In this document: in pieces, positions 1-56,096 of the stretch | How positions within the stretch are numbered: the first letter of the stretch is position 1 | Layout of the letters: each line of letters opens with the position of its first letter | DNA from: Candidatus Woesearchaeota archaeon | GTDB taxonomy: Archaea; Nanobdellota; Nanobdellia; SCGC-AAA011-G17; DATDVL01 | Reading direction: 5' to 3' | Assembly: GCA_964365915.1 (NCBI GenBank) | Contig: CAYIRJ010000001.1 | Span: 1 to 56,096, forward strand | Length of the DNA: 56,096 bases | Translations under genes and position numbers: made by a program | The notes under the pieces: model-generated | What the model was told of the DNA's origin: nothing | Database searches by the model: none | The model's input: the letters and a program-made list of their open reading frames with translations, nothing else

Positions 1-4
1 TGCT

Positions 5-586
5 TTGCATAAGTCCTTTAAGGAAAGACCTGTTCCTTTGATATTGCCTGCATTAGGTGTTTTTTTGCATAAGGGATTGGATTACTTACAAGGCACTTCA
101 CGGCACAGCAAGCGCGCAGTAGATCAGATCTGGCCTAATGTGCAAGGCATTCGCCAGGATGCGGATGAATCAAAGATGATGCCCTTATCAAAACGCGCAA
201 TCATCGGAGCAACAGGATTAAGCCAAGCTTTAGCTATGATTGCAGAATCAAGAGGGCACGCAATAGAAGAGAGTGCAAATCTTTTTTTGGGTGCGTTGCA
301 GTTTATTATCCCCTATTCAGGTGTGCTCTCCCTACCTTTCATCACCCAAGAAAAAGAAGGGGATGCGTATGCTGCATATGCTGCCCTAATGGAAAATATA
401 CAGCGGGAAATACAAGGGAAAAAGGAATCTTTGGAAACAGCTCTGGCCGTTGCAATTGCGGGAGAAAAGAAAGAAAAACTTTTAGATCAACTTTTAGATC
501 AGATAGCTTCGCCAACAGAAGGACGTTGGCTGCCCGTGCGGCGTTATATTGAAGGCTTGACAGATCAGAAGAGGTTTGCACAATGA
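5..586 (+). CDS. Hypothetical protein, 5'-partial (open to window edge); upstream partner of DGR target 1
   Basis: The reading frame is open to nt 2. Its TGA stop (584-586) overlaps the ATG of the next gene (ATGA). No domain recognised. The last residues (RFAQ) and the junction sequence aggtttgcaca are shared with the end of the 1403-3130 gene. Confidence 0.5.
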   Translation: MHKSFKERPVPLILPALGVFLHKGLDYLQGTSRHSKRAVDQIWPNVQGIRQDADESKMMPLSKRAIIGATGLSQALAMIAESRGHAIEESANLFLGALQFIIPYSGVLSLPFITQEKEGDAYAAYAALMENIQREIQGKKESLETALAVAIAGEKKEKLLDQLLDQIASPTEGRWLPVRRYIEGLTDQKRFAQ

Positions 587-1485
587 CTAAATCACGCTTA
601 ATTACCGGAAACAGGACTGCAGAGGATATTATTCGAGCCTATGAGCTGCGCGAGCAGGAACAAAGGAAGAAAGCAGAAACGTACGAAGAACAATATCATC
701 CAGAAAAACAAGAAGCAGAACCGGAACCTACAGTTCCTACATCTCCAGCATCACCTATCCAGGTGAACGATGCATCCTATATTATTCTACCAAGCCATAC
801 GCATAATACGTATTCTTATCCCGATCTGTTAGTAGCAAAGGCACGCTCCCATCAGAATCTGGAATGGAATCAAGCGCATCAAGCATTGCATCAGCAGCAA
901 GCATCCATGCTGACCATCAGACAGTTTGTAGACTTTTTAGCACATCTCAAGGCACGCAAAGTCTATGATGGCACAGGCAGCAAAGTTGCAAAAGCAGATA
1001 TCAAGCAACTCCTTGAAGATATTTTAGCTCAAAGAGCGCCCTGGAGAGCAGAATGGCTCGACGCTTTGTTCACAGAAGACAACGGGATTTGGAAAATAAA
1101 GTATGGTCATCAGGAGAAAAAAGGAAAGCTGGTAGCAAGATATCATGAGCCTTTGGAAGCCTGCATCCGGGAAGATTGCTATGTGAATCTGTTCAGCGCC
1201 AACAAGCAAGGCCTTCCCACCAGGAAAGTTAGCAAGCAGGAAATCTACTACTGGCAGCCCGGAAATGGTACTGTCGCGAGGTTCTTGGCGGATTCTGGTA
1301 GGGTCTGTATTGCGGCGGGGTTCGGCAGTACTCGGGTGCTGCTTTGGGGGTACGTGAAGTCCGCGAGCGCCGCTAGGCGCGAGCTCTGCAACGAAAATTT
1401 TTATGAAAAATCTCAAAAAAATCTTGGAACAGGAGAAAAACAGGATAGGGTTAGTCGGCACTCGCTTGCATCTTCAGCAGCCTGA
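583..1485 (+). CDS. DGR target protein paralog 1, with a frameshift inside its variable repeat
   Basis: The N-terminus (MTKSRLITGNRTAEDII) is paralogous to 3127-3903. Nt 865-1305 are identical to 3388-3828. A 4-nt gap after nt 1305, relative to VR2 and TR, shifts the frame. The ORF therefore skips the ancestral TAG (1374-1376) and runs to 1485, overlapping the next gene. Confidence 0.7.
   Translation: MTKSRLITGNRTAEDIIRAYELREQEQRKKAETYEEQYHPEKQEAEPEPTVPTSPASPIQVNDASYIILPSHTHNTYSYPDLLVAKARSHQNLEWNQAHQALHQQQASMLTIRQFVDFLAHLKARKVYDGTGSKVAKADIKQLLEDILAQRAPWRAEWLDALFTEDNGIWKIKYGHQEKKGKLVARYHEPLEACIREDCYVNLFSANKQGLPTRKVSKQEIYYWQPGNGTVARFLADSGRVCIAAGFGSTRVLLWGYVKSASAARRELCNENFYEKSQKNLGTGEKQDRVSRHSLASSAA
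1272..1353 (+). repeat. DGR variable repeat VR1
   Basis: Aligned by eye to TR 4161-4227 and 4246-4264. There are 14 substitutions, 12 of them at TR adenines. There is also a 4-nt deletion (TR aacc) and the 18-nt TR segment is absent. Confidence 0.8.
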
Positions 1486-3130
1486 AGAAGGAAGAGGCAT
1501 CAGCGAGCACATCACGCACGACTGGAGAGAGATCGTCATTGCCTTAAGAAAGGATATCGATCTTGCACCGGACAGCGCAACGCAGGAATATCTTGCAAAA
1601 GTAAAAAGTGCAGATCCCATACATACCGTAGCTTCTGACTTGTTAGTGCATGGGTGCGGGCATCGGGAGTTGCCTGCGTATTCAGGATTGGGCTGCCCAC
1701 ATTCTGTCATTCATCACGATCGAATTTTAGACGGCATAGCAGAAGCCTTGCAGAAGAAGAAAAAGAAAGGCCTTGAGCAGTATGTGGCAAATGCGTTCGA
1801 GGATGTGTTGGACAACGTCAATGCGCGCAGGCATACACGTCACGCCGGACAAGTTTTATTTTGGAACAACGAAGGCTTAGAAGCACAAGGAAAATTCCCT
1901 CCTTTCTATGAGGCATTTGTAAAAATCAACCTTGCCATGATGGGAAAACCAGAAGATGCAACGTTATTGCGGAGATTCTTTTCTAATGAATCAAAAGTGC
2001 AGCAGGCAGTAAAATCCTTCCTTAATTATATAAAAGAGAAGACGAATGTAGCGCATGTGGTGCGAGCCCATGAGCGACCAAGGCTCTTCAACCAGTTGTT
2101 TGAAAAAAAACACTGGCGAGATCTTGCGTATCAGTTTGCATGGGCAACTGCGGACTTGTTAGACCAGCAATCTACTCAAATGCGCCTCTGTTTTGGAAGC
2201 GATGAAAATCCTTTTGATAGGATGATGCGTCTTCCAGAATCTCAGGAAAAAATCGCGTATGGCAGATATCAGGCAGGCGAAGGTCCGAGCAAGCATACTG
2301 ATCAGCTATTACAGTTGGATGCCTTGTACCGAAAGATTTCCAAGGCAATTCCTGTAAAGACTTCGGAATATACTAAGGCCTCGGGAATGCCGTTGGTGTA
2401 TTTTGGAAGAAGAGCATTGCAGGAAGATGAAGATATTTCTCACGCACGTGTGAAAGGCATCGGCCTTGATGAATCAGGAAAACTAGGATTGCGGGTAGCG
2501 CGTCATGTACTGCAGCATCCTGCCACTTACAAAGTGCATCCAAGAAATTTTCCTAAATTGAAAGTGGCATTGTTAGACACCTCAGGAAGCATGGCACTCT
2601 CTCCTGAAAATGATGCGAATACAGGTTCAAAGCATTTCATTCCTTGGGGGGACAACAGCAAATATCATTTTGCATTAAAGGGGCTGTACGGCATTGATAA
2701 CTTCTTGGAGAAGCAGGGCGTTGCTCCCTATGTGGATTCAGAAGCAGTAACCTTCAGTAGCGAAACCACAAGAACAGGCAGAAGAAAGATGAGAAGCCTG
2801 GAAGAGCGCAAAGCCTTATTGAAAATACCCTCAGGGGGAACAACAATAAATATAAGAACATTTGAAGATGCGCTGTCCGATCCTTCATTTGTGGTTTCCA
2901 TCTCTGACGGGGACATTCTGAACTGGAAGGGAGTAAAGAAAAAATTTAAAGAAGTAATGCGGGGAAAAGCATATTGCCCCATTCACATTGGCAATGCAAA
3001 CACATTTACACAGGATGTAGAATCGTGGGGGATTCCTGTGCACTATGTCAAAGGCGATGACGATTTAAGTAGAATCATGATCGATACCGTTTCTCAGTAT
3101 TATCGGAAAGGAAGGTTTGCACAACCATGA
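1403..3130 (+). CDS. VWA (von Willebrand factor A) domain protein with an uncharacterised His/Cys-rich N-terminal region
   Basis: C-terminal MIDAS-like residues: LLDTSGSM (DxSxS), then SGGTTIN and SISDGD. The N-terminal region contains HGCGHRE and CPHSVIHHD. The stop overlaps the start of target 2 (ATGA). Confidence 0.8.
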   Translation: MKNLKKILEQEKNRIGLVGTRLHLQQPEEGRGISEHITHDWREIVIALRKDIDLAPDSATQEYLAKVKSADPIHTVASDLLVHGCGHRELPAYSGLGCPHSVIHHDRILDGIAEALQKKKKKGLEQYVANAFEDVLDNVNARRHTRHAGQVLFWNNEGLEAQGKFPPFYEAFVKINLAMMGKPEDATLLRRFFSNESKVQQAVKSFLNYIKEKTNVAHVVRAHERPRLFNQLFEKKHWRDLAYQFAWATADLLDQQSTQMRLCFGSDENPFDRMMRLPESQEKIAYGRYQAGEGPSKHTDQLLQLDALYRKISKAIPVKTSEYTKASGMPLVYFGRRALQEDEDISHARVKGIGLDESGKLGLRVARHVLQHPATYKVHPRNFPKLKVALLDTSGSMALSPENDANTGSKHFIPWGDNSKYHFALKGLYGIDNFLEKQGVAPYVDSEAVTFSSETTRTGRRKMRSLEERKALLKIPSGGTTINIRTFEDALSDPSFVVSISDGDILNWKGVKKKFKEVMRGKAYCPIHIGNANTFTQDVESWGIPVHYVKGDDDLSRIMIDTVSQYYRKGRFAQP

Positions 3131-3903
3131 AATCACGCCTCATCACCGGAAACAGGACTGCAGAGGATATCATCAAGGCATACGAGCTGCGCGAGCAGGA
3201 AAGAAAGAGCAAGAAAGCAGAAGTCCATGAAGAGCAATATCAGCCAGAAGAACCAGAAACTGCAATTCCAGCACCACAGCAATCTGCAGGTAAAGCAGCC
3301 TACATCATTCTGCCAGGTCATACCCATGATGCTTATTCCTATCCAGACCTATTAGTAGCAAAAGTACGTTCCCATCAAAGTAAAGATTGGAATCAAGCGC
3401 ATCAAGCATTGCATCAGCAGCAAGCATCCATGCTGACCATCAGACAGTTTGTAGACTTTTTAGCACATCTCAAGGCACGCAAAGTCTATGATGGCACAGG
3501 CAGCAAAGTTGCAAAAGCAGATATCAAGCAACTCCTTGAAGATATTTTAGCTCAAAGAGCGCCCTGGAGAGCAGAATGGCTCGACGCTTTGTTCACAGAA
3601 GACAACGGGATTTGGAAAATAAAGTATGGTCATCAGGAGAAAAAAGGAAAGCTGGTAGCAAGATATCATGAGCCTTTGGAAGCCTGCATCCGGGAAGATT
3701 GCTATGTGAATCTGTTCAGCGCCAACAAGCAAGGCCTTCCCACCAGGAAAGTTAGCAAGCAGGAAATCTACTACTGGCAGCCCGGAAATGGTACTGTCGC
3801 GAGGTTCTTGGCGGATTCTGGTAGGGTCGACCTGTATTGCTACGGGGATCGGCGGAGCTCGGTTGCTGCCTTGGGGGTACGTGAAGTCCGCGAGCGCCGC
3901 TAG
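3127..3903 (+). CDS. DGR target protein paralog 2 (intact); short C-type-lectin/FGE-like C-terminus carrying VR2
   Basis: The C-terminus reads GTVARFLADSGRVDLYCYGDRRSSVAALGVREV, and the corresponding TR frame reads SVARFRADSDRVNLNCNRDRQNS. No signal peptide or TM segment is visible. Confidence 0.85.
   Translation: MKSRLITGNRTAEDIIKAYELREQERKSKKAEVHEEQYQPEEPETAIPAPQQSAGKAAYIILPGHTHDAYSYPDLLVAKVRSHQSKDWNQAHQALHQQQASMLTIRQFVDFLAHLKARKVYDGTGSKVAKADIKQLLEDILAQRAPWRAEWLDALFTEDNGIWKIKYGHQEKKGKLVARYHEPLEACIREDCYVNLFSANKQGLPTRKVSKQEIYYWQPGNGTVARFLADSGRVDLYCYGDRRSSVAALGVREVRERR
3795..3880 (+). repeat. DGR variable repeat VR2
   Basis: There are 14 substitutions against the TR, 12 of them at TR adenines. 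It is followed by a GC-rich conserved flank shared with VR1 (an IMH-like region). Confidence 0.85.
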
Positions 3904-3940
3904 GCGCGAGCTCTGCAACGAAAAATTTTACGGGATATAT

Positions 3941-3949
3941 TTTTAAATA
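3941..3949 (+). promoter_or_regulatory. Candidate archaeal TATA box for the TR-RT transcript
   Basis: ttttaaata lies in the non-coding gap after target 2, about 210 nt upstream of the TR. Confidence 0.35.
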
Positions 3950-4160
3950 ACCAAGATTCTATTTTTTCGCCCTAGAGCTATCGGGAGCTTCCTCCCAAAG
4001 GAGAAGCGATGAAGGATACAAAGCTGGGGCTACACGTAAGCCTGCAAGTGCACGAAAGTGCCATGAAATACAATGACAACAATTAGTAGTAATGATCCAC
4101 CTTGGGAAAGTTGTGAATGAAGCTTGAAGTCATGGTGAAACTCAGCAGGCTTGCTACATC

Positions 4161-4264
4161 TGTCGCGAGGTTCAGGGCGGATTCTGATAGGGTCAACCTG
4201 AATTGCAACAGGGATCGGCAGAACTCGAAATCTTTTCAAGACGAGATTGCTGCTTTGGGAATAA
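4161..4264 (+). repeat. DGR template repeat (TR)
   Basis: Non-coding copy of the target 3' end. The frame corresponding to the VR frame has four AAY codons (AAC, AAT, AAC, AAC). It contains an extra 18 nt (4228-4245) absent from both VRs. It ends 18 nt before the RT ATG. Confidence 0.85.
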
Positions 4265-4282
4265 CACCAGCGCTCTAGGGAT

Positions 4283-5389
4283 ATGAAAACGTACCCAGAT
4301 ATTTATGCACAGCTCTGTTCTTTAGAAAATTTGGAAAGTGCATTCCAGAAAGCAAAGCTTGGCAAATCGAAAAAGTTGTATGTTCTAGAATTTGAAGCCA
4401 ATCTGAAAGAAAATTTAGAACAGTTGCAAAAAGAATTACAATTGCAGACCTACATGCCGCAGCCACTGAAAAGGTTTATCATCAGGGATCCAAAGACGAG
4501 AGTCATCCATGCATCTGCTTTCCTCGACAGGGTTGTCCACCATGCGATTACCAATGTGCTGGGTCCTATCTTTGAAAAGAAATTTGTTTATGATTCCTAT
4601 GCAAGTAGGGTAAATAAAGGCACGCATAAAGCAATACAGCGATTCGCGCAATTCATGAGAAAAGTCTCGAGAAACGGTGCGCAAGTAACGCAGGCAGCCA
4701 CAAACAATCACATTCAGGGATATGTGTTGAAGGCAGATATTCAGCATTATTTTGATACTGTAGATCATGAAATATTGATAGCTATTCTCAGAAAAATTGT
4801 TCCGGATGAGAAACTCATCAACCTAGTAAAGAAGATCTTGAATAATCTGGACATGAAAATTTCTGGCAAAGGAATGCCTTTGGGGAATTACACTTCACAA
4901 TTTTTTGCTAACGTGTACTTGAATGAACTAGACTATTTTGTTAAGCATGTCCTTCAATGCAAATATTACATCCGTTACGTGGATGACTTTGTGATCTTGC
5001 ACTCAAATAAGGGAATATTAGAAAACTATGGCGTACGTATTAAAGAATTTTTAAGAGCAATAAAGTTGGAATTGCATCCGCAAAAGTCCAAGATTCTCCC
5101 TTTGAAAGATGGGATTACATTTCTTGGATACAAAATATTCTATTGTTACAGGCTACTAAGAAGAAGGAACCGTTTCCGCTTTGAAAGAAGGTTCAAGGAC
5201 TATCTGCAGCAATGTAAGGATGGAGAATTAACCTATTTCGAAATTGTAACAAAGCTACAAGGATGGTTTGGATATGCGAAATGGGCAAATACGTACAGAT
5301 ACAGAAAATTGATTTTCAAAAGATTAAATCAAGAAGTATTAGCTCAACGCATACCGCAAGATAGCAGCCACTCCTCCCATGTCGCGTAG
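4283..5389 (+). CDS. DGR-type reverse transcriptase
   Basis: RT motifs seen: RVIHASAFLDRVVHHAI, YASRVNKGTHKAI, LKADIQHYFDTVDH, MPLGNYTSQFFANVYLNELD (the DGR hallmark I/LGxxxSQ) and YIRYVDDFV (YxDD). No group II maturase or endonuclease tail. Confidence 0.9.
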   Translation: MKTYPDIYAQLCSLENLESAFQKAKLGKSKKLYVLEFEANLKENLEQLQKELQLQTYMPQPLKRFIIRDPKTRVIHASAFLDRVVHHAITNVLGPIFEKKFVYDSYASRVNKGTHKAIQRFAQFMRKVSRNGAQVTQAATNNHIQGYVLKADIQHYFDTVDHEILIAILRKIVPDEKLINLVKKILNNLDMKISGKGMPLGNYTSQFFANVYLNELDYFVKHVLQCKYYIRYVDDFVILHSNKGILENYGVRIKEFLRAIKLELHPQKSKILPLKDGITFLGYKIFYCYRLLRRRNRFRFERRFKDYLQQCKDGELTYFEIVTKLQGWFGYAKWANTYRYRKLIFKRLNQEVLAQRIPQDSSHSSHVA

Positions 5390-6427
5390 CTGCTGCCCTT
5401 CCCTGCTTTGTGTGCTGATAATTTGCACTTTCGTGCCATGACCTTCAGCTTCATCCATTAATCCCTCTAACACGAATTCATCTAAGTCTTCGCTTAGCAG
5501 CAAAAGTTCTACTGCCCCCAGGTTCAATGCTTCATGGACTTCTTCTTTGCCATAAGAAGCCTTTTTCGGATCTTTTGCTAACGTCATCAAAAATCGTTCC
5601 ACTGCTTTTTTTTCTTCCACAATGTTCTCCTGTGCTAAAATATCTTTGCTTGCATCAACAAGATCGTGCAGTCCATGCTCATCCGTGTAGGTCAAATCAA
5701 ATATCCCTTTGACTTTGCGCTTCAATTCGTTATTCAATTGGTCAATAAAAGTGTTTTTGGTGTGTCCAGGCCCGCCGATCAAGACACCTTTCAAATCCTT
5801 GATCACAGGTAAAAATTGTTTGTCGCAGAATTCAGCAACCCTTTTATAAAATTCCAATGCCATGCCATCAATGAGCCTTTCCAGGCGTTGCGAGCTCTGT
5901 CCTCCCGCTTTAAACTTTCCCGGTACGCCAGAAGTAAGAGTATGCAGTACTTGAATATAGCTTCCGCGCATTAAGCCAACCGTCGCTTCCTTCCTATCCA
6001 TGACAATCAGCGCATAGAATTCCTTTTCCTCAAGCATCTGTTCTAAAATGTCAGTCTTGAAGGTTTGATCGCAGCGGTAAATGCGTTGCCCTATAGGAAC
6101 AGGGGGTTCAATGCTGAACACTTGAATGTCAATCTTATTTTCCTTGTCAGAAACGTTGCCAGCAAACACTGCTAATCCATTGGGCGGAGTTTTCTTGAAC
6201 AAGCGCAAATGATTGATCACTCTTCCTAAACTATCCACAACATTATTTCTTGTGCGTGCATCTTTAATATTCGTTGCAGTGCCTGCTTCCTGCTCCAAAT
6301 GCTGGATAATCTTGATAATATCGTACCCTGCAGGCACATATACCGAAACCAGTTCCGTATGCCTTCCGCGCATGTGTTGCAACGGCCTGATAAATTTCTT
6401 CAGTTTCAATTTCTCTTTGAGTTCCAT
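5339..6427 (-). CDS. prf1: Peptide chain release factor aRF1
   Basis: GGQ motif (KAGGQSSQRLERL). The NIKS-loop region reads TATNIKDARTRNNV. Length and domain order are typical of aRF1. Confidence 0.95.
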   Translation of the reverse strand: MELKEKLKLKKFIRPLQHMRGRHTELVSVYVPAGYDIIKIIQHLEQEAGTATNIKDARTRNNVVDSLGRVINHLRLFKKTPPNGLAVFAGNVSDKENKIDIQVFSIEPPVPIGQRIYRCDQTFKTDILEQMLEEKEFYALIVMDRKEATVGLMRGSYIQVLHTLTSGVPGKFKAGGQSSQRLERLIDGMALEFYKRVAEFCDKQFLPVIKDLKGVLIGGPGHTKNTFIDQLNNELKRKVKGIFDLTYTDEHGLHDLVDASKDILAQENIVEEKKAVERFLMTLAKDPKKASYGKEEVHEALNLGAVELLLLSEDLDEFVLEGLMDEAEGHGTKVQIISTQSREGQQLRDMGGVAAILRYALS

Positions 6428-6429
6428 GG

Positions 6430-8811
6430 TTAATGGGTAATCTTCAGTTCAGTTCCAAATGTAATGGTTGCGCAAGTCACCGCAGCAAGGTCGTATAAGA
6501 CTTCTGCAAGGCGCTCTTCCGTGTCTTTGGGCAAGATAAGCTGGACGGGTTTTTTCAGGTTGAGCTGGTGCTGTGCCTTGTACTTTCTTACCTCTTGCAA
6601 AACTGCAATGAACTCCTCGCCTATCTTTTCCTCAGGCTCATACGCAAAATGTTGAACAACAGGCCAGGAAGAGAGATGAATGGAGAGAGCTTCCTCATCT
6701 TTTTTGAAATGCGACTGGTAAATTTCTTCAGTAATGAAAGGCATGAGGGGGGCAAATAATTTCAACAAGGTCTTCAGGCAAAGATGCAGAGTATATTGCG
6801 CAGATCTTTTTGATTCTCCATTCCGCTCTGTATTGTACAGTCTATCTTTGGCAATTTCCAGATAGTGATCACAGAATGTTGTCCAAAAGAACTGCTCGGT
6901 TTCGAATTTTGCCTTTGCATACTCATAATCATCAAGATATTTCGTGCAGTGTGCTACAAGCCGGTCAAGTTTCTGGAGTAACCAGCGGTCGATCACTTCC
7001 ACATGGTCCGGCGCAATGCCTGAATATTCTTGCAAATTGCTCAAAACAAGATGCGCTGCATTCCAGAGTTTCGTAACCGTCTTCTGTCCAGTAATGAGGT
7101 CTTTTTCCTGGTAGCTGATGTCTTCTCCCAGTTTGCTGCCTGCTGCCCAGAAGCGCAGAGCATCCGCCCCGAATTTTTTCATTACCTCAATAGGGTCAAG
7201 GACATTGCCTTTGCTCTTGCTCATTTTTTCCCCTTGAGGGTCAACTACATAGCCAGAAATAGTGATATGCTTCCAGGGAATAGAATTGTGCAAGTATAAA
7301 CTCTTGACGATGGTATAGAATGCCCATGTAGAAATGATGTCTTGCGCCTGCGGGCGCAAGTCCATGGGAATTTTTTCCTGAATACCATAAGTGGAAAATG
7401 CAATCTGCGGCGACACAGAGGAAGTTGCCCAGGTATCCATCACATCCTTTTCAGGAACAAATGCAGAAGATCCGCAATGGCATTTCTTTTTCGGTGGCTT
7501 GTCTTTCAGAGGATCCACAGGCAAGTCTTTTACATCTGCAAGAATAATTTCATCGCACTGCTTGCAGTACCATACAGGAAAGGGAATGCCAAAGAATCGC
7601 TGTCTGCTAATACACCAATCCCATTGTAAATTTTCCACCCAGTGTTCATAGCGTTTTTTCATAAACTCGGGGTACCAGATGATAGTATTGCCTGCTGTAA
7701 TCCAGTCTTCCTTTTTGTCAAGCACGCGCGTGAACCATTGCTTTGTTTTCAAAAACTCAATCGGTGTGTTACAGCGTTCATGAACATTAGTAGTATGGTG
7801 AATATTTTTTTGGTTTTTTAATAAGCCGGAAGTTTTCAGGTCTTCAAGAATTGCTTTTCTAGCATGGTGGATAGGAAGTTTGGCATATTTCCCTGCAAGT
7901 TCATTCAGTGTTCCGTCTTTGTTGAAGATTGCGCGCAAGGGTAATTTATACTGGTGCCATAATTCAATATCTGATTTGTCACCAAAGGTACACACCATCA
8001 TTAAACCCGTACCTTTTTCCCGATCAACCTTTGCATCTGCTAAGATAGGAATTTCATAAGGGAATAAAGGAACAGTTGCATGCTTGCCAATGTATTTTTT
8101 GTAACGCTTGTCTTCAGGATGCGCAAATAAAGCAACACACGCAGGAAGCAATTCAGGACGCGTTGTAGCAATGATGACTGAATCTTTTCCAACAGTGAAC
8201 TGAATATCATTGAATAAACTATCTTTCTCCAAATCTTTTAATTCTGCTTGGGCAATCGCAGTCTGGCATTCTACACACCACATCGTCGGAGATTCCTGCC
8301 GATACACTGCTCCTTGATGATAGAGTTCAATGAATGCTTGCTGGCTAATCTTTTGTGAAGTCTCATCAATAGTTGAGTAGCTCTTGCTAAAATCACAACT
8401 CATGCCCAGGTTTTTCCACGGCTGCACAAAATCCTTTTTGATTTCTTTAATGGTGGTAAAGCAGAGTTTGACAAATTCCGGACGGGACATACTCACGCCT
8501 TTGACATTTTTCATCTTTTCTACTAAGCGTTCAGTTGGCAATCCATTATCATCGGTGCCAAACGGACAAAACACATTGAATCCTTGCATTCTTTTATAGC
8601 GTGCAATAAAATCTTGCTGCGCATACGAGAAGGCATGGCCGATATGCATTTTGCCAGAAACAGTGGGGGGAGGAGTATCAATAGTAAATGATTTCTTTTT
8701 TGCTTTCGTAGCAAAAGAATAAATCTTGTGCTTCTCCCAGTAGGCTAACCACTTCTGTTCTGTTGCTTGAGGGGTAAAGGTAGGCATATGGTTGGTCTTC
8801 CAACAACCCAT
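6430..8811 (-). CDS. valS: Valyl-tRNA synthetase (archaeal type)
   Basis: TPPPTVSGKMHIGH (HIGH motif) and KMSKSKGN (KMSKS motif), with a class Ia editing-domain architecture. The true start may be the internal Met at 8787. Confidence 0.93.
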   Translation of the reverse strand: MGCWKTNHMPTFTPQATEQKWLAYWEKHKIYSFATKAKKKSFTIDTPPPTVSGKMHIGHAFSYAQQDFIARYKRMQGFNVFCPFGTDDNGLPTERLVEKMKNVKGVSMSRPEFVKLCFTTIKEIKKDFVQPWKNLGMSCDFSKSYSTIDETSQKISQQAFIELYHQGAVYRQESPTMWCVECQTAIAQAELKDLEKDSLFNDIQFTVGKDSVIIATTRPELLPACVALFAHPEDKRYKKYIGKHATVPLFPYEIPILADAKVDREKGTGLMMVCTFGDKSDIELWHQYKLPLRAIFNKDGTLNELAGKYAKLPIHHARKAILEDLKTSGLLKNQKNIHHTTNVHERCNTPIEFLKTKQWFTRVLDKKEDWITAGNTIIWYPEFMKKRYEHWVENLQWDWCISRQRFFGIPFPVWYCKQCDEIILADVKDLPVDPLKDKPPKKKCHCGSSAFVPEKDVMDTWATSSVSPQIAFSTYGIQEKIPMDLRPQAQDIISTWAFYTIVKSLYLHNSIPWKHITISGYVVDPQGEKMSKSKGNVLDPIEVMKKFGADALRFWAAGSKLGEDISYQEKDLITGQKTVTKLWNAAHLVLSNLQEYSGIAPDHVEVIDRWLLQKLDRLVAHCTKYLDDYEYAKAKFETEQFFWTTFCDHYLEIAKDRLYNTERNGESKRSAQYTLHLCLKTLLKLFAPLMPFITEEIYQSHFKKDEEALSIHLSSWPVVQHFAYEPEEKIGEEFIAVLQEVRKYKAQHQLNLKKPVQLILPKDTEERLAEVLYDLAAVTCATITFGTELKITH

Positions 8812-8922
8812 GACGAATCAAGGGAAGAGAGGAAGAACTAAGGAAAGCTATTGGACGACAACAGCGAAATTTTGCATGAAATCATTTATAGAAAAGAATA
8901 TTTAAGCCTTGTGGCAGAAATG

Positions 8923-8930
8923 TTTAAATA
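8923..8930 (+). promoter_or_regulatory. Archaeal TATA box for tRNA-Phe
   Basis: tttaaata is centred about 30 nt upstream of the tRNA 5' end at 8956. Confidence 0.5.
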
Positions 8931-8955
8931 GGGTTTTACCGGCTTTCAACTTGAT

Positions 8956-9098
8956 GTGGCTGTAGCTCAGCTCGGGAGAGTACATATTTAATATAGCTCA
9001 ATCCGCTGAAGCCGGAGATACCTTGCTGGGAATTTAGCAGGTACTGGATTTGTCGCTGGACTGTCTAAAAAGGGCGAATTCAAATCCAGCCAGCCACA
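8956..9098 (+). tRNA. tRNA-Phe: tRNA-Phe(GAA) with three putative non-canonical introns
   Basis: Proposed exons are 8956-8983, 9002-9017, 9050-9059 and 9079-9098. They give a 74-nt cloverleaf. Acceptor stem GTGGCTG/CAGCCAC, D-arm GCTC-AGCTCGGGA-GAGT. Anticodon arm CTCCG-CTGAAGC-CGGAG, variable loop TTGTC, T-arm GCTGG-TTCAAAT-CCAGC, discriminator A. U8, A14, G18G19, U33, G53, T54, T55, C56, A58 and C61 are all in place. CCA is not encoded. Confidence 0.65.
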
Positions 9099-9104
9099 TT
9101 TTTT
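9099..9104 (+). terminator. Oligo-T archaeal terminator after the tRNA
   Basis: A run of six T directly follows the discriminator base. Confidence 0.4.
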
Positions 9105-9211
9105 CATTTTTCCGGATTTTTCTTCATTTTCAATAAATTTTCTGGAGAAATTCGTAAAATTTCCGTACATTTTAGCACAACCTTCTTTTAACTTGTATTC
9201 CTCTCAAAAGA

Positions 9212-9517
9212 ATGTATCGCGTTTTCATGACAGAAACCTGTGAAAAGACATATATGCAATGCGATCATCGGGAGCAGATATGGATAGATAAGGTGAAGGA
9301 AAAGTTAAAACAAAATATTTCAGGAAAAATATTACAAGTCCCTTGGCTATATGAAAAGAAATTCGAAAGTAAAAGATTATATTTTATTGTAGACTTATTT
9401 TCACAAAGGATATTATTAGTAGACTTTAGCCATAAGAAGCATCAACAAATTATTATCGATGAAATAATAAACCAAAAGCATTTAGAATATCTAAGAACTA
9501 AAGCTAAACTTCTTTGA
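9212..9517 (+). CDS. RelE/ParE-like toxin candidate
   Basis: The C-terminal pattern KRLYFIVDLFSQRILLVDFSHKKHQQ resembles the RelE-family core (RiiY...v.il.i.hRk). No upstream antitoxin ORF is seen. Confidence 0.4.
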   Translation: MYRVFMTETCEKTYMQCDHREQIWIDKVKEKLKQNISGKILQVPWLYEKKFESKRLYFIVDLFSQRILLVDFSHKKHQQIIIDEIINQKHLEYLRTKAKLL

Positions 9518-9768
9518 TACGTCCATGTTTAAGATCGTCAAGACTTTTACGTATACGCTCACGTATCGTCTTTTCATCAACAGGTGCAATCGGTTTTTTC
9601 ATTTCTTTTCTAGAAACCGTTATTGTTTCAGATCCCATAAACTATTGAAATTAATACCCTTAATATATCTTTCGCTGAAAATTCCGAAAATCTTCCGATG
9701 TATTCTTCAGCAGTGAATCCTTCTAATCCATAATGTTTATAAAAGCAATTTCTTCTCCTCAAAGAATT

Positions 9769-10485
9769 ATGAATGTTGCAGTGATGTTTTCAGGCGGTAA
9801 AGACTCGGTCTTTGCAGTGGACCAGTGCTTGAGCAAAGGATATAATATCCAATACTTGCTTTCAGTCAAACCTTCCCGCAGAGATTGTTATTTGTTCCAT
9901 TATGCTACAGTGGAGCATACACCGTTACTTGCAGATTCTCTTGGCTATCCGCACATCTTAGTAGGCTGTGATGTTGCAGATCCTGTCCAAGAGGCGCAGA
10001 TAGTCCGTCAAGTGGTGGAGAAGAATCCTGTGGATGCTGTAGTCTTGGGAGGAGTTGGCTTGCAGGAAACGCAAATCAAGTCCATCCGCGATGCATTGTT
10101 CGATCTTGGCGTTGAAGTCTTCGCTGCACATAAAGACCAAGATGAGGAACAACTCATGCGTACCATGATTGCAGACGGTTATGAAATCATCATCACAGAA
10201 ATCGCTTCTGATGGATTGACTGAAGAATGGCTCGGCAGAACATTAACAGTAGAAAATTTTGAAAAACTCAGGATGCTGGCAAAGAGATATGGTTTCGATT
10301 TGCTCGGCGAGGGCGGCTATTACAATTCTCTGGTCATTGACGGTCCTATTTTCACCAAACAGATCAAGATTGTAGAGTCTGAAAAAGTGATGGAAACTGC
10401 AAATTCTGGCTATCTGAAAGTCTTGAAGACAATTGTGATGCCAAAGATGGAATCTATTTATAATCAAGGCCTGCAAACTTCTTAA
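9769..10485 (+). CDS. dph6: Diphthine-ammonia ligase (Dph6-like, PP-loop ATP pyrophosphatase)
   Basis: MNVAVMFSGGKDS carries the SGGKDS PP-loop. A TATA-like tttataaaa at 9738-9746 lies inside the longer ORF (9733), which favours the 9769 start. Confidence 0.8.
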   Translation: MNVAVMFSGGKDSVFAVDQCLSKGYNIQYLLSVKPSRRDCYLFHYATVEHTPLLADSLGYPHILVGCDVADPVQEAQIVRQVVEKNPVDAVVLGGVGLQETQIKSIRDALFDLGVEVFAAHKDQDEEQLMRTMIADGYEIIITEIASDGLTEEWLGRTLTVENFEKLRMLAKRYGFDLLGEGGYYNSLVIDGPIFTKQIKIVESEKVMETANSGYLKVLKTIVMPKMESIYNQGLQTS

Positions 10486-10528
10486 TTTTTATCCCAATAT
10501 AAGGGGTATAGCTTAAGGAATAAAGTCT

Positions 10529-10957
10529 TCATTCCACCGTGAAATAGTCTTGCACATAGTTGCCAGAACTGTAGTCAAATACATGCGCAACATACAATCC
10601 TTCTTCCCACGATGTAGGGATCTCGTAAATGATCGATGCGCGCCCATAGCAGCGCTGTTCCTTGCAGAATGCTGGGGTCTCTCCCACTTTTATCCCACGT
10701 GTGAAAAACTCCACCTTATTCATGGTGCCTGCTTCTCCTGGATGAATGGTAATGCGCAAATCCTCTCCGTGGCTGAGCACGACAGGCTGCACATCAAGGC
10801 GAGAAGAAGTATCTTTCACTGCGCTGCCAGTAAAGCCAGTCATATTGAAGGCCACCGCACCCGTAAGCACAATAAAAATGGTAAGCAATGCAACTTGCCG
10901 ATTAGTAAGATCCATAGGTTTTTCAGGGATGAAGAAGTTTAAAAGGCTTTTTATCAA
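10529..10957 (-). CDS. Hypothetical membrane-anchored or secreted protein
   Basis: One N-terminal TM helix (ALLTIFIVLTGAVAF) followed by a beta-rich domain. The antisense ORF is Cys/His/Trp-rich and looks spurious. Confidence 0.55.
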   Translation of the reverse strand: MIKSLLNFFIPEKPMDLTNRQVALLTIFIVLTGAVAFNMTGFTGSAVKDTSSRLDVQPVVLSHGEDLRITIHPGEAGTMNKVEFFTRGIKVGETPAFCKEQRCYGRASIIYEIPTSWEEGLYVAHVFDYSSGNYVQDYFTVE

Positions 10958-10977
10958 AAGAAGAAAAAAAGAGGAAA

Positions 10978-11304
10978 TTATTTTCCTCGTGAAATTTCAA
11001 ACAACGCTTTGATAGCAACCACAGCTGCTCCCGGTCCAACAAACGTCACGATGTTCTGCAGCATATTCCTGACCGCGTCCAAAGGCAACACAAGAGCAAG
11101 GCTAGATGCGCTGACTAAGAATGCAATCGAGGCAAGTAAAAACATTCTGCTTTCCTGTCCAGTCACATTCAACAGTCCCACAATCAGACCTAAAAATGCC
11201 AAGATCCAGATGGTACCAGCTCCTGCAGGTCCCATCATTCCAATCACAATGGCGATAACAAGGCTGATAACAAACGACCAACTACCCAATAAATTCGTAG
11301 CCAT
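10978..11304 (-). CDS. Small integral membrane protein
   Basis: Three to four hydrophobic helices. No domain recognised. Confidence 0.55.
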   Translation of the reverse strand: MATNLLGSWSFVISLVIAIVIGMMGPAGAGTIWILAFLGLIVGLLNVTGQESRMFLLASIAFLVSASSLALVLPLDAVRNMLQNIVTFVGPGAAVVAIKALFEISRGK

Positions 11305-11420
11305 AAATCCACCCCCTTCATAGGATAAATAGCATATAAGAACGTTCTGTTATAAAAACCTTTCTTTGATGCTTTTTAAATGTGCATAATCTTTATAAGA
11401 AGTTTCATTAGAAAAAGGGC

Positions 11421-12815
11421 ATGAAGAAGCAAATCGTTCTCTATGCTCTTGCGTTTTTAGTAGCGCTCTCGATATTTTCTGCATTATCCACAAAAGTATT
11501 ATTTACCGACGCTCCCCAGTACATCAACACTGCAAAAGAGTTTGCAGGCCTGGCTATTTCCAAAGTCAGGAATTTTTCTGCATGGCTCTATCCGTTATTC
11601 CTAGGGCAGTTCCTCAAGGTCTTTCCCAGTTTGTTCACCTTGCAATTTCTGAATGTTCTTTGGCTGGTGTTGGATGCTATATTGTTATACCATATGACAA
11701 AGAAGAAAGAAGTGTTTCTCCTGTTTGCATTCTCTCCTTTAACGTGGATCATGGCTCCCTGGATCAATCCTGTTGTTCCTGCTTCGTTTTTCCTGCTGTT
11801 GGCGTATCATTTGCTGAAGCAGTATGAAGCAAAGAGAAAGCTCATGTATTTCATCAGTTCAGGCCTGTCGTTAGGTCTTGTGTCTGCGCTGTGGTGGCCG
11901 GGAACGTATCTTTGTATGTTATTTATGCTTGCCTTTTTTTACCGAGAGAAAGTGCTTATGGCTTTAGGATATCTTATTCCTGTGATAGCAACAGCAAGTA
12001 TACGTTTCTTTATTGATGCATACTATTTCGGATTTCCCTTTTTTTCCACAATTCGCGGTTTAGGAAGCAATGCGCTGTATTTTTTGGACAAGGCAGAAGT
12101 CATTCCTGGAAACCCGCCTTCGTTCTTGCTTTTTCTGGTAATGTTGGCCTTGGTCATTTCACCATTCCTGTTCAAATGGTATCAAGTAGACAAGAAAAAG
12201 CACCGTCACGAGCTTCTGTTTTTGCTGCTGGCAACGCTGTTATTTTTCTTGAATTATGAAATCCGTTATTTCATTACCATCGCGCCGCTGGTAATATTGT
12301 TATTAAGTACAGTATTGAAGAAAAATGAGTATGTAATCCATGGAGCGTTGTCCATGATGCTGATTGTGGTGTTTACTGCTTCTTATTTCGGCGTGACCGA
12401 GGAATATCTCATCAAACAAGACATCAGTGAAATCGCGCGCAAGTACCAGGGGACTACGTTCATTGTCGGCACTGAAGGCGTGTCTGAAGAGCAGGCCATG
12501 GATATTTCCACATTATATTGGGGAAGAGAAATTCCGCGCTTGATAACATATCGCGATTGGAAGATGGATGTGCAGAAAGAAAAAGTGTACAAGGAATACA
12601 GCATAGAGTCTCATGCGCGCATCAACGAAGTAAGGAAAATGAAACTTTCCATTACCTATCTGCAGTCTGACAACGTTGATGATGCGAGTTTGAAGGACTT
12701 GTTGATCCTGGGAGATGTTCCTCCCCCAGAGGGATTTGAATTAGTAAAGAAATATGCCATAATAATGCAATATCGAAAGATAAGTGAGATTTATTTAAAT
12801 AATCAAAATCTTTAA
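11421..12815 (+). CDS. Polytopic membrane protein, GT-C-like glycosyltransferase candidate
   Basis: About 10 TM segments followed by a soluble C-terminal domain. The architecture resembles ArnT/PMT-family enzymes. No diagnostic motif was verified. Confidence 0.55.
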   Translation: MKKQIVLYALAFLVALSIFSALSTKVLFTDAPQYINTAKEFAGLAISKVRNFSAWLYPLFLGQFLKVFPSLFTLQFLNVLWLVLDAILLYHMTKKKEVFLLFAFSPLTWIMAPWINPVVPASFFLLLAYHLLKQYEAKRKLMYFISSGLSLGLVSALWWPGTYLCMLFMLAFFYREKVLMALGYLIPVIATASIRFFIDAYYFGFPFFSTIRGLGSNALYFLDKAEVIPGNPPSFLLFLVMLALVISPFLFKWYQVDKKKHRHELLFLLLATLLFFLNYEIRYFITIAPLVILLLSTVLKKNEYVIHGALSMMLIVVFTASYFGVTEEYLIKQDISEIARKYQGTTFIVGTEGVSEEQAMDISTLYWGREIPRLITYRDWKMDVQKEKVYKEYSIESHARINEVRKMKLSITYLQSDNVDDASLKDLLILGDVPPPEGFELVKKYAIIMQYRKISEIYLNNQNL

Positions 12816-12840
12816 ATATATGTACATACTATGAGTACAT

Positions 12841-13083
12841 ATGGGAAGCATCAACATATCACTCAAGGAAGAAGCCTACGAATTTCTCAAGGCATTAAAA
12901 TCTAAGGAAAAGAGTTTTTCAGATATTATATTAGAATTCAAGGAAGAGAAAATGAGAAGAAAGGGAAGTAAAGACAGCATCTTGCAATTTTGGGGTGTAA
13001 TGAGGGCAACAAATGACGAATGGTTGCAAAAAGAAAGAAGAATGAAGAAGTTTAGGGAAGAAATTGAGCGTCGATTCAAATGA
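12841..13083 (+). CDS. vapB: VapB-like antitoxin (archaeal putative-antitoxin family)
   Basis: INISLKEEAYEFLKALKSKEKSFSDIILEF matches the archaeal PIN-associated antitoxin pattern. The stop overlaps the PIN gene start (ATGA). Confidence 0.7.
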   Translation: MGSINISLKEEAYEFLKALKSKEKSFSDIILEFKEEKMRRKGSKDSILQFWGVMRATNDEWLQKERRMKKFREEIERRFK

Positions 13084-13472
13084 TTGGATTAGATACAACC
13101 GCAATAATCGATCTGCTGCGAAAAGATACGAAAGTAAAAAGAAAATTAGAAGAACTACAAGGCCCGTTTGGAACAACAATTATGAACTATCAAGAGATAA
13201 TGTTTGGGCTGGATTTCAAAAACCCAAAACATAAACAAGAAGAAATGATCTATGATCAACTATTTGATGAGCTTTTTGTCTTTCCGTTGGACAAGGCATC
13301 TGCAAAATGTGCAACAGATATCGGTTGGGAATTGAAAGAGAAAGGTGAAGAAATAGGGAAATTTGACATTATCATCGCTTCTATATTGTTGACACAAGGA
13401 ATAAAAAAAATTATGACAAGGAATGTAGCACACCTAAAAAGAATTCCTGGAATTGAAGTAGTTTCTTATTAA
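13080..13472 (+). CDS. vapC: PIN-domain ribonuclease toxin VapC
   Basis: N-terminal MIGLDTTAIID carries the first PIN acidic residue. The size is about 130 aa and the gene is paired with an antitoxin. Confidence 0.8.
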   Translation: MIGLDTTAIIDLLRKDTKVKRKLEELQGPFGTTIMNYQEIMFGLDFKNPKHKQEEMIYDQLFDELFVFPLDKASAKCATDIGWELKEKGEEIGKFDIIIASILLTQGIKKIMTRNVAHLKRIPGIEVVSY

Positions 13473-13530
13473 GGGTTCCACAGCCTTGAGAATCATAAGC
13501 TATTTAAGCGATTTTTCAAAATTTGTCGAC

Positions 13531-14460
13531 ATGGATTTCAGCATTGTTATCCCGGCATTCAATGAGGAAGGCAACATCCAGCCCTTGTATCAGAAGATAA
13601 AGGAAACTTTACAATCAATGCAATCTTCCTTTGAAGTCATCTTTGTCGATGATGGTTCCTCAGACAACACTGCTGCCCGTGTAGCAATGCTCAGAAAAAA
13701 AGACAAGCGCGTCCGTCTCGTCCAATTCGCCAGAAATTTCGGCAAAGCTTCTGCCTTGTCAGCAGGCATGCGGGAAGCAAAAGGGAATATTGTTGTTACT
13801 ATGGATGCGGATTTGCAAGATGATCCTGAAGAGATTCCAAGAATGCATGAAAAATTGCAGCAAGGCTTCGATTTAGTAGTGGGCTGGAAGTACAAGCGTA
13901 AGGATGCTTTCTTTGCTAAAAAATTGCCTTCAAAAATTTTTAATGGCTTGATCCGCTGGTTGCACAAAATTAAAATCCATGATTCTGACTGCAATTTCAG
14001 GATGATGCGCAAGGAAGTGGCAAAGGAAATACTGTTCTATGGGGGCTTGTTCAGGTACATTCCTAGCTTGGCGCACTGGCGCGGATATAGAGTAACCGAG
14101 ATTCCTGTAGTGCACCATAAAAGATTCTCAGGAAAGTCAAAATGGGGAGTTTCACGCTTATTCAAGGGATCATTGGACCTCATCACTGTTACATTCTTGT
14201 TGCGGTACAAAAATTCTCCCCTGTATTTTTTTGGCACTTCCGGCGGAATATTATTGCTTGCAGGGATTATCGCAGGAATACGATTATTGTATGAAAAGTA
14301 TGCGCTCGGAAAATTGATCGGCGGAAGACCGTTACTTTTATTAGCAATCCTGTTAACGGTGTTGGGAGCGCAGTTCATCTTTTTCGGTTTGCTCGGAGAA
14401 ATGATAGCGCGCACTTCCCAGAAAGAGGAAGTGAATTATCGTATCAAAAAGAGGTTGTAA
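13531..14460 (+). CDS. GT2 polyprenyl/dolichyl-phosphate glycosyltransferase (DPM/GtrB/ArnC-like)
   Basis: FSIVIPAFNEE, FVDDGSSDNT and DADLQDDP motifs, plus two C-terminal TM helices. The longer ORF starts at a TTG (13486). Confidence 0.85.
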   Translation: MDFSIVIPAFNEEGNIQPLYQKIKETLQSMQSSFEVIFVDDGSSDNTAARVAMLRKKDKRVRLVQFARNFGKASALSAGMREAKGNIVVTMDADLQDDPEEIPRMHEKLQQGFDLVVGWKYKRKDAFFAKKLPSKIFNGLIRWLHKIKIHDSDCNFRMMRKEVAKEILFYGGLFRYIPSLAHWRGYRVTEIPVVHHKRFSGKSKWGVSRLFKGSLDLITVTFLLRYKNSPLYFFGTSGGILLLAGIIAGIRLLYEKYALGKLIGGRPLLLLAILLTVLGAQFIFFGLLGEMIARTSQKEEVNYRIKKRL

Positions 14461-14465
14461 AAGCA

Positions 14466-15221
14466 ATGGTTGATGTAAAAATCAAAAGAATTAAAGTTCC
14501 AGATCCTGATGAATTTGAAAAGAAATATCCTATGGGTGTCTTTGAAGCAATTCGCACCCGCCGTTCTATCAGAAGATTCATTGAAGATAAGCCTGTTCCT
14601 GAAGAAATGTGGAGAAAGTTACTTGATGTTTGTCGCTGGGCACCCTCTGCCTGCAACCGTCAGGGCTGGAGGCTCATCGTAATTAAGGACAAAGAACAAA
14701 TCAATAAGCTTGCAGAAGCAGGCTCAGTCTATTATTTGAAACGCTTGCCCTTGGCTATGCTCATGTTGTATGATAAGCGAACCGATAATGTTACGTATCG
14801 TGATCATTTACAATCTGCCTGTTCTGGCATCATGAACATGTTCCTGGCTTCGCATGCCATGGGCTTAGGCATGGTCTGGTGTGATAACCTTCCTGCAAAG
14901 TCTGATGTAAAAAAAATCTTCAAAATTCCGTGGAATTATGATGTGATTGCATTATTGGGTTTTGGTTTTTACGATCAGAATATCACTCCTCCCCCCTTGC
15001 CGAGGAAAAAGCAGATAGAAGAAATGTTCTCCTATGATTACTGGCAATTGCAAGAGCCAATTCCGAATCCAATTGACTTCAAACTGCGTGTCAAAACGGT
15101 ATTGCGTTGGTGCTATCATGCCATGCCTATCTGGTTGAAGAAATATCTCCACCCCATAGCAAAGAAGTTTGAGAAAGTCTTCGAGCCCAAGGATATGAAG
15201 TCTGACGTAAAGGAAATTTAG
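14466..15221 (+). CDS. Nitroreductase family protein
   Basis: RRSIRRF and APSACNRQGWR motifs. Confidence 0.8.
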   Translation: MVDVKIKRIKVPDPDEFEKKYPMGVFEAIRTRRSIRRFIEDKPVPEEMWRKLLDVCRWAPSACNRQGWRLIVIKDKEQINKLAEAGSVYYLKRLPLAMLMLYDKRTDNVTYRDHLQSACSGIMNMFLASHAMGLGMVWCDNLPAKSDVKKIFKIPWNYDVIALLGFGFYDQNITPPPLPRKKQIEEMFSYDYWQLQEPIPNPIDFKLRVKTVLRWCYHAMPIWLKKYLHPIAKKFEKVFEPKDMKSDVKEI

Positions 15222-15306
15222 CTACTATTATTATGACGTGGTGTTCAGCATTCTTAAAAAGAGAATATTATTTACGTAGACAAGCTGAAAATCTTTTAAG
15301 GTATGA

Positions 15307-15840
15307 ATGATGTCGCAAATTGTCGCATTACCAAAAACACTAGAAAATACGCTTGATGCATTAATTGCCGTGAATCAAGAATCAAACGGGGTTATTTGGA
15401 CGAAGCGTAAAGGGAGAATTAATGTCTGCACCTCTATCTTTATGACAGGAATAGGGGATGACTCACACGTTGAAGCGAATGAAGAAAGAATAAGATTGGT
15501 CAATGTATTCTTAGAAAAAAATCCACAATATTGTTTTGTTAAGTTTCATACCCATACATATGCAACCATCCAAAAACATGGAGAGTATTATGCAGAACAT
15601 TTTTCTACTGGGGATATTCAAGGATATCAAGAACAATTACAGCATAATCCTGATTTTCTAGCAATGGTAGTAACCCCTGTGAAAAAATTATTGTATGGAA
15701 GGGATAATCCTGAGCTTGTAGTTATTGCTGATCCGAAAAATTTCCTTCAAGAAAGTGCAATTATTGATCTAAGTGTAAGGATTATGGCAAGATTCCTGAA
15801 TATAAATTTAGATAATTTTTCAGCAAAAAAGAAAAAATGA
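15307..15840 (+). CDS. JAB/MPN-like metalloprotease-fold protein (candidate)
   Basis: QESNGVIW (candidate Glu) and FHTHTYATIQKHGEYYAEHFSTGD (HxH...SxxD with a longer than usual spacer). Confidence 0.45.
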   Translation: MMSQIVALPKTLENTLDALIAVNQESNGVIWTKRKGRINVCTSIFMTGIGDDSHVEANEERIRLVNVFLEKNPQYCFVKFHTHTYATIQKHGEYYAEHFSTGDIQGYQEQLQHNPDFLAMVVTPVKKLLYGRDNPELVVIADPKNFLQESAIIDLSVRIMARFLNINLDNFSAKKKK

Positions 15841-17432
15841 ACAAACAAGTCTATCTTCAATCTGTCTTAGAACAAATGCCTCGTCTTCTTGGCCTATTAG
15901 ACCGTAATCCGCTCTCCCAAACGTATGGTTGTTTCGATCGCCAGTATTGGCACTATCATGTTGCAGATTTTCCCTCAGCCCGCCATCAGGAAGCAGCATT
16001 AACGCTCGCATTGTTGTATCAATTACAACACAAGAAGAATCCCTATTTTCAAAATCGTTTGCTCTTAAAATGGATTGAGGCTGCTCTTCACTTCTGGAAA
16101 AAAATTCAGCGTAAAGACGGAAGCTTCGATGAGTGGTATCCTTACGAGCATAGCTACGTTGCAACCGCCTTCTCCATGTATGCAATTTCCGAGGTGCTCT
16201 TATTGCTCCCGCAATTGCAAACCCCTCAATTGTTGCAGGCAATCAGGCGTGCAGCAGATGTTCTCTTACAGCAAAAAGAAACGCGTGTGCAGAATCAGAT
16301 GACAGGGGCAGCAGTCGCTTTGTATAATGCCTACTTGCTCACTGAAAATGAAAAATATCGCAAGGCTTCTTTCAAGATATTGCAAGAACTTTCCGCTTTG
16401 CAGTCAGAAGAAGGATGGTTCAGAGAGTATGGCGGTGTGGACATAGGATATCTTTCCCTGGCAATTGATTACCTCATGAAATTGTATGACAAGTCAAAGG
16501 ACATGCATCCCATTGCCATGGCTGTAAGTGCAACTCGTTTTCTGTATCAATGCGTCCATCCGGACGGAACATTTGGTGGCGATTACGGAAGCAGAAATAC
16601 CGAGTATATTATTCCCTCAGGAATCGAGATGCTCGCAACGCAGGAAGCAGAGACCATTGCTACACTCTTGCGAAAGTCAATCAGCACCCAGACAACCATA
16701 ACCCCTGCGAGTTTGGATGACCGCTATTTGGCATATATCACTTATACCTATCTCCAGGCGTATCAGCATGCACGTGAAAAGCTGCGCTGCAAACTTCCAG
16801 AAGAAAATCAGTATTATCCCTATGCAGGATTTGTTATTCTTCGCAAACCTTTTTTCCTCTTGGCAAATCTAAAAAAGGGCGGAGCATTCCGGGCAATATT
16901 CAAAGATCATGCAGTCTACGATGCAGGCATCCAAGTACAGACAAGGAAAAGAAGACTATTCTCCGGCTATATGCAAGACAGTCAGCTTAGTATTGCAGGA
17001 AATATATTAAAAACCCAAGGCTATTTGCAGGAAATTAAAGATACGAAAATGTCTCCGTTCAAAATGGCAGGCTCACGTATCTTTCAGATGACCTTCGGGA
17101 GATTTTCCTTATGCTCAAAGGCAATCAAAAACATTCTACGTTCGTTCCTCATCAGCGGAAGAAAGATCAGTGAGATAAAATATATGCGGGAAATCAATGC
17201 AGAAAAGGAACTGACTATTATCGATATCATCTATAATGTTCCTGCTTGCCGCATTATTCTCAATACGAAAGCATCCTATAACCCCGTGCCTTCTTCAAAA
17301 TATTTTCAGCCACAGGAATTGAACACATTCCCCATTGAGGTGATAACAAACAAAAGGGCAACAGTACAAATCACGCGTGTGTATGGTCCTGATGGGAAGT
17401 TAAAGCAGGCTCCGCAGGTTGCGCTTTTCTGA
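15837..17432 (+). CDS. Hypothetical protein, alpha/alpha-barrel-like repeats
   Basis: Repeated DG.F.E.Y-type motifs (DGSFDEWYPYE, EEGWFREYGG, HPDGTFGGDYG). The start overlaps the upstream stop (ATGA). Confidence 0.55.
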   Translation: MNKQVYLQSVLEQMPRLLGLLDRNPLSQTYGCFDRQYWHYHVADFPSARHQEAALTLALLYQLQHKKNPYFQNRLLLKWIEAALHFWKKIQRKDGSFDEWYPYEHSYVATAFSMYAISEVLLLLPQLQTPQLLQAIRRAADVLLQQKETRVQNQMTGAAVALYNAYLLTENEKYRKASFKILQELSALQSEEGWFREYGGVDIGYLSLAIDYLMKLYDKSKDMHPIAMAVSATRFLYQCVHPDGTFGGDYGSRNTEYIIPSGIEMLATQEAETIATLLRKSISTQTTITPASLDDRYLAYITYTYLQAYQHAREKLRCKLPEENQYYPYAGFVILRKPFFLLANLKKGGAFRAIFKDHAVYDAGIQVQTRKRRLFSGYMQDSQLSIAGNILKTQGYLQEIKDTKMSPFKMAGSRIFQMTFGRFSLCSKAIKNILRSFLISGRKISEIKYMREINAEKELTIIDIIYNVPACRIILNTKASYNPVPSSKYFQPQELNTFPIEVITNKRATVQITRVYGPDGKLKQAPQVALF

Positions 17433-17488
17433 TGGCCTGCAACCGGAATTTCAAAATTTCATAGGAAGTTATTTAAATCCTGTTAACC

Positions 17489-18412
17489 ATGCGTTCAGGA
17501 ATGGTGTTGGAGTTACTGATTGGTCCTAAAAAGGCAGAAAGAAAGCCCTGGGACGTTTTCTTCCTTGGCATGCTGTATTCATCAATTGCTATGTTCCTTT
17601 CTGTCGTGATCTTCAAGGAGCAGGCTTCTATCATCATGGTATTGTTGACAGTTATTGCATCGTTGCCTTTTGTCCATCGCACATTTTCGCGTGAAGAGAA
17701 GATGGACGAAAAGCTAGCGACAGAGCGAGGTAGATTGAGGCAGCATTGGCATGCACTGAAATTTCTGATTCTTCTCTTTCTAGGATTTGTGATCTCGTTT
17801 TCAGTGTGGTATGTCTTCTTGCCTGATGAGATGATGCAGGTTTCATTCAATTCCCAAATCCAGACCATTCAGAACATTAACGCAAGGGTCGCTGCAATTA
17901 CAGGAAATGTTATCACAGGAGAAAATATCATCAGTACGAATAATGTTATCAGTTCTTCCGTCACTTCTGCATCAAAGTTGTATTTTCAGATTCTTACCAA
18001 CAATGTTAAGGTGTTGCTGTTTAGCATTTTCTTTGCGTTTTTTTATGGTGCAGGGGCAATCTTCATACTGACGTGGAATGCTTCAGTGATCAGCGCTGCT
18101 ATTGGGAATTTTGTGAGGAACAACATAGGAGAGTACGCTACGCAGATTGGCTGGGCTCAGGTGGGAGGGTATTTTCACACCTTTTCTCTGGGATTCTTGC
18201 GTTATTTTGTCCATGGCATTCCAGAAATTCTTGCCTATTTTATCGGGGGCCTAGCAGGAGGCATCATTTCCTTTGCAGTGATTAAGCACGAATTTGGAAC
18301 CGAAAACTTCAAAAAGATCATACTCGATGCAGTAGATCTGATCATGCTCGCCTTTATTACCTTGGTGGCTGCAGGTCTGCTAGAAGTATATATCACTCCC
18401 GCATTCTTTTGA
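17489..18412 (+). CDS. SpoIIM/DUF95-like membrane protein
   Basis: ILTNNVKVLLFSIFFAFFYGAGAIFILTWNASVISAAIG fits the SpoIIM family pattern. Multiple TM segments. Confidence 0.6.
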   Translation: MRSGMVLELLIGPKKAERKPWDVFFLGMLYSSIAMFLSVVIFKEQASIIMVLLTVIASLPFVHRTFSREEKMDEKLATERGRLRQHWHALKFLILLFLGFVISFSVWYVFLPDEMMQVSFNSQIQTIQNINARVAAITGNVITGENIISTNNVISSSVTSASKLYFQILTNNVKVLLFSIFFAFFYGAGAIFILTWNASVISAAIGNFVRNNIGEYATQIGWAQVGGYFHTFSLGFLRYFVHGIPEILAYFIGGLAGGIISFAVIKHEFGTENFKKIILDAVDLIMLAFITLVAAGLLEVYITPAFF

Positions 18413-18415
18413 GCA

Positions 18416-21055
18416 ATGGAAGACGATCTGGAAAAGCGTAAGGAAAAAGTTGTTGCCTTTCTCAAGCAACATAAGCAATGGATAGTCTATTTGCTGTTAC
18501 TAGGAATTATCTGGCTAGGCGCAGACATTCGTTCTGCAAATATCCCTTTGCTCAAGGACCAGACGACAGGTGAGACAATCACTGCAGAACTGGATTCTAC
18601 CATTTTTCTCCGCTATGCTGAATACATTGCTGAGCACGGAAAGCTTCCTGCCGTGGATGCCATGCGCTTTGTTCCTGTCGGTGCAGATCTCAGTCATATT
18701 GGAACGTTTACGTCTTATTTTGTTGCGTACCTCTGGAAGTTTCTACATCTTTTCAATCCAGAGATAACTGTTGCCTACGTAGATATTATCTATCCTGTCA
18801 TTGCCATGGCAGTAATGACAATATTTTTGTTTCTGCTAGTGCGCAGAATCTTCAACGAAAAAGTAGCGTTACTCGCTTGCCTGTTCATTACGTTGATCCC
18901 TACATTCATTTTCAGGAGCACTGCAGGAAGTTCGGACCACGATATGCTGGGGATGATGCTTTTTGTCATGACTTTGTATTACTATGTCGTTGCGTATCAG
19001 GCAAGGTCGTTAAAGAAGACGTTGGTCTTTGGAGCCATCTCTGCAATCTTGGTATTTGTAGGAAGACATACTGCAGGCAATGCGAACTTCGCGCTGTTCA
19101 TTGTGGGTGCATTCACCTTAGTGAGTATCTTTCTCGACCGCTTTGAGAAAAAGGATTTTTACCTGTATGCACTCTGGCTAGGTCTGAGCATGCTGCTTCT
19201 CCAGCTTTCAGGAAAATTCGGCGGAGTAATGGCATTTGCAACGTCAGTTACTACTGGCATTGCTTTTGTTGCATTGCTCTTTGCTATTGTGGATTTCGTG
19301 GTGTTCAAGAAAGACCTATTCAAAATCCGGCAGCGCGTGGAAGCCAAAATGCCGCTCTGGATAGCCACGCTTCTAATCTCTCTTGTAATGGGGTCAATCA
19401 TCATTGCAGTTATGTTTGGTCCAGAGTACTTTGTCGTGAAGGGAAAGCACGTGCTCCAGTATGTGTTCAAGGCGTATGGTGAGACACGCTGGACACTGAC
19501 GGTTGCTGAAAATCGCAAGCCTTTTGTCGTGGATTGGTTCTCACAAATGGGTAAGCTCTTTGTGTATTTCTTCTTACTTGGCGGGGTTTGGCTGTTCTAT
19601 GAAACGGTCAAGAAGCTCAAGGGTGCAAAGATGCTGACAGGAATTTTTGCTCTCTTCTTGTTTGGCTATACCTTTTCAAGATATTCCCCAGATTCTGTCT
19701 TCAATGGTACGTCAACACTCTCGCATCTTACGTTCTATGGATCGTTGATAGGATTTTTTGTTCTTATCTTTTATCTTTATATCAGGATATTCTACAGAGA
19801 TCGTGAACAGTATAGGTATATTGCAGAAAATGTGAATTTAACATATGCATTCCTTTTCATCTGGTATATCATTATGGTCATGGCTGCAACCTCTGCAATC
19901 CGTTTACTGTTTGAATTTTCTGTGATTACCTCCATCTTAGCTGCATTTTTTATCATCGCAGCGCTGCAGTTTTTCTGGGAGCGCAAGCATAAGGTGTTAA
20001 GGTACGCAGGCATTCTTGTGATAGTATTAATTCTCGCAAGCCCATTCTCCCTGGGATTCATGTCTAAGGGAATGTTGCTGACGCACTATCAATCCAGTGA
20101 TTACCAGGCTGCAAACACGGGTCCTTCCTATGGCCAGCAGTGGCAGCTTGCAGGAAAATGGATAAGGGAAAACACGCCGAACGATGCAGTCTTTATCCAC
20201 TGGTGGGATTATGGCTACTGGGTGCAATCGGGATTCAAGCGCGCTACCGTTACTGATGGGGGAAATTTTTTCATCTATTGGAATTATCTGGTGGGAAGGC
20301 ATCTGTTGACAGGAGATGACGTTACCAAAGCATTCGAATTGATGAAGGCACATAAGGTCACGCATTTCCTAGTGGTTTCAGATGAGATTGGAAAATACGG
20401 TGCATACTCCAGCATCGGGTCTGATCTCAACTATGACCGCTTTGCATCCATTGGTATCTTTGCAAATAATCAGCAGCGAACACAAGAGACGCGCAACCAG
20501 ACCATCTTTGTTTACGAAGGAGGGGTACAGTTGTTCGAAACCTATACCTACGATGGTGTCGTGTTTCCTTCTTCCACTCCTGTCATTGGATTTTTGGTCT
20601 ATGCAAGCAACGTCAGCACCACATCCTCCTCTATTACGTTGACTTTCGAGAAGGTAGAGGCTATACTACATAAAGATGGCAAGCAGTACAACATTCCTCT
20701 TTCTTGTATTTTCTCTGATAAAGCATATGAACTGAACATACCCAATGCCATGCCTGCATGTCTAAGAATCATTCCCCAATTCAATGGGGGGAATCAATAT
20801 GTGCCATTGGGAAACGCGATATTTGTTCCTCCGAAGATAAAAAAGAATCTGTTTGGCAAGTTGTATTTGTTAGACGAAACAGTTCCTGGGTTTCAACTGA
20901 TTTACAATGACGCGTACCAAGCCCCTCTCGCAGTGTATCAGGGAAGATTAATCGGACCGCACCGCATCTGGGAAATTGAGTATCCTGAAAACATTGCAAT
21001 TAAAGAAGAATATTTGGCACTGGATTATCCTGATCCTCGGCTGAAAGCGCCGTAA
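18416..21055 (+). CDS. aglB: Oligosaccharyltransferase AglB/STT3
   Basis: WWDYGYW motif, about 13 N-terminal TM segments and a C-terminal soluble domain. Confidence 0.9.
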   Translation: MEDDLEKRKEKVVAFLKQHKQWIVYLLLLGIIWLGADIRSANIPLLKDQTTGETITAELDSTIFLRYAEYIAEHGKLPAVDAMRFVPVGADLSHIGTFTSYFVAYLWKFLHLFNPEITVAYVDIIYPVIAMAVMTIFLFLLVRRIFNEKVALLACLFITLIPTFIFRSTAGSSDHDMLGMMLFVMTLYYYVVAYQARSLKKTLVFGAISAILVFVGRHTAGNANFALFIVGAFTLVSIFLDRFEKKDFYLYALWLGLSMLLLQLSGKFGGVMAFATSVTTGIAFVALLFAIVDFVVFKKDLFKIRQRVEAKMPLWIATLLISLVMGSIIIAVMFGPEYFVVKGKHVLQYVFKAYGETRWTLTVAENRKPFVVDWFSQMGKLFVYFFLLGGVWLFYETVKKLKGAKMLTGIFALFLFGYTFSRYSPDSVFNGTSTLSHLTFYGSLIGFFVLIFYLYIRIFYRDREQYRYIAENVNLTYAFLFIWYIIMVMAATSAIRLLFEFSVITSILAAFFIIAALQFFWERKHKVLRYAGILVIVLILASPFSLGFMSKGMLLTHYQSSDYQAANTGPSYGQQWQLAGKWIRENTPNDAVFIHWWDYGYWVQSGFKRATVTDGGNFFIYWNYLVGRHLLTGDDVTKAFELMKAHKVTHFLVVSDEIGKYGAYSSIGSDLNYDRFASIGIFANNQQRTQETRNQTIFVYEGGVQLFETYTYDGVVFPSSTPVIGFLVYASNVSTTSSSITLTFEKVEAILHKDGKQYNIPLSCIFSDKAYELNIPNAMPACLRIIPQFNGGNQYVPLGNAIFVPPKIKKNLFGKLYLLDETVPGFQLIYNDAYQAPLAVYQGRLIGPHRIWEIEYPENIAIKEEYLALDYPDPRLKAP

Positions 21056-21103
21056 GAAAAGTTTGTTCACAACGCTTATAAATTATCTTCTGAAAGTGGA
21101 GAC

Positions 21104-22105
21104 ATGCAATTCTTGCTGTATCTCGCGCCAGTGCTGAGCTTTGTAACAGCTTTATTATCCATGCCTTTGTGGATACGGTATTTAAAACGTATCGATCTCG
21201 TGGTCCCAGACAAAAACAAGAAGGACCAAAAGAAGTTAATTCCGATTTCTGGAGGCATGACAGTAATTTGCGGGATTCTCGCAGGAATTATGCTGTATAT
21301 TTTCATTCAGATTTTCTATTATGACAGGGGAGGCCAGGGTTCCCTGCTGTACATGTTTGCTGCATTGATGACTATTATTATCATTACTTTTATTGGTTTT
21401 TTGGATGATTTAATTGTCAATAAGCATATTGGCGAATCCACAGGATTGAGGCAGTGGCAAAAACCCATCTTGACATTGTGTGCAGCAATTCCCTTAATGG
21501 TTGTCAAGGCAGGAACCACATTTTTCTATGTGCCATTCATTCCCGGCATTGATCGTTTAGATGTGGGCATCCTTTACCCTTTAGTATTCGTTCCGATCGG
21601 TATTGTCGGCGCTTCCAACATGATCAACATGCTCGGCGGATTAAACGGATTGGAAGCAGGTATGGGATTAATCTACATGGGAAGCATGGGATTGTACGCA
21701 TATGCAAATGAAAGATATGCTGCTGCAGCAATAGCCGCAATCGTGTTTGCTGCGTTGCTTGCATTCTGGTTGTATAACAAGTATCCTGCAAAAATTTTCC
21801 CTGGAGATTCCTTAACGTATCTCTTGGGAGCATCATTAGTGTCAGTTGCAATTATAGGCAACTTAGAAAAGGCGGCATTAATATTGTCTATTCCATTTTT
21901 TATTGAATTTCTGTTAAAATGGCGTTCAAAGTTCAAGGCAAAATCGTATGGTTCCTACAAGAATGGAAAAATCCAGTCCTATTATGAAAAGATTTATTCC
22001 ATCCCCCATATTTGGACGCGCACCGGGAAGTACACAGAGAAGCAGGTGGTTACATTTTGCATCTTGATTGAAGTCTTCTTTGCAGGACTCATCTGGATCG
22101 TCTAA
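21104..22105 (+). CDS. Polyprenyl-phosphate N-acetylhexosamine-1-phosphate transferase (MraY/WecA/AglH family)
   Basis: NMINMLGGLNGLEAG motif in a polytopic membrane protein. Confidence 0.85.
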   Translation: MQFLLYLAPVLSFVTALLSMPLWIRYLKRIDLVVPDKNKKDQKKLIPISGGMTVICGILAGIMLYIFIQIFYYDRGGQGSLLYMFAALMTIIIITFIGFLDDLIVNKHIGESTGLRQWQKPILTLCAAIPLMVVKAGTTFFYVPFIPGIDRLDVGILYPLVFVPIGIVGASNMINMLGGLNGLEAGMGLIYMGSMGLYAYANERYAAAAIAAIVFAALLAFWLYNKYPAKIFPGDSLTYLLGASLVSVAIIGNLEKAALILSIPFFIEFLLKWRSKFKAKSYGSYKNGKIQSYYEKIYSIPHIWTRTGKYTEKQVVTFCILIEVFFAGLIWIV

Positions 22106-22106
22106 C

Positions 22107-23012
22107 ATGGTAAAGTTTTCCTTGATCATCCCCGTAGCTCCCTATAGGAATTGCGAAATCATGGACTCCATCAAAAAGTTGGACTATCCAAAAAAAGAAT
22201 GTGAAGTCATAACTGAATACGGCTACAATCCTTCTGATAATCGCAACCGCGCAATCAAAAAGTCGAAGGGAAAGTATTTAGTGTTTCTTGATGATGACGG
22301 AATCCTGGAAAAGGATTATTTGAAGCAGGCAGAGAAGTTCCTCAAGAAACATCCTGATGTGGACATTGTCGGCGGTCCACAATTAACTCCGCCTTCAGAC
22401 AGGTATTTTGCAAAAACCTCGGGCTACGTCATGAGCTCGTGGTTTGGCACGTATACAATGTCTTCCCGGTATTCCAAGAGAGAAGAAAATTTGGATGCAG
22501 ATGAATATTCTTTAACGTCTGCAAACTGCATTGCCAAGCGCGAAGTCTTTAAGAAAATCAAGCCTTTTGATCCAAGATTATTCCCAGGAGAGGATCCTGA
22601 GTTATACGCTCGCGCAAAGAAAGCAGGATTCAAGCTTGCATATACTCCTCAATTAATCATGTATCACCGTAGGCGTCCCACATTTTTTCAGTATTGCAAG
22701 CAGTTTTTCAAGTACGGTTTTGTACGCATGAGAAAGGAGAAGATTAACAAAACCCCCGTATTGATGGTGAATCCTGTATTTTTCATTCCTTCATTTTTCG
22801 TGCTTTATCTTGCAACACTTCCTTTATGGCTTGCTTTGCATCCCATCTTTCTATGGCCGCTAATAATGTATGGCATCTTGATACTCTGTTTTTCAGTGTA
22901 CGAAGTACATAGTCACAGTGATTGGAAGGCTCTTCCCGTATTGCCTTTCTTATATCTCAGTATGCATGTTGCGTATGGTCTGGGGATGTTGTATAGTTGG
23001 ATAAAAAAGTGA
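22107..23012 (+). CDS. GT2 glycosyltransferase with C-terminal TM segments
   Basis: FSLIIPVAP and VFLDDDG motifs. The ATG at 22107 follows the upstream stop. The longer ORF begins at a TTG. Confidence 0.8.
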   Translation: MVKFSLIIPVAPYRNCEIMDSIKKLDYPKKECEVITEYGYNPSDNRNRAIKKSKGKYLVFLDDDGILEKDYLKQAEKFLKKHPDVDIVGGPQLTPPSDRYFAKTSGYVMSSWFGTYTMSSRYSKREENLDADEYSLTSANCIAKREVFKKIKPFDPRLFPGEDPELYARAKKAGFKLAYTPQLIMYHRRRPTFFQYCKQFFKYGFVRMRKEKINKTPVLMVNPVFFIPSFFVLYLATLPLWLALHPIFLWPLIMYGILILCFSVYEVHSHSDWKALPVLPFLYLSMHVAYGLGMLYSWIKK

Positions 23013-23066
23013 CAAGAATTTTTAAATACAAGACATCAAAGAAACAAGAAGAAAAAGTGATTTTTC

Positions 23067-23918
23067 ATGGCAGTGAATGGTCAGAAACCCGCGATATTTA
23101 AGAGATTAGATGAAGATGCCCGATACTATCTTTATCCTTCAGGAAGGCAGGCATCGAAAAAGCAAAGAGAAGAGTTTTGTGAGAGAAATTATTCTTTCAT
23201 TGATTACATAACAGCGGTTAATCTCAAGCGTATTCCTTCGTATGCAGATCCTGATCTTATCAGAACAGCAGTGCATCTTGGATTCACAGAGTCGATGAAC
23301 AGATTCGATCCGGGAAAGGGAAGATTTTCGAGATACGCCACTGTTGTAGTAAATGGGAGAATAAAGAGCATCCTGCGTGACGAGGACCCTCTTTCAAGGT
23401 CGCAGAGAAAGAAGATTAAGATGATTGCATCACATCAAAAAGATTTGGAAAGCCGTGCAGGCGCACCAGTGACAGATGCAGAAATCATAGTTTCATGTTA
23501 TGGAGAAATGGGAAAAGATCCAAATCAAGAAGCTGAAGATTTTTTCAAACATCAGAAAGAATTGGAAACGATTAGGAAAAACTATCGTCTTGGCTACACC
23601 ATGCATCTGGAATGTTTAAATAGTAAAAAGGGTAAAGAAGGCAAAGGGTATCAGGCATTGTCAGCAAGAGAATCGGGAGAAACCATGATCAACAGCATAG
23701 CAGCACGAGAAGTTGTAGACCTTATTTTAAATTCTATTTTGTTCACAGATCTGGAAAGAGCCATCCTGAAGCTTCGTTACATGCATGGTTATGATCAACA
23801 CGAAGTAGGCTGGGGGATTAACATCTCAGACTTTTGGGTAAGTCAAATTCTTCGGTTTAAGATTCAGCCAAAACTGGACTGGTTGAAGAGAGAACTCCAT
23901 CTTGAAGAATTTTTCTAA
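23067..23918 (+). CDS. Sigma-70 family protein (group 3, FliA/sigma-28-like regions 2, 3 and 4)
   Basis: Region 2: DLIRTAVHLGFTESMNRFDPGKGRFSRYATVVVNGRIKSILRDEDPLSRSQRKKIKMI. Region 4: LERAILKLRYMHGYDQHEVGWGINISDFWVSQIL. A TATA-like tttttaaata lies about 40 nt upstream. Confidence 0.75.
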   Translation: MAVNGQKPAIFKRLDEDARYYLYPSGRQASKKQREEFCERNYSFIDYITAVNLKRIPSYADPDLIRTAVHLGFTESMNRFDPGKGRFSRYATVVVNGRIKSILRDEDPLSRSQRKKIKMIASHQKDLESRAGAPVTDAEIIVSCYGEMGKDPNQEAEDFFKHQKELETIRKNYRLGYTMHLECLNSKKGKEGKGYQALSARESGETMINSIAAREVVDLILNSILFTDLERAILKLRYMHGYDQHEVGWGINISDFWVSQILRFKIQPKLDWLKRELHLEEFF

Positions 23919-23948
23919 ATCTCTAAGTCCACAATCTTAAAAAAGGCA

Positions 23949-25109
23949 ATGTTCGGCATTCTTGAAATGAAGATTGCTTACGTCTGTGACTTTTACAAGC
24001 CTGCAATTGGCGGAGTAAATCAGGTGGTTGAAGAGCTTGCCGAGCGCCTAGCAAAGCAGGACCACGAAGTGCACGTGTACTGTTCTGATTGGGATAAGAC
24101 CAAGCGCATCAAACCATTAGAGGAAACCATCAATGGAGTGTATGTGCATCGCTGTTTTCATTGGTTCAGGGCGGTGAACTTTATTACCTTCTGGCCTTCG
24201 GTGCTGTTGAAATTATGGAGAGAAGATTTTGATATTATCCATTCCCATCTTCCCACCCACCCCCATGCTTTTTTCGCTGCAATGATAGGAAAGTTTCGCA
24301 ATATTCCTTTGATACATACAACTCACTGTCCCTGGTCTGATGCATATCGCAGTCCTTTCGGAAGGTTTATGGTGCCCCTTTCGCATCAGACCTTCGCACG
24401 CTTCGTCTTAAAATCTGCCAGGAAAATTATTGCCATTACCGAATGGGAAGATGGCTTTATTGCGAAATACGGTGGATCAAAAGAAAAAATTGTGCATATC
24501 CCCAATGGAATGGATGCAAGATTCTTTCAAACCATGAAAAACAATGACTTCAAGAAGAACTGGGGGATAAAAAATAAAATAGTCCTCTTCTTTGGAAGGT
24601 TAAATGCAACAAAAGGTCCAGATAAGTTCGTTGAAGCTGCGCACGAGATCCTGAAAGAACGGAAAGATATCACCTTTGTCATGCGGGGACCTGATGAGGG
24701 AATGAAGGCAACAGTAAAGAGATTAATAGGCAATGAAAAAAAAATTATATTGTTGGAGCCCACACGGGATAAGCAGGAGATTATGAAGATGTACCAGGCT
24801 GCTGATTGCTATGTGCTTCCGAGTTATCGCGAAGGTCTTCCCTTGACCTTGTTTGAAGCCTATGCTGCAGGTCTTCCAGTAGTCGCAACACCAGTGAATG
24901 GGGTAAAATATGAGTTAAAGGAAGGAGTGAATGGGTTGCTCGTTCCCTATGGGGATATTCGTGCACTCAAAAAGGCAATACTCAAGGTGCTCGACGATCC
25001 CAAGCTTGCGAAAGAATTCATGATGAACAACAAGAAAAAAGCAATGTATCATACCTGGGATGAGATTGCACAAAAAACATTGCAGTTGTATGAGCAGGTG
25101 ACCAAATGA
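23949..25109 (+). CDS. Glycosyltransferase, GT-B fold (Glycos_transf_1 / CAZy GT4-like)
   Basis: EGLPLTLFEAYAAGLPVVATPVNG (EX7E motif). Confidence 0.85.
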   Translation: MFGILEMKIAYVCDFYKPAIGGVNQVVEELAERLAKQDHEVHVYCSDWDKTKRIKPLEETINGVYVHRCFHWFRAVNFITFWPSVLLKLWREDFDIIHSHLPTHPHAFFAAMIGKFRNIPLIHTTHCPWSDAYRSPFGRFMVPLSHQTFARFVLKSARKIIAITEWEDGFIAKYGGSKEKIVHIPNGMDARFFQTMKNNDFKKNWGIKNKIVLFFGRLNATKGPDKFVEAAHEILKERKDITFVMRGPDEGMKATVKRLIGNEKKIILLEPTRDKQEIMKMYQAADCYVLPSYREGLPLTLFEAYAAGLPVVATPVNGVKYELKEGVNGLLVPYGDIRALKKAILKVLDDPKLAKEFMMNNKKKAMYHTWDEIAQKTLQLYEQVTK

Positions 25110-25978
25110 TAAGTGTGATCATCACTGCATATCATGAAGAGCATTCTATTGGCAAGGCAATTCAGGCAGTGCTGGACCAGAAAGTGAAGAACTGCGAAAT
25201 TCTTGTCATTGCTCCTGATGACGCTACCTTGCAGGCAGCGAAAAAGTACAGGCAAGTAAAAGTGATTCAAGATCCTGGTAAAGGAAAACCTGCAGCATTG
25301 AACCTTGCATTTTCCCAAGTGAATAGAAAATCTGCATTCTTGATATTGACTGATGGTGATGTGTTCTTGGGAAAGGACGCGATCAAAAATTTGATCCAGC
25401 ACTTTGATCCTGAGGTGGGTGCAGTTTCCGGACATCCCATCTCTCTCAGCCCAAGAAAAACATTGCTGGGTTATGCAAGCCATAATTTCACAGACTGGTG
25501 GGACTGGATCAGGAAAAAAAGGGAAAAAACCAACCAGATATTAATTTGCTCTGGCTACTTATTTGCGTTGCGAGCAGGAATAATCAAGAAAATCCCTGAA
25601 GATGCCTTAAGTGATGATGCAGTCATGAGCTATGAAGTCTACAAGAAAGGATGGAAAATTCGTTATGCTCCCGATGCGCAGGTGTATGTAAAGTATCCTA
25701 CGACCTTCTCTGATTGGCTTAAGCAAAAGAGAAGAAGTGCAGGGGGATATCTGCAGACAAGAAAATATTTCAAGAATATGCCAACGACGCGAAGTTTCTG
25801 GAAAGAGACGCAGCACGCTACGCTCTGGATTTTGTGGTATCCGAGAAATGTACGAGAAATCTTTTATACCATGCTGTTATTTGCACTGCGAACAGCCCTT
25901 TGGGGTGCGATTTACCTCGATAAGATTAGGAAAAAATCCTTCAGTCAAATCTGGCAGCCAGTGGAGAGTACGAAGTAA
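25106..25978 (+). CDS. GT2 glycosyltransferase
   Basis: ISVIITAYHEE and ILTDGD motifs. The start overlaps the upstream stop (ATGA). Confidence 0.8.
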   Translation: MISVIITAYHEEHSIGKAIQAVLDQKVKNCEILVIAPDDATLQAAKKYRQVKVIQDPGKGKPAALNLAFSQVNRKSAFLILTDGDVFLGKDAIKNLIQHFDPEVGAVSGHPISLSPRKTLLGYASHNFTDWWDWIRKKREKTNQILICSGYLFALRAGIIKKIPEDALSDDAVMSYEVYKKGWKIRYAPDAQVYVKYPTTFSDWLKQKRRSAGGYLQTRKYFKNMPTTRSFWKETQHATLWILWYPRNVREIFYTMLLFALRTALWGAIYLDKIRKKSFSQIWQPVESTK

Positions 25979-25979
25979 G

Positions 25980-26687
25980 ATGGAAGAGAATGAATACAAA
26001 GCTATGTATGAAGTTGAAGAGAAGCATGCATGGTTTCGGGCCAAGCGGGAAATGATGATTGATTTATTCAGTAGATTTGGCAACAACGGTTCTGCAATTT
26101 TAGACATAGGCTGTGGCACAGGAGTCATTGCTAGTTTTTTTGCCCAAAAAAATCAAGTGATTGGTTTAGATATTTCTGCTACTGCTTTAAGGTATGCAAA
26201 AATGCGCGATAAGACGTTGAAATTAGTGAAAGGTGATGCGCAGAATGTAAAGTTCAAGCCAGAGACCTTTGATTGGGTGTTTGCTTCTGATGTCATTGAG
26301 CATGTGAAAGATGATTACAAGGCAATGCAAAATATTCATAACGTATTGAAACCGGGAGGGAAGATATTGATTACAGTACCCGCATTGGAATTCCTCTGGG
26401 GAAAAGATGATGATTTGGTGCATCACCAACGTCGCTACACAAAAAAACAACTAAAACAGTTGTTGAGTGCAAGCGGATTTACGATAGAGTTTCTCAATTA
26501 TTGGGATATTCTCATGTTTCCTGCAGTCGTTATCTACAAATTGTTGAACAAAAGTCAGACAGTAGCAGAACTAACGCCATTGGCAAACAAATTAGCGTAT
26601 GCAATTTTGAAAGCAGATACGAAACTTATTCAACATATTCCCGTACCCTTCGGAGTTTCTCTCGTCGCCATTGCAACGAAGCGATGA
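25980..26687 (+). CDS. Class I SAM-dependent methyltransferase
   Basis: ILDIGCGTG motif. The ATG at 25980 directly follows the upstream TAA. The longer ORF from 25737 only overlaps the GT2 gene. Confidence 0.8.
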   Translation: MEENEYKAMYEVEEKHAWFRAKREMMIDLFSRFGNNGSAILDIGCGTGVIASFFAQKNQVIGLDISATALRYAKMRDKTLKLVKGDAQNVKFKPETFDWVFASDVIEHVKDDYKAMQNIHNVLKPGGKILITVPALEFLWGKDDDLVHHQRRYTKKQLKQLLSASGFTIEFLNYWDILMFPAVVIYKLLNKSQTVAELTPLANKLAYAILKADTKLIQHIPVPFGVSLVAIATKR

Positions 26688-26830
26688 ATCGTCTTTGTCT
26701 GAGGACTAAAAATGACAGAAAGATTTTTATAAGAATGATGAGAAATAAGAACATGCAATAACGCAGTTCAGATAGGGGATATGACCAAAAGGATTTATTT
26801 GATGATTTGGTAAAAGAAGTACGGAATTGC

Positions 26831-27148
26831 ATGATCAGTGTATCAAGAAAAATTCAAAAAACTGGGGACCAGTATCAACTGGTAATCCCATTAAAAGGGG
26901 AAAATTATCGGATTTCTGTGGGTTATATCAGATTTCTGGATGCATATGAACTTGAAGTGAAGGACAGAAACTTTGAAGTGGTTCAAGAGTTTAAAGGAGA
27001 TCTTTTTAAGGAAACTCTCAGAGAATTATATCAATCTCTTAATGCAAAAATCGGGCAAAGAATAGCTGATGAAAATGAAGCAGCACGAAAAGAAAGACTT
27101 TGTCAATTGCGCGATGCCTGCAGTCTAGAACAGAAAGTTCAAGATTAA
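26831..27148 (+). CDS. Hypothetical small protein
   Basis: ORF only. The ATG at 26831 is preferred over the upstream TTG. Confidence 0.35.
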   Translation: MISVSRKIQKTGDQYQLVIPLKGENYRISVGYIRFLDAYELEVKDRNFEVVQEFKGDLFKETLRELYQSLNAKIGQRIADENEAARKERLCQLRDACSLEQKVQD

Positions 27149-27183
27149 CAACCCTTAAAAACCGTTTTTCTTCTTTTTTTCCT

Positions 27184-28752
27184 ATGCGATCGCGCTGGGT
27201 GTGGATACTCGTAGGAATTGCTCTGGTGTTGCGTTTGTTGCTTCTCACGTTTCATGAGACTGTGGAAATTGATGGTGTCTATTACATCACCATGGGCAAG
27301 AATTTCATCCAAGGAAATGGCTTGCGCGACATCGAAGGCAATATCAACACCGTCTTCATGCCTCTATATCCTATTTTTACTGGAGTAGTGAGCCTGATAG
27401 TGTCCAATGGGGAGCTTGCTGCTCGTTTGATTTCCATCATTTTCGGAGCATTGCTCATTCTTCCAGTCTATGGTCTTGCGCGTCGCATCTATGATCAAAA
27501 AGTAGCGCTGATTGCCGCAGCCATCACAGCAGTGTATCCCGCACTCACCTACATTTCAAGTATTACTTATGCAGATTCGCTGTACCTCTTCTTGATTACC
27601 AGCGCCATGTATACTGGATATCGTGCCTTGCAGAGTGGTGTGCTCAAGGAGTATATTGCCACTGCAGTGCTCTACAGCCTTGCGTATTTGACAAGACCCG
27701 AAGGATGGCTCTATATTCTCCTGACTGCCCTATATGTGCTCTGGCATAAAAGAGAACAATGGAAGAAAGCAATCAAGCCTGCAGCAACAGTACTAATCGT
27801 CGCATGTCTTGTGGTGCTTCCATATCTTGCATTTGTCTACACGCAGTCAGGAGATCTCTCATTGAGCAGCAAGGGATATGTTATTTACAAGTTCAGAGCC
27901 TACCAACCTTTCTCTGAAGAGTATGAAAAGAATATCTTTGGTTTGAACGAAGCGAAAGATGACATTCTCTTGAACCCGTACAAGGTGAGAGGAAGTTTTG
28001 TCAAGGAAGTAATTGCGCAGAGTGATGTATTCCTGCTGCGATACATCACGAATCTTGTTCGCGAGATCTATATAGTAATCCCGAAAGTCTTTCCCTTCAT
28101 CATTTTTTCACTATTTGCATTTGCTTTGCGAAGCTGGAACAAGGACGAATGGAAAAAAGAATCATATTTGCTGATGCTGGTGGCATATCCTATATTATTT
28201 TATCCTCTCTTCTGGGTGGAAGCACGGTACCTGCTCCCTATTCTTCCCATTGTGATACTCTGGGCGGGAAAAGGTATCGTGCAAATTGCTGAACGATGGA
28301 AGAGTATCAAGATTTCTTGGATGATAACAGGAATTATCCTTGTTTCCTTGCTGGGAAACATCTTTGCAAATCATCTGATTGACAGCAGATTTGAAAAAAT
28401 AAATCCTCCTGTGGAACACAAGCAGGCAGGGCTTTGGGTGAAGGAACAGTACATGCATCCGCGCATCATGGAGCGCAAGCCCTGGGTAAGTTTTTATGGT
28501 GGCGGCACCTTTGTGAATTTTCCCTATGTGAACAGTTATGATGAATTGATCATCTACGCATGCAACAACAAAGTAGATCTAATGGTGATTGATGAAAGGT
28601 ACACAGCACCTCTGCGTCCTCAAGTAGCAGCGCTCCTGGGATATCCCAACCCCACACTCTATCCTGAAGTGCACAAAGTCTATGAAGAACAGGCATATCC
28701 TCCGAAGAAGAGCATTATGATCTATCAGATAAATTGCGATAAGAACCTATAA
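27184..28752 (+). CDS. GT-C membrane glycosyltransferase (ArnT/PMT-like)
   Basis: Polytopic protein with an acidic first loop (HETVEIDGVYY) and a C-terminal soluble domain. ATG at 27184. Confidence 0.7.
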   Translation: MRSRWVWILVGIALVLRLLLLTFHETVEIDGVYYITMGKNFIQGNGLRDIEGNINTVFMPLYPIFTGVVSLIVSNGELAARLISIIFGALLILPVYGLARRIYDQKVALIAAAITAVYPALTYISSITYADSLYLFLITSAMYTGYRALQSGVLKEYIATAVLYSLAYLTRPEGWLYILLTALYVLWHKREQWKKAIKPAATVLIVACLVVLPYLAFVYTQSGDLSLSSKGYVIYKFRAYQPFSEEYEKNIFGLNEAKDDILLNPYKVRGSFVKEVIAQSDVFLLRYITNLVREIYIVIPKVFPFIIFSLFAFALRSWNKDEWKKESYLLMLVAYPILFYPLFWVEARYLLPILPIVILWAGKGIVQIAERWKSIKISWMITGIILVSLLGNIFANHLIDSRFEKINPPVEHKQAGLWVKEQYMHPRIMERKPWVSFYGGGTFVNFPYVNSYDELIIYACNNKVDLMVIDERYTAPLRPQVAALLGYPNPTLYPEVHKVYEEQAYPPKKSIMIYQINCDKNL

Positions 28753-28759
28753 AAAGAGT

Positions 28760-30361
28760 ATGGCAAGAGATGAGCTAATGGAAGGAGTGGAACAACGCCT
28801 GCGACTGTTGAATGTTCTCACCTCAAAAAAAGTTTGGATCATTGCCGCAATTCTTGTTTTTGCCTTTGTTCTTCGTTTTATTGTGGCAATCGTGCATGAG
28901 CCTCCTGCGCAATGGTGGGATTCAGGAGACCATCTTACCGGAGCAAAGGAAATATGGAACATCGCCGAGTACGATACGTATGAACTAAGCCCGCGACGCC
29001 CTTTCTTTCTGAGCATACTCTGGGGTTTTTTTCTCAAGCTGGGAGGTGATGACACAATATTATTGTTTGTATCTGTAGTGTTCTCCTTGGCAATCGTCTG
29101 GCTGACGTATCTTCTTGCCAAGAAGCTCTTTGATCAAAAAGTAGCATGGATTGCTGCTTTGCTTTCCGCGGTATTCTGGCAATATGTATTTCACACCACG
29201 CGCCTGCTCACTGATCTTCCTTCGCTTGCATTTTGGCTTGCTGCTGCATATTTCTTCTGGCAGGGCTATGTCGAGGAGCGCTCAAAAAAGGATTTGTTGC
29301 TTGCAGGTCTGTTCTTTGGTTTGGCATGGTTCACGCGCGCAGCAAGTTTGATTTACATCATTCCGTTGTTTGCTGTGGTAATAGTAAAGGAGCGAGCAAG
29401 ATTCTTCCTCAACAAGCGGCTCTGGATGATAGTACTCATTGCTATCGTTGCAATCTCTCCTTTTCTCATCTGGCTGTTCACTTCATTTGATAATCCGGTG
29501 CAGAAATTTACAGGGTTAGGAGGGGGAGAACAGCGCTTTGCCGGCAAGGGACAACCGAAGTATCTCTGGTTGAACTTGGAGCATATTGCAAACGATGTCA
29601 TGTCTCCAATGATCGCAGGAAAATTCTTCAGTCCGCGATTTTTAGGATTCTTTATCATGCTCATTGTTTTTTTCCTGTATGGAAGTCTGTTCTTGGGATT
29701 CGACATGTTATGGAAAACAAAGGATAAGCAGTTGCTCAAGCGTTGGTTTTTGCTGGTTTGGCTGCTGACTCCCTATGTATTCTATAGCCTGACTGCTGCA
29801 GGCGTTGAGGATCGTTATTTGTTTGGGATGTTTCCTGTCCTGTTCATGGCGCTGGGAGAAGGAATCGTAAAGATAGGATCCTTCATAAAAAACCAAAGCA
29901 AAATCCTTTCCTATGCGATAGTTGTCGCAATACTACTTGTTCTCATGTATGGCCATACTGTCGCTGGCTATAACGCTGCGCTCAATGCAAAAAGCGGATT
30001 TGCAGAGGTTGCCTTTGCAGGACAGTGGATCAAAATGAATTCCAATCCAGATGATGCAGTCATTACCGCTTCCAAATACCAGAACATGTATTACAGTGAG
30101 AGAAACACGTATCCCTTTATTGCAAAAGCAGAAGACAGGGAAAATGCATCTTCATTTACTACACGCTTAGAAGAAATTCATCCAAAGTTTGTTATCATAT
30201 CTGTTTACGAGCCTGCCTTCACTCCACCCTGGACCTACAATTTTCCGCAGGAACATCCGGAATTGTTGCAGCCGGTGCAGGCGTATTATGACCAGAACAA
30301 AAATCCAAGATTAGTGGTGTATGGGTATTTGAAGCATCCTGCGTTCATGCAACAACAGTAA
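28760..30361 (+). CDS. GT-C membrane glycosyltransferase (ArnT/PMT-like)
   Basis: Same architecture as the preceding gene. Confidence 0.7.
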   Translation: MARDELMEGVEQRLRLLNVLTSKKVWIIAAILVFAFVLRFIVAIVHEPPAQWWDSGDHLTGAKEIWNIAEYDTYELSPRRPFFLSILWGFFLKLGGDDTILLFVSVVFSLAIVWLTYLLAKKLFDQKVAWIAALLSAVFWQYVFHTTRLLTDLPSLAFWLAAAYFFWQGYVEERSKKDLLLAGLFFGLAWFTRAASLIYIIPLFAVVIVKERARFFLNKRLWMIVLIAIVAISPFLIWLFTSFDNPVQKFTGLGGGEQRFAGKGQPKYLWLNLEHIANDVMSPMIAGKFFSPRFLGFFIMLIVFFLYGSLFLGFDMLWKTKDKQLLKRWFLLVWLLTPYVFYSLTAAGVEDRYLFGMFPVLFMALGEGIVKIGSFIKNQSKILSYAIVVAILLVLMYGHTVAGYNAALNAKSGFAEVAFAGQWIKMNSNPDDAVITASKYQNMYYSERNTYPFIAKAEDRENASSFTTRLEEIHPKFVIISVYEPAFTPPWTYNFPQEHPELLQPVQAYYDQNKNPRLVVYGYLKHPAFMQQQ

Positions 30362-30554
30362 AATACTAGATAAGATAACACCCATTGAAAAAATTGACTA
30401 ATGCATCAGACATTGAATGTCGTTCTTGAGTATTTGGAACAGCGAGGATTAATTCTTGATGGACATAAGGGCATTCTTTGGACACACAATGATAATCCTA
30501 AATTGCGTAGAGCAATAAATCAAGGAACCGAAATATGACATTTAGTGTGCAAAA

Positions 30555-31682
30555 TCAAGAATAAAGATTCCTTCCATCGCATCGTACGTCAGGAAGTCCC
30601 ATCATTGCCAAGAGAGTAGGAAACAAGTCCACAATGTGTGCTTCCTGTTTCCCTGAAAACCCCTTTACCAAATAAAACGCTTTCTGCTCTTTAGGATTCC
30701 ATCCATGCATGGCTTTATACTGCATATTCTTCGTGAAAAAGCTGGGGCTGAAAACGACCCCTTTCTTTGCTAAGAAAACAACATGGCTGGTAGCAGGCAA
30801 TCGAAAGACATGCTGGTCAATAATGGTTCCTTCAGTAATGCAGGATAATGCATGCACCACGATATTGCGCGCCTCAGCAGTGGAAAACCAGAAACGTGCA
30901 TACGTGCTTCCTAAAAAGTACGTATAATCTTTCCCAAATTTCAGCTTGAGCTTCTGCAGTTCAGCTTCCAAATCAAAAATTTCCTGAATGTAATCCATGC
31001 CGTGGTCTGAGAAAAAAACCATCTGCTCCTCATCAAGTTCCTGGCAATAGCCATCAATTTCTCGCAGCTTTGCTTTCACTTCTTCAGAATTCGGGCCATA
31101 GATGTGCCCAACATGATCCAAGTCTCCAAAGTGAATAAAATTAAAGTCAGCAGCACAGCTCCGTGCATGTCGTATGACTGTTGCAGAATCATTTTTGAAG
31201 AAAAGTCTGCTTTTTCTGTTGTGGAAGACAAAAGGCCAGTCGACTGCAGCAAAGCTTTTCCCTGCTCGTTCCAAGTAATCAAAAAGCGTAGGCAAAGGCA
31301 AGCATCCACGCTGCATCCAGATTTTTTCTAGTGTTGGCTTGAAATGGCGCGCCTTTGATTGATGCACTTTCAAGGGAGTGTAAAAATAAAGATTGCGGGA
31401 AAGATAGCGTAGCCCGTTGGCAAGAATTCTGTTGCGGATAATAAAGGGAGCAGGAGTTTTTCTTTTTTCAAAGACATCAATCACCCCATGTTTTTCTGGA
31501 TGGAATCCCGTCATGAAAGAAGCGACAATGCTGGTATAGCCAAAAGGCACTTCTAGATTCCCATGAAGAGAGTGCTGCGCAAGATTTCGTAAATAAGGGG
31601 TGTGTTGCAGGTATTCTTGTTTAAATCCGTCTAAGAAGATGCACTTCATAACAGCCTCTGCGTGTAATATTTTCCATAGCAA
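30555..31682 (-). CDS. Alkaline-phosphatase-superfamily enzyme (nucleotide pyrophosphatase/phosphodiesterase-like)
   Basis: IFLDGF, GYTSIVASFMTGFHPEKHGV and FIHFGDLDHVGHIYGP motifs. Confidence 0.7.
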   Translation of the reverse strand: MLWKILHAEAVMKCIFLDGFKQEYLQHTPYLRNLAQHSLHGNLEVPFGYTSIVASFMTGFHPEKHGVIDVFEKRKTPAPFIIRNRILANGLRYLSRNLYFYTPLKVHQSKARHFKPTLEKIWMQRGCLPLPTLFDYLERAGKSFAAVDWPFVFHNRKSRLFFKNDSATVIRHARSCAADFNFIHFGDLDHVGHIYGPNSEEVKAKLREIDGYCQELDEEQMVFFSDHGMDYIQEIFDLEAELQKLKLKFGKDYTYFLGSTYARFWFSTAEARNIVVHALSCITEGTIIDQHVFRLPATSHVVFLAKKGVVFSPSFFTKNMQYKAMHGWNPKEQKAFYLVKGFSGKQEAHIVDLFPTLLAMMGLPDVRCDGRNLYS

Positions 31683-32833
31683 TAGAGTGCAGCTTTTCGT
31701 AATGCTTCAAAAGCTTCTCCTTCTACAGGAGCCAGATATTTGAGGTAGTGTTTGCATGCATCGAGTAGCTGAGGATCTTCCAATGCATATAAGAGCAAAA
31801 ATGCAGGCATGAACACTCTCACTCCGACATCCCGCCATTTCATGAGTGCTGGAACATATCGTGTTCGCAAGAAGTACAACCCATTCAGTCCATACTGCAG
31901 AGGAACTGCAGCTCTCCCGATCGAAAGATAGGGAACATGGTATTGCAATGGCAATTTTTGATAAATCTTTTGCATCAGCTCTTCCTTGCGTGTTGCAAAA
32001 ATCCTCAGGTCATGCTGCGCAAGGTAATTGATCGTGAAATACAGGGCATCACGTGCCTCCTTCCAGAACTGCACAGGATCTTTGATTTTTGCAGGCTGAA
32101 AGTCGCACTTCATGCGCGTCGCAAATGTTACCTTTTTTGCCAGATCTGGCATTTCCTTTCCGTACAGCTTCTTGAACAAGGCAGCTCTCCCGCGATACGT
32201 TCCGGAAAAATGGTGCTTCAAAAGAAGTAATGCTTCTGCGCATCCCATGAACGTTTTCAGTGCATAGTAGATGCAGATAAGCTTTTCATCATCCTTAAAT
32301 TTTCCTTGCCATCTTCGTTCATCCATCGCTAAAAGTAAAAGGCAGGACTTGTTGATCATGTGCCGCCATCCTTCAGAAAGGGGAAGGTCCCGTTCCGTAA
32401 TCTGGATGAGATCACGATAATCATTTCCATACAGTAATTGCGTGCTGTATTTGATTTCATACGTGCGCGTGGTGGGCTTGAGCTTGGATAAGGCAGCAAC
32501 AGGAATTGCCCGCAAGTCCACATGGAAAAACTTTTTCCTCTGATATCCTGTTCCGTCAGTCTCGATGAATTCTCCACCACCCATTCCGATGGCAGCAGAT
32601 GCTTTTTTTCCCACGCGCTCCAGTTCTGCATCAGGGACCGCTCTCTCAGTAATAATATATATGTCAAAATCGTTGAACACTTCCTTCCGGTTCAGAATAG
32701 TCCCTTCTCCCTTGCCAAAGCTGCCGAACATCAGCACGCTTAGCGGCTGCAGTTCTTCTACAATAATCTGTGTTACTCTCTTCACTTTTTCTTTCACCAT
32801 TCCTTCAATGTGCTTATGATGGGTAGTAAACAT
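31646..32833 (-). CDS. Pol-beta-superfamily nucleotidyltransferase domain protein
   Basis: LMFGSFGKGEG followed by DFDIYII. Confidence 0.6.
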   Translation of the reverse strand: MFTTHHKHIEGMVKEKVKRVTQIIVEELQPLSVLMFGSFGKGEGTILNRKEVFNDFDIYIITERAVPDAELERVGKKASAAIGMGGGEFIETDGTGYQRKKFFHVDLRAIPVAALSKLKPTTRTYEIKYSTQLLYGNDYRDLIQITERDLPLSEGWRHMINKSCLLLLAMDERRWQGKFKDDEKLICIYYALKTFMGCAEALLLLKHHFSGTYRGRAALFKKLYGKEMPDLAKKVTFATRMKCDFQPAKIKDPVQFWKEARDALYFTINYLAQHDLRIFATRKEELMQKIYQKLPLQYHVPYLSIGRAAVPLQYGLNGLYFLRTRYVPALMKWRDVGVRVFMPAFLLLYALEDPQLLDACKHYLKYLAPVEGEAFEALRKAALYCYGKYYTQRLL

Positions 32834-33765
32834 CAGAAGTACCTCTCTTCCCGCATCGATAAAATCCCTCCAAGGATGGTGCCAATCAACCCAATGACGC
32901 GATTGATCAATGCAAGAGAAAGAGCAACTGCAGGGTCAATGCCAAACACTTTATTGAACAGCACGGTGATGGCCAGTTCAGAAGTGCCAATGCCCCCCAC
33001 AGTGATGGGAATTAAGGTGATCAGCGTGGCAATGGAGGAGACGAAGATAAAGGAAAGCAGGGGCACGTTCACATGCAGTGCAAGCGCAATTAGGTACATC
33101 TGCAAGTACAGCACAAACCAAACCCCAAGCGTAGCAATAATAGGAAGAACAATCTGCTGTGGTTTCAGCAGGGTTGCATGAAACGCTTCAAAGGAAATGC
33201 GCGCCCGATCTTTGAATTTTCTCGGAACCAGAAAGTAGAATACCCTCCAGATAAAAAAATTCCGTGTCGGTTCGTGGAGGGAAAGCAGCAGGACGACGAT
33301 CAATACCAAAAAAAGAATGAGGAACTGAAAAAAAATACCATGAAAGTATTTCAATGTCACGATCGATCCCAAAAATGCAAAGGATGCTACGGTGAACAAG
33401 TCAAAGAAGCGTTCCAGGGTGACAGAGGAAATGCAGGCCCCAATGTTTTTTTTCGTGCGCTCCTTCAGATGAAATATTTTAGAGAACGTTCCGATTCTTC
33501 CCGGAGTGATGTTGCCATAAAAATTACTAATCAAATGCACTTTGAGGATATAAGAAAAAGGCAAGAAGATGCTCTGGCGATGCAGGATCAAGTTCCATTT
33601 CCACGCTTGCGCAGCAATAATAACAAAGCTCAGTGCAATGCTGAGCAGCACATAATTCCATTGGACAGTAGGGAGCGTCTCTGCAAGCTTGTCAAATCCC
33701 ACTCTGTGGATAACGTAAAGAAATAAAAGAATCCCTATCAGCGGAAGAAGCTTTCGAATTTTCAT
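32833..33765 (-). CDS. Flippase-like membrane protein (lysyl-PG synthase TM region / UPF0104-like)
   Basis: About 8 TM segments. The N-terminus (KIRKLLPLIGILLFLYVIHRVGFDKL) is typical of this family. Confidence 0.65.
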   Translation of the reverse strand: MKIRKLLPLIGILLFLYVIHRVGFDKLAETLPTVQWNYVLLSIALSFVIIAAQAWKWNLILHRQSIFLPFSYILKVHLISNFYGNITPGRIGTFSKIFHLKERTKKNIGACISSVTLERFFDLFTVASFAFLGSIVTLKYFHGIFFQFLILFLVLIVVLLLSLHEPTRNFFIWRVFYFLVPRKFKDRARISFEAFHATLLKPQQIVLPIIATLGVWFVLYLQMYLIALALHVNVPLLSFIFVSSIATLITLIPITVGGIGTSELAITVLFNKVFGIDPAVALSLALINRVIGLIGTILGGILSMREERYF

Positions 33766-33774
33766 AGGTCATGG

Positions 33775-35736
33775 TTATTCGTGGATAGGGCGTGAAAAGT
33801 CTTTCAGATGGCCTGCAACTGCCTTCACTCCCTTAAGCGTGTACAGCACGTCTTCAAAGGATCTGATTTTCGTGAGATGGCGCAGGATATATTCAGGATG
33901 CAGGAACACATAGTAGATGCGCTTGCACATACCTTCCACTTCTGCAGGGGTCATATCTGGCGTCTTGAAGATCGGCTCTGCCATGTCGAAGCGCTCATAG
34001 TCATACGGATTAATGCCGGGCCTGAACCATCCTTTCTCAATGCCTTCTTTCCATAAGGGCGTTCCAGGATACGGAACAATGACTGTAGACTGCAGCACAT
34101 CTGCATATCCCTTTCTCATGAGATACTTGCTGAGCTTGACCGTTTCCATAGTATCTTTCTTGTACTCCCAAGGGTATCCGACCATCATGGTAAGATGCAC
34201 AGTCAACCCCGCTTTCTTCGCATCCCTGCAGCTCGCAACAACCTCGTCAACTCTTGTTCCTTTGTCCAGCTTGTCAATGGTTTTCTGGCATCCTGATTCC
34301 AGCCCGTATTTGAGCAGCCTAAATCCTGCGCGCCCCATGTGTTTATACTCTTCAGCATTAACTGCGCCAAAGCGCATGTTGCAGGAATAAATCACTTTTT
34401 TATTGTAGCCAGAAGAAATCATCAAATCGCAGAATTTTTTCAGCCACGGCCCAACAGTGATGGTCCCAGCATCATCGAAAATTTCTTGCACGCCACATTC
34501 ATCAACTAAATATTTCACTTCCTGCATCACATTTTCAGGCGAGCGTGCTCTAAACGTTCCTTTCGGATAAAGCGTATGGTCCCAGACGCAATTAGAAACA
34601 TTCAATAAATTTGCTGTATAGGAGTGTTCTCCCGGAACTGAAAGGTTATATACAGGACCGAAATAGTCTTCTGCAGATATTTCCTTGATAAGGAAGTATG
34701 AACGTTCAAACGTGGTCTCTTGAATTTGTAATGTTTCTTTGCCACGAATAATGTCCTGCATCTTTTGATTAAAGAGGGAAACAACAAGATCTCCTTCTTT
34801 TAGCTGTGATGCTTCTATCAATTGCTCTTCATTATTCCTTTTTACATAAATTTTATGATTAGGAGTACAGCGAAGTTCTGGAAATTCTTCAACATTAATT
34901 TTTATAAGTTTACCAGAATAATCTCGCTGAAAAATAAAATCAGGTTTTTGGTAATTTCCTGTATGGGTAAGAATTTCATCGCGAAGGGTGATCTGTTGAA
35001 TGGGAGTAATACCATTTTTGGTTGCAATCAATGTTTCAGGGGTAAAACAAAATGTACATCTCCCCCACCAGCAGTCTCTTCCCGACATGATGTAAGCGAG
35101 CGGCCTCCCGATGAGGTTGAATTCCTTTTGGTAGAGATCATTGCGCGTAAACTTTCGATCAATAATGGGGGCAGCATCTAAGGGCTTTTTCAGCTCATAT
35201 CTTCCGTGCTCAATAATATTTTTTCCTTTCCTGTACCAGATGCCGCGAGGGATATCTTTCTTATGTTCCAGCGCATCTGCCAATTCCACCATGGCAAAGT
35301 CATAGTAGCCTCCGCAAATCAAGAAATCGAGTTTGCAGCGCTGCATGGTCTCTTCAGGAAAAGCAGAAAGGTGATCCCCCATCATACAGATTTGCATTTT
35401 GGGATAGCGTTCCTTCAGGATGTCAATAGCCTGCCAGTGCTTTTTCACCACAGGGCTTTTGGTTTCAAAAAAAAACAAGTCAGGCTGCACTTCATCAAGA
35501 AAGGAATAAAATTCTTCTTCAGTGATGTTTTCAGCAATGCAGTCCTTCCAGTAGGTTTCCCAGCCCTCATTTCTTAGCCAGGTAGCTCCAGTAGCAAGCG
35601 CAACAGGGAATAAAAAAGTCGGGTTGTTGAAGTATTGGAATTGCCTATTTTGGCTTAAAAGAGGCGTCCCTTTAGAGGAAAGCGTAGGAGGATAGCCAAC
35701 AACAATTTTCAAAGATTTCTTTTTCACCACCATCAT
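33775..35736 (-). CDS. B12-binding-domain radical SAM protein interrupted by a mini-intein
   Basis: Cys motif DCWWGRCTF/C. The N-terminal half is Rossmann-like. The C-terminal part is radical-SAM TIM-barrel-like. Confidence 0.85.
   Translation of the reverse strand: MMVVKKKSLKIVVGYPPTLSSKGTPLLSQNRQFQYFNNPTFLFPVALATGATWLRNEGWETYWKDCIAENITEEEFYSFLDEVQPDLFFFETKSPVVKKHWQAIDILKERYPKMQICMMGDHLSAFPEETMQRCKLDFLICGGYYDFAMVELADALEHKKDIPRGIWYRKGKNIIEHGRYELKKPLDAAPIIDRKFTRNDLYQKEFNLIGRPLAYIMSGRDCWWGRCTFCFTPETLIATKNGITPIQQITLRDEILTHTGNYQKPDFIFQRDYSGKLIKINVEEFPELRCTPNHKIYVKRNNEEQLIEASQLKEGDLVVSLFNQKMQDIIRGKETLQIQETTFERSYFLIKEISAEDYFGPVYNLSVPGEHSYTANLLNVSNCVWDHTLYPKGTFRARSPENVMQEVKYLVDECGVQEIFDDAGTITVGPWLKKFCDLMISSGYNKKVIYSCNMRFGAVNAEEYKHMGRAGFRLLKYGLESGCQKTIDKLDKGTRVDEVVASCRDAKKAGLTVHLTMMVGYPWEYKKDTMETVKLSKYLMRKGYADVLQSTVIVPYPGTPLWKEGIEKGWFRPGINPYDYERFDMAEPIFKTPDMTPAEVEGMCKRIYYVFLHPEYILRHLTKIRSFEDVLYTLKGVKAVAGHLKDFSRPIHE
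34591..35049 (-). mobile_element. Mini-intein (153 aa, no homing endonuclease domain)
   Basis: Block A CFTPETLIATKNG, block B TPNHKIY, block F GPVYNLSVPGEHSYTAN, block G LLNVSN followed by a +1 Cys (CVWD). Confidence 0.8.
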
Positions 35737-35853
35737 TTCCTTTCAAGAAAAGAGATTTATAAATCTTGTGAGTAGCAGGATCATAGTTACTAAATAGGTA
35801 ACCAAGTACATGATATTCATAAGCTTTAAATATACTATCATTATAATGATAAT

Positions 35854-36486
35854 ATGAAAATAGACACATTAAACCCATATACCATCAAAATTTTGATTGC
35901 TGCAAGAAAAATTGATAGCATTAGCGCTATTGCCAAAAGGATTAACGTGTCCTATGGTTGGACGCATAAGTGGGTTTCAGAATTGATGAAAGAGGGAGTA
36001 TTTAGAGAACAGTGGAGGGGCGTAACATTACAAGAAAAAAACAGGATCTATCGGGAAATAGTAAAATTTATCAAAAAAAATATTGATCCTGTTAATTTCT
36101 ATTATTCGATTTTGCCCTTGTTAGGAATAAACTATTGTTTCACGAAAACTGATGCAGTATACATATGGACTGAGGGAAGATACAACATTGCAAGATATAA
36201 GAGGTTTTATCCTATCTTCATAAAAATTAAAAAAGCAGACTATAAAATATTCTTGGGATATTGTAAAAAATTGCAATTAAAAATAAATGCAAGAAAGGGG
36301 GTATTTTATGTGCCTGAAATTGTTGAGGAATTAAAGTGTGTAAAGCAAAGAGATTACACTGTTGAATCATTAGACTGGACAATTAGTTTTATGAAGGAGA
36401 ACATCTATAATTTTGAACCAGCTTTGGAAATGATTGGTGAGACGTATCACAAAAATTTACATATTAAATATAAAGAGATGAAATAA
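35854..36486 (+). CDS. wHTH DNA-binding protein, AbiEi-like antitoxin candidate
   Basis: The N-terminus (ISAIAKRINVSYGWTHKWVSELMKEG) looks like a winged HTH. The stop overlaps the downstream start (TAATG). Confidence 0.45.
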   Translation: MKIDTLNPYTIKILIAARKIDSISAIAKRINVSYGWTHKWVSELMKEGVFREQWRGVTLQEKNRIYREIVKFIKKNIDPVNFYYSILPLLGINYCFTKTDAVYIWTEGRYNIARYKRFYPIFIKIKKADYKIFLGYCKKLQLKINARKGVFYVPEIVEELKCVKQRDYTVESLDWTISFMKENIYNFEPALEMIGETYHKNLHIKYKEMK

Positions 36487-37157
36487 TGGAAGAGTTAATA
36501 AGCAAAGAAAATGCAATTTTTGAGATTCTCCAAAGATTTTTAGATGCAAAATTGGAGTTTATCATGGTGGGGGGATATGCGGTCTCTTCTTATAAACATC
36601 GCTTTTCCGTTGATGCAGACATTGTTGTTCAGTCACACGATTTAGAAAAGTTTGAATCCATACTCAAGAAAGAAAAATTCAAGAAGGTTCGTGATAAGAA
36701 TTTAGACAACGTTTATTCTTCAAGATTTATGCGGTATGAAAAGGATCTTGCAAGTGTTGACTTAATGATTGATGCGGTTGCTTCAAGAAACACTAACGCT
36801 TCTTTCAGCTATCAACTATTGTTAAGGAATGCATTCAAAAGAAAAATTCAAGGCATTGAAAAAGAAATTTCCGCATTAGTCCCATCAAAAGAGTTGATAA
36901 TAGTGCTTAAATTGCATTCTGGAAGATTAACAGATTTTAGAGATATCGCTGCTTTAGCTAAGGATACGAATACTAACATAATTAAAAAATTTTTATTTAT
37001 TGGAGACCTGAAAGTACTCCAGGATAATCTTAACAACCTTAAAAAATTAGTGCATGATAAAAATTTCATCAATGCGTTCAAAGGGGTGTTCATCGAGAAG
37101 AAATTTGATATTGATCTACAACAAATAGAAAAAATAGGCCAGATAACGAAAGATTAA
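36486..37157 (+). CDS. AbiEii-like nucleotidyltransferase toxin candidate
   Basis: GGYAVSSYKHRFSVDADIVV matches the GG.A...R.S.D.D nucleotidyltransferase motif. Confidence 0.5.
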   Translation: MEELISKENAIFEILQRFLDAKLEFIMVGGYAVSSYKHRFSVDADIVVQSHDLEKFESILKKEKFKKVRDKNLDNVYSSRFMRYEKDLASVDLMIDAVASRNTNASFSYQLLLRNAFKRKIQGIEKEISALVPSKELIIVLKLHSGRLTDFRDIAALAKDTNTNIIKKFLFIGDLKVLQDNLNNLKKLVHDKNFINAFKGVFIEKKFDIDLQQIEKIGQITKD

Positions 37158-37256
37158 ATATCAGTCATCGCCGGGGCTAGGGCAATCTGATGAAGAAAAA
37201 GAAACTCAGCCTCGATGCCCATAAATCTTTTAAAGCGTTTTTTGCTGAATGCAGGC

Positions 37257-38939
37257 ATGAAAATCCTCGGAGTGACTTCGTTATTCCATGATACAGGCAT
37301 TGCTGTCGTCAACAAGGGAAAAATCACGCATGCCATTAATGAAGAGCGTTTATCCAGAAAGAAAATGCATGTCGGCTTTCCCTACCGCAGCCTCGACTAC
37401 ATCAAGCAGTTCACGAAAGAGTCAGATATTGATGCCATTGCAGTCTCTGACATTCCTGCAAAGGAATTATTTTCAAAGATCAAGTTCGCAATGTTCGACC
37501 CTTCTCTTTACACTGTTAATCCCTATTATGCTGCAAAATCCTCTGCCATGATGACACGCTGGGTCTACAAAACAATGAAATGGTACCGCAAATACCAAAA
37601 AGAGCAGCAGCACGTCTTTGAAAAGTTAGGAAAAAGAGTAATCCGATTAGAGCACCACCCCAATCATGCAGCTTCAGCATATTTTACCTCAGGAAAGAAA
37701 AAATGTTTGGTCATTACCATTGATAATCATGGAGACGGTATTTGTGGTTCAGTTTCCATTGGGGAGAATAATCAGCTAACACGCTTAGACACTTTGCCCT
37801 GGCCGCATTCTCCAGGATTTTTTTATGCAATGATCACGAAAGTTCTTGGATTTAAAGTAGGACGTCATGAAGGGAAAATTACGGGTTTAGCAGCCTACGG
37901 CAATCCAACCAGCGCTGCGTACAGCGAAATAAAGAAATTGATGTGGTTCGAGAATGGAACCATCAAAACAAGTGCAATGATCGGCCGTCGAGGCTGGGTC
38001 AAGGCATTAACGCAAAAGTATTCTAAAGAAAACTTAGCAGCAGCATTCCAACGCGTCTTGGAAGAGACTGTAACAGCATATGTCGCGCATTGGATGCATA
38101 TCACCGGCATCAAAGACATCGCATTGGCAGGGGGGGTCTTTGGCAATGTGAAATTGAATCAGCGCATTCTTGAAGCAGGAGCTTCTTCAGCCTTTATCCA
38201 TCCCCATATGAGTGACGGGGGCACAGGAGCAGGTGCTGCTTTGCATTATGCTATGCTAGAAGGAGAAGCAAAGCCCTACGAGCTGCATGATGTTTATTTT
38301 GGCCCCAACTATTCCAATGAAGAAATTAAAGCAGAACTTGATAAGCAAGGATTAAAAGCAGAATATTTAGACGACATTGAAGCACAGATTGCTGAGCTCT
38401 TGGCAAAAAATAATGTTGTTGCGTACTTTTCAGGAGCAATGGAATATGGTCCTCGTGCACTGGGAGCACGATCAATTATTTACCCAGCAACAGATCCCAA
38501 AGTCAATGACTGGTTAAATAAAAGACTGCAAAGAACGGAGTGGATGCCTTTCGCTCCTTACACACTCGAGCGGTATGCCAAAGATTGCTACAAGAATATG
38601 GACGGCGGAGAGTATGCAGCAAAATTCATGACCATCACGTTTGATTGCACCGATTTCATGAAGGAACATTCTCCTGCAACCGTCCATGTGGATGGCACTG
38701 CTCGCCCGCAGGTGATTAATAGAAATATTCACAAACCCTATAACAAGATTTTGGAAACTTATTACAAGATTACAAAGATTCCTTCCTTGGTAAACACCTC
38801 ATTTAACATGCATGAAGAACCCATTGTATGCTCGCCCTACGATGCCATCAGAGCATTTAAATTAGGGCATCTTGATTACTTAGCCATGGGCAATTACTTG
38901 GTGAAAAATGACAATGCTCCTGGAACAGATAAAAGATAA
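37257..38939 (+). CDS. Carbamoyltransferase (NodU/CmcH family)
   Basis: MKILGVTSLFHDTGIAVVNKGKITHAINEERLSRKK and family-typical length. Confidence 0.85.
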   Translation: MKILGVTSLFHDTGIAVVNKGKITHAINEERLSRKKMHVGFPYRSLDYIKQFTKESDIDAIAVSDIPAKELFSKIKFAMFDPSLYTVNPYYAAKSSAMMTRWVYKTMKWYRKYQKEQQHVFEKLGKRVIRLEHHPNHAASAYFTSGKKKCLVITIDNHGDGICGSVSIGENNQLTRLDTLPWPHSPGFFYAMITKVLGFKVGRHEGKITGLAAYGNPTSAAYSEIKKLMWFENGTIKTSAMIGRRGWVKALTQKYSKENLAAAFQRVLEETVTAYVAHWMHITGIKDIALAGGVFGNVKLNQRILEAGASSAFIHPHMSDGGTGAGAALHYAMLEGEAKPYELHDVYFGPNYSNEEIKAELDKQGLKAEYLDDIEAQIAELLAKNNVVAYFSGAMEYGPRALGARSIIYPATDPKVNDWLNKRLQRTEWMPFAPYTLERYAKDCYKNMDGGEYAAKFMTITFDCTDFMKEHSPATVHVDGTARPQVINRNIHKPYNKILETYYKITKIPSLVNTSFNMHEEPIVCSPYDAIRAFKLGHLDYLAMGNYLVKNDNAPGTDKR

Positions 38940-39867
38940 AATTCGCGGACAGCAGAAGAGAATAGTTCTGGTAGACACGCAAGATGCTCGTTGTCTAGAT
39001 GCAGTCAATGAAATCATCAAAGACGATCTCGGGAAAATTATTCTTGTGGGCAAGAAGGAAGAGCTGGAAAAGAATATGCTTCCGTTTTGGAAAGGAAAAG
39101 TAACGATCTATGATCCTGCAGATAAAAAATTGCTTGCTGAGTTTGCAGAGGAATATTATCAATTAAGAAAAGAGAAAGGCATCAACAAGACCGAGGCTGA
39201 ACGATTGATGCAACAACACATTTTTTTCGGAACGATGCTGGTCCGCAAAGGTATGGCTGATGGATTAATTGCAGGCCTTTCTTCAGCAACAAAACCCTTC
39301 ATTCCTGCATTTCATATCATAGGAGTAAAACCAGGAATGAAGAAAGTTTCAAGTTTTTTCATCATGGAACGCAAGGATCAAGCGTTTGTGTTTGCAGACT
39401 GTGCGCTGCAGGAAAATCCTTCTGCTGAAGAATTGGCAGAAATTGGAATAGTCACAGCAAAAAGTGCGGAAGAATTCGGAATTCTTTCAAAAGTGGCGTT
39501 TCTTTCATATTCTACATATGGCTCTGCTTCTCATCCCGATGTGCAAAAAGTACAGGCTGCAGTTGCTCTTGCACAAAAAAGTCTGAAGGAAGTTGACGGA
39601 GAACTCCAAGTGGATGCAGCATTAGTTCCAGAAATAGCTAAGAAAAAGAAGACAAAGGTGCAGGGCAATGCAAATGTGTTAGTCTTTCCCAATTTAGATG
39701 CAGGCAATATTGGGTATAAGCTAACAGAACGTCTCGCAGGATTCACAGCAACCGGCCCTATCTTGCAAGGATTAGCAAAGCCAATAAATGATCTTTCCCG
39801 TGGAGCTTCTGTAGAAGATATGGTGAATGTCTTTGCAATAACAGCGTTTCAGGCATTGAAGAAATAA
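38908..39867 (+). CDS. pta: Phosphate acetyl/butyryl-transferase family protein (Pta-like)
   Basis: ANVLVFPNLDAGNIGYK and LSRGASVEDMVN motifs. The gene overlaps the carbamoyltransferase by 32 nt. Confidence 0.75.
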   Translation: MTMLLEQIKDKIRGQQKRIVLVDTQDARCLDAVNEIIKDDLGKIILVGKKEELEKNMLPFWKGKVTIYDPADKKLLAEFAEEYYQLRKEKGINKTEAERLMQQHIFFGTMLVRKGMADGLIAGLSSATKPFIPAFHIIGVKPGMKKVSSFFIMERKDQAFVFADCALQENPSAEELAEIGIVTAKSAEEFGILSKVAFLSYSTYGSASHPDVQKVQAAVALAQKSLKEVDGELQVDAALVPEIAKKKKTKVQGNANVLVFPNLDAGNIGYKLTERLAGFTATGPILQGLAKPINDLSRGASVEDMVNVFAITAFQALKK

Positions 39868-40482
39868 CTATGCTTTTGCATTCATCGGAGTTTCTTTATA
39901 CATTCTTACATAAGGTTCAGCAGTATAAACAGGAACAAGTTCAGGGAATAATTTTTGGTATTTTTCATCCCGCATGTCTCCAATAATCCTGGCAGGACTT
40001 CCTGCAACCACAGCAAAGGGAGGAACATCTCTAATGACAACAGCCCCTAATCCGATGAAAGAAAATTCTCCCAAGGTAATGCCGCATCCAATATGTGCTC
40101 CAGCACCAATGGAAACGTGGTCTTTGACCTCCGTTTTCAGTTCGCGATAGGAATGATTCAATACTTTTTGTACCGAAGGAACAATATCGTTGGTAAAAAT
40201 TGCACGCGGCCCAACAAAAACATAATTGCCAATGGTCACTAAATCAGGAATAGAAATTCCATCTTGCAGTCTGCAGTAATTGCCAATGGTCACTCCTGGC
40301 TTAATGTGGCTTTGGCTTCCTATTTGAGTGTTACTTCCTATGCGAACAGGTCGCTCTGCATTCCCGTACACAATGCAGTGGTGCCAAATTTTACTGTTTT
40401 CTCCCAAAGAAACATGATCCCCAATAATTGTACTTGCAGAAACTTTCCCTTTATCATGATCAACAAGTTGCGGTTGAGGCAT
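39868..40482 (-). CDS. Hexapeptide-repeat (left-handed beta-helix) sugar acetyltransferase
   Basis: Repeated [LIV]G..x..I hexapeptides (IGSNTQIGSQSHIKPGVTIGNYC, VSIGAGAHIGCGITLGEFSFIGLGAVV). Confidence 0.8.
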   Translation of the reverse strand: MPQPQLVDHDKGKVSASTIIGDHVSLGENSKIWHHCIVYGNAERPVRIGSNTQIGSQSHIKPGVTIGNYCRLQDGISIPDLVTIGNYVFVGPRAIFTNDIVPSVQKVLNHSYRELKTEVKDHVSIGAGAHIGCGITLGEFSFIGLGAVVIRDVPPFAVVAGSPARIIGDMRDEKYQKLFPELVPVYTAEPYVRMYKETPMNAKA

Positions 40483-40544
40483 AGATCTATGTAGGAAATA
40501 TTCTTTTTAAGGATTTGTGTAGCATATGCATAGTAATAATAGTA

Positions 40545-41042
40545 ATGCCAATGCATAAGATTATTAAAGAAAAATTGGGATTAACGTATGTAACGTTTTT
40601 GGCTGCTATATTTACTTTAGCCCCTCTATTTTCTTACTTCTTTGGAACATGGTCTGATTATTCTGGAAGAAAAAAATGGATTATAAGTGCACAAATACTA
40701 TTGACAACGGGATTAATATTCTTATTTGTATCACAAGTATGGTTATTGATAATAGGGGGGATTATATTATCTGTTGCCTTTGCTATTCTCTTGCCAATCT
40801 TCACTGCATTATTGGGGGACATAAGTAATGATCAGAATGTAAGTTATCTTGCTGCTTTGTTTTGGATGGCAAGAAATATAGGCCTTCTTTCTGCACTGAT
40901 ACTTTCAAGATTATTTATTTCTGAAAAAATCTTCCTAATATCGGCAGGAGTGATAATTCTCTACAGTTTAATAATATGGCCAATATTCCGTTTCTCATTA
41001 AATGAAATTAAGAAAAGATTGGAAAAGGAAATAAATAGTTAG
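40545..41042 (+). CDS. MFS-like membrane protein fragment
   Basis: GTWSDYSGRKKW resembles MFS motif A, but only about 5 TM segments are present and TM1 is missing. Possibly a remnant. Confidence 0.3.
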   Translation: MPMHKIIKEKLGLTYVTFLAAIFTLAPLFSYFFGTWSDYSGRKKWIISAQILLTTGLIFLFVSQVWLLIIGGIILSVAFAILLPIFTALLGDISNDQNVSYLAALFWMARNIGLLSALILSRLFISEKIFLISAGVIILYSLIIWPIFRFSLNEIKKRLEKEINS

Positions 41043-41602
41043 ATATGCGCATCATGCTGTGTTTTATAATTATGCAATTCATGCTCCTTGAACCATAAGG
41101 CAATTTCCCTTTCCGCTTCATCTTTATTGCCAGAAGCATGAATCAAATTTCTAATGGGCCGTTGTTTTATGTCAGCAACAGCATAGGAATCAAAGGTATA
41201 GTCTCCTCGAATAGTGCCCGGCAATGCTTGCCTCGGCTCAGTGTTTCCCACCATCTTCCTCACAAGCTCAATTGCGTGCGGCCCTTCAACAACCACTGCC
41301 AATACAGGGCCCTCCATCAAAAATTGCTTGTTCCAGTTCTTGATCGTCTGTCCATACTGCCTGAAGTCTTTAAAGGGAAATTTTCTTCCCTCTTTTTCAT
41401 AGGCAGTCTTCGTTTTTTCAAATACTCCTTTTGCCCATTCGTCAGTAACGAGATAATGATTATCAGCAATCTTCTCATCTGCCCAGATCATTTTCATGGC
41501 AACAAACTTCAATCCCGTTCTTTCAAAGCGTTGTAGAATCTCCCCAATTAGTCCACGGACAACACCATCATGTTTGATAACAACAAGGGTACGCTCAATC
41601 AT
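41039..41602 (-). CDS. ndk: Nucleoside diphosphate kinase (with internal insertions)
   Basis: ERTLVVIKHDGV, GTIRGDY and NLIHASG (catalytic His) motifs. It is about 35 aa longer than typical NDKs. Confidence 0.85.
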   Translation of the reverse strand: MIERTLVVIKHDGVVRGLIGEILQRFERTGLKFVAMKMIWADEKIADNHYLVTDEWAKGVFEKTKTAYEKEGRKFPFKDFRQYGQTIKNWNKQFLMEGPVLAVVVEGPHAIELVRKMVGNTEPRQALPGTIRGDYTFDSYAVADIKQRPIRNLIHASGNKDEAEREIALWFKEHELHNYKTQHDAHI

Positions 41603-41738
41603 TTGAAGTATGCCCTAAAAATACCTTTATAAAATTATGCGTATGTGCGGCTGCCAGAGAAGTGATAGATTTATTTATTGTGCAAAGCTCGTATTCTATG
41701 TGCATAAGGTTTTAAAGTAATTCTTCCTGACTGAAATA

Positions 41739-43094
41739 ATGGTGCTGACCCGCGGGAAGAAAGAAGTTGCCTATGTCTTTTTTTTATTCATGTTCTCAAA
41801 GTTTTTCGCGTACTTCACACTGTTAGTTTTTGCCAATCTGTATAACCAGGAAGTGTACGGCCAAGCTTCTTTTATTTTTGCAATCTTTCATCTGGTTGTT
41901 CTATTTACATGTTTAGGCATGCCTGATACCCTCGTCCCTTGGCTTATGAAGAAGAAAGATACCTCTTCAGTCTTCTATTTCTTTCTTGGCCTCAATGTAG
42001 TAGTGATGGTCATTTCATTGTTATTGATCACACAGCTGGAATATCAATGGGCACTTCCCTTTGTTTTGCTTTTGCCCTTCATGCTGCTGGATTATTTTGC
42101 GCGTGCCGTAGTCAAATCATATTATCGTTACGATCTTGCGCAATGGACATCCACTTTGTATGTGGCATTGACATTGATTTTTGCATATCTATTCCGACCG
42201 TGGGAGCAGTTCGGCATTGCCTTAGCCTATAGTCTGGCATATTTCATTCCTATTCTTTTCATCGTATGGAAAGCACGCAAGGGATTAAAAGAGGTACTGG
42301 GTATATTTAATCTGCGCCTTCAGGCAATCAAAGAATACATGATGCAGGGATCTGCAACCTTGCTGATTACTACATCCTTTGCCTTGCTTACCTGGATTGA
42401 CGCTTCCATTCTGGGATTCCTGGCCCCTTTCACCAGCGTCGCGCAGTACAATGTTGCAGGGGCAATAGCGAATATCGTTGCAGCAGTTCCACTTTCTGTA
42501 ATGCATTTTATTCTGACGCGCTCAGCAGCAGTGCATGAAGAAAGAAAAGCAAAAAAAATTCTTGAGCGCAGTACGCGAGTGTCCTATGTGCTTGCCATGC
42601 TATTTGGAATCTTGATCAATGCAATGATCTTTGCGATCATGAGAATATTCTTCCCCCAATACCAAGGCATTGAAATATTTATTGCAATTCTTTCTGTGGG
42701 AGTCTCCTTTTATGCTGTGTATAGTTTATTGACAACGTATTTGATCGGGCGCATGGAACAGTACATGACCGTTATGCCCATGGTGGTTGCTGCGGGGTTG
42801 AATGTCGTTCTTGATATTCTTTTGGTTCCTGCTTTTGGGCTTTATGGAATTACTCTGGCTACCTTATTTGCGCATGCGGTTGCATTAGTATTGCTGACTG
42901 TAAAGTTAAGGGTATATCAGTTCTTGTGGGCATTGTTGTTGTCGCCATGTATGCTGTTCACTACATACTTCTTGCAATGGTGGGGATTGCTGATGTTACC
43001 AGGAGCGCTTTTCGTGTTTTTCCTGGTGGGGTTGTTGACGAAAGAGGATCTTGCGATTGTGATGCAAGTGCTTGGGCGCATCGTGAAAAGATAA
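41739..43094 (+). CDS. Polysaccharide/oligosaccharide flippase (Wzx-like, MOP superfamily)
   Basis: About 12-14 TM segments. The size and genomic context fit this family. Confidence 0.65.
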   Translation: MVLTRGKKEVAYVFFLFMFSKFFAYFTLLVFANLYNQEVYGQASFIFAIFHLVVLFTCLGMPDTLVPWLMKKKDTSSVFYFFLGLNVVVMVISLLLITQLEYQWALPFVLLLPFMLLDYFARAVVKSYYRYDLAQWTSTLYVALTLIFAYLFRPWEQFGIALAYSLAYFIPILFIVWKARKGLKEVLGIFNLRLQAIKEYMMQGSATLLITTSFALLTWIDASILGFLAPFTSVAQYNVAGAIANIVAAVPLSVMHFILTRSAAVHEERKAKKILERSTRVSYVLAMLFGILINAMIFAIMRIFFPQYQGIEIFIAILSVGVSFYAVYSLLTTYLIGRMEQYMTVMPMVVAAGLNVVLDILLVPAFGLYGITLATLFAHAVALVLLTVKLRVYQFLWALLLSPCMLFTTYFLQWWGLLMLPGALFVFFLVGLLTKEDLAIVMQVLGRIVKR

Positions 43095-43126
43095 ATCTTA
43101 TAAATAAAAATTTGTTGATTGCCGCA

Positions 43127-43948
43127 ATGAAAAAAAATCAATTGGTCTCGATTCTTATTCCTGCATACAATGAGGAAGAGCATATTGCAAACTGTATCAA
43201 TTCTCTACTCAGTCAGACATACAACCCCATAGAAATTTTCTTGACAGATGACGGCAGCAAAGACAGGACTCTGGAAATTGTCAAAGATATTGCAAAAAAC
43301 CACAAGAATGTGCACGTCATGACGCAATTGCATCAAGGTCCGGAGCAGGCCTGGCTGAAAATGTCCAAAGCTTGCAAGGGAAAAATCATCATGATGTTCG
43401 GAGCAGACATGGTAGCAGGAGAAACCGTAGTGGAAGACTTAGCTCGCCCGTTAATTGAAGGCAGAGCCCAAGGCACCTCTCCGCGCGTGGAATTCATTAA
43501 GAATGCAGAGTGGAGCATCTGGGCGCGTGCACGAGGGAAAGTAAGAGTTACGCATCCGCATGCAGTTCTTGTTACGACACGAGAAGTCTGGAATAAGTAC
43601 TGGACCCCAGATAAGCGTGCTGGCTATACGTCAGATCAAACGATTTATTTCAATTCAGGAATCAAGCCAGTGATGGTAGATACGCATTTGTATCATAATA
43701 ATCCTGCAACCTTCAAGGAGTGCTGGCAGCAGTTCGTCTGGATTGGTGCTGCATCCAAGAAAAAGCATGTATTGTTATTAGGATTTATAATTTTCCCTGT
43801 TGCTGCTGTCCTTAAAAGTGTAAAACAATTTTTTAGTGATCCCTATCCGCCGTTTGTTTTTTTCCTACCTTTTTATCATTCTGTAAAATACATCGGCTAT
43901 TTTGTTGGCATTCTGAAGAAAGCATTCACAGGAAAAAATGTGAAATAG
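43127..43948 (+). CDS. GT2 glycosyltransferase
   Basis: VSILIPAYNEEEHI and FLTDDGSKDRT motifs. The ATG at 43127 is preferred over the long ORF that overlaps the flippase gene. Confidence 0.8.
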   Translation: MKKNQLVSILIPAYNEEEHIANCINSLLSQTYNPIEIFLTDDGSKDRTLEIVKDIAKNHKNVHVMTQLHQGPEQAWLKMSKACKGKIIMMFGADMVAGETVVEDLARPLIEGRAQGTSPRVEFIKNAEWSIWARARGKVRVTHPHAVLVTTREVWNKYWTPDKRAGYTSDQTIYFNSGIKPVMVDTHLYHNNPATFKECWQQFVWIGAASKKKHVLLLGFIIFPVAAVLKSVKQFFSDPYPPFVFFLPFYHSVKYIGYFVGILKKAFTGKNVK

Positions 43949-43989
43949 TACATGCATAAACTAAATATAAGTCTATACAATGTCTATAC

Positions 43990-44076
43990 ATGCAAGAATC
44001 GAGGATTAAGGAACAAATAGTAAAGACTGTTGTTAAATCGGGAAACGGTGGTGCAGTATGGGTGCCCAAAAATTGA
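43990..44076 (+). pseudogene. Remnant of a small AbrB/SpoVT-like (DUF2080-like) gene
   Basis: The 28-aa ORF ends KSGNGGAVWVPKN then TGA, where family members usually have Trp (VPK.W.G). A second stop follows 5 codons later. Confidence 0.3.
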
Positions 44077-44154
44077 TTAGGAGAAGATTATTGAAACAAT
44101 TACTCCTTATCTTCAAAATAATTCACGAATTTTTTAAACATTTAACCGGTGTAG

Positions 44155-45252
44155 TTATTTCTTAAAGAATTTCTTGATGTGCTCAACTATGTAGTCTTGC
44201 TCTTCTTTCTTTAATTCAGGGAAAATAGGAATTGCCAAAATGCGCTTCGCTTTCCATTCCGCTATGGGGAAGCTTCCTTCTTTCAGTTTTTTATAAGCAT
44301 AGGCAGGCTGCAGATGAATGGGGGTAGGATAGTGAATTCTTGTAGGAATGCCTTGCCTCTGCAAATACTCAGCTAAAGCTTCTCGTTGGTCAGTTTCAAT
44401 CACATACGCATAAAAGGAATGCTTTCCATAGCTGGGCAATGAAGGGGTTTCTACAACGCCTTGTAACAATTTCGTATAGCGTGCAGCAAGTTCCTGCCGT
44501 AAGCTCACCCATGCTGAAAGATGTTGCAGTTTAACATCAAGAATTGCTGCTTGTAATGCATGCAAACGTTGGTTCCCTGCAATTTCCTTGTGCACATACT
44601 GCTTGAACGACCCTCCAAAATTGCGCAAGCTTCTGACACGCTCAGCAACTTCCTTATTATCAGTAACGACTGCTCCACCATCACCATACGCCCCCAAGAT
44701 CTTTCCAGGATAGAAGCTGAAGCATCCTGTTTCTCCATACGGAACAATTTTCCCTTTGTATACTGCCCCATGCGCTTGCGCTGCATCTTCAATAACAATC
44801 AAGTCGTGTCTTTTCGCGATCTTCAAGAGGGGATCCATCTCCGCAGACCTCCCATACAGGTGCGTAGCAATGATTGCCTTTGTATTTTTGGTAATGGCAG
44901 CTTCTACTTTTGTAGGATCCATGTTATTACTGTCTTTTTCTACGTCAACAAAAACCGGTTCAGCTCCCACCATGTTGACAACAGATGCACCGGAAAAGAA
45001 AGTACTGGGTGTGGTAATGACCTCTCCAGAAGAAATGTTGTAAGCCCTTAATGAAAGTTCCAGAGCAGCAGTTCCGCTGCCTACTCCCACGCAGTATTTT
45101 TTTCCACAATATTTTGCAAAGTGAATTTCAAAAGGGTGCGGCTCCTCTCCCAGCACATACTGTGACGTTGCGATGGTCTGCTGGATGGCTCCATCTATTT
45201 CTTTCTTGATGCTCAGATATTGCCTGTGCAAATCAACAAATTGAATGTTCAT
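44155..45252 (-). CDS. DegT/DnrJ/EryC1/StrS-family PLP-dependent sugar aminotransferase
   Basis: GSGTAALELSL and FSFYPGKILGAYGDGGAV (PLP lysine) motifs. Confidence 0.9.
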   Translation of the reverse strand: MNIQFVDLHRQYLSIKKEIDGAIQQTIATSQYVLGEEPHPFEIHFAKYCGKKYCVGVGSGTAALELSLRAYNISSGEVITTPSTFFSGASVVNMVGAEPVFVDVEKDSNNMDPTKVEAAITKNTKAIIATHLYGRSAEMDPLLKIAKRHDLIVIEDAAQAHGAVYKGKIVPYGETGCFSFYPGKILGAYGDGGAVVTDNKEVAERVRSLRNFGGSFKQYVHKEIAGNQRLHALQAAILDVKLQHLSAWVSLRQELAARYTKLLQGVVETPSLPSYGKHSFYAYVIETDQREALAEYLQRQGIPTRIHYPTPIHLQPAYAYKKLKEGSFPIAEWKAKRILAIPIFPELKKEEQDYIVEHIKKFFKK

Positions 45253-45369
45253 GAAAATTTCTTGTTGGAAAGAAGCTTAAAAATCTTTCTTACTTTTGAG
45301 GGGGGTTGTAATTTCTGCAGCCTGTTCAATCTGGCCAAGCTTCTGTACAATGGGGTCTTGAAAAATTTG

Positions 45370-47343
45370 CTAATAAATCCTGAACAGCAGCAATTTGTTG
45401 TATCCATTGTCACTTGCATATATAAGGTTAAAATCGGGATGCCCTTTTTCCAATTGTCGGACAACATCAGCATTCAAGGGACATAATGTCGCTGCTTCTT
45501 TCAATTGTTGATAGGCAGCTCGTCCTTCACAATCTTGGTATTCATTCCAGGGATGGTCACTCGGATAGAAATCATAGAAGTTGGGTCGGGGAGCAATGAA
45601 AAGCGCATAGGAAATATGTTGCGATCCCATATACTCATAAAGATTTTCCGGCGTCTGCTCATCATATGGTTTCCAGGCGGTGTAATCAAAGGTATGTTCA
45701 AGTTGATATTTTCCGCGGTAAAAGTCATACGGATGCGGCGATGTTGTCGCTAAAATCGTTTCTTCTTTTGGGATGTATTCTTGGATGTAAGCAAACATCT
45801 CGTTCATGGGAACATAGCGCTGCTCGTAATGATTGTAAGCTAAAGCTAAAGTGAAGGTCAGGGTGAAAGCAACCAAGGCAACTAAAATGATTTTTCCAAT
45901 CCTTTTTCTGAATTGCAAAAGCAGATGCAAGGGAAAAATGCTCAACCCAATCACTGCCGGAATGTACGGAACCATGATGCGCACCGGTTTATACATCAGG
46001 ATGATATAACTCATATGGATAAGATACCACCCCGCAAACCACAAGAGAAGATAAAGAAGCAAAGGCCGTTCTTGTGCATTGCGTTGGAAAAGATAAAAGA
46101 GCGCAAAAATAAGTCCAAGAAGGAACAAGAAGAAAAGGATAAAGTTTGTTTGCCGAGGAATCAATCCAAGATACACACTCCATGCTTTGAAGGAAAGCCA
46201 TTGGCTCCAGATGCTCAAATCCCCCGTATGCCGGACATCGAAAAAGATGTTAATCACCAGTAAAGGTCCAATGCCTACCAGTGCAAATAATGCCCCATAC
46301 ACATAGGCGATGCGTTCTTTGAAGATCTTGACAATATTCCATTCTCCCTGTAAAAAGTATTCAAGAAGCAGATAGGCAGCAAAAATAGGCAGCAAAAACA
46401 ACACAGGTTGCTTGTACATAAATCCTGCTGCTATAAAGAAGAAGCTGGTGAGCATGTCAGGCAAAGAAGAATGCAGCCTGCTCCTTACAAAATAGTGGGA
46501 TGCTGCAGCAAGGAAGAATAATTGCCCTGCTTCTAAATAGCTTAAGGATGCAAAATAAAAAATAAGGGGTGAAAATAAAAAGAGAACGCTTGCAGCAAAT
46601 GCAACCTGCTTATGCAGGCGTAATGCCAGCAGCTGGTAAAAGTAGAACGCAGCCCCTACAGTAAAGAAGGGCTGCAAGACGCGCATGCCCAGTTCGCTGT
46701 ATCCGGAAAAGGAAAATTCCAGACCATAGAGCAGCGCACTGACAGGGCCGTAATATGTTAACCAGTTCAGATGGTCAAGCACGGGCGTTCCAAATTTAAG
46801 CGCATGATAGAGAACAGCGGCTTTATTCACCAAAAAGAAATACCCCAGCAACAGAACAGGAAGAAGATATAATGATTTTTTAGAAAAAGATGAAGAGAAC
46901 CTTACAATATTTTTCCGCGTTAACCAGAGAATACCCAAAAGAATAATTGCAGCAATGCGGAAAACCCAAAAGAAGTCTATGCCCAAATGGTGTTGGAAAA
47001 AGATAACTGCCGGTTCCATCAGCCAAATGCCCCGGGAAATATGGAAGGATTCATCAGACAAGGGGGGTAAATCTTGCACTAAAAAAGGAAGTTGTACAAT
47101 GAAATAAACAATGCTCAGCCAAAGCAGTAATTTCCAATGTTCTTTAAATAAGGAAAATTTTTTCTCAGGAAAGGTTAAAGTCCAGCGATATAAAAAATAT
47201 CCCGCAACACTGACAACTGCTAATAATCCAACAAAAAGAATGATGCGTGTAGAAAATTCAGGAAATGCAAGCCAAATGGGATAAATCAGCAAGCCATACA
47301 CCCACAGCAAAAAGAAGGGCCAAAAAAAGCGCGAAGGTTTCAT
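45370..47343 (-). CDS. Large polytopic membrane protein, GT-C-like candidate
   Basis: More than 12 TM segments plus a C-terminal soluble domain. Confidence 0.55.
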   Translation of the reverse strand: MKPSRFFWPFFLLWVYGLLIYPIWLAFPEFSTRIILFVGLLAVVSVAGYFLYRWTLTFPEKKFSLFKEHWKLLLWLSIVYFIVQLPFLVQDLPPLSDESFHISRGIWLMEPAVIFFQHHLGIDFFWVFRIAAIILLGILWLTRKNIVRFSSSFSKKSLYLLPVLLLGYFFLVNKAAVLYHALKFGTPVLDHLNWLTYYGPVSALLYGLEFSFSGYSELGMRVLQPFFTVGAAFYFYQLLALRLHKQVAFAASVLFLFSPLIFYFASLSYLEAGQLFFLAAASHYFVRSRLHSSLPDMLTSFFFIAAGFMYKQPVLFLLPIFAAYLLLEYFLQGEWNIVKIFKERIAYVYGALFALVGIGPLLVINIFFDVRHTGDLSIWSQWLSFKAWSVYLGLIPRQTNFILFFLFLLGLIFALFYLFQRNAQERPLLLYLLLWFAGWYLIHMSYIILMYKPVRIMVPYIPAVIGLSIFPLHLLLQFRKRIGKIILVALVAFTLTFTLALAYNHYEQRYVPMNEMFAYIQEYIPKEETILATTSPHPYDFYRGKYQLEHTFDYTAWKPYDEQTPENLYEYMGSQHISYALFIAPRPNFYDFYPSDHPWNEYQDCEGRAAYQQLKEAATLCPLNADVVRQLEKGHPDFNLIYASDNGYNKLLLFRIY

Positions 47344-48236
47344 AGGACATTCACCGGCTGGTTATTGAGGAATGCGCGGATATTATGGAGAGTAATTGCA
47401 GCTCTGCGTTCCATTGCTTCTGCAGTCTTTGATGCGATATGCGGCGTCACAATGACATTCGGCAACGCTTTTAATTGTTCTAGATGCACGTGATCGGGTT
47501 GATCTTCTTCCTCAACGACATCAAGCCCTGCAGCGAGAAGGTGCTGTTCTTGCAGTGCACGAATGAGTGCAGGAGTATCTACAAGTGCTCCTCTGCTGGT
47601 ATTGATCAGGATCGCTCCGAGCTTCATCTGTTGCAGGGTCTCTACATTGATCAGATGGCGCGTTGCTTCCGTAAGCTGTGCATGCAAGGTCACAATGTCA
47701 GAATGTTGGAGAAGTGCAGGCAAGTCAGTGTAAGTATAGCCGAGCTGTTGTGCTGCTTGCATATCTTGGTAAATGTCATAGGCAAGAATCTGCATGCCAA
47801 ATGCCTTCGCAAGTGCAATCACTTTTTTCCCAATCCTTCCTGTGCCAATGACTCCAAGAGTCTTTCCCTGTAGTTCCAAAACAGGCTTTTGTTGTTTGAC
47901 CAAAGTAAGAAGCAGGTTAAACATGGCTTCCGCGACAGCTTGCGTTCCATAGTCAGGAGCATAGCTCACGCAGATGTTGAGATCCTTACATGCAGCAAGA
48001 TCAATATGATCATAGCCAGTGGAGCGCGTAACAATGAAGCGAAGCTGCGGAAGTTCCTGCAGGATGTCAGCAGTCAGTCGAGATTGCACAACAGTAGAAA
48101 TAATCTCTGCATTTTTAGCATAGGAAGCATTCGTTGAATTCAAGGGTTCTTTGACGAACACAAGATCAAGGTCTGACAAGTGAGTCTTAAAGTACTCTTC
48201 CGCAATGTCATGTGCTTCAAAAAACACCGCCTTCAT
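47340..48236 (-). CDS. D-isomer-specific 2-hydroxyacid dehydrogenase
   Basis: GVIGTGRIGKKV, SRGALVD and TPHIAS motifs. Confidence 0.85.
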   Translation of the reverse strand: MKAVFFEAHDIAEEYFKTHLSDLDLVFVKEPLNSTNASYAKNAEIISTVVQSRLTADILQELPQLRFIVTRSTGYDHIDLAACKDLNICVSYAPDYGTQAVAEAMFNLLLTLVKQQKPVLELQGKTLGVIGTGRIGKKVIALAKAFGMQILAYDIYQDMQAAQQLGYTYTDLPALLQHSDIVTLHAQLTEATRHLINVETLQQMKLGAILINTSRGALVDTPALIRALQEQHLLAAGLDVVEEEDQPDHVHLEQLKALPNVIVTPHIASKTAEAMERRAAITLHNIRAFLNNQPVNVL

Positions 48237-48281
48237 GAAATAAAGACGTCGCAGGGGATTTTAAAAGATTTGTGAACACTC

Positions 48282-48404
48282 AGGCGCCGTCCCGGATCGT
48301 TTTGAAATTGCTGACTTTGATCTTGTTTCGTTTGAAAGACCTAGGTTTTTTCCAATGGAACATTCCTTCCGATGGGGATCTGAAAACGATTCAGGACGGC
48401 GCTT
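48282..48404. repeat. Long-range imperfect inverted repeat (22-nt arms, 79-nt spacer) in a divergent intergenic region
   Basis: aggcgccgtcccggatcgtttt (48282-48303) pairs with aaaacgattcaggacggcgctt (48383-48404). That gives 19 Watson-Crick pairs, 2 G-U pairs and 1 mismatch. Confidence 0.7.
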
Positions 48405-48450
48405 TATTAACCAAAACCTTTAAGAAAGTTCGTGTTCTGCGTGTTGGTCC

Positions 48451-49170
48451 ATGAAAGCACAAAAACTTTCTGTCATTATTCCTGTCTATAATGAAGTCAA
48501 GACCTTGAAGGAGTTATTGCGCAGAGTAGAAGCAGTCAAGCTACCCAGCAATATGAACATGGAGATCATTCTTGTAGACGATTTTTCCAAAGATGGTTCT
48601 CGCGATCTCATGCAGAAACTCCCGAGTAAATATGTGAAAATTCTTCAGTCCAAGAACATGGGAAAAGGAGCTGCATTGAAAGCAGGCATTGCCAAAGCCA
48701 CAGGCGATTACTCCATTTTCCAGGATTCAGATTTGGAATATGATCCGAATGATTATCCTGCGTTGCTTAAACCCATCTTGGAGGGACGTGCAGATGTAGT
48801 CTGGGGCACGCGGTTCGAGGGAAAGACCTTTGCAGACTATCGCAACAAAGAAACCAAGGCGTATTTGCATCACTGGATTGGCAATAAAATCTTAACTATC
48901 ACTTTTAATGTGCTCTATGGGGTAAAATTGACTGATGCAGAGCCCTGCTATAAGATGTACAAAACCCCCATTCTCAAGTCTATCCCTATCAAGGCAGACC
49001 GCTTTGAATATGATATTGAATTGATGTGCAAGACCGTCAAGAAAGGCTGGAAGGTAACGCAAATCCCCATTAAATATAATCCAAGAAGTTTTGAAGAAGG
49101 AAAGAAAATCAAGTGGACTGATGGGGTTATCGCTGTCTGGACAATGCTGAAGTTTAGATTTAAGAACTAA
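48451..49170 (+). CDS. GT2 glycosyltransferase (dolichyl-phosphate sugar synthase-like)
   Basis: [20 protein letters not shown] and QDSDLEYDP motifs. Confidence 0.85.
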
Positions 49171-50255
49171 ACCAAACTTTTCTGCGCGTGCACTTCTTTC
49201 GCCCAGCTCATGAAGCGTTGAATACCTGTCCGCAAATCGACGCGCGGTATATAGTTTACTTTTGTTTTTATTTTCGTTAAGTCGGGACATCTTCTGTGCG
49301 GATCTGCTTTTCCATCATACGCATCCCCCATGTTTTCCCTCGGGATATTCTGAATTTCACAGCCATACAATTCTGAAATGATCTGCGCAATCCCGCCAAT
49401 GCTAATCTCGGGGACATCTGTGCCAATGTTGAACACTTCCCCATTATGGTCAGAGAGCAACACTCTAAAGAATGCAGTAATCGCATCGCTGATGTAGCAA
49501 AAAGTTCTCGTCTGGTTTCCCGTACCGTACACAGGCAATGGCTTTCCTGCAAAATGGTGGGATGCAAAATTCGGCAGGACTCTAAAATCATCGAGACGCA
49601 TCCCCGGACCATAAATATTGAAAGGTCGAACAATCTTCACAGGCACGTGGAAGGCTTCGAAGTAGGCAATGCAGTACGTCTCTCCCAGGCGTTTTGATTC
49701 ATCATAGTTGGAACGTGGTCCGATAGAGGAGACATTGCCTCGATACGTTTCTGGCGTAGGAATAAATTCAGGATACGGATCGCCATAAATCTCGCTGCTG
49801 CTGAAGAACATGAAGCTTTCTGCCTGCTTTTCCTTTGCCAATTCCAGCATGTTCCTCGTTCCCAGGGAAGCAACATCAATGGTCTGGATCTTGTAATCTC
49901 TGTAAAATTTAGGGGAAGCAATGCCTGCAGCGTGCACCACAAAATGCACAGGCTCATCAATCTTGAAGGGTTCCCGGACATCATGTGTGATGGTCTTAAA
50001 GTTCTGGCCTTCAGGAATCCGGTATTTCACCCCCGTAATAAAATTATCTATGCTGATAACCCTGCAGGGCTGCTGCAGCACATGCTGGTTGAGGTAATCA
50101 ATAGTTCCAATGAAATAATTCCCTAAAAATCCAGCTCCTCCCGTAATCAACAAGGTCTTTCCATTGAGGCGAGAAGTAACATCCTTAATGCCTTCACTGA
50201 TCTGCTGCAAATCTTCTTCAATAATCTTGCTCATATTATTTCGAAGGCTCCACAA
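49167..50255 (-). CDS. NAD-dependent sugar-nucleotide epimerase/dehydratase (UDP-glucuronate decarboxylase-like SDR)
   Basis: [12 protein letters not shown] and YDESKRLGE (YxxxK) motifs. Confidence 0.85.
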
Positions 50256-50742
50256 TTTTGAAGGGAAGGGTATGGGGCTTTTCCTTGGTATAGTAATGTT
50301 CCTTATCCCTCCTTCTTGGATTCAAATTGAGAATCACCGTGTTGGGCTCCAAGGTTTTCATGGCGTGCGCCACCATGCTGGGAGTATACACAATGTCGCC
50401 TTGCTTTACCAGCTGCTTTTGAAGTTCTCCATTCTTGACAACCTCTCCCTTCTCATTGATTTTCAATTGCACAGCATAGGTTGCATAGCTACCAGCAGTG
50501 CAGTAGACAAACTGGTTTAATCCGTCAGGATGGTAATGGTTAGCTCTCACATCGCCTGCATGTTTAAATTCAATGTAAGCCACCTCTACAAATGTGTCGT
50601 CAGGCACCCCCTCAGGAACTTCTTTGAGCTTGAATCCAGAACCATCTTCTGCAAGCTTCAAGAAATTGATAATCTCTCCGCGCTGGTCTTCGAAATCTGC
50701 TTTGGGTTTGAAAATGACTTCAAGGTAGGTCGTGTTCATCAT
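50236..50742 (-). CDS. Cupin-fold protein (RmlC/WxcM-like sugar epimerase or ketoisomerase candidate)
   Basis: FEDQRGEI and RANHYHPDGLNQFVYCTAGS motifs. Confidence 0.55.
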   Translation of the reverse strand: MMNTTYLEVIFKPKADFEDQRGEIINFLKLAEDGSGFKLKEVPEGVPDDTFVEVAYIEFKHAGDVRANHYHPDGLNQFVYCTAGSYATYAVQLKINEKGEVVKNGELQKQLVKQGDIVYTPSMVAHAMKTLEPNTVILNLNPRRRDKEHYYTKEKPHTLPFKIVEPSK

Positions 50743-50806
50743 GTTCCTCTAGGGAAAAACTGTTATAAATATTGTTATTGTATGCAAAAATTGCTTTAAA
50801 AGAGAT

Positions 50807-50995
50807 ATGGATGGAAAGATTTACTATTCAAAAGTAGAAGCAATAGAAAAGTTTAAAAAGAAGATGAAAAGTAAAAAGAGGATGCAAGAAATTCCACGTG
50901 AATCGCATTCCATCCAATTTTACTACAAACCCGAAGAGCCGCAGTCTCTCGATAGCCTTGTGGGCGTCACGGAAGGAAAATTCTTTTCAGGCTAA
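50807..50995 (+). CDS. Hypothetical small protein
   Basis: ORF only. Confidence 0.3.
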   Translation: MDGKIYYSKVEAIEKFKKKMKSKKRMQEIPRESHSIQFYYKPEEPQSLDSLVGVTEGKFFSG

Positions 50996-51012
50996 CCATA
51001 GGTGAAGATTAA

Positions 51013-51699
51013 ATGGGATATGAAGGAATTATTTGGGATTGCGGAGGAGTGATTATTAATTTCGATGCGGATATTACCAATAGATTATTGAGTCAAGCTA
51101 CAGGAAAGGATCCTCAAGAAATTAACGCTTACCTCTATGGCGGAAGCGCTACAGGCAGAGAATACAATGAAGGAGCAATTGAACCGTATTATTTAGGTGG
51201 TTGTGATTCTTCTCAATTTTATCGAATAATCAAGAAAGGTTTAAATTTACAAATGGCTGAAAAAGAGTTTGCAGCCATCTGGAAAGCTACTTTTACGAAT
51301 CCAAATACCGAGATTGTAGAATTCATCCATGCATTGCATCCTCGCTATCAGCAAGTAATTTTATCAAGCACAAATCCTTGGCAATGGGATCGCATGAACG
51401 AGTTTTCCACAATAGGAGGAAGAATAGATCTAGAAACGCTTCTAGGAAAGGAGCGTATTGTAACTTCTTATAGTGTGGGTCATAAAAAACCAGCACCGCA
51501 ATTATTTGAAGCTGCATGCAGATCCTTAGGATTACGAAAGGAAGAATGTGTTTATATTGATGATATTAAAAAATACACAGATGCCTTTCTTGCATGGGGT
51601 GGGGGAAACGCGGTGCATGTCGATTTGAATGCCGATGATTTTGTTGAAAACTGCATTGATGATCTAATAAAATTGGGATTTTTTCGACGGGTTTCCTGA
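51013..51699 (+). CDS. HAD-superfamily hydrolase
   Basis: IIWDCGGVI (degenerate motif I), SVGHKKPAPQLF and YIDDI motifs. Confidence 0.6.
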   Translation: MGYEGIIWDCGGVIINFDADITNRLLSQATGKDPQEINAYLYGGSATGREYNEGAIEPYYLGGCDSSQFYRIIKKGLNLQMAEKEFAAIWKATFTNPNTEIVEFIHALHPRYQQVILSSTNPWQWDRMNEFSTIGGRIDLETLLGKERIVTSYSVGHKKPAPQLFEAACRSLGLRKEECVYIDDIKKYTDAFLAWGGGNAVHVDLNADDFVENCIDDLIKLGFFRRVS

Positions 51700-51780
51700 C
51701 GATATTGGGGTTTGAAATAAGTCTTCAGATAAGTGGAATCTGCCAATAGGAAATTCATTTTTGATATTTAAAATTAGGAA

Positions 51781-53007
51781 CTATTCTATAATTTTCGGCT
51801 CAGGAAAGGGTGCAATGAACTTGATGCCGTTTTCTTGGTGCTCTTTGTTCTTCTGCACAATTTCGTTCGCAAAATTCCAAGCTAACAGCAGAACATAATC
51901 CGGCTTCTCCTCACGTAGTTTCCCTGAACTCACCACAGGGATATGATTGCCAGGAGTATACAAGCCAGCCTTCAAGGGATTATCATCTACAATGTAGTCG
52001 AGTTCTTTATTTCCCAATCCGCAGAAATGCAGTAACGTGGTAGTTTTTGCCGGGGCGCCATAGCCAGCAATTTTTTTGCCTTGCGACTTCAACAAAGTAA
52101 TATAATTGACCAGTGCTTCCTTACTTTTGTTCACTTTTGCAGCAAAGTGTTCATACGTTTTCTGTTCATGGATGCCAAAATACTTCTCCTCAGCAAGCAT
52201 CTGCTGTACCGAAGGAGCAATTTCCCATTTACCTTCTTGCTTTTTTACATAGACTCGTAAGGACCCCCCATGCGTCGTCACATGCTCGACATCAAAGACG
52301 CTCATCCCTTGCACTTCTTCAAAGAAGTACACTAAAGGCGTTAAGGAGTAGCTGTAGATATGCTCGTGGTAAATCGCGTCAAACGTCATGTTCTTCATCA
52401 TGTCTACCAAGTAAGCAACCTCAATCACAAACACCCCATCATCCTTCAGTAAGGCTTTCACATTCTTAGTAACCGCATGAATGTCCTCAATATGCGCAAA
52501 CACGTTATTGGCAGTCACGACATCTGCTTTTCCTTTTTCAGCAATAATTTGCTTTACACTTTCGGCGCTAAAGAACTCGTTTAAGGTAGCAATGCCCTCT
52601 GCATTCGCTTGACGAGCAAGGTTGTCTGCAGGCTCAACCCCATAGATCTTCACGCCAAGGTTTTTGAAACCCTTCAATAACAATCCATCATTGCTGCCAA
52701 TATCCACAACAAGTGAATGTTTTGTCAATCCAAAGCGTTGCGTCAAGTCTTCTGCCATCTTCGTGAAGTGCTCGCGGAACATTTTCGTGGTTGAAGAGAC
52801 ATAGACATAATGCTTGAACATCAGCTCAGGAGGGACCACGTAATTCAGCTGCACAAGCTTGCAATGATTGCAGAAGCAAGCTTCCAGGGGAAAGTAAGGC
52901 TCTTCCTTCTCCAGATGTTCTTTGGGTACAAAATTATTTGCCAAAGGCGTCTTCCCAAGAGAAAGGAAAAGCTGGGGATCTTCGCTACTACAAATCTTAC
53001 AGAGCAT
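51781..53007 (-). CDS. NDP-sugar C-methyltransferase-type enzyme (Zn-ribbon + class I MTase + C-methyltransferase C-domain)
   Basis: MLCKICSS...CNHCKLVQL (Zn ribbon), VVDIGSNDG, and the C-terminal domain typical of TylCIII-like enzymes. Confidence 0.8.
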   Translation of the reverse strand: MLCKICSSEDPQLFLSLGKTPLANNFVPKEHLEKEEPYFPLEACFCNHCKLVQLNYVVPPELMFKHYVYVSSTTKMFREHFTKMAEDLTQRFGLTKHSLVVDIGSNDGLLLKGFKNLGVKIYGVEPADNLARQANAEGIATLNEFFSAESVKQIIAEKGKADVVTANNVFAHIEDIHAVTKNVKALLKDDGVFVIEVAYLVDMMKNMTFDAIYHEHIYSYSLTPLVYFFEEVQGMSVFDVEHVTTHGGSLRVYVKKQEGKWEIAPSVQQMLAEEKYFGIHEQKTYEHFAAKVNKSKEALVNYITLLKSQGKKIAGYGAPAKTTTLLHFCGLGNKELDYIVDDNPLKAGLYTPGNHIPVVSSGKLREEKPDYVLLLAWNFANEIVQKNKEHQENGIKFIAPFPEPKIIE

Positions 53008-53137
53008 AGAAACAATTCTGAAAAAAGATTTTATAAGGATTATGTGCTCAAAGTTTTATCACCTTTGAAGTACAAAATGTTTTTCTGAAGTATAAAGTCA
53101 CTAAATTTATATACTCTCAAGAGCTTCGCTCATCTTC

Positions 53138-54163
53138 ATGACAAAAATAACGCGCCTCGGCATTATTGGCATAGGCCGTTGTGGAACCTATTATTTGCGC
53201 ACCTTCAATGAATTAAAGAATGCAGAAATCAAATGGATCGCTGCCACGCGCCAGTCCACCATGGAGGATGCGCTGCGCATTGTGCAGCCAGATAACGTTC
53301 CTAAAAAGACAACAGATTATCAGCACATTCTCAACGATCCGGAAATAGACGCAGTTGCCATTGCAACCCCGGGATCAACACATTTCAAGATAGTAAAGGA
53401 GGCATTGCTTGCAGGCAAGCATGTGCTCGTGGAAAAACCTTTAGCATTCTCCTCACACGAAGCAGAAGAATTAGTCCATCTTGCAGAGCAGCAGAAAAAG
53501 ACGCTCATGGTCGGCCATTTGCATTTGCATAACCCTCCCATTCAAAAGCTCAAGGAGGACATTCAGAAAGGGATGTTTGGAAACATTAAGTACATCCGTT
53601 CCTTAGGAGCAGGATCTGGCCCGATTCGTACGGATATGAGTGCAGTCTGGGATTTCTTTCCGCACGATGTTTCCATTGCATTGTATCTTTTAGATAAATT
53701 TCCCGTAAGTGTGTGTGCGCATGGCGCTTCCTACACGCAGGAAGGTATTGAGGATGTCGCAACCATCAACATGTTCTTTGACGATAATACCTTTGTTACC
53801 GCAACCTGTTCTTGGTTGGACCCTTTGAAGAAGCGCGAAGTCATTGTGGTGGGAGAGAAGCTTTCCGCAGTGTTTGACGATTATGCCTCTCCTGAAAAGC
53901 TGAAATACATTCAGCATGTTCCTTCTACTGATGCGCGCAGAGGCATGCAGCAGGATACTGAAGTGCACATTCCTTTTGTGCAGAAAGCATTGCCTTTGAC
54001 TGAAGAGCTGAAACATTTCTTAGAATGCGTGGAGACAGGAGCAATGCCGCTAACAAATGGATATAATGCCATAAAAGTAACCCGTGTTCTGGAAGCTGCG
54101 CATGAATCGATCAAGCGAGGCGGAATTCGCATCGCAGTCCCTACAGAACCTTTGATGCGTTAA
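53138..54163 (+). CDS. Gfo/Idh/MocA-family oxidoreductase
   Basis: LGIIGIGRCG and VLVEKPLA motifs. Confidence 0.85.
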   Translation: MTKITRLGIIGIGRCGTYYLRTFNELKNAEIKWIAATRQSTMEDALRIVQPDNVPKKTTDYQHILNDPEIDAVAIATPGSTHFKIVKEALLAGKHVLVEKPLAFSSHEAEELVHLAEQQKKTLMVGHLHLHNPPIQKLKEDIQKGMFGNIKYIRSLGAGSGPIRTDMSAVWDFFPHDVSIALYLLDKFPVSVCAHGASYTQEGIEDVATINMFFDDNTFVTATCSWLDPLKKREVIVVGEKLSAVFDDYASPEKLKYIQHVPSTDARRGMQQDTEVHIPFVQKALPLTEELKHFLECVETGAMPLTNGYNAIKVTRVLEAAHESIKRGGIRIAVPTEPLMR

Positions 54164-54194
54164 TCTTTTAAAGTGATTATTTTTGAGTGATAGC

Positions 54195-55226
54195 ATGATG
54201 GATCGCTTACGTTTGGGGGTTATTGGTGTTGGCCGCTGGGGAACGAATTATGTCCGCACAATTAACCACTTAGACGATGCAGAAGTCGCAGGAATGGCAG
54301 CTACAAGAAATACCTCTTTGGAGGCAATACGTGCAGCGGTTCCTTTTAAAAACAGGCCTTTAATGTTCGTCGATTATCACAGGTTACTGGATGATTCATC
54401 TATTGATGCTATTGTTGTTGCAACGCCCCCGCACACACACATTGAGATTACAACAGAAGCATTGCTTGCAGGCAAGCCAGTATTAGTAGAAAAGCCGTTT
54501 GCGTTTACCATAGAACAGATAGATGATGTAGCAAGTAAATCTACATCAATGCAAAAGAAAGTCATGGTCGGATATTTGAAATATTTTGATCCCGTTATCA
54601 ACAAATTAGAAGAAGATCTGAACAGTGGAGAATTCGGAAAATTACAATCAATACAGACAACATTTACTGCAAATGGTCCTGTTCGCCCCCATATCAATGT
54701 ATTATGGGATGTAGTAGTGCATGATATTTCTGTTTTCCAAAAATTAATCAGAAGTCCACCTGATGCTCTCATTGCTTCTGGGGCATCTTATCCTCAGAAA
54801 GAAAATTTGGAGGATATGGTGCAGATACAAGTAAGCTATCCCGATGGAGTCAACACCTTTTCATTTGCTTCATGGTTAAGTCCATTAAAACACTATCAAT
54901 TAGTTATAGTCGGAGAAAAAAAATATGCTGTTTATGAAACTGCAGCTGATCCAACACCAAAAATTCCTGTGCTTCGATACTTTGATAACAGAAAAAATGT
55001 TTTGCATGGAAAAGATCAGCAACCACAGCCAGAAATTATTACAGTCCCGGAAAAGTTGCCATTAACAGAAGAAGTCAGGCATTTCATTGATTGCGTTCGT
55101 GAAGACAAAGAACCAATAACTAATTTGGATACTGCACGAAAAATTACAGGTATTCTCCAGGCAGCGCAAAAATCCTTGGTAAAAAGAAGTGAAATCTATT
55201 TTTTTCATCAACATGGAGCTTGGTAA
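54195..55226 (+). CDS. Gfo/Idh/MocA-family oxidoreductase (paralog)
   Basis: LGVIGVGRWG and VLVEKPFA motifs. The ATG at 54195 is preferred over the TTG at 54183. Confidence 0.85.
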   Translation: MMDRLRLGVIGVGRWGTNYVRTINHLDDAEVAGMAATRNTSLEAIRAAVPFKNRPLMFVDYHRLLDDSSIDAIVVATPPHTHIEITTEALLAGKPVLVEKPFAFTIEQIDDVASKSTSMQKKVMVGYLKYFDPVINKLEEDLNSGEFGKLQSIQTTFTANGPVRPHINVLWDVVVHDISVFQKLIRSPPDALIASGASYPQKENLEDMVQIQVSYPDGVNTFSFASWLSPLKHYQLVIVGEKKYAVYETAADPTPKIPVLRYFDNRKNVLHGKDQQPQPEIITVPEKLPLTEEVRHFIDCVREDKEPITNLDTARKITGILQAAQKSLVKRSEIYFFHQHGAW

Positions 55227-55938
55227 ATTAGAAAATAAAAAGAAGATTAAGATGGAGCATGGTGAGTATGTTGACCGCGCTCCTGAAGACGTCCGTAATC
55301 CGAAAATTACAAGTGACATTTATTTACAGTTATCTGCTATTTCTGAGGACATTCAGGCGCATGCGCGGTATGCATCAGGAAAATTATTAGATATTGGTGC
55401 AGGAAAAGCCCCCTATAAACCATTTTTCCATCCGTATGTAAAAGAATATGTTAAATTTGATTCTGCTTCCACTCCAGAATGCCCTATGGACATTGTAGGC
55501 GATGCGCAAAACATGAAGATGATTAAGGCAAATTCATTTGACACGGTTTTTTCTTCACAAACATTAGAGCACATCCCCTATCCGCAGAAGGTCATTGATG
55601 AGATTTACCGTGTATTAAAGCCAGGAGGTATTTGCATTCTGACAACGCACATGGCAAATCCGTTGCATGGCATGCCCCACGACTATTTCCGGTTTACCAA
55701 GCAGGCATTTCGTCATGTGTTGTTCAAGGATTTCGAGATTATCAGAATTAAGGAGAATGGCGGTGCGTTATTATCTATTGCACAGTTTATTGTCTGGGGC
55801 ATGTCCTTCTCCTTGCCCAAATGGCTGGCGCTTCCTCCAATTGTCGTGACTAACTGGCTTGCAAAGAAGTTAGACAAGAAGTTCTTCAATGACATTTTCA
55901 CAACGAATTACATTGTGGTTGCCAGGAAGCCGAAATAA
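55213..55938 (+). CDS. Class I SAM-dependent methyltransferase
   Basis: LLDIGAGKAP and VLKPGGICILT motifs. The start is ambiguous (55213 or 55252). Confidence 0.75.
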   Translation: MELGKLENKKKIKMEHGEYVDRAPEDVRNPKITSDIYLQLSAISEDIQAHARYASGKLLDIGAGKAPYKPFFHPYVKEYVKFDSASTPECPMDIVGDAQNMKMIKANSFDTVFSSQTLEHIPYPQKVIDEIYRVLKPGGICILTTHMANPLHGMPHDYFRFTKQAFRHVLFKDFEIIRIKENGGALLSIAQFIVWGMSFSLPKWLALPPIVVTNWLAKKLDKKFFNDIFTTNYIVVARKPK

Positions 55939-55940
55939 TA

Positions 55941-56096
55941 ATGGAAAAGAAAACAATTGATGCACTTCAGTGGATTATTGGGATATTAAAAAAGAATAAT
56001 GCAACATATCAAATTAGCGGGGGATTTGCTGCTAGATTATACAATTCTCCTCGTCTACTGAATGATATCGACATTGAGATTCCCGATAGGTTTATT
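55941..56096 (+). CDS. Nucleotidyltransferase-domain protein, 3'-partial
   Basis: ISGGFAARLYNSPRLLNDIDIEIP (GG...R...D.D). The ORF runs off the window end. Confidence 0.5.
   Translation, partial: MEKKTIDALQWIIGILKKNNATYQISGGFAARLYNSPRLLNDIDIEIPDRFI

Follow-up and report, generated by a model that had tools for sequence, protein, structure and literature searches.

The window analysed here, a 56,096-nt stretch from a Candidatus Woesearchaeota archaeon (GCA_964365915.1, CAYIRJ010000001.1:1-56096), begins with a gene cassette in the order MoxR-type AAA+ ATPase, target, VWA protein, target, which is conserved across DPANN and is followed here by a reverse transcriptase (RT) gene; all features described below lie on the plus strand. 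The ATPase gene (5-586), cut by the window start, is present as the C-terminal fragment of a MoxR/AAA_5-type protein that measures ~400 aa in relatives. Using tblastn, we found that target 1 is preceded by an ATPase homologue in 11 related loci; the full-length homologues matched PF07728 (AAA_5) in 11 of 11 and bpMoxR in two of 11 cases, and a profile search matched the midasin AAA ring. Target gene 2 (VP2, 3127-3903) is intact and encodes 258 aa. It belongs to a family of 49 clusters, DPANN for all those named, with the conserved frame VA.F.A..G...L.C....P..S..LGVR interspersed with hypervariable positions. Target gene 1 (VP1, 583-1485) is 87% identical to VP2 over residues 2-234, and its variable repeat VR1 carries a 4-nt deletion (at 1304/1305) relative to positions 4194-4197 of the TR. 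Owing to this deletion, ORF 583-1485 changes frame and continues into the next gene without the conserved ALGVR end, resulting in 300 aa compared to the 258 aa of VP2.

The 575-aa protein encoded between the targets (1403-3130) comprises an N-terminal helical domain and a C-terminal VWA/MIDAS domain, as judged from an AF2 model and Foldseek. The helical domain contains an HExxH-like motif (HGCGH in the window) and the VWA domain a DxSGS motif (DTSGS, residues 392-396). The model (pLDDT 82) matched Rea1-MIDAS, the NorD VWA domain, and integrin I domains with a Foldseek probability of 1.00; the matches of the VWA domain include NorD in the NorQ-NorD complex. We detected 127 homologue clusters at E <= 0.001, with DPANN for every source name shown. 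Pfam and NCBIfam gave no match for either target or the 575-aa protein, and sequence and profile searches of the PDB returned nothing for target or 575-aa protein. Foldseek comparison of the target model (pLDDT 74) with PDB and BFVD likewise gave no significant match, with scattered weak CTLD matches and one TvpA-like match at a probability of only 0.1-0.2. Because the target genes share a cassette with the genes of a MoxR-type ATPase and a VWA protein, their products are most likely the variable ligand-recognition parts of a MoxR-VWA machine.

The TR (4160-4266), located between target gene 2 and the RT gene, matches the 3' ends of both targets, namely VR1 (1271-1355, including the IMH at 1344-1354) and VR2 (3794-3882, including the IMH TTGGGGGTACG at 3871-3881), each within the last ~35 codons of its target ORF. 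Both VRs lack an 18-nt segment of the TR, and we aligned them to a spliced TR consisting of exon 1 (4160-4229), homologous to both VRs, and exon 2 (4248-4266), which matches the VRs and contains the IMH* TTGGGAATAAC (4255-4265). VR2 showed 17 mismatches over 89 nt, 14 of them at the 23 adenines of the TR (Fisher 5e-8), and VR1 16 mismatches over 85 nt, again with 14 at adenines (Fisher 3e-9). The mismatches outside adenines are G4175->T in both VRs, T4254->C in VR2 only (T at the same site in another assembly, L193), and C4265->G within the IMH. The TR, read in frame, gives RVNLNCNRDRQNS and has four AAY codons; VR2 encodes RVDLYCYGDRRSS. The IMH/IMH* pair of the window is TGGGGGT/TGGGAAT; as read from all loci examined, the AA of GGAAUA in the IMH*, which is always GG in the VRs, is the fixed IMH/IMH* difference. 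GC hairpins (GCGCC-GCTA-GGCGC), predicted by MFE folding, lie 3' of VR1 (1367-1380) and 3' of VR2 (3894-3907); the two copies are identical in sequence, and the loop of the second contains the VP2 stop codon. An adenine-specific TR/VR pattern recurs in ~35 related loci. Together, these comparisons confirm a genuine diversity-generating retroelement (DGR) of a DPANN archaeon that diversifies two paralogous genes.

A preliminary description of this DNA had already read the locus as a DGR, and most of its observations could be reproduced. Under its own alignment, 14 substitutions in each VR, 12 of them at TR adenines, were recovered, and in our computed alignment the mismatches are likewise concentrated at adenines rather than spread evenly over the four bases. 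Translation returned both the four AAY codons opposite the VR2 residues and the claimed RT hallmark motif PLGNYTSQFFANVYLNELD plus YVDD. Its six VR1/VR2 differences, all assigned to TR adenines, had to be revised to eight, with seven at TR adenines and one at T4254. The flanks are indeed identical, over 407 nt 5' of the VR, or 441 nt if counted to the first position at which the VRs differ, and over 45 nt on the 3' side, where about 50 nt had been given. The TR had been placed at 4161-4227 and 4246-4264; the homology stands, and the gap left unexplained there is the 18-nt segment absent from both VRs. This putative TR intron, the RT-16 RNA, the VR1 frameshift, and the MoxR partner were all missing from the earlier account.

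The 18-nt segment (4230-4247) has the features of a putative BHB mini-intron. Based on folding and covariation, the motif (4224-4248) consists of a 4-bp helix H (CUCG 4224-4227/CGAG 4242-4245), bulge 1 (AAA, 4228-4230), an inner hairpin (4231-4241), and bulge 2 (AUU, 4246-4248), and the predicted junction 4229|4248 lies 2 nt past each strand of H. Archaeal splicing endonuclease cuts between the second and third bulge nucleotide, corresponding to A14/A15 in the ARMAN-2 structure (PMC12397907). The H(4 bp)-AAA-hairpin-H-3 nt arrangement was found in 11 genome loci and ~37 metagenome TRs with an intron length of 17-24 nt. H shows compensatory variants (UUCG/CGAA, CUUG/CAAG) and a wobble variant (CGGG), and the inner stem varies from 2 to 9 bp with free sequence and compensatory changes. 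This inner hairpin, h', is found throughout and shows covariation. Pairing between the exons in the outer helix h is good in some loci (GCAGAA/UUCUGC) but weak or absent in the window and several other loci, so that the motif fits the relaxed HBh' form; in the MFE fold of the window, two of the three bases of bulge 2 are paired.

To define the junction, we compared TR-VR pairs from ~30 loci. In 43 of 44 pairs (20/21 and 23/23), the segment is missing from the VR with ends that coincide precisely with the canonical cleavage positions. Among all junctions tested, keeping 2 nt of bulge 1 and removing 2 nt of bulge 2 gave the fewest mismatches outside adenines in 20 of 21 pairs, and the other 23 VRs agree with the spliced TR as predicted, 17 of them being free of such mismatches. 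In all segment-free pairs, the VR base past the two A-derived bases is the third base of bulge 2, namely T in most loci, with C in L001 and L019. Junctions (0,0) and (1,1) fitted only four of the 21 pairs, and junction (3,3) would put a mutable A where the VRs always show this third base. A BHL geometry with its 3' cut in the hairpin loop was rejected as well, as it predicts that AAGACGAG is kept and the VRs are devoid of AAGACGAG. Adenine mutagenesis is visible on both sides of the junction, and intron-free TRs read ...CGAA|U..., identical to the spliced product. The single exception, the VR at L003 4558-5250, retains the segment, A-mutated, as an in-frame 5-aa insertion.

Read from DNA, these patterns suggest that the segment is removed from the TR RNA by the host splicing endonuclease and a ligase (RtcB). 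BHB motifs occur also in mRNA and rRNA (PMC6379350). A related locus, L009, carries a tRNA gene with a ~99-nt insertion in the anticodon loop, which indicates that the splicing pathway is in use in the lineage; ARAGORN found no tRNA in the window, and it also missed the interrupted tRNAs of relatives. Among the papers covered by our literature search, none linked BHB motifs or the splicing endonuclease with DGRs.

Alternatively, the RT might jump over the folded hairpin on unspliced TR RNA, in which case the segment would be skipped rather than spliced out. Group II-related RTs are known to switch templates, the segment forms a stable local hairpin, and the one VR that keeps it could reflect occasional read-through. 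However, bypass at the base of the hairpin would delete 4224-4245, whereas 4230-4247 is lost: the 5' helix strand is kept together with two bulge bases, and the 3' strand is lost together with two more. Such asymmetry is what the endonuclease rule prescribes, and 43 of 44 pairs conform to it; the junction is without microhomology. We therefore regard skipping by the RT as unlikely and favour splicing of the TR RNA.

The TR is embedded in a structured RNA. An A/T-rich, archaeal TATA-like element, TATATTTTTAAAT (3936-3948), lies ~25 nt 5' of the first helix of this RNA; across 34 aligned loci its consensus AAAAnTTTTTAAA keeps a constant distance, and the element is a putative promoter. Directly upstream of the TR and ending at the TR start, we identified the RT-16 RNA (Rfam RF03019; 3993-4162) with 78.7 bits compared to a gathering score of 50 (model positions 1-158); the window is a poor fit to the model's first hairpin. 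RT-16 directly precedes the TR, adjoining the RT, in all 31 loci scanned (30 of 30 relatives and the window). Two covarying helices join the 5' leader to the 3' flank of the TR. In P0, the 5' strand CCCUAGAGC (3970-3978) pairs with the 3' strand GCUCUAGGG (4271-4279), which ends 3 nt before the RT start codon. In P0', positions 4026-4029, directly 5' of the invariant CUACACG (4030-4036), pair with 4265-4268.

Misalignment of the 3' flank in the raw MAFFT alignment hid P0 from RNAalifold, and P0 was therefore tested alignment-free by comparing own-locus with cross-locus pairing. The mean pairing run was 8.3 bp with own-locus flanks versus 5.8 bp with flanks of other loci (permutation p<1e-4), and many compensatory variants were observed across loci. 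For P0', 97% of cells are paired, and each of its four base pairs varies on both strands. The RT-16 core stem (4036-4045/4145-4154) covaries as well; taken together, core stem and P0' are paired in 96.6% of cells, compared to 76% in shuffles and 28-48% with slid partner columns, and 12 of 14 pairs show both-side changes. An MFE fold of the window RNA alone recovered P0, the core stem, and the hairpin. The P0/P0' fold would place the 3' end of the TR, with GGAAUA of the IMH*, beside the invariant CUACACG. By analogy with the Sp RNA of Bordetella phage, this junction may constitute the priming site and RT-16 may support priming.

Since RT, RNA structure, and TR are intact and the VRs have diversified independently, it is plausible that the element is active or was so recently. 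Against present-day activity, target 1 is frameshifted, and VR2 showed no variation between two independent consensus assemblies; the second of these was the only further assembly to span VR2, as three others break at the VR2 end. The frameshift and the unchanged VR2, together with the 18 nt by which the TR of the window differs from its own VRs, would also suit a fossil element in which the TR insertion postdates the last homing and the VR/TR likeness is historical only. Several observations speak against such a fossil. The same segment with conserved structure is found in ~48 TRs whose RTs are only ~50-60% identical, and on either side of the segment the VRs of each lineage share non-A changes with their own TR, indicating that transfer across the segment continued after it had arisen. 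The RT ORF, catalytic motifs, and RNA helices are intact, and VR1 and VR2 differ at TR adenines amid otherwise identical stretches. A fossil is thus very improbable.

The RT (368 aa, 4283-5389) matched RVT_1 (2e-24), and its best PDB match is Bordetella phage bRT (8ub7, E=1e-43, compared to 3e-22 for group II RTs). Its motif LGNYTSQ fits the DGR RT motif [I/V/L]GxxxSQ as defined in PMC7826257, and by motif and PDB similarity the protein is assigned as a bRT-like RT of the DGR type. A non-DGR reading, with an RT of group II intron or retron origin and repeats that are simply remnants of paralogues, has in its favour that the best NCBIfam match is a group II RT/maturase (168 bits, under the cut-off of 300) with no DGR RT model among the NCBIfam matches, yet it is refuted, and its probability negligible, given a bRT match 20 orders of magnitude better than group II RTs, the DGR-specific LGxxxSQ motif, the absence of intron RNA domains with RT-16 as the sole Rfam match, and the adenine specificity of mismatches in both the window and ~35 relatives. 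Avd is present in most DGRs and is not needed for membership. No convincing small basic ORF that could encode Avd was detected in the window, and the interval between target 2 and the RT gene is without an ORF besides the TR. Accessory genes are absent in 29% of catalogued DGRs (PMC5758913), and the Avd-less layout is thus not unusual. The two-target, VWA-linked, Avd-less layout with non-secreted targets that had been singled out previously was borne out by homologue, Foldseek, and small-ORF searches and is common to many DPANN genomes.

Based on these data, we propose the following route. A single transcript of ~315 nt (roughly 3968-4282), probably extending into the RT gene, would fold such that P0 and P0' connect the 5' leader and the sequence 3' of the TR, with the RT-16 domain and the TR forming two arms of one junction. 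The host tRNA-splicing endonuclease would cut the TR RNA 2 nt past each strand of the 4-bp helix, removing 4230-4247, and a host ligase would rejoin the TR exons. The RT would then copy the spliced RNA from just 5' of GGAAUA to ~4160, misincorporating opposite adenines, and the cDNA would replace the homologous 3' end of either paralogous target gene, yielding cytoplasmic proteins with a hypervariable C-terminus. While the element class is already known, we hold with good confidence that a DPANN-type DGR with this spliced-TR mechanism best explains the locus. Its more specific parts, namely that the TR RNA carries a host-spliced BHB intron, the first in a retroelement, that homing writes the spliced and occasionally the unspliced form, and that RT-16 is a self-priming scaffold that allows these DGRs to function in the absence of Avd, appear likely.

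Such an intron would be a natural, built-in marker of the RNA intermediate that shows which RNA form is reverse transcribed, and it would tie DGR activity to the host tRNA-splicing machinery. As its length is not a multiple of three in many loci, only spliced RNA would yield an in-frame target there, and splicing could in turn gate or license diversification. If true, these loci hold a natural record that DGR information passes through processed RNA. The compact ~315-nt RNA, with covarying helices and an invariant junction of CUACACG facing GGAAUA, bears on priming and processivity without Avd, and the orphan Rfam family RT-16 gains a biological context. Moreover, the MoxR-VWA-DGR association is extended from multicellular bacteria to ultra-small archaea, and the diversified targets are here cytoplasmic, unlike surface adhesins.

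DGRs of nano-sized archaea were, as the preliminary description had noted, known before; they were described in 2015 with an IMH TGGGGT and an IMH* TGGAAT (Paul et al. 2015, PMC4372165). The nanoarchaeal (DUSEL4)/DPANN elements of that study resemble the window in archaeal host, several targets per element, orphan target proteins, the IMH/IMH* pair, and a hairpin overlapping the target gene end. In contrast, their hairpins have GRA triloops rather than a GCTA tetraloop, and PMC4372165 makes no mention of a TR insertion or intron, a structured RNA around the TR, or MoxR/VWA partners. With the DGR of Bordetella phage BPP-1 (mtd-avd-TR-Sp-brt), the element shares a bRT-like RT with [I/V/L]GxxxSQ and an Arg74 equivalent, adenine mutagenesis, IMH/IMH* directionality, a GC hairpin past the VR, and a structured RNA adjoining the TR, which in BPP-1 is required for self-priming (PMC7826257). 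It differs in lacking Avd, in having two targets and an intron in the TR, and in the position of the structured RNA: RT-16 lies 5' of the TR, with long-range helices clamping the TR 3' end, whereas BPP-1 has its structured RNA, a 140-nt spacer corresponding to the Rfam RT-10 motif (PMC5737381), on the 3' side of the TR. Unlike in BPP-1, the RT start codon follows the TR after only 19 nt.

The gene neighbourhood resembles the 'ternary' MoxR-vWA conflict systems of cyanobacteria and gammaproteobacteria, in which a DGR diversifies FGS/C-type-lectin domains (Kaur et al. 2020, PMC7159879; PMC10907252). Both combine a MoxR-class AAA+ ATPase, a VWA protein, and a DGR-diversified ligand-binding module, with apparently cytoplasmic components. 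Here, however, the host is archaeal, a beta-propeller or effector partner is not seen, the VWA protein has an N-terminal HExxH-like helical domain, and the variable module, a small protein of its own present in two or three copies, is not fused to the VWA protein. As for the intron, relaxed BHB motifs are tolerated by broad-specificity enzymes, themselves common in DPANN (PMC6379350, PMC5829648, PMC12397907). The putative intron shares with archaeal BHB introns cleaved by EndA/VSEN the 4-bp central helix, 3-nt bulges, a cut past the second bulge base, and a variable intron hairpin. It is small (17-24 nt), its host RNA is a retroelement template instead of a tRNA, rRNA, or mRNA, and its loss would be recorded in DNA via reverse transcription. 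Guo et al. in 2008 reportedly engineered a self-splicing group I intron into the BPP-1 TR to prove the RNA intermediate. There as here, the TR intron is precisely absent from the VR after homing, but that intron was an artificial group I intron, whereas the one described here is natural, conserved, and putatively spliced by protein enzymes.

Local alignment and a repeat finder returned three copies of a repeat of ~85 nt in the window, all on the forward strand: the template repeat (TR, 4160-4266), which lies 17 nt upstream of the reverse transcriptase (RT) ORF (4283-5389), and two variable repeats, VR2 (3794-3882) at the end of ORF 3127-3903 (target 2) and VR1 (1271-1355) at the end of ORF 583-1485 (target 1), with ORFs listed over window positions 1-6600. 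The element is a true diversity-generating retroelement (DGR) of the known DPANN kind, and the interpretation of the preliminary description stands on the RT type, the A-specific TR/VR differences, the pair of end motifs (IMH in the VR, IMH* in the TR) and the hairpins. The RT matched the Bordetella phage DGR RT (8ub7) with E=1e-43, compared with 3e-22 for the best group II intron RT, and it carries the equivalent of bRT Arg74 together with the DGR signature [I/V/L]GxxxSQ, which is replaced by QGxxxSP in RTs of the group II and retroviral types (PMC7826257). The previously claimed motifs PLGNYTSQFFANVYLNELD and YVDD are both present. A group II RT identity was the top NCBIfam match, among which no DGR RT model was returned, but its score fell far under the model cut-off and it was rejected. 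The VRs end in TTGGGGGTACG and the TR in TTGGGAATAAC, and a fold placed the hairpin GCGCC-GCTA-GGCGC 3' of each VR. No Avd-like ORF was found in the cassette (ORF list, small basic ORFs checked), which is not unusual because the accessory gene is absent from 29% of catalogued DGRs (PMC5758913).

Splitting the TR into 4161-4227 and 4246-4264, as had been done previously, conceals an 18-nt segment (4230-4247) that the TR has and both VRs lack. Under that same alignment the earlier counts of 14 mismatches per VR, 12 of them at TR adenines, were exactly reproduced, and the TR frame does hold four AAY codons (RVNLNCNRDRQNS), with VR2 coding for RVDLYCYGDRRSS; the six differences reported between VR1 and VR2 became eight on recounting. 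When aligned to the spliced TR, seven of these eight fall at TR adenines, as do 14 of 17 mismatches in VR2 (Fisher 5e-8) and 14 of 16 in VR1 (Fisher 3e-9). The VR1 alignment requires a 4-nt deletion (TR 4194-4197; window 1304/1305) relative to both TR and VR2, and ORF 583-1485 therefore departs from the family frame within VR1, no longer has the conserved ...ALGVR end and overlaps the start of the next gene (VWA gene, 1403). This deletion could be a real defect, a slip of the RT in homing or a low-coverage assembly error. Because it is frameshifted in VR1, the target 1 copy as assembled would be currently defective, or else it is misassembled at 3-5x coverage. The two targets are perfectly identical over 441 nt (864-1304 vs 3387-3827) and only ~80-90% identical in their 5' thirds; this pattern points to a recent gene conversion event involving the two paralogues, upstream of the stretch covered by the TR. 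A homologue of the target proteins (NCBI MEK6812626.1, partial, 231 aa) shares ~206 identical residues with VP2, the product of target 2, and departs from it in the 20 residues immediately preceding the VR (KKTSKQKIYFWHPRNN vs RKVSKQEIYYWQPGNG). It may be the product of a third allele, of a third paralogue or of recombination outside the stretch that the TR covers.

Printed TR/VR alignments showed an insertion of 17-24 nt at the same TR site in eleven loci, with the conserved shape CUCG-AAA-[hairpin]-CGAG-NNN and an inner stem that covaries (UCUU/AAGA, UCA/UGA, UCAUG/CAUGA, UCUAA/UUAGA). The same VRs show adenine substitutions at both sides of the segment, and the VRs of each lineage follow the non-A changes of their own TR at both sides, so that the cDNA spans the site yet lacks the segment. 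The geometry is that of the archaeal bulge-helix-bulge (BHB) motif, in which the splicing endonuclease cuts after the second nucleotide of each three-base bulge, at A14/A15 in the structure of the ARMAN-2 enzyme with RNA (PMC12397907). For the window this rule predicts an exon 1 ending in CUCGAA at 4229, an intron at 4230-4247 and an exon 2 from U4248, and alignment across this junction turns an odd VR1 mismatch, T4247 to G, into A4229 to G. Scoring all 16 offset combinations on 21 TR-VR pairs by non-A mismatches placed the minimum at the BHB junction in 20 of the 21. Offsets (0,0) and (1,1) were rejected, with only 4 of 21 pairs fitting. Offset (3,3) reached a tie only by putting a mutable A at the position in question, where the VRs always carry the third base of bulge 2 (mostly T, C in loci L001 and L019), which settles the choice in favour of the BHB junction. 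One exception was observed: the upstream target of locus L003 (ORF 4558-5250) keeps the segment, adenine-mutated and 3 nt shorter, as an in-frame insertion of 5 residues in an intact ORF, the outcome expected of a cDNA made from unspliced RNA.

A metagenome scan anchored on the conserved TR sequence flanking the site, in which the segment itself was not required, revealed ~37 further TRs with the segment. Their central helix shows compensatory (UUCG/CGAA, CUUG/CAAG) and wobble (CGGG) variants, their inner stem ranges from 2 to 9 bp with unrelated sequences, and bulge 1 is invariably AAA. All 23 VRs on the metagenome contigs lack it and agree with the spliced TR as predicted; in 17 VRs, zero non-A mismatches were counted over ~82 nt. 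TRs without the intron in sister loci read CGAA directly followed by U, identical to the spliced product, and the intron-bearing elements are not monophyletic in a rough RT tree. The segment is thus most likely a BHB mini-intron, taken out by a host enzyme before reverse transcription. The main rival explanation, that the RT itself skips the segment, is disfavoured because the deletion is asymmetric about the hairpin base and its junction is without microhomology. As for splicing by a host enzyme, the outer exon-exon helix of the strict BHB is good in some loci (GCAGAA/UUCUGC) and weak in the window, where the motif is thus of the relaxed kind; broad-specificity endonucleases accept relaxed motifs, and the L3 loop insertion of DPANN enzymes is associated with more disrupted tRNA genes (PMC5829648). 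In the related locus L009, Rfam identified a tRNA gene (7826-7997, reverse strand) with a ~99-nt insertion in the anticodon loop. Over-long Rfam tRNA matches were also seen at L011 8807-8954, L066 3919-4035 and L057 580-685, all four having been missed by ARAGORN; they resemble tRNA genes with introns, situated next to the DGR cassette. Within the library of papers searched, none was found in which 'bulge-helix-bulge' or 'splicing endonuclease' occurs together with 'diversity-generating retroelement'. This conserved, probable tRNA-type mini-intron, which lies within the template repeat and the loss of which is recorded in the targets, was overlooked in the preliminary description and is worth describing.

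Also skipped over was the RNA frame holding the template, identified here as the RT-16 motif and two long-range helices. RT-16 (RF03019), the sole Rfam match in the 56-kb window, lies at 3993-4162 and ends where the TR starts; Rfam returned no further RNA family and ARAGORN no tRNA gene in window 1-56096, whose GC content is 36-46%. RT-16 is an orphan motif known only as lying near RT genes, and its authors assigned RT-10 alone to a DGR, as the BPP-1 spacer (PMC5737381). It adjoins the RT in 30/30 relatives scanned. Run on 34 aligned loci (from -375 to +5 relative to the RT start), RNAalifold gave the RT-16 core stem (4036-4045 with 4145-4154) and the helix P0' (4026-4029 with 4265-4268), which joins the bases immediately 5' of an invariant CUACACG to those immediately 3' of IMH*. 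For these two helices 96.6% of cells are paired, compared with 76% when shuffled and 28-48% with slid partners, and in 12 of 14 pairs both partner bases vary. A duplex search added the outer helix P0 (3970-3978, CCCUAGAGC, with 4271-4279, GCUCUAGGG), which ends 3 nt before the RT AUG and is backed by many compensatory variants; an alignment-free test gave a mean run of 8.3 bp within loci vs 5.8 bp across loci (permutation p<1e-4). The MFE fold of the window RNA alone recovered P0, the core stem and the intron hairpin. The TR thereby forms an arm of a closed multi-helix RNA. Also conserved in the alignment is a TATA-like, A/T-rich box located ~25 nt upstream of P0, which makes P0 the probable start of the transcript. 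In L011 and L012 (alignment A2 columns 400-450), the 3' part of RT-16 holds a 50-nt insertion with its own hairpin before the 3' strand of the core stem; the scaffold therefore tolerates an extra arm there.

Mutated adenines reach within 2 nt of GGAAUA (in L014), yet its AA is always GG in VRs, which implies that cDNA synthesis begins right at this junction. The Bordetella phage has a structured spacer on the 3' side of its TR, which contributes the adenosine used for priming and positions it at the start site (PMC7826257), whereas RT-16 in the window element lies 5' of the TR. By analogy, we infer that RT-16, P0 and P0' may do the priming and alignment job from the 5' side, as a scaffold working without Avd.

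The target proteins form a family of 49 clusters with no Pfam domain, every named one of which is DPANN, and their C-terminus is a conserved frame interspersed with hypervariable positions. Scanning one genome per species yielded 70 loci, and nearly all of these lie in MAGs labelled Woese-, Pace- or Nanoarchaeota; of the four with other labels, three are Methanosarcinales-type bins and one is a Maribellus bin. tblastn with four window proteins showed a conserved cassette of ATPase, target, 575-aa protein and target, sometimes with three targets, and with the RT on one flank or the other. In ~35 loci a TR lies upstream of the RT and differs from the local VRs almost exclusively at its adenines (e.g. 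14/14, 16/16 and 18/18). The two-target, VWA-linked, Avd-less layout noted before is thereby borne out and is common to DPANN relatives rather than peculiar to this contig, a conserved DPANN DGR type because the cassette and the A-specific pattern recur. In L008, a third target copy (6361-6942) has a VR with 7 non-A mismatches to the TR and a differing 3' end, and looks like a decaying or escaped target. In L013, an RT homologue (1863-2939) precedes the cassette in the same orientation, with no TR or IMH* found in the 600 nt before it; its TR may be elsewhere. In the window, housekeeping genes (aRF1, ValRS) directly abut the DGR, and the last 51 nt of the RT ORF (5339-5389) are shared with the 3' end of the convergent aRF1 (eRF1-family) gene.

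A 5,050-nt sequence assembled independently from the same aquifer differs from the window at one base (3887), with VR2 the same. This T/G difference between assemblies (L072 and L193-L195 examined) changes Val to Gly immediately after the IMH. Three further assemblies carrying the window's RT all stop within 3870-3895, where VR2 ends, which is compatible with repeats, microdiversity or both; at 3870, a non-A, non-IMH VR2 mismatch, the window has C and one of the three has T. Positions 3887 and 3870 are the only ones at which these assemblies depart from the window. The intact RT, TR and RNA structure, together with independent A-site differences between VRs in otherwise identical DNA, argue for recent activity.

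The cassette opens with an ATPase gene cut by the window start (5-586, forward strand), which encodes the C-terminal part of a ~400-aa ATPase whose homologues all match AAA_5, two of them also bpMoxR. No Pfam domain was found in the 575-aa protein; its AF2 model (pLDDT 82) has a C-terminal VWA/MIDAS domain that Foldseek matched with probability 1.00 to Rea1-MIDAS, NorD of the NorQ-NorD complex and integrin I domains. The protein carries a DxSGS motif and an N-terminal HExxH-like motif. HExxH is present in most relatives; residues 83-87 of the window protein (1649-1663) read HGCGH, the Glu being missing, so metallopeptidase-like activity may be lost in this copy. No target or partner protein has a hydrophobic segment, in agreement with the earlier view of the targets as non-secreted. 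Foldseek returned no significant match for the AF2 model of the target (pLDDT 74), so no fold was assigned to it. The IMH/IMH* pair TGGGGT/TGGAAT reported in nanoarchaeal DGRs (PMC4372165) is also found at the window VR and TR ends. MoxR-vWA systems with DGR-diversified lectin-fold modules are known from cyanobacteria and gammaproteobacteria (PMC7159879), and the window cassette is an archaeal counterpart of these bacterial systems, with the difference that its variable modules are separate proteins.

Follow-up and report, generated by a model that had tools for sequence, protein, structure and literature searches.

The window considered here, that is, the whole 56,096-nt stretch of DNA that was analysed, comes from a groundwater nanoarchaeon (Candidatus Woesearchaeota archaeon) and carries an array of genes in the order MoxR, target 1, VWA and target 2, followed by the template repeat (TR) and the reverse transcriptase (RT) of a DGR (Table 1). 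Judging from its homology, the first open reading frame of the window covers the C-terminal half of an AAA+ ATPase of the MoxR type; the gene is cut by the window edge, its N-terminal AAA+ core lying upstream of position 1, and the remaining fragment is 56% identical to residues 225-407 of a 431-aa protein from a related locus, L001. This orthologue matches Pfam AAA_5 with 36.5 bits (cut-off 22) and contains the P-loop GGTGEGKT; its bpMoxR score of 20.7 bits falls under the cut-off of 27, the WxhapG/PsWRxa N-terminal motifs and the GxxxTAKS P-loop were not found in it, and the MoxR of the cassette shows a weak match to a phage CobS-like PHROG. The stop codon of the MoxR gene (TGA, 584-586) overlaps the ATG of target 1 in the sequence ATGA, and the TGA of the VWA gene (3128-3130) overlaps the ATG of target 2 (3127-3129) in the same way, by 4 nt.

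Table 1. Features of the cassette in the window, with the evidence behind each assignment.
Feature	Coordinates	Strand	Evidence
MoxR-type (AAA_5) ATPase, C-terminal 194 aa	2..586	+	homology to L001 protein
DGR target 1: N-terminal leader, linker, CLec-like body	583..1376	+	87% identical to target 2, residues 2-234
Leader of target 1, MTKSRLITGNRTAEDIIRAYELREQEQR	583..666	+	codon comparison with target 2 leader
VR1, variable repeat of target 1, with 4-nt deletion	1271..1376	+	TR comparison
575-aa putative adaptor: N-terminal helical HExxH-type domain, beta-rich linker, C-terminal VWA/MIDAS	1403..3130	+	homologues, AF2, Foldseek
N-terminal alpha-helical domain, about residues 58-315	1574..2347	+	AF2 secondary structure
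HGCGH, residues 83-87, degenerate zincin HExxH	1649..1663	+	alignment column counts
VWA domain, about residues 386-568	2558..3106	+	invariant columns, Foldseek
MIDAS D392, S394, S396 (remainder of MIDAS: T480, D502)	2576-2590	+	
DGR target 2, 258 aa	3127..3903	+	AF2, Foldseek
Leader of target 2, MKSRLITGNRTAEDIIKAYELREQERK	3127..3207	+	leader comparisons
VR2, variable repeat of target 2	3794..3900	+	TR comparison
Template repeat (TR)	4160..4265	+	VR1/VR2/TR alignment
DGR reverse transcriptase, 368 aa	4283..5389	+	Pfam RVT_1, PADLOC RT model

An RT (Pfam RVT_1, E 2e-24; PADLOC RT model, E 5e-57) together with TR/VR pairs whose mismatches are adenine-specific and lie at the 3' ends of the targets identifies the element as a DGR; VR1 and VR2 each show nine mismatches to the TR, eight of them at TR adenines. 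In the alignment of the three repeats, an 18-nt segment of the TR (4228-4245) is missing from both VRs, and a 4-nt deletion after position 1305 in VR1 shifts the frame of target 1; the alternate frame (1308-1376) reads YCGGVRQYSGAALGVREVRERR followed by a stop, which is the normal end of a VR. The longer ORF 583-1485 was rejected as target 1, being a frame-shifted read-through beyond the VR deletion, and the apparent overlap of target 1 with the start of the VWA gene is an artefact, because the same deletion shifts the frame. Groundwater metagenome contigs cover the locus at about 5x and are broken at the repeats; the 4-nt deletion in VR1 may be real or an assembly error, and a single A>G variant in VR2 is present in these fragmentary contigs. 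The sequence-only reading of this DNA did not include the target 1 frameshift, nor the MoxR ATPase, the HExxH nature of the His/Cys-rich region and the leader shared by the targets.

The AF2 model of target 2 (pLDDT 88.1) consists of a leader helix (residues 12-30), a disordered Glu/Pro-rich linker (31-55) and a C-type-lectin-like domain (56-258). Its top Foldseek matches in the PDB are all C-type lectin-like domains, TaqVP being among the matches, with weak E-values (0.013 or worse); on this model, the VR of target 2 is predicted to lie within the C-type lectin fold. As for Avd, the ORF list of the window, which has a lower limit of 60 aa, shows no small plus-strand ORF in the interval from target 2 to the RT.

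The VWA/MIDAS protein and its N-terminal domain

The 127 full-length homologues retrieved by sequence search from DPANN archaea, and the 454 clusters at 50% identity matched in a library of 1.84 billion proteins, establish that ORF 1403-3130 is real and define a new protein family, composed of a HExxH helical domain and a VWA domain, which is currently without annotation. The VWA motifs DTSGSM (392-397), GGT (478-480) and SDGD (501-504) are all present and, among 68 homologues, the MIDAS residues D392, S394, T480 and D502 are invariant while S396 is at least 90% conserved. Compared with the PDB by Foldseek, the AF2 model (pLDDT 89.5, pTM 0.84) matches the solved VWA domains of CMG2, CLCA1, ITIH1, NorD and MDN1-MIDAS (probability 1.0, E about 4e-4). 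A Rossmann-like alpha/beta VWA fold with an intact MIDAS can thus be predicted with confidence for the 575-aa protein, and the C-terminal VWA domain proposed by the sequence-only reading is borne out by motifs, MIDAS conservation and structural comparison alike. The window protein has no Pfam VWA/VWA_2 match above the gathering score, whereas the distant family members P0304, P0310 and P0316 exceed the threshold of PF00092; since Pfam misses the former yet catches the latter, VWA membership of the window protein is assigned through fold and transitive homology.

Searches of the 575-aa protein and of target 2 against Pfam, NCBIfam, PHROGs and PADLOC gave nothing meaningful, and a Pfam scan of all 68 members of the VWA-protein family returned noise only. 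Sequence and profile searches of the PDB yielded nothing apart from a short match to the coronavirus spike RBD (E 2e-4, 44 residues), judged spurious as the region is helical in the AF2 model; a tblastn match of the VWA protein at 46072-46335 was likewise put down to chance, a PMT_2 glycosyltransferase gene occupying the other strand there.

The N-terminal region, described earlier as His/Cys-rich, does contain the motifs HGCGHRE and CPHSVIHHD, and the first of them turns out to be a degenerate HExxH: the family-level form is HExGHRE, with H83 and H87 present in 68/68 homologues and position 84 occupied by Glu in 47 and by Gly in 21. In the window protein (H83-G-C-G-H87) the motif reads HGCGH because the catalytic Glu has been replaced by Gly while both His are kept; it is therefore not a zincin HExxH with its catalytic Glu, and any protease step cannot be universal in the family. 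From the sequence, the N-terminal domain of the HGCGH clade probably only binds peptide. The domain has no match in Pfam, NCBIfam, PDB sequences, PHROGs or PADLOC; with the full-length protein as query, weak matches were obtained to BFVD entries named 'Metallopeptidase domain protein' or 'Metallopeptidase', and the N-terminal domain stays unclassified because the VWA domain dominates the full-length Foldseek comparison with the PDB.

The cassette in other DPANN genomes and its N-terminal leader

Cassettes combining hypervariable lectin-fold targets, MoxR and VWA occur in about 80 related DPANN genomes, from which 82 loci were examined. Where at least 4.5 kb of upstream sequence is available (41 informative loci), the arrangement is MoxR-[targets]-VWA-[targets], with MoxR upstream and on the same strand in 39; in the two exceptions the arrays are too long for the flank. 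Only in L072 and L081 does the VWA gene directly follow MoxR, and L072 still has downstream flanking genes. The adjacency of VWA and target genes, on whose conservation the sequence-only reading had made its proposal depend, is thus clearly conserved, and so is the stop/start coupling that it had described between target 2 and the 575-aa gene: the distance from VWA stop to target start is exactly -4 in 30/56 related loci and at most 30 nt in 48/56. The association also holds in reverse: of the four homologues of target 2 located on long contigs, three lie in the same cassette type. Each lectin-fold protein, 230-330 aa long, has a gene of its own, and such genes lie to either side of the vWA gene; the flanking genes, from one to more than eight per VWA gene, vary widely in type. 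Two loci, L012 and L014, have targets of the AvpA type (PDB 5IOO, E 3.5e-9) flanking the VWA gene, and a contig of the published nanoarchaeal genome SCGC AAA011-G17 carries a target and VWA (L052).

An RT is present in 36/82 loci, 30 of which have A-biased targets, on both sides of the VWA gene in 20; the flanking genes are thereby recognised as genuine DGR targets. Across the related loci, 755/806 TR-VR mismatches fall at TR adenines, the TR region having been confined to the RT-proximal spacer in order to separate TR-VR from VR-VR matches. The VWA protein, MoxR and the target are all without a PADLOC match, and the surroundings of the cassette have no conserved gene recognisable as an effector (nuclease, TIR, caspase, pore); the neighbourhood likewise has no conserved membrane or secretion component.

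All targets of one cassette share an N-terminal leader of about 30 aa, which is cassette-specific and present even on unrelated bodies; it is composed of a short extended segment and an acidic amphipathic helix, followed by a disordered linker. For pairs of proteins from the same locus whose bodies are less than 35% identical, a median of 22 of the first 45 residues are identical, compared with five between loci, and in L003 WD40 proteins bear the same leader as the lectin-like ones. Between targets 1 and 2 of the window, the leaders differ by 6 synonymous and 3 non-synonymous codon changes and the adjacent linkers by 4 synonymous and 13 non-synonymous changes plus indels; judged by such codon comparisons, the cassette leaders are under purifying selection. 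The DNA repeat also takes in about 12 nt of the sequence preceding each target start, and the identity of leaders within a cassette could in part come from gene conversion. One MAG contains two cassettes whose VWA and MoxR proteins are 83% identical, with leaders diverged between cassettes and identical within each of them. In an exploratory analysis in which MoxR was controlled for, leader divergence tracks that of the VWA protein (partial r about 0.3, p about 0.002), while the converse does not hold. A single orphan target, away from any cassette (L085), has no leader.

As regards cell location, the highest Kyte-Doolittle mean over 19 residues reaches 0.49 in target 2 and 0.63 in the VWA protein, and the earlier statement that the targets have neither signal peptide nor TM helix agrees with these values. 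By hydropathy, a measure compatible with non-classical export, none of the cassette components has a signal peptide or TM helix; TM-like hydropathy appears in only a few of 188 flanking proteins from related loci, and those checked (e.g. L003 10608, L014) are explained by a mis-extended start or by a housekeeping neighbour. A cytoplasmic location is suggested by this hydropathy result and by the fact that MoxR is an ATPase.

Possible functions of the cassette

Published MoxR-VWA pairs are composed of an ATPase and a substrate adaptor (PMC7159879; PMC10907252). The reading that we prefer, and to which we give about an even chance, is that MoxR-AAA+ and VWA would form a cytoplasmic machine, with the 575-aa protein as its adaptor subunit and the DGR-diversified proteins of the same operon as its clients; because they share one operon with MoxR and VWA and carry a common N-terminal tag, the targets resemble cytoplasmic clients on which an ATP-driven machine acts, and not secreted adhesins. 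The leader would act as a docking tag for the VWA protein, which would grip it in its peptidase-like HExxH groove or else have its MIDAS metal site completed by an acidic residue of the leader; remodelling, assembly or release of the client would then fall to the MoxR hexamer, and in orthologues with an intact HExxH the leader might be cleaved. The hypervariable lectin-fold proteins could, by analogy only with the bacterial vWA-MoxR/DGR conflict systems, be intracellular ligand sensors feeding an ATP-gated response. An immune or sensing role, which the sequence-only reading had put forward as a hypothesis, finds a published precedent in vWA-MoxR/DGR systems (PMC7159879, PMC10907252), while the cassette offers no recognisable effector besides the Glu-less peptidase-like domain; such a role may be considered by analogy.

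Other explanations deserve consideration. It is conceivable, if rather unlikely in our judgement, that MoxR and VWA form a machine by which surface adhesins are matured, assembled or exported, chaperoning the lectin-fold proteins, clipping the leader in HExxH orthologues and delivering the products to a host-attachment structure of the episymbiotic DPANN cell, with the leader as a non-Sec targeting or assembly signal. AvpA-like proteins are presented in the literature as enhancing symbiotic contacts (PMC5006420), MoxR-vWA pairs are known assembly chaperones, among which an archaeal virus tail system is listed (PMC7159879), the leader-linker-domain layout is propeptide-like and the family consensus keeps HExxH; such a machine is, however, difficult to reconcile with a neighbourhood lacking any conserved membrane or secretion component, with the finding that no Sec/Tat-like hydrophobic segment can be credited to about 180 flanking proteins or to the VWA protein, and with the inactivation of the protease motif in 21/68 family members, including that of the window.

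Far less probable is that MoxR and VWA are retroelement accessory factors which replace Avd in TR-RNA/cDNA handling or retrohoming and do not act on the target proteins at all: no Avd gene was identified in the cassettes, the RT association is frequent (36/82) and the TR carries a conserved 18-nt insert, but of the 27 cassettes that are covered in full, 11 lack an RT within 8 kb and still keep MoxR, VWA and the flanking proteins, the RT lies outside the operon on either strand whereas translational coupling ties the targets to MoxR and VWA, and this explanation leaves the conserved protein leader, borne also by WD40 proteins not of DGR type, without a role. The least credible of the alternatives is the absence of any functional link, a housekeeping MoxR-VWA chaperone operon being merely a favoured landing site for duplicating DGR targets. 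The variable number and type of flanking genes, and the duplication of targets along with the 12 nt or so upstream, would fit this; against it stand the conserved stop/start overlaps, the cassette specificity of leaders apparently under purifying selection, and the leader-bearing flanking genes that accompany MoxR-VWA pairs in 39/41 informative loci.

The client-adaptor reading admits a broader form, tentative and in our estimate possible rather than probable, in which DPANN archaea would possess an 'addressed client' system: MoxR and the HExxH-VWA adaptor would read a cassette-specific leader placeable on any binding scaffold (unrelated DGR lectin-fold families, WD40 propellers), giving an intracellular, ATP-gated repertoire of hypervariable receptors, with orthogonal leaders separating paralogous cassettes. 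If true, this repertoire would match, on the archaeal side, the DGR antigen sensors proposed for bacteria. Cellular DGR targets, notably the very abundant DPANN and nanoarchaeal ones, have so far been regarded as orphan proteins possibly involved in host attachment; to consider them operon partners of MoxR and of a MIDAS adaptor, free of export signals and provided with a docking-type leader, makes their function biochemically testable.

Comparison with known systems

COG3864/DUF2201-type 'metallopeptidase + VWA-like' proteins are encoded beside MoxR genes. They have the same domain order as the window protein (HExxH helical domain, then VWA) and a MoxR partner, a likeness to which the names of the BFVD matches also point; these structural matches reach probabilities of only 0.72-0.82 and their TM-scores are low, and Pfam DUF2201_N/DUF2201 was found in none of the 78 (68 + 10) family members scanned. 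In the classical MoxR-VWA pairs (CbbQ-CbbO, NorQ-NorD, RavA-ViaA, CoxD-CoxE, CobS-CobT), as here, an AAA_5-type ATPase gene lies beside the gene of a client-recruiting protein with a helical N-terminus and a C-terminal VWA/MIDAS domain, and the structural matches of the VWA protein include NorD and phage CobT-like proteins; sequence similarity is, however, undetectable, the HExxH motif is a feature of the present family, and the clients here are multiple hypervariable paralogues instead of one metabolic enzyme.

The nanoarchaeal DGR variable proteins (AvpA, PDB 5IOO; PMC4372165, PMC5006420) come from the same organisms and belong to the same DGR type. In the available text of these two articles (Paul et al. 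2015, PMC4372165; Handa et al. 2016, PMC5006420) the targets are treated as orphan genes of unknown function, and that text mentions neither the MoxR/VWA neighbours nor the shared leader, a statement whose scope does not extend to the DPANN/CPR DGR survey of Paul et al. 2017 (Nat Microbiol).

The closest parallels are found in the vWA-MoxR 'ternary' conflict systems (Kaur, Burroughs, Iyer & Aravind, eLife 2020; Dore et al., PNAS 2024), whose DGR-diversified FGS/CLec domains are known from cyanobacteria and gammaproteobacteria (PMC7159879; PMC10907252). Both have MoxR, a MIDAS-intact VWA, a DGR RT/TR and hypervariable lectin-fold domains in one neighbourhood; in both, the components are predicted to be cytoplasmic and the vWA component carries peptidase-like domains missing catalytic residues, and beta-propeller proteins are likewise present in some cassettes (L003). 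The differences from the systems of Kaur et al. 2020 are also considerable: over the 82 loci no VMAP, iSTAND or FtsH third component is conserved, no effector domains were found, and MoxR is without the WxhapG/PsWRxa motifs; the vWA protein has a novel N-terminal HExxH helical domain and, in the AF2 model, no propeller, WD40 being present only in the separate leader-bearing clients of L003; and the lectin domain is not fused to vWA but resides on separate small leader-bearing proteins. The present host is moreover archaeal (DPANN), theirs being multicellular bacteria; a recent survey reported no association of DGRs with vWA-MoxR in ultrasmall archaea (PMC10907252), to which the cassette described here would now extend this link. 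On the best reading, the archaeal cassette would be a functional analogue of the vWA-MoxR/DGR conflict systems of bacteria and would lie outside every described subtype.

Gene order and diversity-generating elements

Positions 1–5400 carry five genes, all in the same direction; the coordinates of these genes and of the template repeat (TR) are collected in the table. The product of the first ORF is a MoxR-type ATPase, reduced to its C-terminal half by the window edge, since it is 56% identical to residues 225–407 of a 431-aa protein of the related locus L001, which matches Pfam AAA_5 above threshold. The TGA of this ORF overlaps the ATG of target 1 (ATGA, 583–586), and the stop of the VWA gene overlaps the start of target 2 in the same way (ATGA, 3127–3130).

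Features of the MoxR–VWA–DGR region
Feature	Coordinates	Strand	Remark
MoxR-type ATPase, C-terminal half	2–586	+	truncated by window edge
Target 1	from 583	+	DGR target
575-aa VWA protein	1403–3130	+	between target 1 and target 2
Target 2	3127–3903	+	DGR target
TR	~4160–4265	+	mismatches to variable repeats nearly all at TR adenines
Reverse transcriptase (RT)	4283–5389	+	RVT_1 match

The two targets share 87% identity across the greater part of their sequence, and eight of the nine mismatches between the TR and each variable repeat (VR1 and VR2, respectively) fall at TR adenines. Relative to VR2 and the TR, VR1 carries a 4-nt deletion after 1305 which frameshifts target 1; because the alternate frame (1308–1376) reads YCGGVRQYSGAALGVREVRERR up to a stop at 1374–1376, restoring the normal VR end, the 300-aa ORF that seemingly overlaps the VWA start is a frameshift artefact, and either target 1 has become a pseudogene or the hypervariable repeat was mis-assembled, metagenome contigs being too fragmentary to choose between the two. 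An 18-nt segment of the TR (AAATCTTTTCAAGACGAG, 4228–4245), encoding NSKSFQDE-like residues, is missing from VR1 and VR2; the TR of L001 (about 10860–10880) encodes the equivalent NSKSSRDE, and the segment is a conserved TR-only insert, possibly an RNA element for the RT. The locus is present in groundwater metagenomes; in three such runs contig depth over the TR (4168–4298) is 5–10x that of the flanks, with loose ends running into other VR-like sequences, and the TR core seems to be common to many related DGRs of the groundwater community.

The model of target 2 (pLDDT 88.1) comprises a disordered N-terminus, a helix (residues 12–30), a disordered Glu/Pro-rich linker (31–55) and a compact domain (56–258), whose top PDB matches are all C-type lectin-like domains, the DGR protein TaqVP being also among the matches, at weak E values (0.013 or worse). 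As the sequence-only reading had claimed for the targets, hydropathy detects no TM or signal-peptide-like segment in target 1, target 2 or the VWA protein; the same holds for nearly all of 188 flanking proteins of related loci, and the exceptions checked (e.g., L003 10608, L014) trace to a start called too far upstream or to a housekeeping protein nearby. Elsewhere the window is an ordinary archaeal chromosome, encoding aRF1, a class-I aminoacyl-tRNA synthetase, STT3 and PMT_2 glycosyltransferases; STT3/AglB-like and several PMT_2 genes are clustered at 18416–21055, 27100–30361 and 45370–47343, which suggests a capacity for protein glycosylation in a small genome. An intein, matched by Pfam Intein_splicing and Hint_2, splits a radical-SAM protein (33775–35736, minus strand).

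Conservation of the cassette

Relatives were collected by scanning one genome per GTDB species, which returned 92, and 79 loci were fetched; their ORFs were called and classified by iterated profile searches with seeds from the window and L001. Of the 41 loci having at least 4.5 kb of upstream sequence, 39 encode MoxR upstream and in the same orientation, and in the other two arrays of at least eight small genes push it past the flank; one to eight genes of 230–330 aa occupy the interval from MoxR to the VWA gene, and the region that follows the latter. Coupling is likewise kept: MoxR overlaps its downstream gene in 27/45 loci, and the 4-nt stop/start overlap between the VWA gene and the next gene, already recognized in the window, recurs in 30/56 (gap of 30 nt or less in 48/56).

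Of 82 loci, 36 contain an RT within the fetched sequence (16 of the 27 fully covered loci). Among these 36, 30 have VRs in the genes flanking the VWA gene that differ from the RT-proximal TR in an adenine-specific way, and the adjacency of VWA and target genes holds well beyond the window; over 63 targets, 755 of 806 TR–VR mismatches fall at TR adenines, and in 20 loci A-biased targets occupy both sides of the VWA gene. When the search starts from target 2 instead, three of its four homologues on long contigs lie within the same type of cassette. A leaderless, orphan target-2-type protein in L085 (6001–6699), having no MoxR, VWA or RT neighbours, may be a remote or decayed target.

No other gene family is conserved around the cassette in the related loci; integrase, Fic, AbiEii, MazE, ParE-like, Patatin and MNT-type nucleotidyltransferase genes occur sporadically in the flanks of L001, L003, L086 and L087, which hints at a location in variable or mobile genome regions. 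On a contig of Nanoarchaeota SCGC AAA011-G17 (L052) a target lies directly upstream of a 575-aa member of the VWA family; this genome being among the single-cell genomes of the first archaeal DGR descriptions, the target–VWA association was already contained in the founding data set.

The VWA protein and the shared leader

The 575-aa protein is recognized by none of the sequence libraries. A word-indexed search returned 127 full-length homologues and a profile search 454 clusters at 50% identity, every named source being a DPANN archaeon and none carrying an annotation; a hypothetical protein of a Nanoarchaeota MAG is identical to it. The VWA/MIDAS domain read from the sequence is confirmed by a confident AlphaFold2 model based on 68 homologues (pLDDT 89.5, pTM 0.84), in which residues about 386–568 adopt a VWA fold matching CMG2, CLCA1, ITIH1, NorD and the MDN1 MIDAS domain with probability 1.0; the MIDAS residues D392, S394, S396, T480 and D502 show little or no variation throughout the family, and more distant members pass the Pfam VWA threshold, lending transitive support. 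Residues about 58–315 are modelled as an all-helical domain. Its HGCGHRE, previously described as part of a His/Cys-rich region, is indeed present and is now read as a degenerate form of the family motif HExGHRE, in which both His are invariant; of 68 proteins, 47 have Glu at position 84 and 21 have Gly, the Gly group including the window protein and L001. Since the His pair is kept while this Glu is replaced by Gly, the domain appears to be a zincin-like module whose catalytic base was lost in the clade of the window protein; matches in BFVD, at the whole-protein level only, to phage "VWFA domain", CobT-like and "metallopeptidase" proteins are the sole hints on it.

The small proteins of one cassette share a start sequence of about 30 residues, here called the leader (M(T)KSRLITGNRTAEDII(R/K)AYELREQE in the window, MKIQIPDNFMGKPIKGSIEKVL in L026, MTEKYNTLEFDYDRIRQIKLKMNKE in L003). 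For within-locus pairs with bodies less than 35% identical, the median number of identities over the first 45 residues is 22, versus 5 for between-locus pairs (95th percentile 13). The bodies belong to at least ten families unrelated in sequence, one being the AvpA family (PDB 5IOO, E 3.5e-9), and two WD40 beta-propeller proteins of L003 (5213–6229 and 11675–12733) bear the leader of that cassette's lectin-like proteins. L003 has no RT within 8 kb; its lectin-like paralogues still vary C-terminally in a DGR-like manner (N/Y/D/H/L/F swaps).

When target 1 is compared with target 2, 6 of the codon changes in the leader are synonymous and 3 non-synonymous; in the linker next to it the numbers are 4 and 13, respectively, with indels in addition. 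L038 and L051 are paralogous cassettes of one MAG (C24_metabat.bin.162), with VWA and MoxR proteins each 83% identical, and their leaders have diverged between the cassettes while being identical inside each, which suggests orthogonal addressing. In an exploratory partial Mantel test leader divergence seems to track the VWA protein when MoxR is controlled for (r about 0.3, p about 0.002) and not the converse, a pattern that rate differences alone could explain.

Candidate mechanism and comparison with known systems

The operon structure, the intact MIDAS, a cassette-specific leader under selection and the absence of export signals, alongside a necessarily cytoplasmic ATPase partner, are established. 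In MoxR–VWA pairs (CbbQO, NorQD, RavA–ViaA, midasin) the VWA MIDAS binds a client peptide through one of its acidic residues, and remodelling of the client is the task of the AAA+ ring. Because of this mode of capture the leader, predicted to form first an extended stretch and then an acidic amphipathic helix, is a candidate docking peptide, by which the VWA protein would bring the hypervariable proteins to MoxR. Orthologues retaining Glu may use the HExxH domain to cleave the leader; in the window protein this domain is more likely a peptide-binding pseudo-peptidase, and peptidase domains of vWA components are commonly inactive (Kaur et al., PMC7159879).

The closest functional precedent is found in the bacterial vWA–MoxR ternary conflict systems, whose DGR-diversified FGS/CLec domains are proposed invader sensors (PMC7159879, PMC10907252), and by analogy the biological output would be sensing. 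The sequence-only reading is confirmed in its observations and partly supported in its interpretation, and the sensing or conflict role that it put forward would share this precedent. The main rival is that the cassette assembles or exports adhesins by which the cell attaches to hosts, as is usually speculated for AvpA-like proteins (PMC5006420). A role of the cassette in retrohoming itself is unlikely, because an RT in cis is absent from many cassettes and the leader is also found on the non-DGR WD40 proteins. While the adjacency and leader findings are solid, the chances of the client-adaptor mechanism together with the sensing role are, in our judgement, about even.

The cassette resembles a vWA–MoxR/DGR conflict system in its working and falls outside all four described subtypes: VMAP, iSTAND and FtsH components are all absent, as is any propeller fusion of the vWA protein, its MoxR lacks the signature motifs and scores under the bpMoxR threshold, and the lectin domain is separate from the vWA protein rather than fused to it. 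DUF2201 models, too, find no match in the VWA protein family. In the published accounts consulted nanoarchaeal DGR targets are treated as orphan genes (PMC4372165, PMC5006420) and the function of AvpA is given as unknown (PMC5006420); the system seen here is an archaeal MoxR/HExxH-VWA cassette, in which the DGR targets are stand-alone and apparently leader-addressed.

Follow-up and report, generated by a model that had tools for sequence, protein, structure and literature searches.

The locus at 8956-9098 (plus strand) raises the question whether a 143-nt stretch that is passed over by standard tRNA finders can be a functional tRNA gene, from whose transcript several introns are spliced. Here and below, the window denotes the whole stretch of DNA that was analysed (56,096 nt). 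In the initial annotation the locus was described as a tRNA-Phe(GAA) gene with three introns at non-canonical positions, and it was expected that standard finders may miss it. This expectation holds for ARAGORN and Rfam: ARAGORN reports nothing at the unspliced 8956-9098, either with default settings or with its intron options, and no Rfam model, tRNA included, matches the unspliced locus at the gathering or the E<=10 threshold. With a probability that we put at roughly 90%, the locus is a functional tRNA-Phe(GAA) gene whose three introns are excised by the tRNA splicing endonuclease.

When the entire window was scanned for combinations of a T-loop/T-arm with an acceptor, no other credible tRNA candidate emerged. 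With relaxed settings ARAGORN gives a weak 'tRNA-Asp with intron' at 11738-11877, which lies inside ORF 11421-12815 and is regarded as spurious.

The gene, in which CCA is not encoded, consists of four exons and three introns, all on the plus strand and in the order GTGGCTGTAGCTCAGCTCGGGAGAGTAC / ATATTTAATATAGCTCAA / TCCGCTGAAGCCGGAG / ATACCTTGCTGGGAATTTAGCAGGTACTGGAT / TTGTCGCTGG / ACTGTCTAAAAAGGGCGAA / TTCAAATCCAGCCAGCCACA. Exon 1 (8956-8983) holds tRNA positions 1-27, i.e. the 5' strand of the acceptor stem, the D-arm, A26 and C27, and is followed by intron 1 (8984-9001; 18 nt, at 27/28). Exon 2 (9002-9017; positions 28-43) comprises the remaining anticodon arm with the loop CTGAAGC, in which GAA occupies 9008-9010. 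Intron 2 (9018-9049; 32 nt, at 43/44) separates it from exon 3 (9050-9059; positions 44-53), which contributes the variable loop TTGTC, in agreement with the xTGTC of intronless relatives, and the 5' strand of the T-stem (GCTGG). After intron 3 (9060-9078; 19 nt, at 53/54), exon 4 (9079-9098; positions 54-73) completes the tRNA with the T-loop TTCAAAT, the 3' strands of T-stem and acceptor stem, and A73. The exons were delimited with ARAGORN, run on the spliced form, and with a structure-aware solver (see below). The boundaries of all three introns follow from the cloverleaf and agree with the register of the bulge-helix-bulge (BHB) motif and with the solver, the position of intron 2 being backed by an ortholog (L159). 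The coordinates and lengths given for the three segments in the initial annotation proved exact. The perfectly paired acceptor stem (GTGGCTG at 8956-8962 with CAGCCAC at 9091-9097; discriminator A9098) and the D-arm (GCTC / AGCTCGGGA / GAGT) likewise read as described there.

Excision of the three segments gives the 74-nt sequence GTGGCTGTAGCTCAGCTCGGGAGAGTACTCCGCTGAAGCCGGAGTTGTCGCTGGTTCAAATCCAGCCAGCCACA. ARAGORN calls it tRNA-Phe(GAA), with all stems (7, 4, 5 and 5 bp) intact, a 5-nt variable loop and A as the discriminator, so that the cloverleaf claimed for the spliced form is indeed obtained. The invariant positions fit as well: T8, G18-G19, T54-T55-C56 and A58 are all present, and G20, the anticodon GAA and A73 can also be read from the sequence. 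The identity set of tRNA-Phe consists of G20, G34-A35-A36 and A73. Moreover, the spliced product closely resembles the intronless tRNA-Phe of related genomes (L029, L011 and L164). The four exons are collinear within the 143 nt, an order other than that of a split or permuted tRNA gene. The same 143 nt recur without any difference in L161, a separately assembled replicate sample from the same sampling site, and therefore the locus is not an assembly artefact.

The motif of archaeal tRNA introns, the BHB, is a 4-bp helix with two 3-nt bulges, and in each bulge cleavage follows base 2. In a canonical pre-tRNA the intron pairs with positions 32-35, and the 5' bulge is made up of positions 36 and 37 and the first base of the intron (PMC4090602). 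With the boundaries set by the cloverleaf alone, the rule tested was that exon bases -6 to -3 pair with intron bases n-5 to n-2. This central helix is in exact register at all three junctions: GAGT (8978-8981, a strand of the D-stem) pairs with GCTC (8996-8999) for intron 1, CCGG (9012-9015) with CTGG (9044-9047) for intron 2, and CGCT (9054-9057) with GGCG (9073-9076) for intron 3. As a consequence of this pairing, both splice sites of each intron come to lie after base 2 of a 3-nt bulge, which is also the arrangement in the canonical pre-tRNAs of archaea. The lack of a BHB at every junction had been named beforehand as one of the findings that would speak against a spliced gene. At random places in the window four of four pairs occur with a frequency of 0.0216 per intron, and for all three introns together this corresponds to about 1e-5 by chance. 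Moving the registers equally at both ends (by up to 5 nt) gives four of four pairs for none of the three introns; unequal shifts yield a few scattered cells.

The 5' bulges read AC|A, AG|A and GG|A for introns 1, 2 and 3, respectively, and the 3' bulges AA|T, AT|T and AA|T. Directly after the 5' bulge an inner helix h' follows, of 3, 5 and 2 bp: TAT/ATA in intron 1, TACCT (9019-9023) with AGGTA (9039-9043) in intron 2, and CT/AG in intron 3. In intron 2 it is continued by GCTG/TAGC, which includes one G-U pair. The hairpin that the initial annotation had seen in the middle intron is thus real and is part of the MFE fold, but the 3' arm quoted for it was one base off and should read TAGCAGGT, not CAGCAGGT. 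Inspection of intron 2 by eye revealed no C/D-box motifs. The outer helices expected to close the 3' bulges are weak, as they start with A-C (intron 1), U-G followed by G-A (intron 2) and U-U (intron 3). Given these mismatches and wobble pairs, the motifs fit the relaxed, HBh'-like form, which is known from non-canonical introns, rather than the strict hBHBh', and would therefore need an endonuclease of broad specificity. Relaxed hBH/HBh' motifs and broad-specificity endonucleases are both well described (PMC4090602).

Intron positions were furthermore assigned with a strict solver, in which a jump is allowed only at sites obeying the 4-bp rule and every stem, along with the conserved tRNA bases, has to be present. 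Applied to the window, it yields introns at 27/28, 43/44 and 53/54, with one alternative for the middle intron (47/48). The initial annotation had placed the sites at about 27/28, near 43-45 and at 53/54. A middle intron at 44/45 or 45/46 fails the helix rule when checked by hand. The solver was preferred over affine-gap alignment against a tRNA template containing N positions; such a plain alignment cannot enforce stem pairing and put the introns in the wrong places.

More evidence comes from an ortholog. A homolog of the window's valyl-tRNA synthetase (ValRS) with 79% identity (P0001) was found in two samples, on contig L159 in one and L160 in the other, and its neighbours there are those of the window's ValRS. 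Both contigs carry one and the same 143-nt tRNA-Phe gene, which has the same three introns and lies upstream of and divergent from ValRS. On L159 the strict solver arrives at a single solution, namely 27/28, 43/44 and 53/54. The exons of the window and L159 are identical at 73 of 74 positions; the sole change, G10 to A10, turns a G-U into an A-U pair. Identity in the introns amounts to 15/18, about 24/32 and 14/21 for introns 1, 2 and 3. All three central helices are unchanged in L159, and the inner helices go from TAT/ATA to TAC/GTA, from TACCT/AGGTA to TGCCG/CGGCA and from CT/AG to GATT/AATC, the last of these being stronger in the ortholog. Between the two genes this makes five double compensatory substitutions in the inner helices and not a single disrupted pair. 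Given the observation that the exons are conserved while the introns diverge in a compensatory manner, we conclude that purifying selection acts on the exons and on the splice structures.

Public gene calls for these two contigs contain a 73-aa ORF antisense over the three-intron tRNA-Phe (L159 2489-2710, L160 3564-3785). The call is probably spurious and due to the tRNA having gone unrecognised. In the window a comparable 60-aa antisense ORF (8988-9170) exists, for which we found no support as a gene.

The wider occurrence of such introns was assessed with a metagenome scan for tRNA-Phe genes in which an insertion separates C27 from the anticodon loop; it gave at least 120 loci. Among the matches listed, the 27/28 register is represented by nine distinct sequences, i.e. 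the window and eight further loci, which share the bulge AC|N, a variable hairpin and G[CT]T[CT]. In a condensed alignment of this family (again from the matches listed) 96% of the cells form pairs, compared with 25-38% for slid controls; all five inner-helix pairs covary, with changes on both sides. Many genes among the matches listed have two or three introns according to the solver, for example L093 (27/28, 37/38 and 46/47), L055 (3/4, 27/28 and 37/38) and L056 (25/26, 37/38 and 46/47). The strict solver gave no solution for L105, L126, L115 and L066, which probably have relaxed helices or other geometries. Introns at 43/44 and 53/54 were seen, among the matches listed, only in the close ortholog of the window.

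Two other patterns emerged from the scan. The tRNA-Phe genes of L055, L143, L153 and L049 have a further intron at 3/4, 4/5 or 9/10, next to the 27/28 intron and one more, and hence contain three introns too; for the 3/4 and 4/5 introns the central BHB helix is partly formed by bases of the 5' leader. Most environmental tRNA-Phe genes among the matches listed (L038-L157) are Thaumarchaeota-/Bathyarchaeota-like, with an acceptor starting GCCG and an intron at 30/31. The central helix of this intron is CAC[CT]/[AG]GTG, and many of the genes have more introns in the variable region or the T-loop.

ValRS and tRNA-Phe are linked in several of the metagenome loci. At about 60% ValRS identity the linked tRNA-Phe is intronless (L164, L165/L166 and L011), and the named genomes that were scanned by ValRS contain two tRNA-Phe loci, both intronless and one of them adjoining ValRS. 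With intronless genes at about 60% identity and three introns in the 79% relative, members of the clade have between 0 and 3 introns at this locus.

The gene occupies a 400-nt gap between ValRS (6430-8811, minus strand), from which it diverges, and an ORF at 9212-9517. Its neighbours, ValRS, aRF1 and diphthamide synthase, are archaeal, and the best among the named ValRS homologs belong to genome bins of Nanoarchaeota, Woesearchaeota and Pacearchaeota. Judged by sequence, the host is a DPANN archaeon of the Nanoarchaeota/Woesearchaeota-like type. The aRF1 protein has an exact match on a 5-kb contig from the Hainich H51 groundwater sample, which ends short of the tRNA; an exact look-up of the ValRS protein of the window, with two start codons, returned no record.

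A TATA-box-like octamer, TTTAAATA, can be read at 8923-8930 (plus strand), 25 nt upstream of tRNA position 1. The ortholog on L159 has the same octamer at the same 25-nt spacing. In the window as a whole it occurs 12 times, against 4.5 expected, and most copies are situated just upstream of ORFs or RNA genes. This distribution is consistent with the octamer being the TATA box of the host, which would make the copy at 8923 a putative promoter. Examples of the sites are 3942, 8923, 12794, 23021 and 35825, and one copy is found 44 nt upstream of an RT-16 RNA. Directly after the discriminator base a T6 run follows (9099-9104, plus strand), which probably represents an archaeal transcription terminator; T-runs are also seen after the tRNA-Phe genes of relatives.

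Some further features of the surroundings may be recorded here. The aRF1 of the relative with 79% ValRS identity measures 494 aa and has intein-type Pfam matches, PT-HINT and Intein_splicing (L159 5298-6782, L160 6373-7857), and that of the window (5339-6427) measures 362 aa and is without intein-type Pfam matches. The latter ORF (minus strand) and a reverse transcriptase ORF (4283-5389, plus strand; Pfam RVT_1) are convergent, with 3' ends that overlap by 51 nt (5339-5389). The reverse transcriptase is part of a cassette that resembles a diversity-generating retroelement (3127-5389, and also 583-1485), as is an Rfam RT-16 RNA (3993-4162). A template-like repeat (4160-4227) and a variable-like repeat (3794-3861) show nine differences, eight of which are at adenines of the template. 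The variable-like repeat is located at the 3' end of ORF 3127-3903, and the repeats of a paralogous ORF (583-1485) are 82-92% identical to those of ORF 3127-3903.

From these data we derive the following putative pathway. Transcription would start from the TATA-box promoter TTTAAATA (8923-8930) and end at the T-run (9099-9104). Near the 3' end of each intron a 4-nt stretch would pair with the exon bases just 5' of the 5' splice site, whereby the intron stretches mimic the usual partner strands of the D-stem, the anticodon stem and the T-stem. The pairing is predicted to create the 4-bp helix between two 3-nt bulges, i.e. a BHB of the relaxed, HBh'-like form. EndA, the archaeal tRNA splicing endonuclease, would cut each bulge after base 2; an RNA ligase, in archaea of the RtcB type, would join the exons, and CCA would be added later. 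As to the order of events, the motifs of introns 1 and 3 should form in the full precursor, and that of intron 2 should become accessible only once intron 3 is gone.

The proposed order is based on folding predictions. The full precursor has an MFE of -51.5 kcal/mol (z = -3.6 relative to shuffled sequences). Pair probabilities in this precursor are 0.94-0.98 for the central helix of intron 1 and 0.93-0.99 for that of intron 3; the central helix of intron 2 has a probability of approximately 0 in the thermodynamic model and is absent from the full-length MFE fold. The MFE fold, the pair probabilities and constrained folds point to a 9-bp outer helix of the intron-3 motif, in which CTGGATTTG (9044-9052, plus strand) pairs with CAAATCCAG (9081-9089). 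Positions 9044-9052 comprise the tail of intron 2 and the start of exon 3. The 9-bp helix thus competes with the intron-2 motif, and because these bases are bound in it the central helix of intron 2 hardly forms. A constraint that imposes the intron-2 helix costs 5.0 kcal/mol as long as the precursor is complete; after removal of intron 3 it costs only 1.6 kcal/mol above the MFE, and the T-arm is then normal. Conversely, when intron 2 is deleted the probability of the intron-3 central helix falls to 0.10-0.14. The model suggests that introns 1 and 3 would be removed first and intron 2 last.

It might be argued that the three introns form an interdependent splicing programme, recently acquired by a narrow DPANN lineage and including positions (43/44 and 53/54) that may be uncatalogued. 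If the intron-2 motif can be formed only after loss of intron 3, the removal order would be hard-wired. Positions 9044-9052 would then provide the outer helix by which intron 3 is offered to the endonuclease, and, with intronless genes at about 60% ValRS identity and all three introns shared at 79%, the lineage would offer a natural snapshot of the gain of non-canonical tRNA introns. We put this forward tentatively, as an extension of the spliced-gene interpretation that is possible though rather doubtful.

Several explanations compete with that of a functional, spliced gene. The locus could be a decaying tRNA-Phe pseudogene with three insertions, which is no longer processed and leaves the supply of tRNA-Phe to another gene. 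Such decay would fit with the failure of the standard finders and with the imperfect outer helices of the BHB motifs, and since the window covers only 56 kb, a second and intact tRNA-Phe gene could be located elsewhere. Against this, removal of the three segments yields a flawless cloverleaf in which all four stems are paired, the BHB register is found at three of three junctions, at chance odds of about 1e-5, and the promoter-like box and the T-run have been kept. The near-identity of the exons at 79% ValRS identity, with introns that diverged through compensatory changes, is also contrary to what decay would produce. Altogether a pseudogene is very unlikely.

A second alternative leaves the gene functional and concerns the middle intron, which could be situated at 47/48 (9022-9053), with AGAT/ATTT as its central helix and ATACC as the variable loop. 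For the window this is the other zero-mismatch solution of the strict solver. The helix fails in the ortholog, however (AGTT/ATTT on L159), where the solver returns only 43/44. An intron at 47/48 would also give the two orthologs unequal exons (ATACC in one, TTGCC in the other); with 43/44 both have TTGTC, a loop that furthermore matches the xTGTC of intronless relatives. Finally, the 5' bulge would fall inside the conserved TACCT/AGGTA hairpin. We therefore retain 43/44 and consider 47/48 highly improbable.

A route without the endonuclease, by which the segments are self-splicing introns or remnants of mobile elements, or the whole is a long unspliced tRNA-like RNA with another role, is scarcely credible: a Pfam scan for EndA in ten window ORFs of 168-239 aa found none, but insertions of 18, 32 and 19 nt are far too short for group I/II introns (with no Rfam match at E<=10), what is conserved corresponds exactly to the features of a BHB substrate, and archaea are known to use EndA for introns of this kind (PMC4090602).

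Having retained the interpretation of a functional tRNA-Phe(GAA) gene spliced by the endonuclease, we compared it with known systems. For the Thermoproteales it is textbook knowledge that a tRNA gene can have several introns, up to three, and that these can be non-canonical (PMC4033280, PMC8450103); tRNA-Pro(UGG) of Pyrobaculum islandicum, for instance, has introns at 25/26, 37/38 and 56/57. The epithet 'unusual' used in the initial annotation consequently needs tempering, as up to three introns per archaeal tRNA gene are established (PMC8450103, PMC4033280). The window gene resembles those of the Thermoproteales (Crenarchaeota) in its up to three short non-canonical introns, in the BHB or relaxed HBh'/hBH motifs that use exon bases and in the restored cloverleaf. 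Successive removal of introns is sometimes needed in the Thermoproteales (PMC4090602, PMC4033280, PMC8450103). The differences lie in the host, which is an uncultivated, mesophilic, AT-rich groundwater DPANN archaeon whereas the Thermoproteales are hyperthermophilic and have an (alpha-beta)2 endonuclease, and in the intron positions, as none of the three window introns is at the canonical 37/38.

The Thaumarchaeota-/Bathyarchaeota-like tRNA-Phe genes share the tRNA species, the mechanism and an intron on the 5' side of the anticodon stem; theirs is at 30/31, usually with one or two introns per gene, and that of the window at 27/28. Nuclear tRNA genes of Cyanidioschyzon merolae also contain several BHB-bounded non-canonical introns per gene (PMC3728597). 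This is a red alga, however, with eukaryotic machinery and with some genes permuted, whereas the window gene is collinear.

The closest framework is provided by the DPANN archaea. Kaneta et al. (2018) described DPANN members including Pacearchaeota and Woesearchaeota as having an alpha4 EndA with an extra L3 loop, linked loop insertions in DPANN EndA to more disruption of tRNA genes and to non-canonical and multiple introns, and noted that incomplete DPANN tRNA sets point to disrupted genes yet unidentified (PMC5829648). Known DPANN enzymes comprise the epsilon2 EndA of ARMAN-2 and the alpha4 EndA with L3 loop of Pacearchaeota and Woesearchaeota, and the window host is from the same superphylum. 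That study covered four DPANN genomes, and the lineage and gene of the window are not among them (PMC5829648). The locus is a disrupted DPANN tRNA gene of the kind it foresaw (PMC5829648). The gene type is already known in archaea, and the current view of tRNA splicing is unchanged.

For the biology of the group the locus is of value in other respects. DPANN genomes often seem to miss tRNAs, owing to disruption that is beyond the reach of standard finders, and this locus fills such a gap. Loci of this kind distort the tRNA inventories and also the protein annotation of MAGs, as the probably spurious ORF over the tRNA gene of the ortholog illustrates. Taken together, the window, its ortholog on L159 and the intronless genes found in more distant relatives form a small and clean data set from which the turnover of non-canonical introns can be followed at a single locus, and the ortholog pair with the intronless loci provides defined substrates for the specificity of the DPANN splicing endonuclease.

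Follow-up and report, generated by a model that had tools for sequence, protein, structure and literature searches.

A sigma-70-family gene in a variable slot of the AglB glycosylation locus of a DPANN archaeon

The locus and its archaeal setting

The window, by which we mean the whole 56,096-nt stretch of DNA that was analyzed, comes from a tiny groundwater DPANN archaeon of the Woesearchaeota/Nanoarchaeia type and contains a sigma-70-family gene set among glycosyltransferase genes. The AglB/STT3 oligosaccharyltransferase anchors the locus as an N-glycosylation cluster. The sigma-like gene occupies a slot between GT2b, homologues of which are labeled AglI or dolichyl-linked glycosyltransferase by some sources, and GT1, whose orthologues share the N-terminus M[KR]IA[YL]VCD and which opens a downstream block of the order GT1-GT2-methyltransferase-PMT. 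The following features make up the region:

18416..21055, + strand: AglB/STT3 oligosaccharyltransferase (Pfam STT3 and STT3-PglB_core; WWDYGYW motif in the translation)
21104..22105, + strand: glycosyltransferase family 4 (AglH/WecA-like) phosphosugar transferase (Pfam Glycos_transf_4, E 1.7e-33)
22107..23012, + strand: GT2b, AglI-like family-2 glycosyltransferase, left border of the slot (Pfam)
23013..23924, + strand: sigma cassette of about 912 bp, specific to the window and missing from its closest relatives (blastn against empty-slot relatives)
23019..23028, + strand: TATA-like box TTTTTAAATA of the sigma-like gene, about 40 nt upstream of the ATG (read from the sequence)
23057..23060, + strand: GTGA, Shine-Dalgarno-like, 6 nt upstream of the ATG (read from the sequence)
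23067..23918, + strand: sigma-70-family open reading frame, 283 aa, ATG start, group-3 (FliA/SigF-like) architecture (reading frame, profiles and model)
23927..23945, + strand: core promoter of GT1, GTCCACAAT plus CTTAAAAAAG, kept in all seven lineages compared
23967..25109, + strand: GT1, GT4-family glycosyltransferase, right border of the slot (Pfam)

Archaeal markers on the contig are aRF1, in which the three eRF1 domains are all present, Dph6, STT3/AglB and a series of glycosyltransferases; homologues of the neighboring genes bear the names Nanoarchaeota, Nanoarchaeia or Woesearchaeota archaeon, and the MAGs that hold syntenic loci are titled Candidatus Nanoarchaeia, Woesearchaeota or Pacearchaeota. 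When positions 22284-28750 were compared with L001, a Hainich H51 assembly made independently from a different replicate, the alignment was free of gaps at 99.9% identity and covered both gene junctions, and the recovery of both sigma-gene junctions at this identity excludes a chimeric contig. The GC content and codon usage of the sigma gene lie inside the native range, with a somewhat low GC3 (0.37 versus ~0.46). No bacterial RNA polymerase (RNAP) subunit gene, no anti-sigma gene and no second sigma-like reading frame was found in the window.

These observations weigh on the reading in which the protein is a canonical sigma factor serving a bacterial core polymerase, the contig being bacterial or chimeric or the protein being delivered to a bacterial partner. 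The chimeric version is refuted by the independently reproduced junctions, and the synteny kept in several archaeal MAGs, the presence of aRF1, Dph6 and AglB on the same contig, the archaeal promoter and Shine-Dalgarno-like element at the gene and the altered promoter-recognition residues described below all speak against the remainder. As for delivery, the window showed no genes dedicated to secretion or delivery, and the predicted protein is soluble and all-helical. The sigma-like character of the protein throughout its length is what this reading has in its favor, and we regard it as barely credible.

The elements upstream of the gene have counterparts in related genomes. TATA-like elements stand directly past the GT2b stop in every filled slot (also in L004, L093, L094 and L095), and the box at 23019..23028 may act as the promoter of the sigma-like gene; GTGA, a putative Shine-Dalgarno element, likewise has GTGA-type equivalents in L004 (GTGAAAATG) and L093 (GTGATCATG). 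Upstream of GT1, the sequence GTGCAyAAy followed by a TATA box lies 20-30 nt from the ATG in each of the seven lineages, with a filled slot or an empty one. Since it is also present where the slot is empty, this element is probably a plain BRE/TATA core promoter rather than a sigma-specific operator.

The main structural claims of the original prediction are borne out: a sigma-70 gene does lie in an archaeal glycosylation cluster (TIGR02937 at 49.9 versus 42.9 bits, the fold, and aRF1, Dph6 and AglB), the 283-aa reading frame with both quoted peptides, of regions 2 and 4, is present in 23067-23918, and the archaeal-style TATA (TTTTTAAATA) and the GTGA upstream of the ATG are read at 23019-23028 and 23057-23060. 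The integrity of the contig across 22000-25000, on which that prediction depended, is secured by the independent assembly and by synteny in another archaeal species, which together exclude a chimera.

A three-domain sigma-70-family protein that is not a canonical FliA

The reading frame at 23067-23918 encodes a three-domain sigma-70-family protein whose nearest relatives are sigma factors of the FliA/SigF type. It exceeds the curated cutoff of the NCBIfam sigma-70 family model TIGR02937 (49.9 versus 42.9 bits) and matches the FliA_WhiG profile at E 2e-16, and all 21 NCBIfam families that it matches are sigma factors. The Pfam scores fall just under the gathering thresholds (22.0 versus 24.0 bits for Sigma70_r2 and 22.7 versus 24.1 bits for Sigma70_r4, E ~1e-4), and Pfam Sigma70_r3 was not detected in the protein; the profile searches uphold the sigma-70 assignment through TIGR02937. 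In a sequence search of the PDB, FliA and SigF were the top matches. The AlphaFold2 model (pLDDT 85) contains sigma-2, sigma-3, a linker and sigma-4, and in a Foldseek search of the PDB with this model 50 of 50 among the matches listed were sigma factors, with alignments spanning 246-280 columns. The domains are placed as follows:

23148..23387, + strand: sigma-2 domain, residues ~28-107, with FDPGKGRFSRY and RIKSILR (Pfam r2 at residues 71-107; model helices H31-106, pLDDT > 90)
23397..23594, + strand: sigma-3 domain, residues ~111-176 (helices H111-131, H137-145 and H152-176; aligns with FliA region 3)
23598..23675, + strand: linker, region 3.2 equivalent, residues ~178-203 (low confidence, pLDDT 47-61)
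23676..23894, + strand: sigma-4 domain with the 4.2 helix-turn-helix, residues ~204-276 (Pfam r4 at residues 227-263; helices H204-276)

An exhaustive phmmer search returned 735 matches, of which one is an identified archaeal relative and the remainder are bacterial FliA-like proteins at ≤31% identity, so that no donor lineage can be named. A word-indexed homologue search with the window protein returned nothing, and with a two-sequence profile only the protein's own fragment and P0007, leaving the FliA-like archaeal clade with two lineages among 5.8 billion proteins.

The protein is not a canonical FliA. The proposed sigma-28/FliA-like character holds as far as the nearest relatives are concerned and fails for family membership: the scores against TIGR02479 (60.4 versus 189.6 bits) and PRK06986 (49 versus 201) are far below the cutoffs, the neighbors are AglB and glycosyltransferases without flagellar or chemotaxis genes or FlgM, and near-invariant residues have been replaced, which together place it outside the family. 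Like bacterial FliA/WhiG (sigma-28) and SigB/F/G, which are its best sequence and structure matches, it has the order sigma-2/sigma-3/linker/sigma-4 and retains the FDPxxGxxFxTY motif and the 4.2 helix-turn-helix. Unlike these group-3 sigmas, it shares ≤31% identity with any of them, scores 60 versus the 189.6 bits of the subfamily cutoff, lies in a locus without flagellar or sporulation genes or FlgM, has near-invariant positions replaced and resides in a host without a bacterial core polymerase. A genuine FliA match, P0003, sits in an flhA-flhF-flhG-fliA operon, unlike the window gene.

Only 21 of 42 highly conserved columns are kept. The replaced near-invariant residues are L->F73, A->S76, R->V94, A->R98, D->S101 and R->W257, the last standing where the 4.2 helix has a conserved R. 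F87 and Y90 of the sigma-2 core are retained. The -10 element GCCGATAA of sigma-28, whose cognate promoter has the form TAAA-N15-GCCGATAA, is not enriched in the window (36 matches with ≤1 mismatch versus 35 expected), and scans of the gene's surroundings for generic sigma-70 promoters and terminators stayed at chance level.

The sole orthologue is P0151 (267 aa, Ca. Nanoarchaeia, L004), which lies in identical synteny. The two proteins share 25% identity, whereas the flanking proteins share 47-79%. This identity is concentrated in the sigma-2 core (41% over residues 61-114) and the recognition helix (53% over residues 254-270) and drops to 11-20% elsewhere (sigma-3 16%, linker 11%); the pair agree at 50% of the columns conserved in bacterial sigmas versus 20% of the others. 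The model of P0151 (pLDDT 80) has the same three-domain layout. P0007 differs from P0151 by four substitutions, none of them beyond residue 38, in what is mostly the N-terminal part modeled with low confidence; the five contigs with P0151 are identical across the gene, and population SNPs therefore give no dN/dS signal. The residual identity in the sigma core and recognition helix and the confident folds are evidence of constraint on the gene, and the very low identity between orthologues could reflect a relaxation of it. Both archaeal proteins share the derived residues L->F73, A->S76, R->V/I94, A->R98, D->S101 and L->F226; judged from the alignments, such shared changes at near-invariant positions, together with W257, are evidence of what may be a shifted function. 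In the neighbor-joining tree the two proteins join in 93 of 100 bootstraps, where long-branch attraction is possible, so that their kinship rests more on synteny and the shared derived residues.

A slot filled by two sigma groups or empty

In related archaea the slot is recurrently filled by sigma-family genes of two groups, or empty. Across the seven lineages it holds a FliA-like sigma in two (the window lineage and L004), an ECF-like sigma in three (L093, L094 and L095) and nothing in two (L091 and L092/L014). The ECF-like occupants are sigma-2 plus sigma-4 proteins of about 190-210 aa; ECF sigma NCBIfam models match L093 at E 1e-10 and L094 at 8e-8, and L095 is classed with them by its 40% identity to L094 and a weak Sigma70_r2 match. 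The window protein is unlike these ECF (group-4) sigmas in having a sigma-3 domain, and its resemblance to the trio is limited to a generic sigma-2 likeness (hhalign E 0.14), although they share the same slot; no anti-sigma partner is present. The FliA-like and the ECF-like cassettes share exactly two domains, sigma-2 and sigma-4.

What the slot holds disagrees with the flanking-gene tree, L094 is a mosaic, and the slot coincides with an inversion breakpoint. The two lineages closest to that of the window have an empty slot, and the sigma-like gene is therefore dispensable. The borders are sharp: in blastn comparisons with the empty-slot L091, L092 and L014, nucleotide homology of 74-76% stops at ~22988-22995 and restarts at 23925, the GT2b stop of these relatives running straight into the GT1 promoter. 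Between the sister lineages L004 and L093, nucleotide identity is ~82% through the GT2b stop plus 24 nt and returns at the end of the reading frame; nothing between these two edges can be aligned.

Several further candidates were set aside. The Woesearchaeota MAG L009 is uninformative, as its post-GT2b block is inverted and the contig stops before the expected sigma position. P0057 adjoins a GT2 gene, but its contig has 62% GC and the GT2 is unrelated to GT2b, so that it was taken as a coincidence and not as a third archaeal locus. Among 25 other metagenomic loci (L016-L043), no reading frame upstream of GT1 was FliA-like or ECF-like. PADLOC defense models gave no match for the window protein, P0151, the L094 and L095 proteins or GT1; a single marginal match of the L093 reading frame to HamB (E 9.5e-4) was taken as chance.

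Single-gene presence and absence with sharp borders would suit cargo of a mobile element or virus, moron-like and of benefit to the element rather than the cell. Divergent rpoS-like auxiliary sigma genes have been reported from DPANN viruses and a prophage (PMC12647753), the window protein matches PHROG sigma families at E 9e-9, and P0090, among the nearest bacterial-type matches, lies on a phage-like bacterial contig. The window gene resembles the viral rpoS-like genes in being a divergent sigma-family gene in a DPANN genome and differs from them in lacking viral neighbors and IMG/VR relatives: no integrase, transposase, att-like long repeat or viral gene flanks the slot in any lineage, a protein-pattern scan of IMG/VR found no relatives, and a scan for FDPxKGxFSxY found six phage sigmas with motif-level likeness only. 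The slot, moreover, lies inside a housekeeping-type AglB operon, and the sole repeat found at its flanks, 10 nt long, may have arisen by chance. Cargo of this kind is quite improbable to our mind.

The same variability could mean that the gene is a passenger or relic, that is, a remnant of bacterial DNA that drifts neutrally at a point where a hypervariable glycan locus was broken by recombination or inversion, functionless in the archaeon. The empty slot of the two closest lineages, the inversion breakpoint, the extreme divergence (25% versus 47-79% in the flanks), the confinement of the clade to two lineages and the GC3 of 0.37 versus about 0.46 all speak for drift. Several lines of evidence run counter to it: (i) intact slot reading frames of 188-283 codons are present in five lineages; (ii) the leftover identity concentrates at sigma hallmark positions and the recognition helix; (iii) both divergent orthologues yield confident three-domain sigma models; (iv) each cassette has an archaeal TATA and a Shine-Dalgarno-like element; and (v) unless a sigma at this place is selected for, it is difficult to see why two sigma groups should recur at one slot. 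On balance, a relic seems unlikely.

A possible accessory regulator of surface-glycan genes

The reading that we tentatively favor, plausible if somewhat short of probable, is that of a single-gene sigma-derived cassette co-opted as an accessory regulator of the AglB surface-glycan locus. The gene would be an intact, expressed-looking group-3 sigma-70 member resident in a DPANN genome, carried as a single-gene cassette under its own archaeal TATA promoter in a fixed slot between the AglI-like GT2 and the GT1 promoter, and recombination in the conserved flanks would swap or lose cassettes. To our knowledge, archaea possess no bacterial core RNAP, and because the host has none, the window protein would have lost its role as a bacterial initiation factor. 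Since the slot may be FliA-like, ECF-like or empty in relatives, its occupants are probably borrowed, fast-changing local regulators and not sigmas in the bacterial sense. Co-opted as an accessory, strain-variable transcription regulator of surface-glycan genes, the protein would contact DNA through sigma-2 and the sigma-4 helix-turn-helix, the domains common to group-3 and ECF sigmas, and may tune the archaeal TBP/TFB/RNAP machinery in the way of other helix-turn-helix regulators of bacterial type in archaea. Most gene-specific archaeal regulators are bacterial-type helix-turn-helix proteins that act on a TBP/TFB promoter, and the transcription apparatus of DPANN archaea is eukaryote-like.

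Of the three functions suggested in the original prediction, a stand-alone DNA-binding regulator fits best. The idea of a bacterial host as target finds no support, and that of a mobile-element relic stands in part: the cassette is a swappable single gene, yet an intact one under constraint, and it has neither mobility genes in its vicinity nor viral relatives. Against a regulator of this kind, a bacterial sigma of full length is usually a poor DNA binder when core polymerase is absent, and in bacteria the FDPxKGxFSxY motif of the sigma-2 core is part of the core-binding and melting module. Because this is the best-kept motif of the window protein, a protein partner is hinted at, as opposed to a purely stand-alone DNA binder.

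Such a partner could be the archaeal RNAP itself, the protein being a true alternative initiation or specificity factor with sigma-2 on the clamp coiled-coil and sigma-4 plus sigma-2 reading a bipartite promoter. The best-kept segment is the sigma-2 core, which retains F87 and Y90 and in bacteria contacts both the clamp helices of beta-prime and the non-template strand; bacterial and archaeal polymerases have a clamp coiled-coil of conserved structure; exactly sigma-2 plus sigma-4 is shared by both kinds of cassette; and no anti-sigma is found here or in the DPANN survey. Such a factor, however, has no known precedent. In both archaeal proteins regions 2.2-2.4 have lost near-invariant residues to replacement, the -10 motif of sigma-28 shows no enrichment (36 observed versus 35 expected) and the downstream genes retain a normal BRE/TATA promoter even where the slot is empty. 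We hold this reading to be very improbable, and equally doubtful is the related proposal that both sigma groups were recruited to the slot because a sigma-2 plus sigma-4 protein engages the archaeal RNAP through its clamp coiled-coil. If true, a bacterial-type sigma mechanism would work within archaeal transcription, and cassette swaps would rewire the cell surface at the strain level.

Returning to the co-opted regulator, the closest analogues in its proposed manner of working, beside a BRE/TATA promoter, would be archaeal Lrp, TrmB and MarR/ArsR regulators; fold and ancestry differ, and the likeness would be one of working and not of membership. Episymbiotic DPANN archaea meet their hosts and viruses at the cell surface, and if the glycan genes are regulated by the cassette, horizontally acquired bacterial regulators would be linked to cell-surface variation; if the cassette is inert, it would urge caution in inferring function for reported "bacterial systems" in DPANN genomes. 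The locus in either case makes the DPANN sigma puzzle tractable, as a sigma-like gene is found at a defined position with a defined promoter in an N-glycan/surface-glycan block. Empty-slot relatives are natural "knock-outs" and the FliA-like and ECF-like occupants natural "swaps" in otherwise collinear genomes, and the functional requirement is narrowed to sigma-2 and sigma-4, common to both groups.

The presence of sigma-70 genes in DPANN archaea, especially Woesearchaeota, has already been reported with mis-binning excluded (Castelle et al. 2021, Front Microbiol, PMC8204110), so that the phenomenon is not new as a headline. That report gave only the presence and prevalence of the family, fam00359 (PMC8204110). 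The window gene resembles those genes in being a sigma-70-family member in a Woesearchaeota-type DPANN with mis-binning excluded and no anti-sigma, and in lying on a contig whose other genes are DPANN archaeal. What is new here is the behavior of the locus, namely the slot cassette, its swapped states, sharp borders, tree incongruence and divergence; in the literature searched, a fixed AglB-locus slot, the alternation of FliA-like, ECF-like and empty states, sharp borders and extreme divergence are not described.

Two smaller observations concern the slot and its surroundings. A 10-nt direct repeat, AAGAATTTTT, at 23014 and 23905 brackets the cassette; it was rejected as a cassette mark, since L004 does not conserve it and repeats this short often arise by chance where AT content is high, as it is here. 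The L004 locus also holds a TrmB-family gene.

A sigma-70-family gene in archaeal surroundings

The original prediction described a 283-aa sigma-70-family protein from two peptide stretches, its gene preceded by an archaeal-style TATA element and a GTGA. Both stretches occur in the translation of 23067-23918, both signals are in place, and the family assignment was borne out by profile searches and by Foldseek comparison of an AlphaFold2 model. The NCBIfam family-level model TIGR02937 scored 49.9 bits (curated cutoff, 42.9), followed by FliA_WhiG (E 2e-16), SigB/F/G, and FliA, and all 21 families matched are sigma factors. In Pfam, Sigma70_r2 (residues 71-107) and Sigma70_r4 (residues 227-263) each matched with an E value of ~1e-4, ~2 bits under the gathering score, and Sigma70_r3 gave no match; the best solved structures found by sequence were FliA (9wsf, 9wsm) and SigF (1l0o). 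The model, based on an alignment of 60 sequences, has a mean pLDDT of 85 and three helical domains connected through a linker of low confidence (residues 178-203), and all 50 PDB matches listed by Foldseek (alignments of 246-280 columns) are sigma factors, among them B. subtilis SigD, SigB, sigma-28, WhiG, and sigma-S. The protein thus belongs to the sigma-70 family at the superfamily level.

Features of the sigma-like gene and its surroundings
5339-6427, minus strand: aRF1, all three eRF1 domains (domain search)
9733-10485: diphthamide synthase Dph6
18416-21055: STT3/AglB, 879 aa
21104-22105: AglH/WecA-like GT4
23019-23028: TATA-like box TTTTTAAATA of the sigma-like gene (sequence reading)
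23057-23060: GTGA, Shine-Dalgarno-like, just upstream of the sigma ORF (sequence reading)
23067-23918, plus strand: sigma-70-family ORF, 283 aa, ATG start (sequence reading)
23927-23945: GTGCAyAAy and TATA element of the next gene, GT1 (window copy)

The surroundings, which had been called unmistakably archaeal, are so: aRF1, Dph6, and AglB were confirmed, GT2, GT1, methyltransferase, and PMT_2 genes form a long co-directional run, homologues of the neighboring GT2 are named Nanoarchaeota or Woesearchaeota, and syntenic loci were found only in MAGs titled Candidatus Nanoarchaeia, Woesearchaeota, or Pacearchaeota archaeon. A 130-aa PIN-domain ORF (13080-13472) lies at the upstream edge of the glycosylation run. 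Two other assemblies, made from different replicates (0.1 um fraction) of Hainich groundwater well H51, encode the identical sigma-like protein. One of these (L001) aligns to 22284-28750 without gaps at 99.9% identity, across both gene junctions. GC content along the window has no step at the gene, and its codon usage is in the native range (29th of 40 genes by distance from pooled usage), with a GC3 of 0.37, a little low; a chimeric contig is therefore refuted. The observation is real and robust, and a bacterial-type sigma gene in an archaeon has already been published for this very lineage: sigma-70 genes (fam00359) in DPANN genomes, "particularly prevalent in Woesearchaeota," were reported with mis-binning excluded, anti-sigma factors not found, and the mechanism called unclear (Castelle et al. 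2021, PMC8204110), a description that the window gene matches.

The narrower label "sigma-28/FliA-like" holds as far as FliA/WhiG-type matches within the sigma family. Membership of the FliA/WhiG subfamily was rejected on several grounds: (i) the score is far under the subfamily cutoff; (ii) the genomic context is glycosylation, with no flagellar genes; (iii) near-invariant residues are replaced; and (iv) no sigma-28 promoter signal is present in the window. A word-indexed search of 5.8 billion proteins returned zero homologues, and exhaustive phmmer against 1.84 billion representatives gave 735 matches at E <= 1e-3, of which the sole non-self match under 1e-10 is a bacterial FliA/WhiG with 31% identity. 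By these searches the protein is very isolated in sequence. Its named relatives are FliA/WhiG proteins from Bacillota, Holophagales, and one unclassified bacterium, and point to no single donor lineage; one genuine FliA (P0003) lies, unlike the window gene, in a classical flhA-flhF-flhG-fliA-fliM operon.

A slot of variable content in the AglB locus

With conserved neighbors as anchors, we compared across related lineages the interval between GT2b, an AglI-like family-2 glycosyltransferase gene (22107-23012), and GT1, a GT4-family gene that opens the downstream glycan block. This survey, of a kind proposed earlier, recovered sigma-family genes in four further lineages (L004, L093, L094, and L095).

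Content of the GT2b-GT1 slot (identity of GT2b to the window copy in parentheses)
Window (reference): FliA-like sigma, 283 aa
L091 (84%): empty; GT2b stop leads straight into the GT1 promoter
L092/L014 (83%): empty; many independent contigs
L095 (72%): ~211-aa ORF (called as 235 aa), ECF-like
L093 (66%): 188-aa ORF, ECF-like
L094 (65%): bestrophin-like gene and 197-aa ORF, ECF-like
L004 type (65%): FliA-like sigma, 267 aa

The L093 and L094 ORFs matched ECF models (PRK12513 at E 1e-10 and 8e-8, also SigM, RpoE, and TIGR02937), all under curated cutoffs, with every family matched being a sigma factor; the L095 ORF was placed with them because it shares 40% identity with the L094 protein across 211 aa and matches Sigma70_r2 weakly. 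Pairwise identity within this trio is 37-41%, and no specific similarity to the FliA-like pair past generic sigma-2 was detected (hhalign E 0.14). The L094 slot additionally holds, upstream of its sigma gene, a 280-aa bestrophin-like membrane protein (L094 5466-6308); the slot can therefore hold more than one cargo gene.

The cassette borders are sharp. Nucleotide identity to empty-slot relatives is 74-76% up to ~22995 and resumes at 23925, defining by alignment a window-specific cassette of 912 bp (23013-23924), while the sister lineages L004 and L093, FliA-like versus ECF-like, share ~82% nucleotide identity until 24 nt beyond the stop of GT2b and then from where the ORF ends, with unalignable segments of 826 and 577 bp between. 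In a flank tree, the two lineages with an empty slot group with the window and L093 groups with L004, and L094 is a mosaic, its GT2b being 79-82% identical to L004/L093 and its GT1 81% identical to L095 but only 60% to L004/L093; slot content thus fails to track the flanks. The simplest reading of these alignments is that recombination within the conserved flanks exchanges cassettes or removes them. The 10-nt sequence AAGAATTTTT occurs as an exact direct repeat bracketing the cassette, 2 nt past the GT2b stop (23014-23023) and within the last codons of the sigma ORF (23905-23914); either a recombination footprint or chance could account for it, and it was not seen in L004.

In more distant Woesearchaeota (L096-L098), a B12-radical-SAM gene comes after GT2b and GT1 is missing. 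The Woesearchaeota MAG ERP119705_co24_41 (L009) shares this arrangement; there (9867-15271) the entire block from sigma slot to radical-SAM gene (window 23013-35736) is inverted, and the GT2b stop is the exact site of one breakpoint. Judged from gene order, the GT2b/GT1 junction is therefore confined to a single sub-lineage and lies at a breakpoint of this inversion.

Every occupied slot has its own TATA-like element directly after the GT2b stop and three of five have GTGA ahead of the ATG; cassettes therefore seem equipped with archaeal expression signals. The GTGCAyAAy and TATA element 20-30 nt upstream of GT1 recurs in all seven lineages, slot filled or empty, and probably represents the BRE/TATA core promoter of GT1 rather than a site that depends on sigma.

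Constraint and likely role

The 267-aa L004-type protein (P0007/P0151; E 5.7e-9), annotated "hypothetical protein [Candidatus Nanoarchaeia archaeon]," is encoded in a gene order identical to that of the window: GT2, nitroreductase, a 530-aa gene, SpoIIM-like, AglB, GT4, and GT2b, then the sigma-like gene, GT1, GT2c, methyltransferase, two PMT_2, and phosphodiesterase genes. Flanking proteins are 47-79% identical and the sigma-like pair only 25%. The pair nevertheless belongs together on sequence characters, because both share derived residues at positions near-invariant in bacterial relatives (L->F73, A->S76, R->V/I94, A->R98, D->S101, L->F226) and a C-terminal motif, QILxxKxxPKL, absent from every other sequence of the match set, and are sisters in 93 of 100 neighbor-joining bootstraps, with the caveat of long-branch attraction. 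Given cassette exchange, the low identity may owe as much to old alleles as to rapid evolution.

Identity is 41% in the sigma-2 core and 53% in the 4.2 recognition helix, against 16% in sigma-3, 11% in the linker, and 20% at the N terminus; the two proteins agree in 50% of bacteria-conserved columns versus 20% of others, and the orthologue model is a confident three-domain layout (pLDDT 80). By alignment and model, both ORFs are therefore under constraint rather than in decay. That the gene is a neutral relic at a hotspot of recombination is unlikely in view of the constrained sigma-2 core and 4.2 helix. Change at several residues retained in bacteria for promoter melting and recognition argues for a shifted function; a canonical sigma factor for a bacterial enzyme is extremely improbable, and one truly docking on the archaeal polymerase very unlikely.

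In archaea, regulators of individual genes are typically helix-turn-helix proteins of bacterial type that act at TBP/TFB promoters. Two different sigma groups occupy the same position immediately ahead of a block of surface-glycan genes, so the selected property would probably be what both share, sigma-2 and sigma-4, as nucleic-acid-reading and partner-binding modules. Given these modules and the helix-turn-helix precedent, we tentatively favor an accessory regulator of the glycan locus that derives from a sigma factor and varies between strains; of the roles suggested originally, the stand-alone DNA-binding regulator fits best. Divergent rpoS-like genes have been reported on DPANN viruses and a prophage (2025 study, PMC12647753); mobile-element or viral cargo is here rather improbable, as window gene searches, IMG/VR scans, and PADLOC found no viral context around the gene, nor any flagellar, anti-sigma, or defence context.

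Literature searches found no paper linking sigma genes to the AglB locus and no mention of ECF-type sigmas in Nanoarchaeota; a fixed, swappable sigma-cassette slot in an N-glycosylation locus (FliA-like, ECF-like, or empty) appears undescribed in the searchable literature, and brings the role of sigmas in DPANN archaea within experimental reach.

Other features of the window

GT1 (23949-25109) matches, besides generic GT1/GT4 families, PF20706, "Family 4 glycosyltransferase in conflict systems" (69 bits, E 4e-19); it has no match among PADLOC models, and the hit is therefore probably only family cross-similarity. The 653-aa radical-SAM ORF (33775-35736, minus strand) contains an intein (Intein_splicing and Hint_2, residues ~230-378), and its 500-aa L009 orthologue (9927-11429) is consistent with an intein-free allele. 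A low-GC island (35854-37157; 0.31 versus ~0.42) carries two small ORFs, the second with weak nucleotidyltransferase/AbiEii-toxin-like matches (NTP_transf_5, DUF6036, AbiEii); the two may form a toxin-antitoxin or defence pair. Positions 583-5389 hold a likely diversity-generating retroelement (DGR).

Elements of the likely DGR
3993-4162: Rfam RT-16 RNA, 78.7 bits
4160-4227: template-like repeat, 68 nt
4283-5389: reverse transcriptase ORF, RVT_1

A copy of the 68-nt repeat at 3794-3861, at the 3' end of ORF 3127-3903, differs at nine positions, eight of them adenine in the RT-proximal copy, and a second, paralogous target ORF (583-1485) has 300-nt and 99-nt repeats in common with ORF 3127-3903, both 91-92% identical.
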